A DNA stretch of 64,000 bases from Octopus sinensis. Its lineage: Eukaryota. Positions 1 through 64,000 of this stretch are shown here, in pieces. Each line of letters opens with the position of its first letter. The first letter of the stretch is position 1. The notes beneath the pieces are model-generated. The model saw nothing but the letters and a program-made list of their open reading frames with translations, had not been told where the DNA came from and did not search any database. Where the stretch lies: positions 37,820,001-37,884,000 of the forward strand of contig NC_043009.1 of NCBI RefSeq assembly GCF_006345805.1, written 5' to 3'. A program made the translations under genes and the position numbers.

Positions 1-559
1 TGTTTTCATAAAAGACTGGAAATAAAGAATGCTGCTTGCACTACAGTGATGCATGTTTATAACCAATGCATGATGAAAAGAACATACACACCATATCCGG
101 TAAGTTCATCATCATCATCAATTCACAGCAGGGAAAGTTCACCATCACAATTCACCATATTTTTTAAATAAAATAGTTTTTAACTATAAATGGTGAGATA
201 CTATGGATATATTTTCTCGGTAAACTTTTTTCACAGTGAATTGATGGTTGTCAACTTACCTGTAATACACATTTACAAGATGAGCTTCTTTCACTTTCTG
301 CTACCAAATCCATTTAAAAAGGCTTTAGTTGGCTTAAGGCTGGCTACAGTAGAAGACACTAGCTCAAGGTGCTATGCAGGGTTACTAAGCCCAAAACCAT
401 GTTGTTGGGAAGAAAACTTTATAAGCTCACAGCCATGCCTATACTATATTAAAGATTTGGTCACAACCAAAAATTTGATGTAACTCTAAATCGCCATTAT
501 CATAGAGTTGCAGAATTGTAATATGGTATAATGGGTTAAAAGAAATCCATTATTTTTCA

Positions 560-915
560 ATGGGAAACAGTCCAAGACCATCTTCGGTCACTACACTGAC
601 CATGGGATTGCACCTAGGACGTTACTCTCCCAAGCACAAGTCCGGGCAAGGTTATTTATGGAAGACCAGCAGTTGTGACCATGCATACCAGCCTCCCTTC
701 TCCACACTACTGATGTTGTCCAAAGGAAAGGCAAAGGCTGATACAGTTGGCACCAGTGATGTCACAACTCATTTCTTACAGATGAATGAACTGGAGCAAT
801 GTGAAATAAAGTGTCTTACTCAAGAACACAACACACAACCCGGTTCAGGAATTGAACTCACAACCTCATGATCGTAAGCCTGATGCTCTAACCACTGAAT
901 CATGTGCCTTCCCTT
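560..915 (-). mobile_element. SINE family C copy, chimeric (3' part shares private variants and flank with the 29.9-kb copy)
   Basis: Same family motifs; see finding at 469-670. Confidence 0.85.
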
Positions 916-1322
916 CAATTATAATTACAATTAGTGGAATATATCAGTGTGACATAGTCTCCGACCTGTGTAGGGTAGCAATAAAGCTAAATAACTAACT
1001 TTGAGCTTTATGACTGGTCCAAACCATACCAACATTGAAACTGGGCATAAAATCATAGAGGAAATTATGTGGAAGCCTACTGAGAGGACTATTCCCATTC
1101 TATGGCAGGAAACTTTATCAGTCACCTAGCTTAATACCCACCACCTGGTCTCTCGGGTGCTTTGAGCAAGTACCTAGGCCAAATTTTCAGTCTTGTTTTA
1201 ATTTCTTTCTTTTCTTATATTACTTTTGGAGGATTTAATTAGATAATTAAATAAGAAGTAAACGAGTAAATAAATAAATAAATATAATTTATGAAATGTT
1301 ATTCAAAAAATCTTGAAATTAC

Positions 1323-1513
1323 CTGATCTGATGCTGTAACGTAGATGGTGAATTGCCGACCAAGTCCCAGATATAAGTTTTGGTTTGACTTAACAACACC
1401 TGTCGTAGAATTTATCTTAAACTTATTTCCATCACGTCCAGAAAGAGCATAGCTTATCTTTCCATTAAGACCAATATCAAAATCAACAGCTGTTATTCCA
1501 AATACAAATTCAC
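1323..1513 (-). CDS. FAT4: FAT4-like exon I, last in window (191 nt, phase 1 to 0): EFVFGITAVDFDIGLNG...GLGRQFTIYVTASDQ
   Basis: ttttcag acceptor, CAG|GTAATT donor; not in the ORF track, translated by hand; KGEFVFG is a motif I recall from the atypical repeat of Fat. Confidence 0.92.
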
Positions 1514-2769
1514 CTGAAAAAGGAAAAAAAAAAAAACATATATAAGAAACATAAGAAACATACCGAAGAAAAATTTAACAAATTTTTTTAATGATATCAA
1601 AAGATAAAAGTAAAATTTTCTCCAAAACTTGGATTAGCCACTGCAGTTTTGCAGTGGCTCATCAGAATTTGTTGTTAATCTCTCTAATCCAAATGATATT
1701 TTTTTAATAAAGGTGATTACAAATTTGAAGCTAAATAATAAAATTATAAATATGAATCATCAAAGGTATAAAAGTTCTTTAAATAGTAACAGTACAAAAA
1801 TACAAAATACATAAATAAATCTAATAAGATAGTTAAAGTGTTTCTTCATATCTAAAACATTTGTAGAAATTAGTAATGATTGATGAAAAGGAAAATTTGT
1901 TTGTTTTTAAAAGACTACTCCTGCAGAAGCTAGCTGTAATTTCAGGTGCATAATTAAGTCCTGTTAAGCTTTTGGTGTGAACAAACCAAACTTATCATTT
2001 AGTAAAAGAACTAATATGAAGAAGGCTTAGGCAACAAAAGTAGGATGAAAATATGACATCAGTGGAAGAATTTGCTGTTATTTTATAACTGAAGAATATT
2101 TTATTTTCGAAGTGTATGTGAGTGAAAAGCTAAGCATCCCACAGATCAACTGACAAGAGTCTGTTGTTTATTATTCTTATAATAATAATATCAGGGGAAG
2201 TTAAGGCAGTGAGCTGGCAGAATCGTTAGCATGCTGGGCAAAATGCTTAGCGGCATTTTATCTTTCTTTATGTTCCGAGTTCAGATTCTGTTGAGACTGA
2301 CTTTGCTTCTCATCCTTTCGAGGTCAAGTACATCAACTTATCCCCTCCTCCCTCCTGTAAGACTGAATTAAGTGCCTTGTGGTATTTGTTCTGGCTCTAT
2401 GCATTCTAGGCTCAAAACTACCATACCCTACTTGAGTGATAATCTCAATCTCTCACTCAGTTTAACACCACCACCAAACACTATGTCCACTCTGTTTCAA
2501 GCATTTGGGAGCAGGTCTCTGCTTCGAGGGAACCTTTCTCTTCCGTTCCCTCTCACCAGTCTTGGAGACTCTGTAAAAGGCCAGGGACACTGCCTAACCT
2601 CCTGACTTAAAAGAAAAAAAAAATAATACAAGAAATTTAATTGAAGTTAATTGAACGAGGACCAGACCAACAAAGCAGTCACTCAACTTGTTAGATATAG
2701 TAGTCAAATCTCTTGGAAAAACCATTATATCAACTAAAAAGCAAAATGGAATATAAGGGATATTACATT

Positions 2770-3005
2770 TCCAATTTCCTGCACACATGACATATGGCTG
2801 GAATGCCCTTGATCATACTCTTCTCCTCTGGAAGCCTTCTGCTCGCGATACCAGAGGGTGCACACTCTCCTACCCTGATGTAATCTCCAGGGACACAGGC
2901 ATCCAGCAACAGGACCTCTGTAATGCTATGATGGACCGTGAAGTCTGGCGTAACATAGTAAGTTCCACTGTCTCGACCATGGTCGAACAATGATGATGAT
3001 CATCA
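2770..3005 (+). mobile_element. RTE LINE 3' end fragment
   Basis: LLLWKPSARDTRGCTLSYPDVISRDTGIQQQDLCNAMMDREVWRNIV, then stop and (GAT)n tail. Confidence 0.8.
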
Positions 3006-3886
3006 TGGGTCTGCTTCATCAGGACTTACTTGTTGTTATGCAACAACAGCCTCAAATCAATGGGGGAACTTTCTACATGGTCACTCAACTCACAAGAAAT
3101 GATAGCAAAATTTCCCTCAAATTACACCCTACCATCAAAAAGGTGGAAAGCATCCATTACATAATGTAGTTCAAGATATGCTATGCCTGTAAAACAATTG
3201 GTTGGTCATGGATGGAATATCTTTGATAACAGCAAACAAAGAGCTAATTGATGGCTGTCACAAAAAAACAGAGGGTGATGCAATTCAGAGCCAGTGTGTT
3301 TGAACCAAACGTGTCAGGAAGGGTACCAGACTGTAAAACATCACCTCAATAATAGATTCCTCTAACTCATGCCAACACAGAAAGTAAAAACGGAAGTAAA
3401 GACAAATTAGTGAACAAATGAACATCAATGAATTAATGTTGAAACTGCCATGCTCTCAGTCTTGTGTAGTGTGTGTGTCTGTGTCCCTGAACAAACACAG
3501 AAAATATCAGTGAGTAGACAACACTTAACAAGCTGTATGTGTCTAACATTTATAGTCACAGTAGCTGAAATGTGTGTGTGTGTGTAACTGTGTGTAATGA
3601 AAGACCAGACGCAAAGGTACTTATAGATTTCCAATTTCCTCCTCTGATACACTTCTATGGTTCCATTTCTTTAAATATTATCACCATTAAGTTGATCCTT
3701 TAATTGAATGACTCTATATATTCGAGATGACATAAATAAACCGAGTTCAATGTAACGAATGAAAAAAAAAAGAAAAAGAAAAAGAAAAAAAAAACAAAAA
3801 AAAAAATAATACCTGTTAAAAGGTATCCACATAAATTGTTAAAGAAAGTCATCAAAACATAACAATAGGCAATAACTGTAAAATAC

Positions 3887-4137
3887 CTTTTACTGTTGGA
3901 TGGTAAATAAATTTGTTGTATGATTTCTGATTAAACTTCGGCTTGTTATCGTTTCTGTCTCGCACATTAACTGTCACTGCAGCTGTTGCTGTTCTTGGAG
4001 TGTAGCCAGCGTCTTCGGCTACCACAAAGAACTTATATTGGTCTTGTTTTTCTCGATCAAATGATGCAGTTGCCATAATTGTTCCCCTTGCAGGATCAAT
4101 AGTAAACTTGCCGTCCAAGTCGGATATCAGAGAATAT
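3887..4137 (-). CDS. FAT4: FAT4-like exon H (251 nt, phase 2 to 1): YSLISDLDGKFTIDP...FDREKQ...DRNDNKPKF...HPTVK(G)
   Basis: cattgcag acceptor, G|GTATTT donor; AG|A split codon with exon G. Confidence 0.94.
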
Positions 4138-4294
4138 CTGCAATGAAATAGAAGTCGTTAGTTTAATTTCAAGAGGACATTAAAACAAGAAAGAGCTATA
4201 ACGACGACGGTGGACTCGACAGATTAGGGTTCTGAAATTTCTTGCTGAACAACCTGCACAGATAATTTGGTTTTAGTGATCAAATGTTTCTACT

Positions 4295-4660
4295 GCCCAT
4301 TTCCTTCATCAAATTATTTCATGTACAGATGCATGGTGTGCCACATGGTAGATGTTGAAGTGATTACAAAGCAACATGAAATAAAAAAGTCTTTGGCTTA
4401 AAAACACAATGCACTACACCCAGTCCAGGAATTGAAACCACGATTCTGTTATTGTGATGCCCATTTCCTCCATCACATCAACATTTCATGTACAGATGCA
4501 TGGCGTGCCACATGACAGATGCTGACATAATTACAGAGCAACATGAAATAAAAAAGTCTTTTGCTTAAAACACAATGCACCACACCCAGTCCAGGAATTG
4601 AAACCATGATTCTGTTATTGTGAATGCAACACCTTAACCACTAAGCCATGTGCTCTCACC
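4295..4660. repeat. Tandem duplication (164-bp period) of a family C-like SINE segment
   Basis: Units start gcccatttcc at 4295 and 4459. Confidence 0.9.
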
Positions 4661-7020
4661 AGCACAACAACAACAACATATTTCGAGCTGTTGTTATGTA
4701 ACTAGTATTGGTTAATGCTGCATAACCACTCATCAAAACCATTTCAAGGAATCTAACCAGAAATGGTTGGTGTACACTAAAAAGCTGATCAATATGTGAA
4801 TCTCAAAAACCAAGACAGCAAGCAACCAGAATTGTTAGCACATCAAACAAAATGCTTAGTGACATTTCTTCTGGTTTTATGTTGCAGGTTCAAATGTCAC
4901 TGAGGTCAACTTCCAGGGTTCAAATGTCATTGAGGTCAAATTTCAGAGTTGATAAAATAAAGTGCCAGTCAAGTAGTGGGTGGGATTAAGGGGAGATTAA
5001 TGTAACTGACTTTCCCCACTTCTAAAAACTACTGGCCTTTTGCTAAAATTATTATTATTATGGTAATAAGATGGCAAAATCATTAAAGAGTTGGACAAAA
5101 TGTGGCATTTTTTCAAGCGGTTTACATTCTGTGTTCAAATTTTACTGTGGCCAGCTTGACTTTTCATCCTTGGAGATCAATGGTAGCAGCTAACCTTCAC
5201 TCCTCAGAATTGCCTTTCATCCTTTTGGGGGTTGATAAAATAACTACCAGTTAAGCACTGGGGTCGATGTAATTGACTTAGCCCATCCTCCTAAAATTGT
5301 TAGCCTTGTGCCAAAATTTGAAACCATTATTATTATTATTATATTATTATTATTATTATTATTGTTGTTGTTGTTGTTGTTATTATTGAGAAAAGCTGGC
5401 AGAATTGTTAACATGCTGGGCAAAATACTTAGCAGAATTTTACCCGTCTTTACATTCTGATTTCAAATTCTGCCGAGGTCGATTTTGCTTTCCATCCTTT
5501 CAAAGTTGCTAAATCAAGTACCACTTGATTATAACAATTTTTTTGCTTCATAGTAGAAAGGATTATTAATATTATTATTTAATGTTTCTTCTTTCATCAA
5601 TAAATAAATCCTTTAGTCTGAAATAACACAACGTTTTTATTATTCACCAAGCTTGACTTTGCCTTTCGTTCTTTTCAGGGTCGATAAATTAAGTACCAGT
5701 GAAACACTGGGGTCGATGTCATCTACTAGTCCCTTACCCCAAAATTTCAAGCCTTGTGCCTTTAGTAGAAAGGATTATTATTATTATTTAATGTTTCTTC
5801 TTTCATCAATAAATAAATCTTTTAGTCTAAAATGACACAATGTTTTTATTATTATTATTATTACTATTGACTATAATAAATAAATACTATTTATTATCAG
5901 TTTGATTTAGACAGTATTCTTCTTATAAAACAAACATCAAGAGGTAAAAAAAAAACAGACAAAAAAAAACAAAACAAACTTCAACAAAACAAAAAAAACT
6001 GAAACCCACAGATATTTTCAATGTTCTCCAAGTGTGATAAAATGAAAGTAAATCAATGATTATGTTTTCTAATGAAGACTTATTAATGTCAGCACTAATT
6101 TTAATCCAAACCACTAGCAATTTCTTGGTTTTCTGCAGGTAGATTAATCATGAGACAATAATAAGTTTCCAACTGAGATTATATAATCTCATTTAAGGTG
6201 GCTTTTGTTTCTTCTTTTTCTCTTTCTTTTTTCCTATATATAAATTCAGCTTTGTCATGTCGATTCTGTAATCAACTTTATTTTTCATTTCTATCCAGTC
6301 TGCAGCCGCTGAAGACAATTTCGAACTTACTATCTTAATTTATTTGTTGGTTTTTATACAAGTTTTTTTTCGTCAAATCATAAAGAAGAACTTAGCTAAG
6401 CTTTCAATTTTTTTTTTTTAATAAAAAAAACTCGCCTATAAGATAAGTCGTTGTAATTCTTTAGAATGTAAGATTTGAATTAAGACTAATGCAGACATTA
6501 TTTCTGGGTAGATGCTATAGAAAAGGAGGGATTCTGGTCACATCTGAAGATTTAAAAATGTTCAAGCACAAAAAAAAAAAAAATCAAAAGAACTTTTATC
6601 TATGTAAGACTGTTGAATAAATACCAGCATAAATTCTTATTCCACAATATAATGTCATAAGTTTTCTATGAAAATTCTTCAATATAACTTTTCTATATAA
6701 ATTCTTTCTTATGATGATGGTATAAATTTCCAGTTTAAATTCTTCACTCCATCTTCACTCACCCTCTCTTCTAAAATGTGAGTGGTTATGTAGCTCCTCT
6801 ATTTCGATCGTTTTCTCTTATACTTTACCACTATCTACTTCTTGTTCACCTAGCATACAGTTGCCCCACCTCCTCATCACTTGGGGTTTGTAGTCTTGAA
6901 AGCTGCATAATGAATGGCCTCACTGGTGCTGATGGCACAAAATAAAAAGCATCAAGTAGAAGCAGCTATAAAGCAGTTGGCATTAGGAAGGGTATCCAGC
7001 CACAGAAACCTTAAGAAATT

Positions 7021-7392
7021 AAGGTGGCAAGCTGGTAGAAACGTTAGCACGCCAGGCGAAATGCTTAGCGGTATTTCGTCTGCCGTTACGTTCTGAGTTC
7101 AAATTCTGCCGAGGTCGACTTTGCCTTTGATCCTTTTGGGGTCAATAAATTAAGTACCAGTTACGCACTCGGGGTCAATCTAATCGACTTAATCCCTTTG
7201 TCTGTCCTTGTATTTTGTCTGCCGTTATGTTCTGAGTTCAAATTCCACCGAGGTCGACTTTACCTTTCATCCATTCGAGGTCAATAAATTAAGTACCAGT
7301 TATGCACTGGGGTCGATCTAATCGACTCAATCCCTTTGTCTGTCCTTGTTTATCCCCTCTATGGTTAGCCCCTTGCGGGCAATAAAGAAATA
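7021..7392 (+). mobile_element. SINE family A with internal duplication and 10-bp TSD, nested in an RTE-tail repeat (6895-7490)
   Basis: TSD agaaacctta at 7004-7013 and 7393-7402; body repeated from about 7213. Confidence 0.88.
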
Positions 7393-9904
7393 AGAAACCT
7401 TAGCAAAGCAGCCACCGGAGCACAATAGTCTTTGGATCCTGTTAAAGACCATGCCAACCCATGCCAACATAGATGTTAAATGATGATGAGGAATTGTTAT
7501 AACTTTTCTATATAAATTCTTCACTATGGTAGTGTTTAAAATTTGTGCATGTACATTCTTCCTCATGATGTTGTATAAAACTTTCCAATATGTCAAGGAA
7601 TTGTAATAGAAATCTATGAATTCTTTTCAGTTTTGGAATAAAATATTCTATTAACCTATTAACATGTGAAGGTGTGTTTCCTAGTTGTTAGCAGCATAGA
7701 ACTCACGATTATAAGTTTATGAGTTCAATTCTTGGTCTGGGACATGTACTGTATCTTTTGAGCAATGCACTTCATTTCATGGTACTCCAGTTCAATCAGC
7801 TGAAAATGAGTACTATCTGGCTGCTGGTACAACCCTCACTCCCTCTAGGAGATTGTGGAGTATCCTCAGCTTCATCACAATCGTTTTAGGCTCATTTCTT
7901 TCCTGCCAAGCTTATTGTTTAAACCATATTTGTGTTCTCCCAGTCAATAGCCTTATCATTACTGGTACTTTAAACTCTTCGGTTGCATATTTGTGTGAAT
8001 AAAATTGTTTTTCTTTGGAATAGAAAAAAAGTCTATCTTTATTTCTTCTTTTGCTGGTGTCCCAAATTAAGGTTAAATCAGTGTTTCTCAAAGGGGAGTC
8101 CTATGGGACAGTCAGACAAGTTGTTTTGAGAAAATTTGGTTTAAATGTTTGACAACTCAGCACCGTCCATTGGACGGGGGGGCATTTTGCTTGTATATAT
8201 ATATATATGAAGTAGTAATAATTCCTTAGAATTTTGTAATTCACTTTTCTTCCATACAGATATTCATTGAGATTTAATAACCCTTCTGAGACCCCTGGTT
8301 CTATGACACGCAATTACTGTTTTAAGGTGATCTAAATTAAAATCTTTCATCAAAATTTCATGTTAATTTATGCTACAAAATTCACCTTAATGATGGTTTC
8401 TTCATTATTTACATAATTAATTGAAACAAATGCAGAGTATTTCAGTAGAAATAGGGTAACAAAAAAGGTTAAAGCATTCCAAATGAAATGCCGTTAATGT
8501 ATAATGTATACTCAATTCTTGCTGTACTCTTTGTAACTAGTGGCTCCTGGGCAGGATAATTAATATTAAGAGACCAAATTGAAGAAAATATTTAATATTG
8601 TCTGAAAATGTTGCAGTGATAGATTGGGTATCTTATTCAAAGGGAAATTATCTGTTAAATGTGACAGTTCAAAGCTAGGTATCACCCTTACATGAAATCC
8701 TGTGGCTCTTATTTCATAAAATTATTTAATATTTCTGCTTGCTTATTTCATACTAAAGGATTTATCATTTTTACTTATTGATAAAAGAAGAAATATGAAT
8801 TCATTTCAGGAAGGAATATCACAAAACAGCTTCATCCAAGTGTCAAATAGCATTTATCAGAGCCACCTGACTGGCTCCCATTGCCAAAGCCACATAAAAA
8901 GCACCACTCAAGCATGGTTGTTGCCAGTTCCACCAAACTGGCCTCTGTGCCGGTGCTATGTAAAAAGCACCCACTATACTCTCAGAGTGGTTGGTTTTTG
9001 GAAAGGCACTCACCTGTAGAAACTTTGCCAAATCAGATTGGAGCCTGGTGCAGCCTCCTGGCTTGCCAGTCCTCAGTCAAACTGTCCAACCCATGCCAGC
9101 ATGGAAAGCGGACGTTAAACGATGATGATGATGATGATAATCTTAGCACATTTGATTGAACTCATTTAAGAAAAATATACCTTGTGTATTATAACTACTG
9201 TGTTTGATCAAACACATTCTATAGATTTACGTAACTTATAAAAGAAACTATTTCTGAACTGCATTATTTCAGTTGAATGAAATATTAACATATCAATGAG
9301 AGCACAGTATTTCTGCTCTTGAACAGTGTTTTGAAGCATTCTCACCATCAAGATATATATTATCAGTCTAGTCAGTTAATGCTGTAGTTATCTTAAGGGA
9401 TCATATCTATGGATCTTTACTAAAAAAAAAAAAAAAAAAAAAAAGAAATCATGGTATGCTAATCTAGGAGAGATAACAAAACACAAGAAGAATATGACAA
9501 AATCCAAAGTGAAATTGGGAATTATGCTCATAAATATTTGTTGATAATTGTTATAAAAAAATGGCAATTTATAAATATTTGGCAATTTTATTATGATGTA
9601 ATTACTAAGACTCTTTGGAACAACAACAAGGCATCTAGAAGTTTCTATTTCTTCTCACCTTAAAAAATCTAAATCCTCCTGTTAGACACCAAATGAAAAT
9701 GACTAATGGATTATTGCCCTTGATATGATTTGGAATTAACTGTTTAGAAAAGTTCATTAACAAAATTTGTTCCGATTTTCTAAGTATTTGCATGTTTGTG
9801 GAGGAAAATCAACATATATCAGTTGCACCTAAGTTTTTTTCAGTTAAAATCAAGATTAAAGCAGTGCAACTTATACAGGAGTAAAGACAGATTAATATCT
9901 GTCT

Positions 9905-10222
9905 AACACCTGTGGACATGTTTACAAAGTCAGAAAACAGCACAGCTCCCATGACTTTCGGAAACATTTTTTCACGCTAAGAGTTGCTGAAGCATGGAAC
10001 AAACTGCTGGCATCAGTTGTTAGTTGTCGGAGCACTGCATTCTTCAAAACTTCCATGCTTCCTGAGATTCGCCAACACTACACCTGATTCTCTCCCCTCC
10101 ATACACACGCAAGCATGTATCTGACTCATACAGTGTTCACTTTCTAGACATTTGTATATTACTGCATATGCTTTATGCGCACTTTTGACAAGTTGTGGTG
10201 CACCTGAGCACTGTATACAATA
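9905..10222 (+). mobile_element. CR1-clade LINE 3' end (ORF2 C-terminus plus 3' UTR)
   Basis: NTCGHVYKVRKQHSSHDFRKHFFTLRVAEAWNKLLASVVSCRSTAFFKTSM fits the CR1 TRGH..K..FF..RV...WN.LP..VV..FK signature. Confidence 0.8.
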
Positions 10223-10410
10223 TTTAGCGGTATTTCGTCTGTCGTTACGTTCTGAGTTCAAATTCCACCGAGGTCAACTTTGCCTTTCATCCTTTCGGGG
10301 TCGATAAATAAAGTACCAGTTTCGCACTGGGCTCGATGTAATCGACTTAATCCCTTTGTCTGTCCTTGTTTATCCCCTCTGTTTAGCCCCTTATGGGCAA
10401 TAAAGAAATA
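10223..10410 (+). mobile_element. SINE family A, 5'-truncated, 60 bp from the exon G donor
   Basis: Family A body and tail motifs. Confidence 0.88.
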
Positions 10411-10470
10411 TATTATTATTATTATTATAAAAAAAGAACAAAGACATTATGAGTAAACCTGAAAGCTCAC

Positions 10471-10651
10471 CTGATCAAGGCATTAATTCCTTCGTCTTTG
10501 TCTGAAGCTTTCACAGTCACAATAGAAGAGTTTCCATGTTGATTCTCATCAATGTAACCCACATAGTGTGGCTGCAGGAAGACAGGGGTGTTATCATTTA
10601 TATCTTGTACTTCAATGTTCACAGTACCAGTACCAGTCAATGGAGGAGACC
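10471..10651 (-). CDS. FAT4: FAT4-like exon G (181 nt, phase 1 to 2): SPPLTGTGTVNIEVQDINDNTPVF...DKDEGINALI(R)
   Basis: atcccag acceptor, AG|GTGAGC donor; GSPPLTGTG..EVQDINDN matches my recollection of Drosophila Fat. Confidence 0.94.
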
Positions 10652-11284
10652 CTGGGATAAACAAGAGATAAGCGTGATTAATTTATAACCTAACCTCTTT
10701 CATTAGCACACTCATTATTATACATTTAACATATAACTCATTAGCATGATCATACATTGTGGTCTGAGATTGACAACTACTGGTTTCCCGGTTTCTCTGG
10801 TGTATATATTTCTCCCTGGATGGGATGCTAGTCCATTACAGGATTACTTATTTTTACTAGCTGAATGGACTGGAGCAACGTAAAATGAAGTGTTTTGCTC
10901 AAGAACACAAAACATTGCTCAATCCAGAAATTGAAACCACAATCTTATGAACATGAGTCCAACACCCTAACCACTACACCATGTACAACTGGTTAACAAA
11001 TATTTGTATATTTGTTTATGTTTAACATCCACTTGTCTATACTGGCATTGGTTGGATGGGTGCTTACTTGAAGCAGTAAGCAGTATTTTTACATCTGGAT
11101 GCTCTTCCTGTCACCAACTCTTTCTTGCTTTACAAATACAAGAGTTTTTATTCTATTATTTTGAAATTATGTTATGTACACCAAAATGTAAATACAACAA
11201 CACTATTTTCTTTTTTTTCTCTTCTCTCATGTGTCATGAAATGCCAACCTTCACACACACACACACACACACAAGGTTAAAGAA

Positions 11285-11599
11285 CCCCTTTCAGTCATGA
11301 ATGACCATGGGATTACACCTAGAAAGTTACCCTCAGGGGTAAAAAGTTCAGTTGCTTATGGAAGACTAGTAGTCACCCATGCATACCAGCCACCCTTCTC
11401 CACACCACAAATATTACCCAAGGGAAAGGCAGAGGTCAATACAGCAGGGCACCAATGACGTCGCAACTCATTTCTACAGCTGAGTGAACTGGAGCAACAT
11501 GAAATAAAGTGTCTTGCTCAAGAACACAACATGTAGTCCAGTTTGAGAATCAAACTCACTACTTCATGATTGTGAGGCTGACACTCTTATCACTGAGCC
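11285..11599 (-). mobile_element. SINE family C copy (others at about 4295-4660, 10760-10985, 16205-16450, 20820-21250, 37930-38150, 40570-40830, 61240-61480 and 63110-63330 on -; 7670-7850 and 21555-21830 on +)
   Basis: Shared gctcaagaacacaac / ctggagcaac.tgaaataaagtg motifs. Confidence 0.8.
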
Positions 11600-11660
11600 A
11601 TAGTGGTAAGTATCAACACCTACCATGTGGGAGACCAAGGTTCAATTCCCCACTGGGGAG
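11600..11660 (+). pseudogene. 5'-truncated tRNA-Asp(GTC)-like pseudogene (anticodon position now ACC)
   Basis: 61-nt gapless match to canonical metazoan tRNA-Asp from memory (atagtggt..gtatc..gggagacc..ggttc.attcccc...ggggag), about 14 substitutions, mostly transitions. Confidence 0.7.
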
Positions 11661-12359
11661 GTTAATACACACCCACCCACACACATACATCAAGCTCTCA
11701 TACAGTTTCTGTCCAATCTCACTCATATGACACTGGTCAGCCCAAGGATGGAGTAAAAGATAGTGGGACTAAACCTGAGACCAATATGACACTTGAAAAA
11801 TGTATAAAAATTTGTAAACTAACAGATATTTATTTTTCCAAATTTGAAGTATATTCTTATATTGTTTTATGGGTTCCATCACTGAGCTGCGGCCATGCTG
11901 GGGTTTCACTCTTAAAGTATGTGCATACATATATATATGTGCGGTGTGTGTAATCATTGTTATGATATCTAATATTCCTTGCTAGTATGGGTCAGATGAA
12001 ACTTACTGAAATAACATTTCTATGGCTGGATGATTTTGTTGTGGGCACATGATCTTCCCACTTGTTTCCCCTAGTCCTTTAAAGCAATGAAAAGCTCAAT
12101 GGCTCTCAAATGGCTGGAGATGCTTTCACAGTAGATTATAAACAAAGACATCATCCCATAAGCACTGATATTGTTTTTACACAGCATGGAAACAACATCA
12201 AGACAATGGAAAGTCTCTCTCTCTCTTTCTCTCTTACAAACACAACAAACAAACACACACACATGCACACTATAGGAAACCCATTGCATGAGAGTAGACA
12301 TGTAGCTTCTTAATAGCAAGAAACCTTCTGGCACACAGAAACATCATTAAGGTTCTTAC

Positions 12360-12808
12360 CTGAATCGGTAGCTATAACAGTGAGTCTATAGGTAGATTGA
12401 ACTTCTCGATCAAGTTTTCGACTAGCAGTTATTTCTCCTGAGCTTGAATTAATATGAAAAATATTTCGGTCACCATCACGGAAAGCGTACGTTATCCGGC
12501 TGTACAAATGTGAATCATCATCTCTTGCTGACAATGTGGTAACGTGGACGGGCAACTTCTCCATATTCTCTTGGACATAAGCTAGAAAAGGCGAATCGAC
12601 AAACACTGGAGCATTATCGTTAATGTCAACTATGGAGATATAAACAGCTGCCGTGTCATTACGGGCTTCGACCCCATTATCTTCACATTGAATGATAATG
12701 TGGTAAGACTTCTTCCGTTCGTAATCCAATTGTTTCTGTATTCGCAACAAGCCACTGCTCTGATCGAGACTGAAATCTTGGTTATCGTCGCCTTCAATGA
12801 TAAAGTAC
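12360..12808 (-). CDS. FAT4: FAT4-like exon F (449 nt, phase 2 to 1): YFIIEGDDNQDF...LDYE...DINDNAPVFVDSPF...LDREVQSTYRLTVIATDS(G)
   Basis: tgtttag acceptor, G|GTAAGA donor; CG|G split codon with exon E. Confidence 0.95.
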
Positions 12809-14689
12809 CTAAACAAGAAGACGAGATTGAATCACGTTAATAAACAGAAGTGGGTGAATGGGTGAAGGAGTTGTTTGATCTTTTTGTTGGTAAAGATCAG
12901 GAATTATATAATTTACTGTTGCTTCATCAATCAACTACATAAGAGAAATACAATGCTGAAACATGAAAGGTGGTGGTGGTGGTGGTGTTGATGGTGGGGC
13001 TGCTAGTGATATTGGTGTAAATTTTTGTTTGTTTATTTATTCATTTATTTCTTCGATTAGCAATGCAATAATCAATACGTTTGATTCTAAATAAAACTAG
13101 AAATAGGTATTAGAAGAGATGATGATGATTTTTTAAAATTTTATTTTTATAATCTTAATAATAATAATAATAATAATAATAGTATTTTATAATTTTTTTA
13201 TAATCTTAATAATAATAATAATAATAATAATGATGATGAGAAGAAGAAGAAGAGTTAAACAACAACAGCATTATATGTCAACAAAACAATATTGAAAAGT
13301 TCCTGAATGTTGCCATTGAAACAAATTACTGAAGAATTTTTAAAAGATAATCTTACCACCCTACCCACCCCTACCACCCACACATTACCATCTGAGCTCA
13401 ATTGATTTCGTTAATATCTGTTCTGAAATGTTTGAGTTTAGTGAGTGGAAAAGCTTTATGAAATCTGTTCTACTTAATAAACTGAAGCTATAACAGCAGC
13501 AAATCGTTATCGAGGACGACTCTAAGTCAATGTGGCAGAGAGTACATAGTGGCTGCACATACAGAAGAAGGAGATTGCAGAGTATCATCATCTTCATCAC
13601 CATCGTTTCAGGCCCGTTTTCCATTTTGGTATAAGTTGGATGAGTCATTATGGTCTAAGCCGGTACTTAGGCAAAGAGTTACTATAGCCCACCTAGACAG
13701 ATTAAAGGATCAAGTGTCACTCATACTTCTTATTTCTGCTATGGCTTCTATGGACTGATGTTATTCCTAATTCTAAGAATTAACATCATCCTTCAATGTT
13801 AGTTTTCCATGATGGGTAAGGGTGATTAGGTGATGGTTTAGGGCTTAGGGGTGGGAGACCCCAGACCTTGGAAAAAAAAAAAAAAAATTTGGTCGTCTTG
13901 TTGTAGTCGAGGGCTCTTCATTGATGCCCGACACCACTGGGAGATGGCCCTCGAAGTAGCTGGAAATGGAGATCTCAAGGTCCAAATTCTTGAACGGCAG
14001 TCTTCCATGCTGGCCATGTCCATAAGGAAAGGCAAAAGAGGTCTGTGGACTATGGTGTCTTTCCTCATTCATAAAGCACTTTACAGAATGTAGAAGGTAT
14101 CGTCTACTAAGGATCTACCACTAGACAGTCGTCATGTCCTCAAGACAGGGCAACAGTGTTCTCTTAACAATACACTGTGTCTGCTTAGTCATCACCAGAA
14201 TGTACTAGGTCACTTTTATCATGGCAGTACCACTACAAAAGTTGTCTTGTCTTCAACAAAACAAAACAAAAGTGTCCTCTGGATCCTATGCTGCTCTTGC
14301 TCATTCATCGCCATCTTGAAAACCACGGTGCTACCACTAAAAAGGTTGTCTTATCTTTGACAAGATAAGATTAAAGAGTCCTCCTGGATCTACAATGTAT
14401 GTGAAAAAACTGGTACAGATGAGACGGTTTCCATAAGAACAGGTTCTGGATACTTTTTGACTGCTAATTACTCAACCAAAAAGTAACGGTTGAAAGTCGT
14501 TTCATATCAATTAGCTAAATTAGAGCAAAAATAATTACATGCTCTGCTCATTGATGCACACAACACAATGGCTATATTAATAAGAGTTGAACTGGTGACC
14601 ATGTAATCAATACTGCAGTACCTGAATCTCACCACACATAATTATAAGGTACATGTATAATGTGTGCATCTCTGTTCATAAGTTACACA

Positions 14690-14930
14690 GACAGATTTCT
14701 TCTTCTTGTGAGCCAACTGAGATATGTTTCACAATGCTGCACCTGATATCTCTGTCCCCCTTTGGCTTTGATATATCCTGAATTTCATGCATATTTCTGT
14801 CAATAATATCAATATAGTTGAAGGAGCTTTGTCCTCTGTTAGGATGTGGAAGACTCCAAAATATCACATCTCATATGGCCTGTTGGTGAACTTAATAGCA
14901 GTGGCCAGTAAGGCCCTACCCTACATTGAA
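14690..14930 (-). mobile_element. Decayed RTE LINE 3' fragment
   Basis: GHCY..VIFWSLPHPNRGQSSFNYID..DRDIRCSIV, colinear with the fragment at 2770-3005. Confidence 0.6.
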
Positions 14931-15164
14931 CAACAATGACAGATAGACAAATTATGACACTTTCTTATTCAACAAAGCTAAAATAAATGAATTATTTTAA
15001 CTTCTCATCTCCTAGCATAAAACTGTTGCCCTCTTAATTGTAACCTCATTCAGTTGAAGGGGATCTGAGTCACATGAGCAGCATGGTAACCTCACTATTG
15101 ATGGCTCCATGAAAATAAAAAAAAAAGCAACCACTATATTTTGTAAAGTGGAAAAAAGCATCCA

Positions 15165-15395
15165 TTTCTTTATTACCCACAAGGAGCTAAACATAGAGGG
15201 GACAAACAAGGACGGACAAACGGATTAAGTCGATTACATCGACCCCAGTGCGTAACTGGTACTTAATTTGTCGACCCCGAAAGGATGAAAGGCAAAGTGG
15301 ACCTGGGCGGAATTTGAACTCAGAACGTAACGGCAGACGGAATACGGCTACGCATTTCGCCCGCTGTGCTAACGATTCTGCCAGCTCGCCGCCTT
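15165..15395 (-). mobile_element. Young tRNA-headed SINE (family A; Meta/MESC-like central domain) with 16-bp TSD, inserted in an RTE-tail repeat
   Basis: TSD tggaaaaaagcatcca at 15149-15164 and 15396-15411; head ggcggcgagctggcagaatcgtt, B box gagttcaaattcc, domain gcctttcatcctttcggggtcga. Confidence 0.9.
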
Positions 15396-15619
15396 TGGAA
15401 AAAAGCATCCACTACTCTTTGGCGTTAGGAAGAGCATCCAGCTGTAGAAACCATGCCATAGCAGACACTGGAACTGGATGCAGTCATTATCCTATCAAAG
15501 CACCAAAATAATGTCAACAGGAAAGATGGACATTAAAAGAAATTGATAATGACGAAGATGATAATTTCTAACTTAAAAAAAAAAAGGTTAAGAAACAGCA
15601 AACTTTAAGCAATACTCAC

Positions 15620-16080
15620 CGGACCATACCATTGAGGCCTATGTCAAGATCTGTAGCGGTGACCCGCAATAAAATCGTACCAACAGGCTTGCTTTCACTT
15701 ATGTTCGCTTGATATTGCTTTGGGAAGAACACTGGATTGTTATCATTTTCGTCTTTTACATGGACAACAATGTCAATTGTGGACGATAACATCGGTGTCC
15801 CTCCATCTGTTGCTTTGATAGTCAAATAGTAAGTATCTCGAGACTCTCTGTCCAAAGATGACATCAATCTTAAGCTTCCGTCGTCTGGTCTAATAGAGAA
15901 TGGACCAGTAGAAGCAGTGATGGAGTATCTGATGTCTTGATTGGGCCCATCATCATCATCGTCTATTGCTTTAATGTTGTACACAATAGTATTAATTGGA
16001 GCGTTTTCTTCAACCCATATTTCAGTTGGCGACGTAAATCTTGGGGCGCAGTCATTTACATCAGATACTATAATTGTCAC
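15620..16080 (-). CDS. FAT4: FAT4-like exon E (461 nt, phase 0 to 2): VTIIVSDVNDCAPRF...DLDIGLNGMV(R)
   Basis: tttcag acceptor, CG|GTGAGT donor; open frame with LDRE and DENDN motifs. Confidence 0.95.
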
Positions 16081-16625
16081 CTGAAATAGGCAAAAAATAG
16101 AAACCAAGGGACATTATTAAGGCTCTGAAACTGAAACAATCTGGTAAAATTATTTACTTGGTCCCTAAATGTAGGTGCAGGTATGGCTGTGTGGTTAGAG
16201 AGTTTATTTCCCTACCATGTAAAGTAAAGTTACCTTCTCGAGTCATGCTGACTCATAAGGGTTGGTTTCCTGGTCTCATGGTATATATATTCCCCACCTG
16301 GATGGGACGCCAGTCCCTCACAGGATTACTCATTTTTGCCAGCTGAGTGGACTGGAGCAACGTGAAATGAAGTGTTTTGCTCAAGAACACAATGCATCAC
16401 CCGGTCCAGGAATTGAAACCACAATCTTATGATCATGAGTCCTAAATACTAAGTCATGCGCCTACCAAGTGGTTTTGCATGGCTCTTTGGGCAAGTACAT
16501 TCTACTATAATGCTGGGCCAACTGAAGTCTTGTGAGTGGATTTCATAGAAGGAAACTGAAAGAAAAATCGCGTGTATGTGCATGAGTGTGAGAGTGCATT
16601 GTGTATGTGTGTCCATTTGTTTGCA

Positions 16626-16779
16626 GGAGTGGCTGTGCGGTAAGTAGCTTGGTTACCAACCACATAGTTCCGGGTTCATTCCCACTGTGCGGCACCTTTG
16701 GCAAGTGTCTTCTACTATAGCCTCTGGCCGACCAGAGCCTTGTGAGTGGATTTGGTAGACGGAAACTGAAAGAAGCCTG

Positions 16780-16835
<56 letters not shown>

Positions 16836-17011
16836 CTATGTTTGTGCGTCTGTGTTTGTCTCTCCAACATCCCATAACTTAGCAGTTTGGCAAAAGAGAC
16901 TGATAAAATAAGTACTAGGCTTACAAAGAATAAGCCCTGGGGTCGATTTGCTTGACTAAAGGCGGTGCTTCAGCATGGCCGCAGTCAAATGACTGAAACA
17001 AGTAAAAGAGA
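16626..17011 (+). mobile_element. Full-length tRNA-headed SINE family B (internal AT/GT microsatellite)
   Basis: Head ggagtggctgtg.ggtaagtagcttg, ggcacctt.ggcaagtgtctt, tail gactgaaacaagtaaaagag. Confidence 0.9.
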
Positions 17012-17129
17012 AAAAAAAGAGAATCTATTGATGATTTACTTTACCAATGTCTTGAATAGAACCAATATTCTGTAGACTGTAGAATTTCAATACCCGTTAA
17101 AAAAAATAAGGCCAGTTTGGTAACATCAA

Positions 17130-17414
17130 ATAAGGATTAACTGATCGATTGCAATAATATAAGGATTAGGAGTATCTATTGCGGTAACAGGGATTAGTGT
17201 ATTTATTGCAGTAATAGTTAAGGAATAAGATGGATATTGGTCATGTTCTTAAGAATGGTTGATTTGTAGGAATCATCTGAGTTTGAAAAAAAATCAATCA
17301 AAAATAAGATCTTTGCTTTCCAGCTGTTGTTTTGTTTATCAATTTTATTATTGGAGAAAATATAATGGTAATCTTCATATTAATATTCTTGTAATATGGA
17401 ATGTATTGAAGTCA
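17130..17414 (-). pseudogene. Decayed duplicate (pseudo-exon) of FAT4 exon D with part of its upstream intron
   Basis: 17186-17239 aligns without gaps to 19106-19159 at 46/54 nt (QYPSYSLTITAINTLIPV versus QYPSYSLTITAMDTVFPV); weaker colinear homology to about 17352 with frameshifts; acceptor AG region deleted. Confidence 0.85.
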
Positions 17415-17641
17415 CCAGGGCAATGGTTGGGTGATAAAATACAGAATCTTAGGAATAGTCTACCATTAAATCTTATTTTCTTTTGATTTAGAAATTCCTG
17501 TGTTATTTTTCAGAAAGCATCAAGTCTGGCATGGTGAATGAAATGAAGGAAGTAAACAAGTTCCATTTTGCAGAAGATTTAAGAATTGCTATAAATTCAT
17601 ACTTTATACTTTTCTTAGATTAGATGAGAGAGAGAGAGAGA

Positions 17642-17692
<51 letters not shown>

Positions 17693-18131
17693 TTTAATTT
17701 CTAGCTTATCAATGAAAAATTTTAAATACCAAATACTTTCGTTTTTACTCAGTGTGATCAGAGTTGTAGATATGGCTGTATAGTTTGCTTCATAACCATA
17801 TGGCTTCAGGTTCAATCTCACTGCATGGTGCATGATGCTAGTAGATTCTATTTTGACCTGAGAGCAACTGCAACGACTTGTAAATGGAGTCAATAAACAA
17901 AAACCACGAAGAAGCCTGTGGCACACACACACAGATAGGTATAATATATCTAGGCAGGTACTGTTCAAGCACTCAATTATAATCAAAGTTATGGCTAACT
18001 GCATTGAGTGGTAAGGAGCACCTAGGATTATTTGAGGTAAGCAATCCCAATGGATTTCATCCAGTGGATAAATAATGGGTTTGCTTCACTGGATCATAAA
18101 AGTTGACCAAGTGTACATCCAAGGTAAAAGC

Positions 18132-18229
18132 ACAAAAGCTCGCACGATCTTGATTTTTTGTATGAATACAGACTGCGAAAGCGTGGCCCATTGATCCTTT
18201 CCGAATAGCGGCGAGCTATGCATCCGCCG

Positions 18230-18260
<31 letters not shown>

Positions 18261-18423
18261 ACTGGCTTGTGGTGGTCAAGTGTTAGCAGCGACGTCGCTT
18301 TTTGATCCTTCAATGCCGGCGCTTCCTATCATTGCGAAGCAGAATTCACAAAGCATTGGATTGTTCACCTGCTAACAGGGAACGTGAGCTGGGATTAGAC
18401 CTATTAGTTTTATCCTAACGATG
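18132..18423 (+). pseudogene. 28S rRNA fragment (3' domain V, peptidyl-transferase region), non-functional
   Basis: Universal LSU motifs gaggtgtcagaaaagttaccacagggat, gacgtcgctttttgatcc, ggattgttcacc and agggaacgtgagctggg; a 1-nt insertion (gggataaactgg) and loss of the conserved gtcgtgagacag block. Confidence 0.92.
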
Positions 18424-18789
18424 AATATGGAGATTAATATATCTGCATATTTAACTAAAATTTAAATAAAAAAATTATGCAGATGTATTCATTGTAACTA
18501 GCATATATATATATATATATATATGAAGCTGAATGACCAAAGGCACCTGTTGTAGAGAATCAAGTCTACAAAACTATCATATTTTGGGCTTTTAATACAC
18601 CATGAGCCATTGCCTAAGACCATCTTGACAGGAAGTGTGGACGGTAAAGACAGCAAAGATGTTTGTGAACTGACATCAGAGAATGGACTGGAAGCAAGAG
18701 TTTATTGTATACATGCACTACAACACACAAGGAACTTAAAAAACTTGGCAAGTTGAGCCTTGAATTCAGAGAGGGCACCTAATTGATGG

Positions 18790-18823
<34 letters not shown>

Positions 18824-19078
18824 GTGTGTGTGTGTCGGTATCTCACCACTTGACAAACAGCTTTGGTTTGTTTATGTATCCACAAAATAGCAGTTCAGCA
18901 AGAAAATTGGGGACTGATAAAATAAGAACCACAACTAAACCCCTAAAGGCAGTGTCCCAGTATAGTCAAAGTCCAATGACTAAAACATGCCAAAGAGAAT
19001 TAAAAGAATGAATCAAATATATTCATATTAGATATCACATTTCTTTTCATACAAATGAAGAATAAAAATCAAACTCAC

Positions 19079-19269
19079 CTGAGCAAGGGCAGAGTGGCGC
19101 TGCCAAACAGGAAATACTGTATCCATGGCAGTAATAGTCAAAGAATAAGATGGATATTGTTCACGGTCCAAAGTATGGTTTACCAAAATTATACCAGTCT
19201 GGGGATCAATAATAAAATGAGCATCCTGGTTCCCACCTGTGATTTTGTAGATCAATTTACTATTGATTC
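19079..19269 (-). CDS. FAT4: FAT4-like exon D (191 nt, phase 1 to 0): INSKLIYKITGGNQDAHF...LDREQYPSYSLTITAMDTVFPVWQRHSALAQ
   Basis: tttag acceptor, CAG|GTGAGT donor; G|GA split codon with exon C. Confidence 0.94.
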
Positions 19270-22200
19270 CTAAAATAGAGAAGAATAAAAGAAATGGTAA
19301 TCGTTAATTCAATTTACCGAAAACAAATAGTACATAATTTTAATTGAAGTCACATGATTCAATTAGTAAACCCCCAGAACAGACACCAACATTTTCATAA
19401 TCTATGCAATGAGAAAAATTATATTAAAACTTGTAGCATTTAAACTGGCTACATCCAGTCAAAATAGCCTACCCGTTTTATATGTTCAAACTGGCCAAAT
19501 CCAGCTGCTCACATCTTCCCTACAATGCCATTTTAAAAATAACCAATCATGCAGCTGAAATCTCAAAGCTGTATGATTAGTTCAAAACAATGTGAATAAA
19601 TAAGAATTATATTTGACAGAATGTCTAAAGGACCCAGTACTTATAATTTTTTTTTTTAAATCAGGAAAGAATGCAGTACCCACAACACTTCAGAGGGTCT
19701 CCAAGACTGACAGGAAGGAGAGAAGAAGGAAGTTAATCTCAAACTGGAAACCAGGTTTGAATGCTTGCAACAGAGTATGTGTGTGTATCGCTCTCCCTCT
19801 CTCTCTCTCTTAACCCTTTTTTTACCAACCTGGCTGAAACCGGCTCTGGCTCTGAGTACAAATGTCTTGTTTTCATGTTTTGAATTAAAATCTTCCATTA
19901 AACCTTAGTCACAATTTATGTTCCTAACACTAGCTCAATGATAACTAAGTTATTTTACTAAATTCTTTGTTATATTTAAAGTAATTGAAAGAAACACAGA
20001 TCATCTCAAAATAAATACGGTAATGAAAGAGTTAAGTAGGAATGAGCTGACTGGGTGCAGTTGTTCAGAAGCTGGCATTTTGACTGGACATTCAGCCTGT
20101 TTTGGGGACAATACTTTTTAGTACTGGAGGCAAACAAACCTATACACACACAGGCATGCACGTGCAAAAGTATGGTGGTGTGGGGGTGGAGGCAGGGGGG
20201 GGGGAGAGAAGAAGGGAGCAACATTAAAACATCAAATGTCAAATAAGTCAACATTCAATCAGTAATGCCAAAATACTCCTCTAAAATTGCTTAAACTACC
20301 TGGTGCTGGTAATGTTAAATCAGGTGACGGATGGAATAAGTCTACCAACCAAGTAGGCCACGGTGGGATTGAACCTGAAATCATGTGAATGGGAAGCAAA
20401 CTTCTTAACCACACAGCCATACCTGCACCAATGTGAAAATGGCTTGTACATACATATTTTATTAATAAGACTGAAATTTGCTTCCACATAGAAAATTCAA
20501 CATTCATATGAAAGTTAATTCTAGACAGTCTGAACAGGAAATAAGATTATAATGTTTTGTTGATTGCAGGCAGGTACAGCCAACACTCACAAGTGAATAT
20601 GACCTGGTGGCTTGCAACATGGTTATGATAATTGTTTTAGGTGCCTGTGTAGTTGCAAGAAGAAACGGATGCCAACACTGCCACTGCTGCCATCACCACC
20701 ATCACCACCACCCCCTTTATTCATGCCATCCTTGAGTAAGTGCATCAGTGCTTCATCTATGATATGGCAACTGCAAAGGGGAGATGGCTCCACCAATACT
20801 CAGCTGGTATACATACAAGAGTAGACCCCCTTCGGTCATGAACAACTATGGGATTGCACTTAGAAAGTTACCCTCCCATGTACAAGTCCGGGCAAGGTTG
20901 TTTATGGAAGGCCAGCAGTCGCCCATGCATACCAGCTTCCCCTCTCCATGCCCCTGATGTTATCCAAGGGACAGGCAAAGGCTGATACAACTCGGCACCA
21001 ATCACTTTGCAAGTCATTTCTACAGCTGAGTGAACTGGAGCAACATGAAATAAAGTGTCTTGCTCAAGAACACGAGAGCCCAGTCCAGGGACTGAACTCA
21101 TTACCTCATGAATGTTTCATCTAAGTAGACTGGAGCAACATGAACTGAAGTGTCTTGTTCAATGATACAATGCACTGCTTGGACCAAGAATGGAACCAGC
21201 AACATTATGGTCACAAACCCAACACCCTAACCACTAAGCCATTCTCTTTCACTTGCAGAATATATTTGATAATATTACTTATAATCATAACTAACGAAAA
21301 CATAAGGCCAGAAATTTGGGGAGGGGCATTAGTTAGTGAAATCACCCCTAGTACCTGTCTGGAAGTTAATTTTACAGACCCAGAAAAGAAGGAGAAGTAA
21401 CCTCAGTAGGATTTGAACTTAGAACATTAAAAAATGGGAACAAATTCAGCAATGCATCTTGTCTTAAGTCCTGACAATTGTGTCAATCTACTGCATTAAT
21501 TTCTTTAATAATGATGGCTTCTTTTAATTCAGAAATTGTTACTGCTTCAGTGAAGGTATATGGCTCAGTGGTAGAACGTCAGACCCGCAATCATGAGGTA
21601 GTGAGTTCGATTCCTGGACTGGGCTGTGTGTTGTGTTCTTGAGCAAGATACTTTATTTCATGTTGCTGTAGGAAATGAGTTGCGACATCACTGGTGCCAA
21701 GCTGTATTGGCCTAAGCCTTTCTCTTGGATAATAGTGGTGGCGTGGAGAAGGGAGTCTGCTGGTCTTCTATAAACAACCTTGCCTGCACTTGTGCCTTGG
21801 AGTGTAACCTTTTAGGTGCAATCTCAAGGTCTTTACCCTTTACTCTGCTACTGTTTCATTCTATACCAACTCTGATTGGAAAAGGATTCCAGCCTTGACC
21901 ATCACAATTGTTTTCAAGAATATTTAAGACTATTTAAGCTACCTGTTCACTGTGTTTATTATTCTAGAGTGTAATTGGAGGGAAATTTGGCTGCTATTTC
22001 TCGTATATTGAATAATTGCATAGAGGTGTTTTTATTCCCATTGTGGTATTGAACCCATGTGGTATTGAATTCAGTCCCACTGTGTGGCATCTTGAGCAAG
22101 TGTCTTCTTACTGTAGCTGGAGACTAACTCAAGGAGATGCAAAAGAATGGAAATGCAAGAATCATGAAACACATTTATCTTGAGAGAGAGAGAGAGAGAG

Positions 22201-23319
22201 AGGAGGGGAGAAAGGAGAGAGTTGGTATTTTCTTCTGACAAATTGAAATTACTCATTCTGATTGAAATTCTTAAATTTGTGACAAACAACAAAAAAAAAA
22301 AAAATAAAAAAAAAAAAATAAAGAAGAGATGAAGAAGAAGCAATATTAATATCAGATGTTGGCATACAATTGCCAGAACTCAAAACATTTGTATTGAACG
22401 AAATCATCGCGATTGTATTGAGAATGTAATATTGATCTTGCACTCGACCACATCCGCAGAAATGGTTCTACATGTTACAAAGTGACTTCCACACAATTTA
22501 ATATCATCACCAGATGCTGTGTTATCTTTGAAGCGATGTTAGTATTAAAATTTGAAGGAATTATTTCTTTGCAATGCTTTAGTGCAAAAGAAAATTAGTT
22601 TATCAGTAAATATAGAATTAGCAGTTTTTGTTATCAACGAAACTTTCCGTTTTCTTATTTGCAGTGAAAGAAGCACTGCAACTCTCTGTTAAAATTTATG
22701 AAATTTTTAATCCGGTAAATGACACGCTTTCAAATTATTACAGAATCCGAATGTCATTTTACTTTATGGGAATCTGTCAAAGTTGTTTGTATAATTTTAC
22801 GAAATAAAAACATAAGCAAACATTTAGTTGCCTTTTGTAAGTCAGCAACAGATAATTGCTCGTCATGGCCACAACAAAAGCTGTTGAAAAACACATCTGT
22901 CTTCAAATTGGTCTTATTATTGCAGATGTTATAATACCCAGTGAGGAATAATGCTAGACAGCCAGATGTTGTCTGACACAAACGCAAATAATAACAACAA
23001 TAGCGATAATAATAATAATAATCATTGTTATTTTGTTTTTGGAGAATGCTGGAAATGAATGACTATTTAATAGCTGTACAATGTCACGACAAAGAAACAC
23101 ACCCACTTACACACACACATATACAAACAAACATATGCACACACACACACACAATGGGCTTCTTTCAGTTTCTATTTAACAAATCCACTCACAAAGCTTT
23201 GGTAAACTCAGAGCTATGGCAGAAAACACTTATGAGGTGACACATAGTGGGACTGAACCCGAAATCATGTGGTTTAGAAGGATACTTGTTAACCTCACAA
23301 CCATGCCTGCATCTAAGGC

Positions 23320-23349
<30 letters not shown>

Positions 23350-23360
<11 letters not shown>

Positions 23361-24890
23361 TCTTTTCTACCAAAGGCATAAGGCCTGAATTTTGGTGGGA
23401 GGAGACTAGTCAATTATATCAACTCCAGTGTTTCACAGGTACTTAATTTATCAACCTTAAAAGGATGAAAGGCAAAGTCGACCTTGGTGGAATTTCAACT
23501 CAGAACACGAAGGCAGATGAAATACCGCAAAGCATTTCGCCTTGCATGCTAATGATTCTGCCAGCTCGCCACCTTGTATAATAATAATAATATAATAATA
23601 ATAATAATAATAATAATGATAATAATAATTCTTTCTAGTATAGGCACAAAGCCTGCAATTTTAGGGGAAGAGGTGAGTTGATTACACTGTTCCCAATGTT
23701 TAACTGATACTTATTTTATCAACCCCAAAAGGATGAAAAGCAAAGTTGACCTCAGTGGAATTTCATAAAGATGGACAAAATGGTGCTAAGCATTTTGCCT
23801 GGTGTGCTAATGATTCTGCAATGAATAATAACTTCAGATTTTGACACAGGATGAGTCGATTACACTGACCTCAGTGTTCAATTGGTACTTATTTTATCAA
23901 CCCCGAAAGAACGAAAAGCAAAGTTGACATCAGTGGCATTTGAACTCAGAATGTAAAGAACCGAAAGAAATGCCACTTAGCATGTTGTTCAGATTGACAA
24001 TGATTCTTCTAGCATGCCACCTTAATGATGATAATAATGATGATGATGATCATCATCATCATCACAATAATAATAACAATCCTTTCTACTGGAGGCACAA
24101 GGCCTCAAATTTGTGGGGAGGGGACTAGTCAATTACATTGAACCCAGTGTTTCACTGGTACTTAATTCATCAACCCCGAAAGGATGAAAGACAAAGTTGA
24201 CCTTGGCAGAATTTGAACTCAGATTAGAACAACATACCACTAAGTATTTTGTCCAGTGTGCTAACGATTCTGCCAGCTTGCGGCCTTTATAATAATAATG
24301 ATAATAATAATAATCCTTTCTACTATAGGCACAAGGCCTGAAATTTTGGGGTGGGGGCCAGTTGATTAAATCGACCTCAGTACTTAATTTATCGACCCCG
24401 AAAGGATGAAAAGCAAAGCTGATCTTGGCAGAATTTGAACTCAGAATGTAGCAATGGACAATGGACAAAATACCTATTTCTTTACTACCCATAAGGGGCT
24501 AAACACAGAGGGGACGAACAAGGACAGACAAACAGATTAAGTCGGTTATATCAACCCCAGTGCGTAACTGGTACTTATTTAATTGATCCTGAAAGGACGA
24601 AAGGCTAAGTCGACCTTGGCGGAATTTGAACTCAGAACGTAGCAGCAGACGAAATACCTATTTCTTTACTACCCACAAGGGGCTAGACACAGAGGGGACG
24701 AACAAGGACACACAAACAGATTAAGTCGATTATATTGACCCCAGTGCGTAACTGGTACTTATTTAATCGACCCTGAAAGGATGAAGGGCAAAGTCGACTT
24801 GGCGGAATTTGAACTCAGAACGTAGCGGCAGACGAAATACCGCTAAGCATTTTGGCATGCGTGCTAACGATTCTGCCAGCTTGCCACCTT
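23350..24890 (-). mobile_element. Head-to-tail array of about 8 family A / A' SINE units, mostly separated by (AAT)n
   Basis: Repeated ccccgaaaggatgaaaggcaaagt and gaatttgaactcagaa blocks, all in one orientation. Confidence 0.88.
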
Positions 24891-25565
24891 AATATTGATA
24901 ATCATACGTACAATATTTACTTTCAATATAAGAAGAAGGGTTACAAGACATAGTAATGACCTTCCAGACGTAATATACCATTAGATAATATTTGTCAAAA
25001 CTTCTTTTCAAATTATTCTTTTAGTAGAAGAAAAAAAAAAACAATAACAAAAAAATAAAAATAAAAAGAATTGATTCTCTTTTTGTATGAGCCATTAGAT
25101 TGTCTGTAAACAACATATCGTCTTGCAAAATACTGTATATCAAAATATGAATAGGCAATCGGCTAAAAACAATTTTGTTTGTTTTGTAATTATTGTTTTA
25201 TCAATGTGCATCGAGAATGAATTTTTTTTAAGGTGAAGTACATACTGAAGATGTTGGCTGATTTAAACAACAAGGTGGCTACTGACCAATGAAATAGAGA
25301 AGAGGAAGGAAGGAAGATTATTAGAAATTTTCTCAGCAATTTGCTGTTCATAATGTTTGCAATATGAAAACTATGACACATAAAAAATACTGAATCCTTA
25401 TAAGCTACTTGTGTACCAATTACAAAATATTATGTAATATAATATTGGCGTTTCCTGCTTTTGGAGGATGGTAGTTTCGGAAATATTAAGGTGGGGGCAA
25501 AGGGTGTTTTAGATGAATCTATGATCAAATTTGGTTTTTTGTTTTGCTATATTTCTCTTCAGACC

Positions 25566-26068
25566 TTTTTTTTTCCAATTCATTGTTTTATATTTCAAGA
25601 ATCAGGGGTGCAGGCATGGATGAGTGGTTAAAAAGTTCACTTGCCAATCATGTGGTTTCAGGTTCATTTCTCACTGGAGCCTTGGGAAAGTATATAGTTT
25701 CTGAAGCTCTGGGCTGACCAAAGCCTTGTGAGTGAGTTTGTTAGATGCAACCTGAAATTTGCTTGTGTGTGTAATACATACATACATATATATATATCAT
25801 CATCATCATTGGACGCTAAACGATGATGATGATGATGATATATATATATGTATGTATGTATTACACACACAAGCAAATTTCAGGTTGCATCTAACAAACT
25901 CACTCACAAGGCTTTGGTCAGCCCAGAGCTTCAGAAACTATATGCTTTCCCAAGGCTCCAGTGAGAAATGAACCTGAAACCACATGATTGGGAAATGAAC
26001 TTTTTAACCACCCATCCATGCCTGCACCCTGATTCTTGAAATATAAAACAATGAATTGGAAAAAAAAA
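25566..26068. repeat. Fold-back palindrome: arms 25566-25809 and 25823-26068, 13-nt spacer
   Basis: Arms are reverse complements with only a handful of mismatches or indels; they include SINE B, microsatellite and unique flank; the mirrored ORFs 25664-25876(-) and 25759-25971(+) confirm it. Confidence 0.97.
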
Positions 26069-26090
26069 AAAATACAATGAATTGGAAAAT

Positions 26091-26486
26091 ACAAGTAAAA
26101 TGCCCCCTGTCCAATGGACGGTGCTGAGTTGTCAAACATTAAAACCAAATTTTCTCAAAACAACTTGTCTGGCCGTCCCATAGGCCCTCTCCCCTTTGAG
26201 AAACACTGATTTAACCTAAATTTGAGACACCAGCAAAAGAAGAAATAAAGATAGACATTTTTTCTATTCCAAGAAAAACGATTTTACAAATGCATGTTCC
26301 CATGGCTTTATTGATCGCATTCTCACTTAGAATCGATTTTTGTAATATTTCCAAGACTTATACACGCCCTGATACAGTCGGTATCTACATATCAAATTTG
26401 AGCGCAATCGGGTAGAGGATGCCCGAGATCCTAGAAGACACACACACACACACACAGACAGACAGAACGGATTTTATATAATAGAT
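26091..26486 (+). mobile_element. Helitron/Helentron-like non-autonomous element (5' part also at about 7990-8205, - strand)
   Basis: Starts acaag; ends aaatttgagcgcaatcgg..(AC/ACAG)n..ttttatataatagat, an architecture typical of invertebrate Helitron-like repeats; second copy is closely similar. Confidence 0.45.
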
Positions 26487-26499
26487 ATATATACAGAGA

Positions 26500-26502
<3 letters not shown>

Positions 26503-26595
<93 letters not shown>

Positions 26596-26596
26596 T

Positions 26597-26670
<74 letters not shown>
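26503..26670. repeat. Long (AG)n polypurine tract (others at 17625-17690, 47128-47165 and 60836-60928); complex (AT)/(AC) tract at 41200-41540
   Basis: Direct reading. Confidence 0.95.
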
Positions 26671-26673
<3 letters not shown>

Positions 26674-29284
26674 AAAGACTTGAACTTGATAGTCCTTTAT
26701 TTCATCAGTTTCTGTATTTAGTAATACTGAAACTTATATAACAGGTGAAATAAAGATCTACCAAGTACAAACCCATGTTCTTTTTTTTTTCATTATTGAT
26801 GTGCTCTTTATATTATGTCATACAGCCCTCATCAGACTGCATAGAACCATGTGTAACCACACAACAGTGGAAGTTTAATGTGACAAACAATAAGAGCCAA
26901 AACTTGAAAAATTAAAATTGCTGTGTACTGAATTCATTCTTTCCTACTAGTGTGTGTGTGTGTGTGTGTGTGTGATCAGCAGAACAGCAGTAGCATCTTT
27001 TAACATTAATCTTCCCTATTGGCATGAGTTGGACAGCTCGACAGACTCTGACATATCAGAGGACTGCATCATATTCCGATGTCTGCTTTCACATTGTTTC
27101 TACAGCTGGATGCACTTCCTAAGGCCAGCCACTTTTCAGAGCGTACTGGGTGATTTTTTTTTTGTGGCACCAACATTAATGAGGTTGCCATGTGGCTTAC
27201 AAGATCACAAATCTCTTCAAATGAGTGGGACTACAGCATAGTAGTCCCACTTGTGCAATGAAAGTATGTTCATGTCTCCTAGTCTTCATATTGCATATTC
27301 ATAGTGAACAAACCTCACTGTCATACAAGTAATGTCATTTGTTTGCAATCTTCTGTGAAAACATGTCTAGCCATTGTGCTGTTTGTCTTGATGATAGGAA
27401 GAGCATCTGGCCATAGGAAAGTCTTCTTATTTTTTCACTGCCCACAAGGGGCTACACACAGAGGGGACAAACAAGGACAGACAAACGAATTAAGTCGATT
27501 ATATCGACCCCAGTGCGTAACAGGTACTTATTTATTCGACCCCGAAAGGATGAAAGGCAAAGTTGACCTCGACGTAATTTGAACTCAGAACGTAGCGGCA
27601 GACGAAATATCGCTAAGCATTTCCCCCGGCGTGCTAACATTTCTGCCAGCTCGCCGCCTTAAAATCTGCTCCAACAAATTTTGCATGACCCATGCAAGCA
27701 TGGAAAAGTGGACATTAAAACAACGAGGATGTTGATGATGAAATCAACGACATACACAGAAACTCTAGACATTTGATATTAAAATTCTAAATGATGGTTT
27801 CAAAGACAAGGATAACAAAACAAGCTAAAAAACAAACAAATGAAAAAGCCACATGATACTGCTTTTATCAACCTCAAACAACAGTTTTGTTAAACCTTAA
27901 TTCACACAAAATACTTTATGGCACCTTGTCAAAAGCTATCAAAAAACACAAAAGTAAAGGTTATTTATATTTTTCTTATGTACTTTTCAACAAACTTCTT
28001 TTGCAACAATCTAACAAAGAATATAACATCTGTTTGTTTCAATTCTACTCTGAACTAGCTTGGGGCCATGACACTCCAATTTCTCATAATTTAATCACCC
28101 AGACACTGCTGCTCTATAAGCAAAAGCAGAACCTGGAAAAGAGATTAAATGTCATAAACAGACTTAGGATATCAAGTTGCATATTGTATGCTGCCATCGT
28201 TGTCATCATCATCATCATCATCATAACCATTGTCTTCCCCATCATCATCGTTTTCATCATCATCTTCATCACTGTCATTATTGTAGTTTTTGTTGTCGTC
28301 CAATCATCATCATATTAAATATCCACTTTTCTTATCCTTGCAAGGGACAGATAGATTTTGTTGAGGCAGATTTTTTTACATTCAGGGTGTTCTTCCCGTT
28401 ACCAGCCCCCATTTATTTCCAAGCAAGGCTAATACTCCCACTTGGTCATATATGTTTTCCCAGAAGAGATTACATAAAAATGCCTGGCCATGGAGAAATA
28501 TTACCTTGCTTACAAATATCGAATTATGTTGTAAAAGCTAAATAAAAGTGTAGTTGCCCTTGTATACAAGCTTGTCCCTGGCAACCCTCTTCAGCTGAGC
28601 ATTCCTAATCTTGTGGGCTTGTAAGTGCTGGTGCCATGTAAAAAAACACCTGAGCCAGTGTTGCGTAAAAACACCCAGTACTACGCGCCTTCACTAGTCA
28701 GTTAAGGTGAGACAGTGTCATGTGACAATTTGCTGGGGCTGCCTGCTGGAGCCTATGCAGCAGGTATTTAAAGGGAAAAATTTGACAAGACAGTCAGTCA
28801 CCGGCTGACACTCACTGACGATACATCGAAGAGGCCAGAGAACAGAAGTAAGAAGACATGCACCCAACACCAGAGCTGAAGACACCTCCGAAAGGGGGGG
28901 CCCTGCCACGTCAAAACAGTAGAGGAGTAGGGGCCGAAACCGGACGTGGTTCCTCCTGATGATGTCTTGAGCTAACTGGATCCTATAAAGGAGCTGTTGT
29001 GGTAGCAGACCATGAAACACAGTTGTAATTCCTCCTGGAAAGTGGTTGGCATTAGGAAGGATAACCAGCCATAGAAACCATGCCAAAACAGGCATGGAGC
29101 TTGAACAGCGTATTTCAACAGAAATATGGTAACGAAGAGGGTTAACCTTTTTGAGACTGCCTCTGGTTCTGACACCAACTCCTTGTTTCAAAGTGATTTA
29201 AATGATTTAAATTAAAATCTTCCATCAAAAACTTCATGTTAATTTATGTTCCAAATGCTAGCTTAACAATGACAAAGATATTTT

Positions 29285-29654
29285 ACTCTTTTACTTGTTT
29301 CAGTCAGTTGACTGTGGCCATGCTGGAGCACTGCCTTTAGTCGAGCACATCGACCCCAGGACTTATTCTTTGTAAGCCTAGTACTTATTCTATCGGTCTC
29401 TTTTGCCGAACCGCTAAGTTACGGGGACGTAAACACACCGGCATCGGTTGTCATGTGATGTTGGGGGGACAAACACAGACACACATACACATATATACGA
29501 CAGGCTTCTTTCAGTTTCCGTCTGCCAAATCCAGTCACAAGGCTTTGGTCGGCCCAAGGCTATAGTAGAAGACACTTGCCCAAGGTACCGCGCAGTGGGA
29601 CTGAACCCGGAACCATGTGGTTGGTAAGCAAGCTACTTACCACACAGCCACTCC
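29285..29654 (-). mobile_element. Full-length SINE family B inserted into a TTAA MITE
   Basis: Family B motifs in reverse; MITE sequence resumes after 29654. Confidence 0.88.
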
Positions 29655-29891
29655 TAAATTCATTTAAATAAAGGCAGAGTGTTTTGACAGAAATATAACA
29701 AAAGTGTTAAAAACTGAATTGTACTTTTAAACAACATATCTGGGGTTGAAGTTCTGAAGCTTCTGAAAAATTTGATGTAACTCTAAATTGCCATTATCAT
29801 AGAGTTGCAGAATTGTAATATGGTATAATGGGTTAAAAGAAATCCAGATTTTTATGTTTGTTATTTTTCAATGAAGTGTAATGGAAACAGT

Positions 29892-30230
29892 CTGAGACCC
29901 CCTTCGGTCATGACACTGACCATGGGATTGCACCTAGGACGTTACTCTCCCAGGCACAAGTCCGGGCAAGGTTATTTATGGAAGACCAACAGTCGCCCAT
30001 GCATACCGGCCTCCCCTCTCCATGCCACCAGTGTTATCCAAGGGAAAGGCAAGGGCCGATACAGCTTGGCACCTGTGACATCGCAACTCATTTCTACAGC
30101 TGACTGAACTGGAGCAACGTGAAATAAAGTGTCTTGCTCAAGAACACAACACGCAGCCCGGTCCGGGATTCGAGCTCACAACCTCACGATCGTAAGCTCA
30201 CGCTCTAACCACTTAGCCATGCACCTTCAC
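29892..30230 (-). mobile_element. Full-length tRNA-headed CORE-type SINE (family C here) with 12-bp TSD
   Basis: TSD aatggaaacagt at 29880-29891 and 30231-30242; tRNA-like head with A/B boxes; CORE-like tgtgttcttgagcaagacacttt segment. Confidence 0.88.
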
Positions 30231-31333
30231 AATGGAAACAGTAATAATACAAAGAAAAAGTTTAAAATATTTTAAAAGAGCATCTGATGGTTTGGCAGTC
30301 TTAGAGTCAAGTAATTATGTTTTGGCAGTTTAACCTTTTTGACGCCAATTTGCCTGAGACCAGCCCCTAGCTCTATGATAAAACTTCCTGTTTTAAAGTG
30401 GTCTAAATTAATATCGTCCATCAGAATTTCGTGTTAATTTATACCTCACATTACCAGCTTGGTAAGGACAAAGTTATTTTATGGAATTTATCAATACTTT
30501 CAAAAATTATTGAAACAAAGGCAATATTTCTCAACAGAAAGATGGTAACAAAGGGTTAGGTAGCACAAGTGATTAGAACTATTGGAACCCTTGTAAAAGA
30601 CGGAAGCTACCAATTTTTTTTTTTTTACTGCATTCCTGGAGGCTATGTATTTAACAGCTATATCCAGTGCCATGTTGCAGGAAGACAAAAATTAAAAAAA
30701 AACTAAAAACAAAAATATTTCCATTTAAAAAATATTCATAGCTACTTAGTACGTTTGAGAAAAATCAATAAACTTTTTACATTAGAACTGTTTTTAAAAG
30801 ACATTTCTAAATAACTATTTAGCAAACTGGTTTTATATTCTAAATGAAGACACAGATAATGTTTTGGTTTTGCAAATTAAGATATTTTTGAAAAGTACAA
30901 CTTAAAGAAGCATTTCAAACTGTAAAGAGATATTAGTTGAGAATAGAGTAAACATACATCAAACATATTGTATAATCAAAAAAAAAAAAAAATAAATAAT
31001 AATAATAATAATAATAAGAGTATAAGTACAGGCATAACTGTGTAGGTAAAAGAGTGCATTGAGATGTTAGCTGAGTGACTGGATTCAAAATGATAGGAAA
31101 GTGGTATGCTGGCAGAATCGTTAGCACGCCGGGCGAAATGCTTAGCGGTATTTCGTCTGCCGTTATGTTCTGAGTTCAAATTCTGCCGAGGTCGACTTTG
31201 CCTTTCATCCTTTCAGGGTCAATAAATTAAGTACCAGTTACGCACTGGGGTTGATGTAATCGACTTAATCCGTGTGTCTGTCCTTGTTTGTCCCCTCTGT
31301 GTTTAGCCCCTTGTGGGTAGTAAAGAAATAGGT

Positions 31334-31841
31334 ATGAATATGAACCAGAGGCTGTGATGGAAAATAAGAATTACAGGATTTTGCAGGGTTTTCCATTAAG
31401 AATGATCACATGATGGTGTCCAAGGATGGTCACAGCCTTTGGGCTGGAACAATAGAGGACGTACTATTTAATCAAGGATACCAGATACCAAGAGAAACAG
31501 TTTAAGGTCATAGACTTTGCAATACTATAAAATGATAGAGTGGACGCCAAAGAAATTGACCAAACCAGAGAGATGCAGAGATTATTGAAGACCAAGACAA
31601 TAATTATTACTTTGGTAACTGATGCATTTGGCACAACTCTCAGACTGCTGCCAAACAGGCAGAAAAATATCGAGATAGAAACTTGCATTGTAAACCTGCA
31701 GGAAAAGTGCAATTCTTTATTTTGTAAGGATCCTAAGAAAGATTCATGAGTTTTGAAGAGATTTGTTGTCACCAAACTTCACATTCCTTCTAACTAATAT
31801 AGCATGTAATAATAATAATAATAATAACAATAATAATAATA
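31334..31841 (+). mobile_element. Dong/R4-clade LINE 3' end (restriction-like endonuclease) with (AAT)n tail
   Basis: YEPEAVMENKNYRIL..FKVIDFAI..DRVDAKEI..QEKSAILYFVRILRKIHEF* (with frameshifts) fits the R4/Dong REL C-terminus; followed by TAA repeats. Confidence 0.75.
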
Positions 31842-32338
31842 AGTTATCATGTACATTGTTTTGTCTTGGTATAAAAGATGGGCTACAGCAAATATTCTGC
31901 TCAATACCACAGATTTGCTTGTCAGTTGTTTGACCGTAACCAGTTGAGCATGTCCCTTAGTGGCTGACGATATGTGCATCTCTGATCACGAGCAGAAGTA
32001 GTGAGGGAGCATCATAGCCATGTGTTGAGAGGGATTCTTTGGGGTTTGAATAATTCACCTCTGGAAACATGGGTGGTTCTTTCAACATCCTTAAACAACC
32101 CTTATTCAGGGACCTTTTGAGCGAGATGGGCTACTCAACCTGAAGAAAATTCTAACTGGGCCCCACCTGCAAGGTCATGTGCTGTTTATCTTGATATGAG
32201 ATCACCATGTCGCGCACATATGGTTGTGATGCATGTGCCTGGTGTACCCTTATCAGACGGGTAGTCATGATGGGTATATTGGGCTTTGTATATTTTACCC
32301 CAGTGTCACTTTGATGGCATGCACTGCTCTCTCACTCA
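31842..32338. mobile_element. About 500-bp unclassified interspersed element embedded in (AAT)n
   Basis: GC-richer non-coding block bounded by AAT arrays on both sides; class not determinable here. Confidence 0.5.
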
Positions 32339-34039
32339 ATAATAATAATAATAACAATAATAATAATAAAAATAACAATAATAATAATAATAATAATAAC
32401 AATAATAATCCTTTCTACTATAAGCACAAAGCCTCAAATTTTGGGGCAAGGAGTTAGATGATTAGATCAATTCCAGGGCTCAACTAGTACTTATTTTATT
32501 GACCCTGAAAGAATGAAAGGTAAAGCCGGCCTTGGCAGAATTTGAACTCAGAATGTAAAAAGCTGGAAGAAATGCAGCTAAGCAATTCATTTAACACACT
32601 AACGATTCTGCCAGCTCACTGCCTTAATAATAATAATAATAATAATAATAATATAATACTATCTAATGAACAATAAAGCTGTAATTTGGTAAATGACATA
32701 TTTTTTTCCTCTACTGGCATGGCAAGAATGGTTCAGAGAACATTTAGCTATTTTAGCAATAAATAGTTTGGTGCAAATACAGTTATAGATTGATGTACTT
32801 CCCTCACCCTGCCCCCCATCATTAACCATTCAACAATGAAAATGGAATTGCACTTATTTTCAGCTCAGCTAATAAATATTTTTATCTCTTTTTTTACTTT
32901 TTTAACCCTTGTGATACCAAAACACCTGAACCAGCTCTAGTAACAAAATTTTTTGTTATAAAAATATTCGTATTCAAATTAAAAATTTCCATAACAATTT
33001 TAAGTGGGATCATTTTGTTAACTTACATTCCAAACAGCAGCTGAATCATGGAATGGAAAAGTTAATTAGTTAACCAAATTCCTCAAATTCTTGATTATTT
33101 TTCACAATTCAAACACAGTATATTTTGTTAGAAATATGGTTATAAAACGGTCGAGCTAGTGGATTGGCAGAATTAACAGCATCAGATCAAATACATTGTG
33201 ATACTTACTCATGTCTTTTACACCCCGAGTTGGAATCCTACTGAAGTTAGCTGGTTTCTTTTATTCCTCTAGGGTGCATAAAATAAGCACTGCGCAATTC
33301 CTAGAGTTGATTGAATTGGCTGTTTCATCCTCCAGATAGTTGTGGCTTTGTGCCAAAGTTTGAAATCAATATTCCTTCATTAGGGGCAAAGAATAGCTAC
33401 AGCGAGATTTGAACTGATTTTTTTTATTATATCTTACAACAGAATTAAGAATAAAGTAAGACATTCTCAAGGACAGCACTTTGAGCAGTCTCTTTTGATT
33501 GGAGGTAGTTCTCATGTAATAAGAACAATATGCTAAGTTGATCCTGTTACACTATGTTCCTGTTAAAGTGGAGAATGGGTTAAATGTCATATCTGCCAGA
33601 TTCCTTGCTAAAGCAGTAATGAACAATATATGCAGGTAAAGAAGACGAAATATAAAAATTAGACAACTGATCATATTACAGCTTTGTAGCCAAGTGTATT
33701 TATGTCCCAAAGGCGGCAAGCTGGCAGAATTGTTAGCACACCGGGCAAAATGCTTAGCGGTATTTCTTCTGCCGTTACGTTCTGAGTTCAAATTCTGCCG
33801 AGGTTGACTTTGTCTTTCATCCTTTTGGGGTCGATTAAGTACCACTTACGCACTGGGGTCGATATAATTGACTTAATCCATGTGTCTGTCCTTGTTTGTC
33901 CTCTCTGTGTTTAGCCCCTTGTGGGTAGTAAAGAAATAGGTATCCATGTCCCATTGTTAATGGTGTCCCCCATAGCTGCTGTTTATTTTTGTTTTAAATT
34001 GCAACAAAACAAAACAAAATAAAAAAACGATTTCCCAAT

Positions 34040-34493
34040 GAAATGAGCATGTGACGAACCCAGCACTTCTTGTGAATGAGCAAAGCCTAAATTCGTTACA
34101 GTTGAAGAAATTATTGATGATATTTATTCTTCAGATGAAGAGTTTACATTTACACTAGCAATGAGAGTGATTCAGACAATCAAACTGGTGAAAGTAATAA
34201 AGAAAGTAATGAGTCGAGTGAACAAATACATTAGTTGAGTGAGATAGGCCTATTATTGTTATTCTCCTGAATTTTTTTTTGTGATTCTGTCCATAAGTTT
34301 GGTTAACAAATATAGTAGTTGAGTGAGAGATAGGCTTATTATTGTTATTCTCCTGAATATTTTTGTGTTTCTGTCCATTAGTTTGCCTGGAATCATTACT
34401 CTTCCGCTGTATAAACAACTACTTATTTTTTTTCCTTATCACCCCAGGTGGAGGACAAAGCAAGACACAAGGGCCCAGGTCTGAGAGGGTTAA
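34040..34493 (+). mobile_element. Possible internally deleted piggyBac-like element with an internal tandem duplication of about 80 bp
   Basis: TVEEIIDDIYSSDEEF / SNESDSD acidic start; ends gagagggttaa; agttgagtgagataggc.tattattgttattctcctgaat occurs twice. Confidence 0.35.
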
Positions 34494-35742
34494 TCTTTTT
34501 CAATTAACCGAGAAAAATAATTAAGAATTTAGAGGAATTTGGTAAAACAACCAGCTATTTCATTCCATGATTTCAGCTGGTATTTGGAGCATAACATTAT
34601 GACCTAACAAAATTATTATGCAAGCTTTTAATTTAAATATGAATCCTTCAAAACTAGAGTTTTGTTTCATAGAACCAGAACTAGTCTCACTTGTGTTGGT
34701 ATCAAAAGGGAAGAAAAAAATGCAACTTAATTTCACAAACTAAAAATGGAATAGTAACTAAATGGTAAAGAATTCTGCACTGAAAGTTTGCCCAAACTTC
34801 ATGAAAAATATAGAAAACCTGCCTGCAAGAGTAAGGAAATTTTGACTCTAAGACATTTGTCGATGCTACTCAGCAACAGTTTTCTCACAGTCTGCACAAA
34901 TATTTATTTAAAGGAGAACCATACGGTTAGTTACCTTTGTGCTAATTGATTATACATATTTATAATTTATAGATATTTTCAGTCAGAAATCAGCAGCTAA
35001 ATTCCATTAAGCAGACAAAAATCAGATTTAAGAAAATATAAAAATAAAACAACAACAACAACAACAATAATAATAATAAACAAAAATCATTAATTCTGTA
35101 GTAATGTCTTAAGCAAATAAAAAGCATAGAAAATTGCATAATAACTTATTTATATGTGCAGACATAATGGAAAAAAAAACATTAAGAGGAAATAATTTAT
35201 TCAAATTTTTACATGTAATGGAAAAGATCTGGCGACACATTGACTTGAAAAATTGTCTGTTGTTACTTCATATTCTAAACTTTAACCTCAGTAAAATTAC
35301 TGAGTATCTCTTTGCTTCACAGACCTAGTTGTGTTCATCAACTGTGGCACAACTTAGAGCATGAATGCTATCTCTGATCAGAGGACACCATCGATCATTG
35401 AAACTATTTAAGATGACATAGCATAATGGACAATAATCGTCATCGTTGTTGTTGTTGTCGTTGCTTTCATTTAACATCCAATTTTTTCATGTTGGCATGA
35501 GTTGGACAGTTTGACAAGAAGCAGTGAGCCAAAGAGCTGCACCAAGCTCCAGTGTCTTGCTTTGCCATGGCTTCCTGCCTAATGCTAACTACTTCAATGA
35601 AATTTCATTAAACCGAAATCTAACACAAACAAAATACACTCCTCCCCATTGACACCCCAAGCTGTTTGAAGACACACATTGGCTGAAACAGTCTGGATAC
35701 GATCACTAAAGTCAAGTAGTACTTCACATCTCTAGTAATACA

Positions 35743-36132
35743 GAAGTGGCTGTGTGGTAAGTAGCTTGTTTACCAGCCACATGGTTCCAGGCTCAGTCCC
35801 ACTGCGTGGCACCTTGGGCAAGTGTCTTCTACTATAGCCTCGGGCCGACCAAAGCCTTGTGAGTGGATTTGGTAGACGGAAACTGAAAGAAGCCCGTCGT
35901 ATATATGTATATATATATATATATGCGTGTGTGTGTTTGTCCCCCTAGCATTGCTTGACAACTGATGCTGGTGTGTTTATGTCCCCGTTACTTAGCGGTT
36001 CGGCAAAAGAGACCGATAGAATAAGTACTGGGCTTACAAAAGAATAAGTCCCGGGGTCGAGTTGCTCGATTAAAGGCGGTGCTCCAGCATGGCCTCAGTC
36101 AAATGACTGAAACGAGTAAAGAGTAAAGAGTA
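35743..36132 (+). mobile_element. Full-length SINE family B, about 80 bp from the exon C donor
   Basis: Same head, body and tail motifs as 16626-17011. Confidence 0.9.
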
Positions 36133-36213
36133 TCTAAAAATACAAAAACAGAACTATAGCAACGCCACAGCCTTGGCCTGGAACACATAAAAGAATAAAG
36201 GAACTACACTTAC

Positions 36214-36415
36214 CCGTATCAGCATCTGAGGCATAAACAGCAATTGCAGAGGTTCCGATTGTTGCATTTTCATAGATGGCAGTGGTATAAGAGCTTGGAC
36301 TGAATATAGGCCCATTGTCATTAACATCTTTGATGTTCATGTAAATAGTTACCACAGAACTTTTAGGAACTGGCCCATGATCTCTTGCACTCACTAGAAG
36401 AGTGTATAATTGAAC
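36214..36415 (-). CDS. FAT4: FAT4-like exon C (202 nt, phase 0 to 1): VQLYTLLVSARDHG...DVNDNGPIF...ASDADT(G)
   Basis: tttcag acceptor, G|GTAAGT donor; continues the repeat begun in exon B. Confidence 0.94.
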
Positions 36416-36467
36416 CTGAAAGAAATAAAATATAATTCAGAGTAAGAATTTTAGCATTGCTTATCTT

Positions 36468-36730
36468 TTATTTGTTTCAGTCATTATCCTGCAGCCAAGC
36501 TAAGGCACCACCTTGAAGAATTTTTAGTTGATTGGATTAACCCAGAACTTATTTTTTGTTAAGGCTGGTACTTATTCTATTAGTCTCTTTTGCAGAACTG
36601 TTAAGTTACAGTGACATAAACACAGCCAAAATCAGTTGACAAGTGGTGTGTATGGGGAGGAGAATGCAGTGAGATGAACCTAGAACCATGTGGTTGAGAA
36701 GAAAGCTTCTTACCACATAGCCATGCCTGT
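36468..36730 (-). mobile_element. Older, internally deleted SINE family B, about 55 bp from the exon C acceptor
   Basis: Tail ttgtttcagtcatt and head ccacatagccatgcctg recognisable in reverse. Confidence 0.75.
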
Positions 36731-38172
36731 GTCTTATAAAAAAAATTAACTTATTTTTTAGTTTTGTTCAATGCACGTTCTTCAATGCTAGCATGGGCTT
36801 AGTTGGGAAAAAAACCCGAGACAGAATTTTTTGGCTGGATGCTCTTCCTGATGCCAACCCATATCTGTTTTTCAAGTAAGAGATTTTATTCAATCCAGAG
36901 CAATTTGAAGGCACAGAGCCAGTGGATGATTTGTTGACAGGAAATGCTAACAAACACCATTAATTGTAGTCATTGTATGTAGCTAAAGCTCAGTGTAGTT
37001 TTGTAAACATTCACACAGATATACACACATGGTGGGCTTCTTTCAATTTTCACCAACTGAAATCTCTCACAAGCCTAAAGAAGAAGACACCTGCCCAAGA
37101 TCCAGTGCAACGGGACTGAGACCACACCTATGTTGTTGACAAATTCCTAAACCATATCTTCTCCATTATTGACTATTTACAAACACAGTATGGAAACTAA
37201 AAAAATTCAGTATACCAAATTATATCATATTATATAAACACACATATGTTATACAAATATAAACAATATATATAACGTATTTGTGCGTGTATTCTTGCTT
37301 TAGAAAAGTCTGGTGAATATAATCCAAGATTTGAGTAAAATGGCATAGGTATTGAGCTGACTGTAGTTTTTAGCTTCATTACACATAATCGGGTTCCACT
37401 TAGCTTAACTATTCCACTGAGAAAATTGCAACTTTTAGCTAGTAAAAAAAAAAGGAAAAAAGCCAAAAGAAAAAAAAACAAAACAAAATAAAAGCTTGCA
37501 TATTGGTGTGAATTTGACAACTGTTATAAATTCTTTATATAAAAACACCAGGGGAGCTGAAACGAAATTGTTACATAAAGCATATTTATCTATTTAAAAC
37601 ATATTCAGTGTTACTGTGCAATGAAGTTATTGACCAAATGGTCTGGGAATTAGAACGCCTCTCACTCCAATATGTAAATCAGATTGTCCACCCATAGGTT
37701 AAGCAGCAATTTTTGCGCTTATTTTAGGATTTTATGGTTTTCTTAGCCACAGGCATAGCTGTGTGGTTGAAATGTTTGCCTCTCAACCTAGTAGTGGGTT
37801 TGAGTTCAGATTCACTGCACACTGTCTTCAGGAAATGTCTACTAATGTTCTACTACAGCACCAAGCCAACCAAATTCTTGTGAGTGGAATTGATTGACAG
37901 AAGCTGGAAGAGGGCCATTGTATAAATATGTATAGACCCCCTTCGGTCATGAATGACAATGGGACTGCACCAAGGAAGTTCCTCTCTGAAGTACAAGTCT
38001 GGGCAAGGTTGTTTATCGAAGAGCAGCAGTCGACCATGCATACCAACTTACCCTCTCCACACCCCTAATGTTATCCAAGGGACAGGCAAAGGCCGATACT
38101 ACTTGGCACCAGTGACTTTGCAATTCATTTCTACAGCTGAGTGAACTGGAGCATGGGGCCAGTTGGGCGGTA

Positions 38173-38413
38173 CTGGCAATGACCTTGTTCGAATCTTTTA
38201 CACATGCCACTGGCACAGGTGCCAGTAAGGTGATGCTGGTAATGATCATGTTCGAATGATGTCTTTTACGTGCCACCGGCACGGAGGCCAGATAGCCGCT
38301 CTGGCAATGATCATGCTCGGATGGTGCTCTTAACGCCCTACTAGCACGGGGCTTGAGTGCCAGTAATGCGACGCTGGCAACGATCACACTCGAATGGTGC
38401 CGTTTAAGTGCCA
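38173..38413. repeat. Four degenerate 63-73-bp tandem units derived from the family D / Nin-like domain
   Basis: Units start ctgg(c/t)aa at 38173, 38236, 38301 and 38374. Confidence 0.85.
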
Positions 38414-39200
38414 CATAATTCTATAAAGTGTATCATTATTATAATAATTAAAAAAAAAACAAAACTGCAGGCATGGTTGTATGGTTAAGAAACTTGTTTT
38501 GCAATCACGTTTTGCAATCACGTTTTCAGGTTCTGTCCTACTGGGCAGCATCTTGGGACAAGCCCTGGGTTGACCAATGCTTTACGACTAAATTTGGTCA
38601 ATGGAAACTGTATGGAAGTCTATTGTATATATGTGTGTCTTTGTATCTGTGTTTGTCCCCCACCATTGCTTCACGACCAGTGCTGGTTTGTTTGCATTAC
38701 CATGACTAAGTTCGGCAAAAGAGCTCAACAGAATATCAGACATAAAAAAATCCCCCAAAATGATGTAGTGGGGGCAGAAAGCAATACCCCAGCATTGTCA
38801 TCTAATGATTGAAACAAATAAGAGATAAAAGATAGTGTATATATATAAATCCTAATATTAGTATATAATTAGAACAGTATATAATGGTGGTGGTGAGGGG
38901 ATATACATATTCTATAACGTATCATTATCATCATCATTTTAATGTCTGTTTCCCCATGCTTGTATGGGTTGAATGGAGTTTGTTGTGGCATATTTTCTAT
39001 GACCTGACACCCTTCCTGTTGCCAACCTTCACCTGTTCCCAAGCAAGATAATATTTCCTTGTGGCCAGACATGTTTTTGCAGACCACTGGACATGAATGA
39101 CAGTGACTCTCATTTATTATTTTCATGTGATGTCAAGATATGGAGATGCAAATACTTGCTGACACACACACACATACACCACAGGCTTCTTTCAGTTTCT

Positions 39201-39615
39201 TATTTCTTTACTGCCCACAAGGGGCTAAACATAGAGGGGACAAACAAGGACAGACAAACAGATTAAGTCGATTACATCGACCCCAGTGCGTAACTGGTAC
39301 TTAATTTATCGACTCCGAAGGAGTGAAAGGCAAAGGTGACCTCGGCGGAATTTGAACTCAGAACGTAACAACAGACAAAATACCTATATCTTTACTGTCC
39401 ACAAGGGGCTACACACAAAGGGGACAAACAAGGACAGACAAAGGGATTAAATCGATTATATTGACCCCAGTGCGTAACTGGTACTTAATTTATTGACCCC
39501 CGAAAGGATGAAAGGCAAAGTCGACCTCAGCAGAATTTGAACTCAGAATGTAACGACAGACGAAATACAGCTAAGCATTTTGCCCGGCGTGCTAACGTTT
39601 CTGCTAGTTTGCCAC
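39201..39615 (-). mobile_element. SINE family A dimer inside a SINE B, 15-bp TSD
   Basis: TSD cttctttcagtttct at 39186-39200 and 39616-39630; internal junction aaagatatag|gtatttt. Confidence 0.9.
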
Positions 39616-40224
39616 CTTCTTTCAGTTTCTGGCAAAACAAATTTACTCACAAGGCTTTGATTGGCCTAGCACTGTAATTAAAAAAACACTTGCCCAAGGT
39701 GTTATACAGTAGGGCTGAAACCAGAACCATGTGGTTGGAAAGCAAACTTTTTAGCCATACTGTACCTATATGAGCTGATAATATTTAAAAGATTGAGAAT
39801 GAGGTAATTCAGCAAACAAAATAAATAAAATTATTGCACTTGAACAAGCACCTTATGCAATGTTTATTACTGAAGTGAAAAAATTAATTCTAAATACGGA
39901 GATATATATTCAGCCTTGCTCTAAAATAACTTTTGGTTTATATATCTCTGGAGGGAATATGTGGGCTTGACAACTGAAAGATTACAATTTTATTCAGCTC
40001 CAGTGCAGTCAGGGCCACTTAAACTTTCTCGCAATCAGATTAGATTCCCTCATGGGGTTATAACCACAAAATTATTTTACGGCAGCAAAAGATAAATACA
40101 TATTAATACTAACTTTATTTCTGGTTAACCTTGCAACAAACATACATTTACACTTAAATAAATTTGTACACACACATACAAACAGTGCTTCTGTGTGCGC
40201 GTGTGTGTATGTATATGTATATGT

Positions 40225-40520
40225 ATACCAGCATTGCCTTACTGGCACCTGTGCCATTGGCATGTGTAAAAAAAAAAAAAAAAAAAAAAAATCGAGTGAG
40301 GTTGTTGCCAGTGCCACCTACTGGCCCCCGTGCTGGTGGTACGTAAAAGCACCCACTATACTCTTGGAGTGGTTGGCGTTAGGAAGGGTATCCAGCTGTA
40401 GAAACTCTGCCAGATCAAGATTGGAGCCTGGTGCAGCCATCTGGTTCATCAGCCCTCAGTCAAACAGTCCAACCCATGCTAGCATGGAAAGCGGACGTTA
40501 AACGATGATGATTATGATGA
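40225..40520 (+). mobile_element. RTE-tail / Nin(Deu)-domain-like repeat family D (others: 8855-9140 +, 15120-15560 +, 27000-27220 -, 28590-29110 +, 38920-39130 -, 44690-44850 -, 53095-53330 -, 62390-62760 -)
   Basis: ggtggtacgtaaaagcacccactata..ggcgttaggaagggtatccagctgtagaaac..ggacgttaaacgatgatgat. Confidence 0.8.
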
Positions 40521-40984
40521 TGTTGATATATATGTGTGTGTGTGTTACTGTGTTGATCAGGCTCGGATGTTGTTATACATCGCTAGTCACAACGCATTTC
40601 CTTGCATTGTCGCAGCATTTGAATAGCGTCACCTGGTGACAAGGTGGGCAAGTCAACATTACCCCCTGAACAGAATGCCAATCCGTGGCAGAGTTATCCA
40701 TTTACAACTGGGTAGACTGGACCAACATGAAATGAGGTGTTTTGCTAAAGAAGACAACACACCACCAGTCTGGGAATTGAAACCACAATCTGGTAATTAT
40801 CAGTGCAACACTCTAACCACCAGTCCATGCACCTTCACACGCACATATATAGAAATAGAGCTGTTGTAGCCTGTACTATGCTTTCACTATCTATTTTAGA
40901 TGCTTATGTTGTTGTAAGCAGACATAGACAATCTCTTGGTCCTCCCATCCATTGACTCAAGAGAAGATCAAGGATGTGCAAGTT

Positions 40985-41170
40985 GGAGAGAGAGGAGGAT
41001 GCAATGACAGTTGATGAGTTCAAATCCTGCTATATCATGGCATCTGACGTGGCTTTTTAAACCAGACAATGTTTTAGAAAGACACCTACATAAATTGCAT
41101 ATCTGATTTGAACCACCAAGAGCTGCAGACCTCCTGGCATACATTGCACTCAAAGGTGTGCACAGACATA
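40985..41170 (-). mobile_element. RTE-type LINE 3' end with terminal C2H2 zinc finger
   Basis: CNLCRCLSKTLSGLKSHVRCH matches the C..C....S..GL.SH.R.H finger at RTE ORF ends. Confidence 0.6.
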
Positions 41171-41213
41171 TAGGCAGAATAGTTGGTGGAGGTTCATTTA
41201 TATATATATGTAT

Positions 41214-41286
<73 letters not shown>

Positions 41287-41540
41287 TAAATATATCTATT
41301 TATCTATATATATACACATATATACATACACACATATATATACATATATACATACACACATATACATATATACATACACACATATACATATATACATACT
41401 CACATATACATACACACATACATATATACATACACACATATATATATATATATACATACACACACACATATATATGCAAATATATATATATATACATACA
41501 TATATACATAAAAATATATATATACATATATACATACATA

Positions 41541-41637
41541 CATATTCTTTATGATTCTGTAAATACACACACACACATATATATATATGTATACACACAC
41601 ACACACACATACATATTCTTTATGATTCTGTAAATAT

Positions 41638-41670
<33 letters not shown>

Positions 41671-41712
41671 CACACACACACATACATACATATTCTTTAT
41701 GATTCTGTAAAT

Positions 41713-41744
<32 letters not shown>

Positions 41745-41853
41745 GTATACACACACACACACATACATACATATTCTTTATGATTCTGTAAATACACACA
41801 CACACACACACATATATATATATGTATACACAAACATATTCTTTATGATTCTG
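41541..41853. repeat. Composite minisatellite: catattctttatgattctg anchor plus (AC)/(AT) spacer, five copies
   Basis: Anchors at 41541, 41612, 41689, 41770 and 41835. Confidence 0.95.
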
Positions 41854-42817
41854 ATTAGCCATAGCTCTAGCAATAACCATATGCTAAACCTCAATATACT
41901 TATCCTTCACAAACACATCATTCAAATGGTCCTGAGGAAGCTTTAAACTGTCACACTGGCACTCAGCTCCAAAAGTACAATTCCTCATAGCAGAAACAAC
42001 TGTATGGTAAAGAAAATGATTACATAACACTTGTTCTGTCATTCATTAACACACACACACACACACACACACACGTGTGTGTGTATGTATGTGTATATAA
42101 TTTAAGTGTAAAGCTACATAACTCACATAGGGGTCAAGGTTTTTGTGTTTCATATGTTCAGATACAGCACATGAAACATTTGGTATTTGAACCACTAAGT
42201 TTTATTGCTAAATAGGAAAAATATATGCTTTATATTTTAATATATTGAGTTATATTTCACCTGTTTGTACTACTACTTTGTAGAAATGAAGAAGAATGAA
42301 GATTATGAAGTCTAGGAAAAAAAAAATACTTATAGAATTCCAATCACATAAATGTTTTGATCTGAACTGAATCAGTTCACTGTGGCACCAAATTTCAAAT
42401 CAAACTGTTTTAATTTTAATGCAACATCTCAAATTAAATTTCCTGCAGACAAGTACAACAAAGGAATTGCCTACAAAATATTGGTGACATAGTAACAAAT
42501 AAGCGCTAGCTATCTTCATTTATTTACCAAATTGACTAACAGACTTCTGCTGTAGAGATGTTAGTGAAGATTAGTGAACAGGTTACTGATTTCAAGACTG
42601 ACAGAAGAATTTAATACTGACAAATAATCATTTGTAATTTAGGCATGCAGCAAGCCAGTTTAAGGAGAGGGGTTTAGTTGAGTACATTGGCTTGAGTACT
42701 TGGTGGCTGGTATTTCATTTTATGGAAGGATGAAAGTAAAGTTGCCCTCAAAATGTAAAATGGTGGAACAAATATCATAGTTGCTATTCCACTGCCTAAA
42801 TACTGATAAATAATGAT

Positions 42818-43315
42818 TACCGTAAATCCGCATTTTTCCCCCAAAATTTAAAGGTCAAAATCCCTAGTGCGTACTATATACGAGGTTAAAAATGAAAATA
42901 TTTCTAAGCAATGTTCGAGTCTCTATTTGCTGTCCGGCAATGTTTATTCAGACGCATTTTGTGATGTCGGGCTTGAAAATACCTTAAGCTAAGCCTGAAA
43001 GCAATGATGTCATAAAAGAATCATCCATAACTTGCAGTAAGCAACATTTATTAAACGTTATTACTGTTATTTCTTTATTTTCTGCAAATAAAATGCACAA
43101 AAAAGCTACACGTTTGCATTATGTTATATATACAATAATAATAAAGGATGTTATCGTATACATTTTTACAAACCAAGGACGTTGTATAGACCTTGACTCA
43201 AGTTAGTGAGGGGGTGCATATCATACACAAGGTTTAGGTTTTTCAGAGGTACAGCTCCCTAAAAATCCCCTGTGTATTATTCTCAAGGGCAGACTATACT
43301 TGAGGATTTATGGTA
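42818..43315. mobile_element. Non-autonomous pogo/Tigger-type (Tc1/mariner superfamily) DNA element
   Basis: Terminal inverted repeats taccgtaaatcc and ggatttatggta with TA ends; left subterminal region appears deleted. Confidence 0.75.
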
Positions 43316-43625
43316 TGTGAGTGCCTGTGTTTATTATAGGTCAACATGACACTTTAAAAATGCAGTATCTGTTCTAACACAGGGCTTCAGATCAAATCTA
43401 ATGACAGAAATACAAAATGGAAATTTCTTTATCTTTTCTCTTTAACTTGTTTTAGATATTGGACTGCAGTCATGCTGGGACACTACCCTCAAGGACTGTC
43501 GAAGTATAATCATACAAATCCTATCATCCCCGGTTCTTATTTTTTCTATCAGTTTCTTTTGCTGAATGTAAACAAACCAACATCAGTCATTAAGTGATGG
43601 GATGGGCACAAACACAAACTCAAAG

Positions 43626-43656
<31 letters not shown>

Positions 43657-44065
43657 AGCTTCTACCCAATTTCTGTTTACCAGCATTGGTTGGCTTGAAG
43701 CTATAGTAGAAGATACTTCTTCCAGGTGTTGTGCAATGGGACTGAACCTGAAATCACGTGGTTGTAAAGCGAGATTCATAAGCATACAGCTATGACTGTG
43801 CCAATTCATTTCTCTTTAAAATATTTACGGTGCTCAGTTCTGAGAGTTATTGTATTCTTAATTTGAAAAACTATTGTCTCCTGATGCCACTTAATTATTC
43901 AAATATTATGCATTAACAAATATATAAAACAGGAAATAAAATAATTTACAAATAAATAAATAAATAAATACATAAATAAACAAAATATAAGGCTGGATGC
44001 TGAAAATAAGCTATATTTATTTTACAAATTTCCAATAGCATTTCAATAAAAGGCTGTTTACATAC

Positions 44066-44409
44066 CTGTTCAAAATCAAGGCTTGATTTCAGTGTAAAAG
44101 TTCCTGTTCTTGGATCAAGATCAAAAACATCCTTTCCCCAGTCTGTTAACAAATGATAGGAGACAGTTCCGTTAGGGCCATCGTCCGGATCTTGGGCAAG
44201 TATGCTGCCTATAGTTGAGTTGATTGGCAGATCTTCTAAGAGATCAAACGTATAAATGGACTTGTTAAATTTAGGGACATTATCGTTGATATCAAGTATG
44301 TTTATTTGCACCATAGCTGTAGCAGAATGGACACCATCAAATGCAGACAAATGCAGGTTGTAGCGAGGCATTCTTTCTCGATCCAAATGGTTTCGTAATG
44401 ACAAGATTC
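44066..44409 (-). CDS. FAT4: FAT4-like exon B (344 nt, phase 1 to 0): ILSLRNHLDRE...LLTDWGKDVFDLDPRTGTFTLKSSLDFEQ
   Basis: ttttcaaag acceptor, CAG|GTATGT donor; LDRE, DINDN, DPDDG and LDFE motifs; the LLTDW..VF.L.P.TG motif is one I recall from Drosophila Fat (needs BLAST confirmation). Confidence 0.93.
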
Positions 44410-47124
44410 CTTTGAAAATAAAAATAGGATTGATAATATAATAAAATAAAAAAGATGAAAAATACAAAAAAAAAATTGTTAAAATATACGAATTAGTCAT
44501 AATATGAAATACAATTGTTTCATCATTTTCATAAGTAAACTAACATATTTTATAAATAATTTCTCTCTTGTTGTCAAGCCCTGAATTAACCCTCAGCAAG
44601 TAGACTCATGATCAAAGAGATTCCAGTTATGGCTATCCCATATTTTTTAAAGGGAATTATCATCATTCATACCCTCCTCATAATGTAATGTCTGTTTTCC
44701 ATGCTGGTAGGCTTTACAGTTGGATAGAATCTGGTGAGTCACACAGCTGCATTATTTCCATGGCTGGATACCCTTCCTAATGCCAACCACTTTACAATGT
44801 GTAGTGGGTGCATTTTTTTGTGCTACCAGTACAAGTGGGGTTGCTAAGTAATTTACAAGACAGAAAGATCAAGAAAAGGAGGGAAAAATGAGAAAAGGGG
44901 AAAAAGCTGCCTTGACTAAGTGGGGATGTATCTGAGAGGATGGAGAGGAGATTTTATGTCAGGGACTAGCAGAGGTACCTTGCAATAGAGAAGTTACATG
45001 GTTACACCACATTTATATGAGGGTGGGAATATCTGGGAAAGAGGTAAGATGGTAGTAATAGGGTGCCAGAGAAAAACCCTCAAGGAGCAAGAGATGATAC
45101 GAGTAGTGGATCAGAAGTAGGGATGAGAGAATGTAGGACTGTTAAGATGGCAAATTGGTAGAACCATCAGCACATCAGAAAAATGCCTTCTGAGTTCAAA
45201 TCCTGCTAAGGTCAACTTTATCTTTCCCCCTTTTGGGGACTGATAAATAAAGAACTAATGTTTGTGAGTGGACTGACAGAATTGTTAGAATGCTGGTCAA
45301 GCAGTATTTATTTTGAGCTTTCTATTCTGAGCTCAAATCTTGGAGCCTACCAGCCTCTATGGAAAAGTTTGGAATCACATTCATATGCACACCTATAGCT
45401 AACTATGGCTGCTAGCTTTAGAGAAAACTATGGTAGTTATCTTGCTGGAAACAGATAATGTTTGAAGACAGTGATGAGTATGTTAAATAATGTATTCCCT
45501 CCTTATTTAAGAATATGAGATTTGAAGGAGATATAGCTGCTATTTCTAGCTGATCTAGCAACCACAAAGAAGCTCTCTAGCTGGCTAAAATTATTTGTAT
45601 GTGTTTATAGTGGAGACTGTGACACAAAGGCAGCATAACAAACTATGTATTTATTTCATAAAGTAATTTATATATGGCTGTGTGATTAAGAAGTGCAGTT
45701 CACAGCCTTTGGTTCTGGGTTCAGTTCCATTGTACATCAACTTGTTTGAGTGTTGCTGCATGTATGTGTGTTTTGTGTCCCTTTGTGACATCACAGGCTA
45801 GGTATAAATGAGTGTTACCTTCATACAAATAGAGTCCTTTGGCTTACAATATTTTGTGGAAAAATGTCTGGCCGTAGGAAAACTTATCTTGCTTGGAAAC
45901 AGGTGAGGTTTAGTGACAGGAAGGTCATCCAACCTAGTAAACCTGCCTCAATGAATTCCATGTCACCCATGGAAGCATGGAAAAGTGGGTGTTGAAAAGG
46001 TAATATATATATAAATATATATGTATGGATCTTTTATCTTTTACTGTGGCTATGCTGGGGCACAGCCTAGAGGAAGTTTTATTTGAATAAATAGGCCCCA
46101 GTACTTATTTTTTATTTTTTTAAACCCTAGTATCTATTCTGTTGGTCTCTTTTGCCAAACCACTAAATTACAGGGATGTAAACAAACCAACACTGGTTGC
46201 TAAAGTGTTGGTTTGTTTGTGTGTGTGTGTGTGTGTGTATGTGTGACAGGCTTCTTTCAGCTTTCGTCCACCAAATCCACTCACAAGGCTTTGGTTGACC
46301 TGGGAACTATAGAAGAAGACAATTGCCCAAGGTGCCACACAGGGGAACTGAACCTGTAACCATGTGGTTGGGAAGCAAATTTCTTACCATGCAGCCAAAG
46401 ATCTTTGCAAGTCTTAAAAAAAAAAAAAAAAAAAAAAATGGAGTGGTCATTTATGAAACATTTAACTTGAAATTAATCTGAAGCAGTAGAATTTTGAGAA
46501 GAACGAGTCTTAATTTGAAAAGTATGAAGGTCAAAATATGTAAAAGCATCAGGGGCTGTGTGAAGAATGTAGGATATGGGAAACAACTCAATAACTGTGT
46601 AGGTAGTACAATTAACAGGTCATACGATGTATGGTAAAGATTCTCAGGTAAGCCGACAAGAAACCAACACTTAGCTACAAGCGAGTATCAAGCAATTACG
46701 GGAAGAAATTTAAAAGAAAACTGCTGTTTTTCTTGGCACTATTTTTTTGTTTGTTTGTTAAAATAAATAAATAAATAAATAAATGAATGAAGATGATGTA
46801 CTGCATATACAAGAAATATGTGTTATGGGTAATAATGGTAGATTTTTAGCTGCTGGAGAGAATTAAGTTCAAGATGATTATTAAAGATTGGAAAAAAAAA
46901 ATATTGGGTGTTAGAGGCATTAGCTATTAAATGTAAGAGAGATGACAGCTTGTATAGGTATTCAATCTGATGCATGCTGTGTAAGAAAATGGTGTGAAAT
47001 AGTGTGAGTGTCTACAAGCATGAGAAGCAAGCCAAAGAAAACACACGATGAAGTAATTACATAGAAGTTCAGAAGGACAGTTATCAGAGATTTCAGCACG
47101 GTAAAAGAAAAAAAAAAAGAAGAG

Positions 47125-47169
<45 letters not shown>

Positions 47170-47316
47170 AAACTGATGGCAACTGCGATAAGTATACGAA
47201 ACCATATAGCACAGCAGACTGGTTTTTTTTTTGTGTGCGTATGTTTGAGTGTGGGTGGGTTGGTTTGAATAAAAAAAAAACAAAAAAACAAAACAAAAAC
47301 AAAAACTGCATTATGA

Positions 47317-47348
<32 letters not shown>

Positions 47349-47472
47349 AGGTTCGATGGAGTGAACATGATAAATGGAACTCAATACATGAGTATGTATT
47401 CTTATAATTTTTAATTTTCAGAAAGTTACAAAAGTGACTCAAGGACTGAGAGTTTCATGCAACTTTTTGTGA

Positions 47473-47848
47473 GGAGTGGCTGTGTGGTAAATAGCTTGCT
47501 TACCAACCACATGGTTCCGGGTTCAGTCCCACTGCGTGGCACCTTGGGCAAGTGTCTTCTACTATAGCCTTGGGCCGACCAAAGCCTTGTAAATGGATTT
47601 GGTAGACAGAAACTGAAAGGAGCCCGTCGTATATATGTGTGTGTATGTTTGTGTGTTTGTCCCCTAAACATCACTTGACAACCAATGCTGGTATGTTTAC
47701 GGCCCTGTAACTTAGTGGCTTGGCAAAAGAGACTGATAGAATAAGTATTAGGCTTATAAAGGATAAGTCCTGACGTCGCTTTGCTTGACTAAAGGCAGTG
47801 CTCCAGCATGGCCACAATCAAATGACTGAAACAAGTTAAAGACTAAAA

Positions 47849-47850
<2 letters not shown>
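47473..47850 (+). mobile_element. Full-length SINE family B (others: 38470-38830 +, 48285-48680 +, 52465-52870 +, 57685-58060 +, 43420-43810 -, 46040-46400 -, 49800-50120 -, 59229-59619 -)
   Basis: Shared family B motifs. Confidence 0.88.
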
Positions 47851-47889
<39 letters not shown>

Positions 47890-47919
47890 CATACACACAC
47901 ACACATACAAACACACACA

Positions 47920-48260
47920 CTGATGGAATTTGTGGAAGATGGAGACCCAGGAAGACATGGGATGAAGTACTAATGGCTGATCTCAAGACACTGAGCCTTA
48001 TGAAGGAGATAACAAAGGATTAAGATATCCAGCACCTTGCTGTACTCAAGCAGAATTGATACTGGTGCTGGAGGAACATAAAAAATACCCAGTGCACTCT
48101 ATGGAGTGGTTGGCTTCAGGACGGACATCCAGCCATAGAAAGCATGCTAAAACAGACAGTGGAGCCTGGTGCTGGCCCTTGACTGACCTCACCAGCTCTG
48201 GTCACACTGCCTGACCCATGCTAGCATGAAAGCAGAAGTTAAATAATGATGATGATGAAA
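47920..48260 (+). mobile_element. RTE-clade LINE 3' end: C-terminal coding remnant plus 3' tail repeat (family D) ending in (GAT)n
   Basis: GRWRPRKTWDEVLMADLKTLSL resembles the RTE GRPRKTW motif; it leads into the gtggttggc..aggacggacatccagcc tail. Confidence 0.7.
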
Positions 48261-48438
48261 TATATGTGAGTGTGTTTAGGTGCAGGCATAGCTGTGTGGT
48301 AAGAAGCTTGCTCCCAAGTCACATGGTCTTGGGTTCAGTTCCACTGCATGGCACCTTGGGCAAGTGTCTTCTACCATAGCCTTGGGCTGACCAAAGACTA
48401 GTGAGTGGGTTTGGTAGATGAAAACTGAAAGAAGCATG

Positions 48439-48471
<33 letters not shown>

Positions 48472-51229
48472 ATATGTGTGTGCATGTGTTTGTTTGTCCC
48501 CCACCATCGCTTGACAACTGGTGTTTGTGTGTTTGCATCCCCATAACCTGGTGGTTCAACAAAAGAGACTGATAGGCTTCAAAAAATAAGTACTGGGATT
48601 GATTCATTTGACTAAAAATTCAAGGAGTGCCCCAGCGTGGCCACAGTCTAATGACAGAAACAAGTAAAAGATAAGATATATATATATATATATGTAATGT
48701 GTGTGAGTGTCTGTTTATATCAGCATGTTCTGAACCACACAGATATGGCAAGGAAAAATACAATGAGGTATTTATGTCTCACTAAACTATCTCCACTTCT
48801 CCAAGCATGAGTTTCCTGACATTTGTACAGAGATTGAATAGAAAAATAAGTTTGAGAGAAAGTATTGGGGAGTGTGGGTGAGTTGATATAATCAAAATGG
48901 TCACATGATGGAACCAAGTAAATATATATGTATATATATATATATAACTGCAATTATATGTGAAGGCCACAATTTAAAGAATGAAACCAATCCAAAAACA
49001 AATTTGATTGATTATGTTATAGGCACACCAACAGCAATGATACTCAAATTATTGTAAAAGGATACCCACCTAGTGCAGTGCATATATTTAAAAATATAAT
49101 TTAAGTCTTTAGAAAATTCAAGTGAATAAAGTGAAAACATTAATTTCAAAGTGATTTCTTCATTTGAATGAAAAGATAAAAATCTCAGCCTCTACACAAT
49201 CGCAAAAGTGCGCTGCATTCCAAATGTAAATTTTTGTCATTGTTTTCTTTTCTTTTCTATTTTTTTCTCCCATTTTGGCCATACAACATCCTTAGCACTC
49301 AATATTAATTCCACAATCCTTGCTCTAAATCTACACTATTTCTCTATTCATTATCAAAGATTTTAAGATTTTGAAATTATGTAAAGATAAGAAACTCTTA
49401 TATCTTGAAAGCAATGCGTAGAGGAATTCTGCTTACCAAAAAGAGTGTATATTCAATTTTTAATTTGATTTTGAAACGTAATAGAAAAAGGAGGGCTGGA
49501 GGGGGGATGTAAGTTACCGCTCCACAAAACAAATTGTTTATGATTATTATAAAGTAAATTTTTAATTAAATTTACTTTCAGATTATATCTGAAAGTAAAA
49601 GTGATAACTTCAAAAAGTTTTGCATTAAATACCATTATCAAGATGAAACAACATGGCTTAATATGGTGAGGAGGCGGGTGGGGGGGGGGCATTAGTTTCT
49701 TCTGCATTCTTAGTCCAATATGAATAACACAAACACACATGAATTCTACAATAAAAAATTCCTTTTAAAGTTTCACATTTTGATTGCAGTTATATATACA
49801 TACTTACTCGGTTCCGTTATAACACTGTGGCCATGCTGGGGCACCATATTGATTTTATTTATTCTATAAGGCACTTTTGCTGAACTGCTAAGTTACGAAG
49901 ATATAAACACACCAACACCAGTTGTCAAGCAGTGTGTGTGCAAACAGAGACATATGCACACATATACAATGGGCTTCTTTCAGTTTCCATCTACCAAATC
50001 CATTCACAATGCTTTAGTCAACCCAAGACTAGAGTAGAGGAGACTCTTGTCCAAGATGTCACACAGTGGGACTGAACCTAGAACCATTTGGTTGGGAAGC
50101 AAACTTCCTACCATACAGCCATACACACACAAACACACACATATATATATATATACACACACACATGCATATACATGTGGGTATGTATATATATATACAT
50201 GTTGATAAATCAGTAGAAAATTTCTAATTTTATTTAATAAAAGGAGAAAACATGGATAAATTTTTCTCATTTGCCAAATACGTTTTTTCCCCATCAAAAT
50301 GAGTTCTTATTTTTATTTTTGTTTGTTTCAAGGGTGACATATTTATATCTATTAAATGTGGAACTTTATTGCAAAATGCATTATCAATATTTTCTGAATT
50401 TAAGCAGGAAATTTTCTTACGTAACATCACTGCTAGAGTTAAGTTATATGCATGCAAGATAATGCCGGAGAAGATTTTTCACAGAAGCCATAGCCAAATA
50501 GTCAATGAACATGGTAAAATCATTTCTGATTATTTTATAAAAACGAAACAAAACAAAACAAAATGTAAAAAATAAGAAAATGATTATCTTTAAAATTGTT
50601 TATTTATAAAAGTAAAAAAAAAATTAACATAAAAAGAAACAAAAGCAACCAAAGCAAATAAACAAACTAAGTAGAAAATAAAAGTTAAGAAATTTAATAG
50701 CAGAATTAATAATTCTTAAATATTCATTGAAAATATAGTTGAAAGATCAATTTAGATCCTAATTACAGATATTCGTCAATAATGATATTTTATCTTATTG
50801 TTGGTGATAAATTAGATGAGGCATAATTTAGATAGCATTTCAATTAAACATGCATGTATGCACACATAAACACGCATATACAATTGTGTATGTGTGTGTG
50901 TGCATATGTGTGAATGTGTGTACATCCATATGCATATGGGCAAGTTTTATAGTTACTAATTTGGTAGAAAGTTGGAGAAAGAGCTATTTATAAAGCAGGT
51001 CAATTCAAGTCAATGATTTTTACGACCCTTTAGCTAAGTGTGGACAGTAGTAAAAGCATAAACAATAATTTTATGCTTTGCATAGCAACTAGTTCTGGTT
51101 GATATGTAATTATCATAACTGAATAGAACAAGCTCTAATGCAAGCAACAGACATGGTTTTGTCTTGACACTGTAATCTCCGACCAACGAAGAAGACAGTA
51201 AATTATATAAATATATATTTAGTTAAGTT

Positions 51230-51570
51230 ACCGTTGTACAAAGCAAATTGAGATAAAAGTAACGGAGCAATTTGATTGAGGAGCTATTCTTAAGGTAGTG
51301 ACTGAGAAATGAGTAGTTCGAAGGGAAGAATGACCACAACATATAGAAGATAGAGGTGGTGGTTGTGGTTGAGATACCAATAAGATAGGGTTGAAGTCTG
51401 AGTAATGAAAGTAACAGCAAGGTGACTGTCTAGAATCCTCTGTGAGGAGAAGAGCTGTGTCTAAATTTTGGCTGACACTAGGAATTTTATCACAAGTATC
51501 AACCAGCAAATAGGAGAGCTGTGTCATGGTAGGTATTAGTTGACAGTTAGGTGCTGTGTCAACATAGGTC
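51230..51570 (-). mobile_element. Possible APE-endonuclease remnant of a CR1/L2-like LINE
   Basis: LSYLLVDTCDKIPSVSQNLDTALL...SDFNP resembles the region before the APE GDFN motif; highly decayed. Confidence 0.3.
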
Positions 51571-53513
51571 GAAAACATTGAAAACTAGAAGCAGAAGAAA
51601 ATCTTTTAAAACTATTAGTATATTTGGTACTAAACTCTTTGGGTCAATCTCTCCTCATTCTAAAAGAAAGAAAGGAAAACAAAAAGTCCTGAACTTAATA
51701 GCTGTTCAAAATGTTTTGCAATATTTGTTCTGACTCTAACGTGGCGAGCTAGCAGAATTGTTACCATGCCAGTCAAAATGCTTGATAGCATTTTGTCTTC
51801 TTTACATTCTGAGTTCAAATTTCACTGAGGTTTTCATCCTTTTTAGGGTTAATAAAATAAGTACTAGTTGAACATTGGGGTCAATGTAATCGACTTATCC
51901 CCACTCCTGAACTTGCTGGCCAAGTGGCAAAATTTGAAGCCAATACTTGTTCTGGCTCTTTAGCATATTATATTCAGAGTTCATATCCTTTCTGGGTCAA
52001 CTTCACCTTTCATTCCTCAAAGACTGATAAAGTACCAGTCAAGGGCTGGAGTTGATGGTGCATTTAAATCCCCTTTCATCAGAATTGCTGGTCTTGTGCC
52101 AAAGTCAGAAAACATTGTTATACACTGATGGTGAATATAAATATTGATTAAGTGTTACATATAGTAGCATTAGCTAATTAACAGGAGTTTAATCTCCGAT
52201 TCAGACAGATAATATATTCTTTGGTTTGGGTGACATCAGATGTAGTAGAATTATTAACGGAATACCCCAGGTATGATCAACTGAATGACAACAATCAATC
52301 TACCCCTAGGATGTGGTTTGAAATTCCAAGAACATTACAGAATACAAAAGGCACCTGAAGACAGCAAGAAGGTACCCTGGTTGAAATGTTACTATCAGAA
52401 CAACAATGAAGACATTAGTCTAGTTATGTTAGTATATGTGTGTGTGTATTTATATATAGAGGCATAGGCATAACTGTGAGGTAAGAAGTTCTCTCCCCAA
52501 CCACGTGGTTTCAGGTTTATGCCCTCTGCATAGCACCTTGAGTAAGACTCTTCTACTATAGTCCTGGGCCAACCAAAGCACTGTGGGTGGATTTGGTAGA
52601 TGGAAACTAAAAGAATCCCATCATATATATGTGCACAATCACACACACACACGTGTGTGTGTGTCTGAGTTTGACCCCCTGCCATGGCTTCACAACTGGT
52701 GTTCACGTCATTATGTCTCCACAACTTGGTTCACCAAAAGGGGTTGAGAGAATAAGTGTCAGGCATTAAAAAATTACGTACTGAGGTTGCCTTGTTTGAT
52801 TAAAATTCCTTGACGTGGTGCTGCAGCATGGCCACAGTGTAATGACTGAAAGAGGTAAAGAGACAAAAACAAGACAAACACACACACAGCTGCAACGCTG
52901 ACAGTTTTGAGGAGAAGGTACAAGTTGATACAATTGACCCCAGGGCTTGAGTGGTGCTTTATTTTACTTCCAAAAGGATGAAAAATAAATTTGGTTTTGG
53001 CAGGGTTTGAATTCAGAAATGTAAAGAACTGGAGGAAATACTACAAAGCAGTTTTCCTGACATTCTAATAATTCTGCCAGCTCACTGCATCAACATCAGC
53101 ATCATCATTATTATTTTAATGTCCACTTTATTATACCTGCATAGGTCAGACAGAATTCGTTGAGGCAGATTTTCTGTGACCAGCTGTCCTTCTTGTTGCC
53201 AGTCCTTACTTGTTTCCAAGCAAGTAAATATTTCTTCACAATCATGCATCTTTTCACAAAAGATTGAAAACAAGGGACACCACTTGTTATGACAGTAGTG
53301 GCTGTTTACAACTGTCATATGACGTTAAAATGAGGAGAAACAAAACACAAACACACACACAAATGTATACAATGAGCTTCTTATGAAATCCACCCATAAG
53401 GCTTTGGTCAGCTCAGGGCTATAGTAGAATATACTTTAGCCAAGGTGTCATGCAGGGGAATGAATCCAAAACCATGTGGTAGGGAAATGAACTTTAGCAC
53501 ACAGCTATGCCTG

Positions 53514-53545
<32 letters not shown>

Positions 53546-54134
53546 TTCATTTTTGGATTTGGCTTGCAAGCAAGATGCAATGAAAATTTAAGGAAAATAA
53601 TAATAATAATAATAATATAATAATAATAATAATTGCTTCTTATTTAGGCACAAGGTCAGCAATTTTGTGAGTAATGAAGTTTGTAGTAATCATCAACTCT
53701 GTTACTTGACTAGATCTTTATTTTATCAATCCTGAAAGAATGGTAAGGCTGGTCATGGTAGGATTTGAACTCAGTTTCCGACATGAGGAATTACCACTGT
53801 TCCAACTCTTTGTGTTCTGAGAAAATTTAAAGGTCAGTCAAATATTCTAATGACGGACTCTACCATTGGTTTTAATGTAGGACGGTCCAATGGTTCAGAA
53901 AAAAACTAATCAGTTCTGATCTTTGTGTCTCTTGTGAAACACATAATGACAGAACCATTTGACTAACCATGCACATGATTTGATCAGAATGATGAATGTC
54001 TGTCTGGGACCAGCCACAATTTTTAGAAAAGCTGATAACAGAAAAATGCAGCACATTATTCCAATCCCGTGATTTCTCCAAATAGTATTCCTGAGGTTTT
54101 ATACCGAAATAACCTTCACTTCCAGAGACAAGCT

Positions 54135-54530
54135 TTAACCCTTAGATGGCAGACATCAGTTTATGTTTCATTAGAGAACAGCGGACATCATAAATTGATG
54201 TTTCATTAGTGAAAAGCAGACATTATCAATTGATGTTTCTACATGGCTATGGTAACCATCAATTGATGCCTAAATGTCTACTTCGTCAATTGTGCCTAAG
54301 TTCAAGTGGCTCTAATTGATGGAAGAAATCTAGTTGCAAATGGACGACTTATACAGCAGTGAAGTTCTTCAGCTTTTCCTCCATCGTCAGATGAGGTTGA
54401 TGCTGATGATGATGCTCTAGATAGAACAGAAGAAAATGATACTTCAACTAGCTGTGGATGGAAAAAGTGCACAAGTTTTTCTCCATTTGTAGATTCATTT
54501 CACAAGAACAATACAGGAATCTCAAATGAA
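54135..54530 (+). mobile_element. piggyBac-like 5' end remnant
   Basis: TTAA-CCCTTAG start, three subterminal cagacat..attgatgtttc repeats, then acidic SSDEVDADDDALDRTEENDTSTSCGW stretch. Confidence 0.5.
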
Positions 54531-55100
54531 TTTATGCTCAAGTGATTTTATTGCCTTTTTGCCATTATCTTTACAATCTAAGAGAATTAAAATATCATTA
54601 TCACAGTTTTTGTACTTATTTAAAGTGAAAATGAATATAAAAATTACCCTCAAGAAAAAAAAATATTTTTTGCTTCTTGCCCATATTTGGTACACGCATT
54701 CATGTTAACCTTTTCCCACCATTTAAAGATTAATGAGAACCAAGGAGCACTTTATTCCCAAGGGCCCTTACTGCATGATCAACACCAACCTGGAATTTCT
54801 AATTTCTCCGTACTTTATATTCTGTGAATTAACACCTGAATATATCCGAATCAAAAGACCATCATTATCAGTGCTTTGTTGCTGTATAATTTAGAACAGA
54901 TATTAAATCGATAATTAAGAGGTAATTAGCGAAAGATATGTAAAAAGACTGCAGCATAGCATCTTATCAAATTATAATACTGTCTAATTGGTTGTGTTAG
55001 CATAAAACTAGAAGGTCCCCCCAATTAAAAGTTTAATGTTTGCTATATATATATATGTAAGTGTATTTGTGTGTGTGTTTTGCATGTATATAAGCATGTA

Positions 55101-55159
<59 letters not shown>

Positions 55160-58100
55160 TGTATATATGCATGTATAAGTGTATATGTATATATAAGAAT
55201 GAAGTATAACAATTATTAAAATCCAATAAATTGTTGGATTGGTTTCGATATTCTAGAGAATTCCACCTTCTATAATTAAGAGATACAAGATATTGTGAAG
55301 AAATTAAATGTAATCTAAACAAGTTTGCCATTAGCAAATACAAATAATAATAACAGTAGTAATAATAATAATAATAATAATAAAAAGAGTCTAAAAAATA
55401 TAGTTTTGTTACAACTTTAATATCTCAAACTTAATTTTAAAAAACCCCAGCAGCTCTTCAAACCAGATTTTAGAGCTGTTCACAGAATCGAAAAATTTAA
55501 TAAATCTGAAGAAAAGATGCAAAAAAAAAAAAAATAAATAAATACAAAGTAAAAACTGTAATAATTAAATGAATGCTAATAAGATTATTTTAAATAATGA
55601 AATACATAAATGACCCCAGATTTATATTAAGTATTTAATTAAATAAAAATAATAATAATAATAATGATAATAATAATACTAATAATGATGATAATAATAA
55701 TTTCAAAAACCTTTGTCTACTTATTTATTTATAAGACAATCTTAGCAAATCATATAAGACTTAAGAAGTTATGGTGAGAATTGCAGAGGTCAATAACATG
55801 TGTTAAAAATATCTTAGAAATAAATTGTTTGTTTTGATTATAATTTAATTTCATCTCGCATGTTTCTTAACTAGGTTTCAATTTACAACCTCTCTCTCTT
55901 TGTCTTCCAGTCCATCCCCTTCGCCCCCCCCCCCACCCTCCCCTCGAAATTCAGATAATACGATGTAACAAAGATTTAATTAACCTGATTTCTTTCTTAA
56001 ATATTTATCAATTCAGGCTTGTATTTTCTTTGACGTTTTTCCTGTTATTTCCATGAATACCAAATAAATGTGAAATAAACCAATACTTTATAGAATGCAA
56101 GAACATGAGAGAACATTTAACATTAATATTGTAAACAGCTAACTTTCCTTTATTTTTCTTTCCCTCTATTTTATTTATCTTTAAATAAGAATTAAGAATG
56201 GCTATATATCAAAAACTCAAAGATTTTTCTGTACATTTCTTCAGTTCAGTTCCTGTATTTTTGTAAAAGAAGTTGGGCATCTCAAATACGACCAATTCAT
56301 ATTAATACAAGAACGTAAACTAACAGCATCGGTATTTCCTTAAATTCTCTCAGTGTTTAAGAATCTCAATGATGATAATTTCTTTTGTCTTTTGGACATG
56401 TCAAGATCCAAGAACACAGGAAAAAATATAAATAAATAAAACCACAAACACACAATAGAAAAGGAAAAAAAAGAAGAGGAAGACGATTAAGTATTGTAAA
56501 AGCCCAATATCAATTGCATTGGTTGTTCAGGATCATTCTAAACTTGGATAACCAAATTTGTTATCTGAAAAGGGGGATTCACATGAAGAAGCTTCGGTTT
56601 TCCAGAATAAGATCTTAATGGTTTAGTAAGGAGGTACGCACAGGTTTAACAATCTGATATTGAACGTTTTATAGCAAAGAACAGCAAATGGAATCTCTAA
56701 TACAGCAGTTGTGTAACATAGATGTTTCAGAATGAGGGAATGAAATATTAGAAGCTGTAACAAATAATGACAGTTAATAATTTGATTTGCAAAACAAGCA
56801 TTGCTGAAATTGATCTATTGAGGAGAGGATAAGGAATCTATGATCAGATCTGTTATATAATAGAAGCAATTACTAATATATAACAGACCTGTTATATAAT
56901 GATAATACAGAAACACTGCTAATATAAAAGAGAAACATATATATCTACATATATACAAACACATACACACATATACAAACACACACACATATACATATAT
57001 AAGTGTGTATATATATATATATATAATATATATATATATACACACATACACACACACACACACATTCACTCATGCACATATTGAGTTTTAACAAAAAAAA
57101 AATGCTAACATAAAAAAATATGTAAAATGCTTCAGACATGACAGTTTCGAAGTAAAAGGTTACGAGATCAAACATTGCCAATATCAAGATATATCACTTT
57201 ACTTAAGTGAATCAATTGAGAAAGACATTAAGAAGAGTGAATATAGAGGAACATGAAGATGCTATTACTGCTTTAGAAGAACAGGTGGAAAGACAATACA
57301 GGAATTTATTGAGGAGAGAAAATAAGCCCAGTGGAAGAACAAGGGGAAAAGAAGAAAAAACAGCAAAAAAACCCCTTCCTGAAAGATTCAAAGTATTTAG
57401 AAAAAAATATCAAAAAAGAATGCTGCTTATTGAGAATAAAAGAAGCAAATTGAATCCTAGCAAAAAGGGCGTTAGAATTTCAGTTGAAAGTTTCTATAGA
57501 TATCCCAGATATCAGGATTAGCTGCTTATGATGACAAGTGTTGGTGCTTAATGTGTGTAACATTGAAATGAAGATAGGCTGGATTTGATTTCATGAATGA
57601 TAACACACAAGTCCCCCAAAAGACTGAGCTATTTACAACTACTTATGCAGTTATAGAAAAAGTTCTTGGTCAACAAGTTCTAGGTACAGGCATGGCTGTG
57701 TGGTTAAGAAGCTAGCTTCTCAATCATGGTGGTTTCAGGTTCGGTCCTATTGTGTTGCACTTTAGGCAAACTGTCTTCTATTATAGCCCCAGGCTGACCA
57801 AAAGTCAGAGTGGATTTGATAGATTGAAACTGAAAGAAACCTGTCATGTGTGTTCACCTCCTTGTCTTGACATTATGTGATGGCTCTAAATAAGCATCAC
57901 CATCATACAAGCAATGTTCTTTGTTTGTAGTCTTCTATGAAAAATGTCTGCTAATGGGAAAATATCACCTTGTTTAGAAACAGGTGAAGATTGAAGATTG
58001 GTGACAAGAGGGGCATCAGACCAGAGAAATCCACCTGACACATGCAAACATGCGAATATGGATGTCAATAGTGGAAATGATATAGGAGTTAAGAAATTGC

Positions 58101-58459
58101 TTTTTTTTTTAATTTTATAAATAGAAGGGAAGACTAAGAGATTAATTAGCTTACAGAGGATATTGTAATATACAGTGTTAATGAACCCCATGCAGATGGC
58201 AAAACAACCCTTTAAGTCAAGTGAACAGGTGAATCAAGCAGAATTCTGTATGTAAGAGAATTTTAATTTTGCTTTTTACTTGGTGGGTTTAGAGGAAGAG
58301 ACAATGTTCATGGCGTTTTTTTCTCTCTCTTCTTTCTACTCTATGCACAAGGCCCAAAATTTTTAGGGAAGGGGCCAGTCGATTAGATTTACCCCAGTAT
58401 GCAACTGGTACTTAATTTATCAACCTTCAAAGGATGAAAGGCAAAGTCAACCATGGCTT

Positions 58460-58610
58460 TTGCAGAGTCTCCTAGACTGGTGAAAGTGAGGCCATTAATG
58501 TTCTTGTTGAACCTTTGTAAGTCAACATTTGCAGGAAAGACAAGAGCAGGAAGGGGATTCTAGGAGGATCACATTTCCGAGAAGGAAGGACTGGGCATAG
58601 TGATTATGCC
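58460..58610 (-). mobile_element. CR1/Jockey-like LINE 3' fragment (related piece at about 2400-2605 +)
   Basis: NPLPALVFPANVDLQRFNKNIN; both copies share tcaccagtct.ggagactctg.aaaag. Confidence 0.55.
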
Positions 58611-58611
58611 C

Positions 58612-58968
58612 GCTACGTTCTGAGTTCAAATTCCGCCGAGGTCAACTTTGCCTTTCATCCTTTCGGGGTCGATTAAATAAGTACCAGTTATGCACTGGGG
58701 TCGATATAATCAACTTAATCCGTTTGTCTGTCCTTGTTTGTCCTCTCTGTGTTTAGCCCCTTGTGGGTAGTAAAGAAATAGGTATTTCGTCTGCCATTAC
58801 GTTCTGAGTTGAAATTCTGCTGAGGTCGACTTTGCCTTTCATCCTTTCGGGGTCGATAAATTAAGTACCAGTTACACACTGGGGGTCGATGTAATTGACT
58901 TAATCCCTTTGTCTGTCCTTGTTTGTCCCTTCTATGTTTAGCCCCCTGTGGGCAATAAAGAAATAAGA
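58612..58968 (+). mobile_element. SINE family A dimer (other A copies: 27430-27660 -, 31105-31333 +, 32405-32625 -, 33710-33940 +, 51740-51930 +, 5075-5790 +)
   Basis: Junction aaagaaatag|gtatttcgtctg at about 58780. Confidence 0.88.
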
Positions 58969-60140
58969 AAGGGGTCCCCACCATGACAGAATATAGTCAA
59001 GTGTGTATGAAATGTTAATCCATAGTATTAGACAGGTAGGTCGATGGATGGACAGACAGAGTTGTACTTTATTTTACTGACCCTGGAAAGCAAAGCTGAT
59101 TTCAGTGGTATTTGAACTCAGAACGTAAAGAGCAGGAACAAATGCTTCCAAGTAGTTTACCTGATAGGCTAACAGTTCTGCTAGCTTGTTGCCTTAGACG
59201 ACAATTAAATAATGGTCCTGCATATAGACTCTTTACTTGTCTCAGTCATTTGACTGTGGCCATGCTGGAGCACCGCCTTTAGTCGAGCAAATTGACCCCA
59301 GGACTTATTCTTTGTAAGCCTACTACTTATTCTATTGGTCCCTGTTGCCGAACCGCTAAATGAGGGGGACATAAACACACCAGTATCGGTTGTCAAGCAA
59401 TGCTAAGGGGACAAACACAGACACACAAACATACACACACAAATATATATATACATATATACGACAGGCTTCTTTCAGTTTCCGTCTACCAAATCCACTC
59501 ACAAGGCTTTGGTTGGCCCGAGGCTATAGTAGAAGACATTTGCCCAAGATGCAACGCAGTGGGACAGAACCAGGAACCATGTGGTTGGTAAGCAAGCTAC
59601 TTACTACACAGCCACTCCTACGGCTATACGTATATTTTTTTTAGACACACACCTGCTGATTGCTATACTATATATTTAGGCTGTAGGCTTCATCTCATAG
59701 TAAAGACTGAAACACAAAAGACGAAATGAATAGTCTGCAGAGTGTATATACCACTGTTATGCTGCTGTATGTAAAGCTTACATGAAAACAGACAATGAGT
59801 TAATATATTAAATTCTTTGTCTGTTAACTTTTATCCAAACATTTTCTAGTTTTCATGCAAAGGATTAATTCTGATGTAATATTTTTCAAAGAATTTCAGT
59901 GAAAGCCTAATTAATTTGACTCATTTTCAATGTATAAAAGACAAATCTTATTTTGGTATTAAGTGTAAATTATACAATGGAATAATAGATTAATCTGCTA
60001 AGTTTGGCAATAAGGAAACAATAGATGATAAATACCAAAGCTGGAATGAAGTGAATTAAAAGGGAATGAGCTGAACAGGCCAGATTAGAAGGCATGAAAA
60101 ATCAAGAGGCATTAGAAGATTAATGAAAAGATACACTTAC

Positions 60141-60336
60141 CAGAATCGGAAACGGTAAAAGTCCCATCATTTCCTGAGGTGATAGATAGCAGGAAAGACC
60201 CAGTAGTGTCTGGATCTTTAACAACAAGTTTAAGGACATCAAAATCAATGGGAAAGTTCTCTATTAGCTCCAAGGCATATACACTGTGGTTAAAATGAGG
60301 TGGATTGTCATTGACATCCAATAGCTCAATTGTTAC
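60141..60336 (-). CDS. FAT4: Fat/FAT4-like cadherin, first exon in window (exon A, 196 nt, phase 0 to 1): VTIELLDVNDNPPHF...GTFTVSDS(G)
   Basis: tttcag acceptor and GTAAGT donor read directly; DxNDNxP cadherin linker; split codon G|GA joins exon B in frame. Confidence 0.93.
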
Positions 60337-60472
60337 CTGAAAGGAAAAAAAAAACACACCATAAATTAACATAAATAATATGTAATATATGCACAAGGAC
60401 AATTATTTTGGGGAATGATCTAATCAAAAGGAACATTAACAATGATAAAAAATTATTTTGTACAGGTTGCAT

Positions 60473-60701
60473 TTAACCCTTTCGTTACCATATTTCTATT
60501 GAAATACTCTGCCTTTGTTTAAATTAATTTTGAAAATAACAAAGAATTTATTAAAATAACTTTGTTATTTTGAAGTTGGTGTTAGGAACATAAATTAACA
60601 TGAAATTTTGATGAACGTTTTTAAGCGAGGTCACTTGAAAACTAGAAATTTGTTTAATAGAACCAAGGGCAGTCTCAGGTGAGGTGATATCAAAAGGTTA
60701 A
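60473..60701. mobile_element. TTAA-flanked MITE (piggyBac-like ends); relatives at about 8275-8472, 19810-20035, 29143-29715, 30331-30558, 32902-33150 and 34490-34711
   Basis: ttaaccctttcgttacc ... gatatcaaaaggttaa termini; shared internal cataaattaacatgaaattttgatg block. Confidence 0.75.
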
Positions 60702-60866
60702 AACATGGACAACAGCACATTAAAGAGCACTCACAATAATTCTACATGTGTTTCCACTCATTTGCCATATACCCTCGAAGTCTGAACACTTCTCATTCCC
60801 CAATGATGTGTAGTAATCTTACCAGTCTTGTGGGGAGAGAGAGAGAGAGAGGGAGGGGGGAGAGAG

Positions 60867-60931
<65 letters not shown>

Positions 60932-63339
60932 CGAAACCAAACAAAAAAATGGTATTTCAAAGGTATGTCAGGTATGTCTTTTATTGGTGTTTAAATGTTA
61001 ACACTAGCCATTTTCAAATCAGAATTAATTTAAACCTTTTGTTACAATATTTCTAATGAAAACATTTAATATGCACATTTCAGATCATTGCATGATATAT
61101 AATAGGAGATACATCTCTTACACAAGACCTTCCTCAGTTAATATATTTCAATATATATGATGGACTCTCCTGTCAATATGCATATATATATAATGATGGA
61201 CTCTCCTGTTGAAGATGACTTATAAGTGCTCAAATTTTGCTGGCTTGTTTATAGTGGTCAAATGTATGAGCTGTACCTTAGTTTATTCCCTTGACCAAAT
61301 GGATGTTACCTGAACAGGTGTATGGTGTACCACACATAAGGTGTCAAAGTGATTGCAGAACAACATGAGATGAAGTGTTTCACTTAAGAACACAACACAC
61401 CACCCGGTCTAGGAATTGAAACCACGATCTCACAATCATGAGTGCAACACCCTAACCACTAGGCCATGTGTCCTCACTCACACACACACACATAAAATTT
61501 TTTTTGGGATCAGTGGATCTGAGCAGATAAAGCTATAAATAATAATGTGCAAATATTGGGTTAAAACCCTTTGGATGAAAAACTAGTTGAAGGTTGCCTG
61601 TGGGACATGAAACCACATCTCCAGTAAACAAATCACTCAGGCAGCCTTCAACTTTTTCTGTCCAAAGAGTTTTTAGTCCAATATTTACATGCTATTATTA
61701 TAGCTTAGTTTTATATGTACGTCAAGATTCATTGCTCAAAAGAAAAAAAAATTATTTCACATTCTTAAAGTTTCTAAATTCTTATGACATCAATATTAAA
61801 CACACACACACATTCATTTATTGCAGAATCATAAACACACACATATACACACTCACATAAACTTTTTAGAACTGCAACTTAGTAACATTCTCCAAGCATT
61901 GTTTCCACAACCTTATAACATAGTATTGATATAAAAGTCGTTGTTTAAACCCTTGGCTAGCCTTCATTAAGCAGACCTATGATCAGATGCATTCCAGCCT
62001 TGGCGAGCTCAATTTTCTCTTTGCAAATCTAGGCCAAGTCAATGCATTCCTACTGCAAGACAGTTGTGTATTACGATTCAATGGAATTCAGTTGCTATTT
62101 CTAGCAGATCAAGTGACCACATAGAAGCTCCCATCATTGACTTGATTCATATTTAAGTACGTGTAATATGTAATTATAGCAATTAGTAAATTTCGGACTT
62201 GCTGAAGCAGACATTACTTGCGGCTACCAAAATAGTTATTATGGTCAATAAGTATTCCTTAACAAGATGTGGACAGGAAGTCAGTAAATTATAAGTGTTG
62301 TTACTGAAATATGCGAGCCAACTCAGTTTGATTTAGCATGCAGAGGAGGCTGCTTCCTCTTCTTCATCATCATCATCATCATCCTCATCATCACTTAATG
62401 TTCGTTTTCCATGCTGGCTTGGGCTGAACGTATGACAAGAGCTGACAATTGAGAGGACAGCGCCAAGCTCCAATATTTGCCTCGGCAAGACTTTCACAGC
62501 TGGGCGGCGATGACGACGACGACGACCACCACCACCATCATCATCATCTAGCGTGTGTCTTCCATGCTGGCATGGGTTACATGGTTTGACTGGAACTGGT
62601 AAGCCAGAGAGCTGCCCTTCTTAACACCAACCAATCCGCGGAGTGTAATGGGTACATTTTAAGTGTCAGAGGCACAGGTGCCTTTTATGTGCAACCTTCC
62701 TGAAACCAAGTGCTTCACGGAGAGTACCAAGTACTTCTTACGTGGCACTGGCACCAGTGTGGAGGCACACTGCCTAGTGGTTAGAGCAGCGGACTCGCAG
62801 TAGAGGGATCGTGGGTTTAAATCTCAGACCGGGTGATGTGTATAAATGTAAGAAGAGTGGTGTGGATAGGCAGGTAAGCCTGCAAGGAGGGTGAGAGGCG
62901 AGTGACAGATGTGATAGTTGGATGATATCTATAATCTGTTAGTTATGCATGGGATGTAACCTACTGGTCTGACAAAAGGTACTGATAGAATAAGTACCTG
63001 GCTTATATATATATATAAAAAAAGACGTACTGGGGTCAATTCATTTGACTAAAATTTTAAGGTGGTCCCCCAGCATGGGCACAACCAAATGAAAGAGAGT
63101 TATAAAAGTCTTGAATGCTAGGATTCATAGGAGTGATTACTTGAGCATTCCTCTGGATAGGATGCAAGTCTATATTGCAGGGTTACTCATTTACAGGTGA
63201 GTGAATTGGAGCAATGAGAAATTAAGTGTTTTGCTCAGGAATACGACACATTGCTCGATCCTGGAACTGAAACCATGATCTTGGGATCATGGGCACAACA
63301 CCCTAACCACTAGGACACACGTCTTCCACAAATAAAGTG

Positions 63340-64000
63340 GTGCTCTGCCATTATTGATAATAAAGCATGAAGCAAATTTAATGATCTCAAAGATGATTAA
63401 AAGATTTGGTAGTAACGACAAGAAAAAAACAAAAAAACAAAAAAACAAAAGAAACTGGTGTAGCAATTGAGAAAGGTCGATACTATTTTGGAATTCAGAA
63501 CCCCTCAAGGAAGAAGTGACTGTCAACAGATTCTTTGTGTGTTGAAGGTATTAAACCATTATTTTTGATTCTCAATTCATGATTCTTTTTTTGTTATTGA
63601 AATTGCGAAACAAATATTTAATGTTAACGAAAAGTAAATTAAGGATATTGATGGAAAACTTTGCATATTTAACAAGAAAATTAACCTACAACCAAACAGA
63701 ATCCATGTAACATCATGTAGCAGCCTATTGGTTATGAGTTTATAACGAATGGAAACATTATTTAATTATCTCAACTGAGATGATCTTTCAACAGAATTGA
63801 CGCAATGTTCATTTGTATGGCGAAATATTAATGATTCAATTAAAAATCTTTAATATATCTTATCAGGAAATAACTGCTGTCATCTTGCATTAAACAAAGA
63901 TTCAGTATTTGGCTCTTTTCACGAAATTACATTTTTTCTTGACATTAAGGACTTAAGAAAATGCAATTTGGAATCTGAAGATTGTTAGAGGCAGTTTTAA
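63340..64000 (+). pseudogene. Decayed coding frame, tentatively hAT transposase C-terminal half
   Basis: One frame 63596-64000 reads IEIAKQIFNVNEK*IKDIDGKLCIFN...DDLSTELTQCSF...L*YILSGNN; spacing resembles hAT IDQA..RFEQ..FGFLF..DL..EL..L.Y; motif match is weak. Confidence 0.35.

What the first reader, a model, noticed from the sequence alone, without database searches (positions are those of the whole stretch)
17130..17414. Fossil duplicate of a FAT4 exon inside the following intron, with internal triplication
Seen: 17186-17239 matches exon D 19106-19159 at 46/54 nt in the same orientation, 1920 nt away. Decayed homology covers the rest of the exon's 5' part (NNKLINKTTAGKQ..ID..QT.MI versus NSKLIYKITGGNQ..IDPQTGII) and upstream intron landmarks (aatggtaatc, ttgaagtcac), so this was a DNA-level duplication rather than a retrocopy. 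The acceptor AG is deleted, indels break the frame, and the TITAMDTVFP segment became three units of about 27-29 nt (ITAINTLIP / VTAIDTPNP / IIAIDQLIL). The best-preserved part is QYPSYSLTITA. Inference: a failed mutually exclusive exon duplication, i.e. the route to Dscam-like isoform diversity caught as a relic in a Fat cadherin.
Basis: partly seen in the sequence, partly recalled or inferred. Interest (0 to 1): 0.72.

Follow-up and report, generated by a model that had tools for sequence, protein, structure and literature searches.

The report
Decayed exon copy inside cadherin intron
A roughly 290-base stretch inside an intron of a Fat4-like cadherin gene is a real but dead and decaying DNA copy of part of the exon just upstream; such relics are common in animal genes, and nothing here shows it ever worked as an alternative exon.

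Summary
On the minus strand, 17186-17353 aligns with exon D (19079-19269) at 71% over 169 columns. The 54-nt core is 46/54 identical, offset 1920 nt. The local alignment score is 23 SD above dinucleotide shuffles, and nhmmer gives E 1.7e-9. No other exon in the window matches the copy, and there is no third copy.

Weak colinear homology runs about 60-80 nt into the upstream intron. It includes an exact 11-mer found only twice in 64 kb. The flanks do not match the neighbouring exons. This was therefore a local DNA duplication, not a retrocopy.

The acceptor AG lies in a 12-nt deletion, all three frames carry stops, and the exon's last 27 nt and donor have no counterpart. A 27-30 nt unit is tandemly triplicated (17130-17215).

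The substitution pattern (flat codon-position profile; core pN/pS 0.34, P 0.18) fits neutral decay. The "best-preserved core" is only marginally non-random (P about 0.04-0.07).

Most of the 1.9 kb spacing is later insertion: a SINE split by a 28S rRNA fragment.

The "failed mutually exclusive exon" reading is untested, and the missing 3' end weakens it. Intronic exon-duplicate relics are already catalogued by the thousand. This is an ordinary new member of a known kind.

The parts
19079..19269 (-). Exon D, the parent. It is 191 nt, starts in phase 1 and ends in phase 0, and encodes (G)INSKLIYKITGGNQDAHFIIDPQTGIILVNHTLDREQYPSYSLTITAMDTVFPVWQRHSALAQ, the middle of one cadherin repeat. Acceptor AG at 19271-19270, donor GT at 19078-19077.
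   Evidence: Pfam Cadherin E 2.6e-87 on the joined exons. The peptide joins cleanly to the neighbouring exons (..ASDADTG|INSK.. and ..SALAQ|VTIIVSDVNDCAPRF).
19270..19353 (-). Intron sequence just upstream (gene sense) of exon D that still shows colinear similarity to the copy's upstream flank. The shared landmarks are GATTACCA and GTGACTTCAAT.
   Evidence: Alignment. Score z = 2.9 on its own. Exact 11-mer found only at the two colinear sites.
17186..17353 (-). Fossil copy, the part homologous to exon D. It corresponds to exon positions about 12-164 of 191. It is 71% identical with about 5 indels and has stops in all three frames. The 54-nt core 17186-17239 is 46/54 identical.
17354..17415 (-). 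Fossil copy, the part homologous to the intron upstream of exon D. The 12 nt holding the acceptor AG and the first exon bases are missing here.
17130..17215 (-). Tandem triplication at the 3' end of the copy. U1 (17189-17215) is the homologue of exon ATTACTGCCATGGATACAGTATTTCCT. U2 (17159-17188) and U3 (17130-17158) are extra units. The units are 27, 30 and 29 nt long and about 77-80% identical pairwise.
   Evidence: 0 of 300 shuffles reach the tandem score. Not reported by TRF.
16616..17028 (+). Young copy of an abundant tRNA-derived SINE of about 400 nt with an internal microsatellite, 89% identical to the window consensus. It lies antisense to the gene, about 100 nt beyond the 3' end of the fossil. 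It is an independent later insertion, not part of the duplication.
17771..19014 (+). Older, diverged copy of the same SINE superfamily (72% to consensus). It is split into 17771-17933 and 18789-19014 by an insert of about 855 nt that contains a 28S rRNA fragment (18033-18417). This block fills 1244 nt of the 1664 nt between exon D's donor and the fossil.
15619..16080 (-). Next coding exon downstream (VTIIVSDVNDCAPRF...GLNGMVR). The acceptor was read at 16081-16082. The 3' boundary is approximate. It bounds the intron that holds the fossil.

Best explanation
An old, local DNA duplication copied a segment of at least 230-290 nt a short way downstream into the next intron, in the same orientation. 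The segment held about 60-80 nt of intron plus at least the first 164 nt of the 191-nt cadherin-repeat exon D.

The copy is not a usable exon. Its acceptor AG is gone, and no homologue of the exon's last 27 nt or of its donor site is detectable. Indels and stops break every frame. It has been drifting neutrally while the parent exon stayed under purifying selection, which is why only the exon-derived part is still clearly recognisable.

Replication slippage then triplicated a 27-30 nt unit at the copy's 3' end. Later insertions pushed parent and copy to 1.9 kb apart and flanked the copy: an old SINE, a 28S rRNA fragment inside that SINE, a (GA)n tract and a young SINE.

Shown: the homology and its significance, its extent, the disabling lesions, the triplication and the inserted elements.
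Inferred: the order of events, neutrality, slippage as the mechanism, and whether the copy was truncated at birth or later.
For: - Alignment significance.
- Only exon D, out of nine cadherin exons in the window, hits the copy. It does so at 61.5% amino-acid identity, against 29-42% to the paralogous repeats.
- Intron homology and the unique colinear 11-mer.
- The flanks do not match the neighbouring exons: score 14 and 16 versus 30 for the own intron.
- Stops in all frames and the 12-nt deletion over the AG.
- Codon-position mismatches are 12/53, 9/54 and 18/53 over the homologous part (18/60, 10/62 and 22/61 over the whole exon). Core Sd = 4, Nd = 4, pN/pS 0.34, P = 0.18. About 0.5 is expected if one lineage is constrained and the other is free.
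- Triplication.
- The SINEs next to parent and copy belong to different subfamilies and differ in age, 72% versus 89% identity to consensus.
- 28S fragment at 209.8 bits, E 4e-54.
- With the old SINE and its insert removed, the copy would start about 420 nt after exon D's donor.
Against: - No homology is detectable between the sequences downstream of the parent and of the copy. The original unit, and whether the event was strictly tandem, therefore cannot be shown.
- The old SINE between the copies looks more diverged (28% from consensus) than the estimated neutral decay of the copy (about 16-18% per lineage). If that ordering is real, the SINE was already there, and the event was either a larger tandem unit or a short-range dispersed insertion.
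- The core is somewhat better preserved than the rest: 8/54 versus about 30/106 mismatches, with 0/18 versus 9/36 second-position changes (P = 0.02 uncorrected).
- No expression data and no second species were available.
Confidence: 0.8

Rival explanations
1. The duplication first produced a complete second exon D that was used for a time, as a mutually exclusive or alternative exon. It later lost its splice sites and decayed.
For: - Same orientation, adjacent intron, and intron flank copied along with the exon.
- At 191 nt the exon is not a multiple of 3, so including both copies would shift the frame. That is the classic setting in which exclusivity is enforced.
- In the 33 nt encoding QYPSYSLTITA all three differences are synonymous.
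Against: - The copy has no counterpart of the exon's last 27 nt or of its donor.
- pN/pS and the codon-position profile are what pure neutral decay of the copy predicts. Three synonymous changes out of three has P of about 0.08 under that model, by my own estimate.
- There is no complementary docking or selector sequence.
- A gastropod Fat4-like locus has a single equivalent exon. This is weak evidence because the species is far too distant.
Confidence: 0.1
2. The copy, or its 54-nt core, still has a function or is kept similar to the exon. It could be a cryptic or poison exon, an intronic splicing-regulatory decoy, or a patch refreshed by gene conversion from exon D.
For: - The core is 85% identical against about 64-72% for the rest, and no second-codon-position change falls in the core.
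- A pyrimidine-rich ...CCATTCTTAAG| acceptor-like site lies just upstream of the core, in the same phase as exon D. A 40-codon open stretch follows it (read by eye).
Against: - The scan-corrected heterogeneity is only P = 0.04-0.07 once the non-homologous 3' end is excluded.
- Indels in the rest inflate its mismatch count.
- No plausible donor lies before the stop codon.
- There are no expression or conservation data.
Confidence: 0.06
3. The segment did not come from exon D. It came from another cadherin gene or repeat, by insertion of paralogous DNA or a retrocopy, or it is a chance match in AT-rich sequence.
For: - Cadherin repeats resemble one another, and the genome outside this window could not be searched.
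Against: - z = 23 against shuffles, and a maximum of 54 versus 142 against real window segments.
- No other exon in the window hits the copy.
- Colinear intron landmarks.
- The flanks do not continue into the neighbouring exons.
Confidence: 0.03

Closest known systems
Unannotated intronic homologues of neighbouring exons (tandem exon duplication relics). Sources: Letunic, Copley & Bork 2002, as cited in PMC9013439; Ivanov & Pervouchine 2022, PMC9013439.
   Same: - Nucleotide homology between an exon and a segment of the adjacent intron, in the same orientation, arising by DNA-level duplication.
- PMC9013439 reports 4,027 such intronic targets in human genes. It cites more than 2,000 candidates from the 2002 survey.
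   Different: - This one is clearly dead: no AG, no donor, broken frames.
- It is partial at the 3' end.
- It carries a secondary 3x tandem repeat.
- It sits in a Fat4-like cadherin of a non-model animal.
Mutually exclusive exon pairs in cadherin-superfamily and Ig-superfamily genes (arthropod N-Cadherin, three ME pairs, PMC2655722; Dscam1 clusters, as described in PMC9013439).
   Same: - They start from the same mutational event, tandem duplication of an internal exon that encodes part of an extracellular repeat.
   Different: - Those exons are intact, have the same length and phase, are spliced and conserved, and are often governed by competing RNA structures.
- None of these features is met here.
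Processed (retro) pseudogene fragments
   Same: - A non-functional copy of coding sequence.
   Different: - The copy keeps intron sequence upstream and does not run into the neighbouring exons.
- It lies in cis, 1.9 kb from its source.

Membership tests
Intronic relic of a local exon duplication (pseudo-exon) | Statistically significant nucleotide homology to a neighbouring exon of the same gene | tested here: met
   z = 23 against shuffles, blastn E about 1e-19, nhmmer E 1.7e-9.
Intronic relic of a local exon duplication (pseudo-exon) | Same orientation and location in an adjacent intron | tested here: met
   Both lie on the minus strand. The copy sits between exon D (19079-19269) and the next exon (starting at 16080).
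Intronic relic of a local exon duplication (pseudo-exon) | Homology extends into flanking intron (DNA-level event) | tested here: met
   Met on the upstream side only, and weakly: z = 2.9, plus a unique colinear 11-mer. The downstream side shows none.
Intronic relic of a local exon duplication (pseudo-exon) | Loss of coding and splicing competence | tested here: met
   AG inside a 12-nt deletion, stops in all frames, no donor homologue. Splice-site strength was not scored with a model.
Intronic relic of a local exon duplication (pseudo-exon) | Not included in mature mRNA | not testable with these tools
   No transcript data are available.
Mutually exclusive exon pair | Two intact exons of equal or similar length and the same phase, with functional splice sites | tested here: not met
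   The copy lacks the acceptor, the donor and the last 27 nt, and its frame is broken.
Mutually exclusive exon pair | Mechanism that enforces exclusivity (competing RNA structures or a docking site) | tested here: not met
   No complement of the shared intron landmark in the window, and only microsatellite inverted repeats. Frame-shift/NMD exclusivity would apply in principle because the exon is 191 nt.
Mutually exclusive exon pair | Signature of purifying selection on both copies | tested here: not met
   Core pN/pS 0.34, P = 0.18. The codon-position profile in the rest is flat at 9/35, 9/36 and 13/35.
Processed pseudogene / retrocopy | Exon-exon continuity without intron sequence | tested here: not met
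   The copy's flanks score 14 and 16 against the neighbouring exons, versus 30 against the own intron.
Fat4 / Fat (ft)-type giant cadherin (host gene) | Tandem cadherin repeats, with closest named relatives being Fat4/ft | tested here: met
   Pfam Cadherin in 4 stretches, E 2.6e-87. The top named hits are Protocadherin Fat 4 (Gekko, Lytechinus) and cadherin-related tumor suppressor-like (Diaphorina), at 36-45% identity; unnamed hits reach 54%.
Fat4 / Fat (ft)-type giant cadherin (host gene) | Full architecture (about 34 cadherin repeats, EGF and laminin-G domains, transmembrane segment, cytoplasmic tail) and reciprocal-best orthology | not testable with these tools
   The window holds only part of the gene. 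All listed hits in the protein database were shorter than about 650 aa, and none was a close (cephalopod-level) relative.

The most novel reading that the evidence does not exclude
The copy is the remnant of a second exon D that was once spliced, or it is still used as a cryptic or poison exon. In that case its 54-nt core is kept similar to the parent by selection or gene conversion. A Fat-type cadherin in this lineage would then have experimented with alternative cadherin-repeat modules, as arthropod N-Cadherin does.
Probability: 0.07. Interest if true: 0.5.

Novelty: new member of a known kind. Interest (0 to 1): 0.2.

Why it matters
This is a clean, well-delimited example of the raw material from which alternative exons arise, and of its usual fate, which is to die. 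It also shows how SINE and rRNA-fragment insertions inflate introns afterwards.

It does not reveal a new mechanism. Intronic exon-duplicate relics are already catalogued in the thousands, and mutually exclusive exons in cadherins are already known.

It would gain interest only if related species carry an intact or spliced second copy.

Tried and rejected
1. Larger duplication that includes the SINE. Both parent and copy are followed by a SINE in the same orientation. The two SINEs belong to different subfamilies and differ in age, 72% versus 89% identity to consensus, and the family has at least 13 copies in the window. These are independent insertions.
2. Downstream intron homology after the SINE and its insert were removed by script: score 25 versus 28.3 +/- 3.7, so none. 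A self-comparison of 13-24 kb shows no other diagonal at this offset.
3. Gene conversion or selection on the core. The heterogeneity falls to P = 0.04-0.07 once the non-homologous end is dropped, so it is not claimed.
4. Retrocopy: rejected.
5. Third copy or array: none found by blastn, tblastn or nhmmer.
6. Docking or selector RNA structure: none.
7. Cross-species test:
   - The exon D peptide found nothing in the protein database.
   - The 370-aa query found only relatives at 54% identity or less, with no close orthologue.
   - The metagenome scan found nothing.
   - One gastropod Fat4-like locus (L001) has a single exon-D equivalent with a conserved boundary, but it is far too distant to bear on this event.
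   - P0019 was not on record.
8. tRNA scan of the region: no hits.

Full report
**Setting.** The window carries part of a large cadherin gene on the minus strand. Open stretches with cadherin motifs lie at about 60115-60402, 43949-44539, 36137-36436, 19031-19303, 15619-16113, 12313-12831, 10470-10682, 3855-4157 and 1302-1574.

The joined peptide of four neighbouring exons gives four Pfam Cadherin stretches (E 2.6e-87). Its best named relatives are Protocadherin Fat 4 (Gekko, Lytechinus) and the insect ft orthologue, at 36-45% identity; unnamed hits reach 54%. No close orthologue exists in the databases on hand, and every listed hit is shorter than about 650 aa. The Fat4-like label is therefore supported, but orthology and the source organism are not established.

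Exon D spans 19079-19269 and is 191 nt long. Its acceptor AG is at 19271-19270 and its donor GT at 19078-19077. It starts in phase 1 and ends in phase 0. It encodes the middle of one cadherin repeat and joins cleanly to its neighbours..ASDADTG|INSK.. upstream and ..SALAQ|VTIIVSDVNDCAPRF downstream, where the next exon starts at 16080.

**The observation.** The claimed match is real.
- 17186-17239 versus 19106-19159 is 46/54 identical, offset 1920 nt.
- The match extends to 17186-17353 versus 19106-19265 at 71% over 169 columns. This is the only strong hit of the segment anywhere in the window.
- Against 500 dinucleotide-preserving shuffles the local alignment scores 142 versus 31.2 +/- 4.8 (z = 23). 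Against random real segments of the same AT-rich window the maximum was 54.
- The core alone gives z = 17.9. The 5' exon part without the core gives z = 9.6.
- nhmmer with the exon as query gives E 1.7e-9 for exon positions 12-164.
- At protein level, exon D alone among the nine exon peptides tested hits the copy. It does so at 61.5% identity, against 29-42% for the paralogous repeats.

**DNA-level origin.** The alignment continues upstream (gene sense) into intron, through GATTACCA and GTGACTTCAAT.
- On its own this part is weak: z = 2.9, with the highest shuffle score equalling the observed score.
- However, the exact 11-mer occurs only twice in 64 kb on either strand, and both occurrences are at the colinear positions 17405-17415 and 19343-19353.
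- The copy's flanks do not resemble the end of the preceding exon (score 14) or the start of the next exon (score 16). The own intron scores 30. A retrocopy is therefore rejected.

**State of the copy.**
- A 12-nt gap removes the acceptor AG and the first exon bases.
- About five indels break the frame, and all three frames carry stops.
- The exon's last 27 nt and its donor have no detectable counterpart (3' part z = -1.0).
- In their place the copy carries a tandem triplication of the segment homologous to ATTACTGCCATGGATACAGTATTTCCT. The units are U1 17189-17215, U2 17159-17188 and U3 17130-17158. They are 27, 30 and 29 nt long and about 77-80% identical pairwise.
- The tandem self-score is 31 versus 14.9 +/- 2.5, and none of 300 shuffles reaches it. 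TRF did not report it.
- U2 and U3 keep a G that U1 has lost (the GAT of the exon). The units are about as diverged from each other as U1 is from the exon, so the triplication is old.

**Was it ever under selection?**
- Over the whole exon alignment, mismatches by the exon's codon position are 18/60, 10/62 and 22/61.
- Over the homologous part alone, the core gives 3/18, 0/18 and 5/18. The rest gives a flat 9/35, 9/36 and 13/35.
- In the core, Nei-Gojobori counts are Sd = 4 and Nd = 4, giving pN/pS 0.34 with P = 0.18.
- If the exon lineage accepts mostly synonymous changes and the copy drifts freely, a ratio near 0.5 and a modest third-position excess are expected (my inference). The data fit that and do not call for a functional phase of the copy.
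- The better preservation of the core looked significant (P = 0.008) when the non-homologous 3' end was included. It drops to P = 0.04-0.07 when only homologous columns are used. Indel-induced misalignment in the rest would inflate the contrast further. I do not claim gene conversion or constraint, and keep it as a low-probability rival.

**Surroundings and spacing.** An abundant tRNA-derived SINE of about 400 nt with an internal microsatellite has at least 13 copies in the window.
- A young copy, 89% identical to the window consensus, lies at 16616-17028. That is about 100 nt beyond the fossil's 3' end.
- An older copy, 72% identical, lies between parent and fossil. It is split into 17771-17933 and 18789-19014.
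- The insert of about 855 nt that splits it contains a 28S rRNA fragment at 18033-18417 (LSU_rRNA_eukarya, 209.8 bits, E 4e-54, model positions 2398-2996).
- The two SINEs carry different subfamily signatures and differ in age. They are independent insertions, not evidence of a larger duplicated unit.
- With the old SINE and its insert removed, the fossil would start about 420 nt after exon D's donor, and that figure includes a 65-nt (GA)n tract. The original event was therefore short-range.
- Whether it was strictly tandem cannot be shown. With the insertions removed, the sequences downstream of parent and copy share nothing detectable. No other diagonal appears in a 13-24 kb self-comparison.
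- Second-position mismatches suggest about 16-18% neutral change on the copy's lineage. That places the duplication before the young SINE (11% from consensus). Its order relative to the old SINE is uncertain.

**Mutually exclusive exon hypothesis.** In its favour:
- The orientation and position are right.
- The upstream intron flank was copied along with the exon.
- A 191-nt exon would shift the frame if both copies were included.

Against it:
- The donor and the last 27 nt are missing.
- There is no selection signal.
- There is no complementary docking sequence, and only microsatellite inverted repeats are present.
- There is no third copy.

A gastropod Fat4-like locus (L001) has one exon-D equivalent with the same boundaries and no second copy in its 670-nt intron. 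That lineage is far too distant to inform on an event young enough to keep intron similarity.

**Comparison with what is known.** Searching introns for homology to neighbouring exons is an established approach.
- PMC9013439 cites a 2002 survey that reported tandemly duplicated exons in about 10% of animal genes, plus more than 2,000 unannotated candidates.
- PMC9013439 itself lists 4,027 intronic targets in human genes.
- Mutually exclusive exon pairs are known in a cadherin, arthropod N-Cadherin (PMC2655722).
- A full-text search found no paper linking Fat4 with mutually exclusive exons beyond incidental mentions.

This case is a new member of a known kind.

**Verdict.** The "fossil DNA-level duplicate with triplication" reading is supported. 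The "failed mutually exclusive exon" reading is unproven, and the missing 3' end makes it rather unlikely. Interest is low.

Noticed in passing
window 18033-18417 (+), inside 17934-18788: A decayed fragment of eukaryotic 28S (LSU) rRNA sits in an intron of the cadherin gene, inside the microsatellite region of an old SINE. Rfam RF02543 gives 209.8 bits, E 4e-54, model positions 2398-2996 with internal deletions. How it got there was not examined (rRNA retro-fragment, template switching).
   Followed up: partly
window 16616-17028, 17771-17933 + 18789-19014, 29281-29655, 35741-36136, 47464-47862, 48263-48691, 52439-52877, 59232-59619 and others: A very abundant SINE of about 400 nt has at least 13 copies in 64 kb, on both strands. 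It has a tRNA-like head (box-B-like GGTTCAGTCCC), an internal AT/GT microsatellite and a conserved 3' part (...GGTGCTCCAGCATGGCCACAGTCAAATGACTGAAACAAGTAAAAGAG). Identity to the window consensus ranges from 72% to 96%, suggesting several subfamilies or bursts. ARAGORN calls no tRNA in the part of the window it scanned, 16000-20000.
   Followed up: partly
window 16263-16472: A second interspersed repeat family of about 150-190 nt has at least 13 related copies in the window, for example 10781-10970 at 84% and a tandem pair at 21014-21230. It was not classified.
   Followed up: no
window 23324-23990 and 15215-15395: Tandem array with a period of about 268 nt at 23324-23990 (76-86% between units). 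A related single piece lies at 15215-15395, in the intron after the next exon.
   Followed up: no
window 14015-14390: Diverged tandem repeat with a period of about 118 nt, 63% identity over 278 nt.
   Followed up: no
window 19270-36211: The intron upstream of exon D appears to be about 17 kb long. The preceding coding exon ends near 36212, and ..ASDADTG joins directly to INSKLIYKI. The intron holding the fossil is 3 kb. The boundaries of the 36-kb exon were not verified base by base.
   Followed up: partly
L001 15920-16108 and 16779-17717 (Batillaria attramentaria contig JACVVK020000171.1): In a gastropod Fat4-like gene the equivalent of exon D is a separate exon of nearly the same extent, 189 nt. 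The two following exons of the window are fused there into one, so the intron at 12832-15618 of the window has no counterpart.
   Followed up: partly
window 16775-16849: Sub-threshold Rfam hits fall on the SINE's internal AT/GT microsatellite: mir-1277 at 36 bits (cut-off 81) and SCARNA7 at 25 bits (cut-off 65). They are almost certainly low-complexity artefacts.
   Followed up: no
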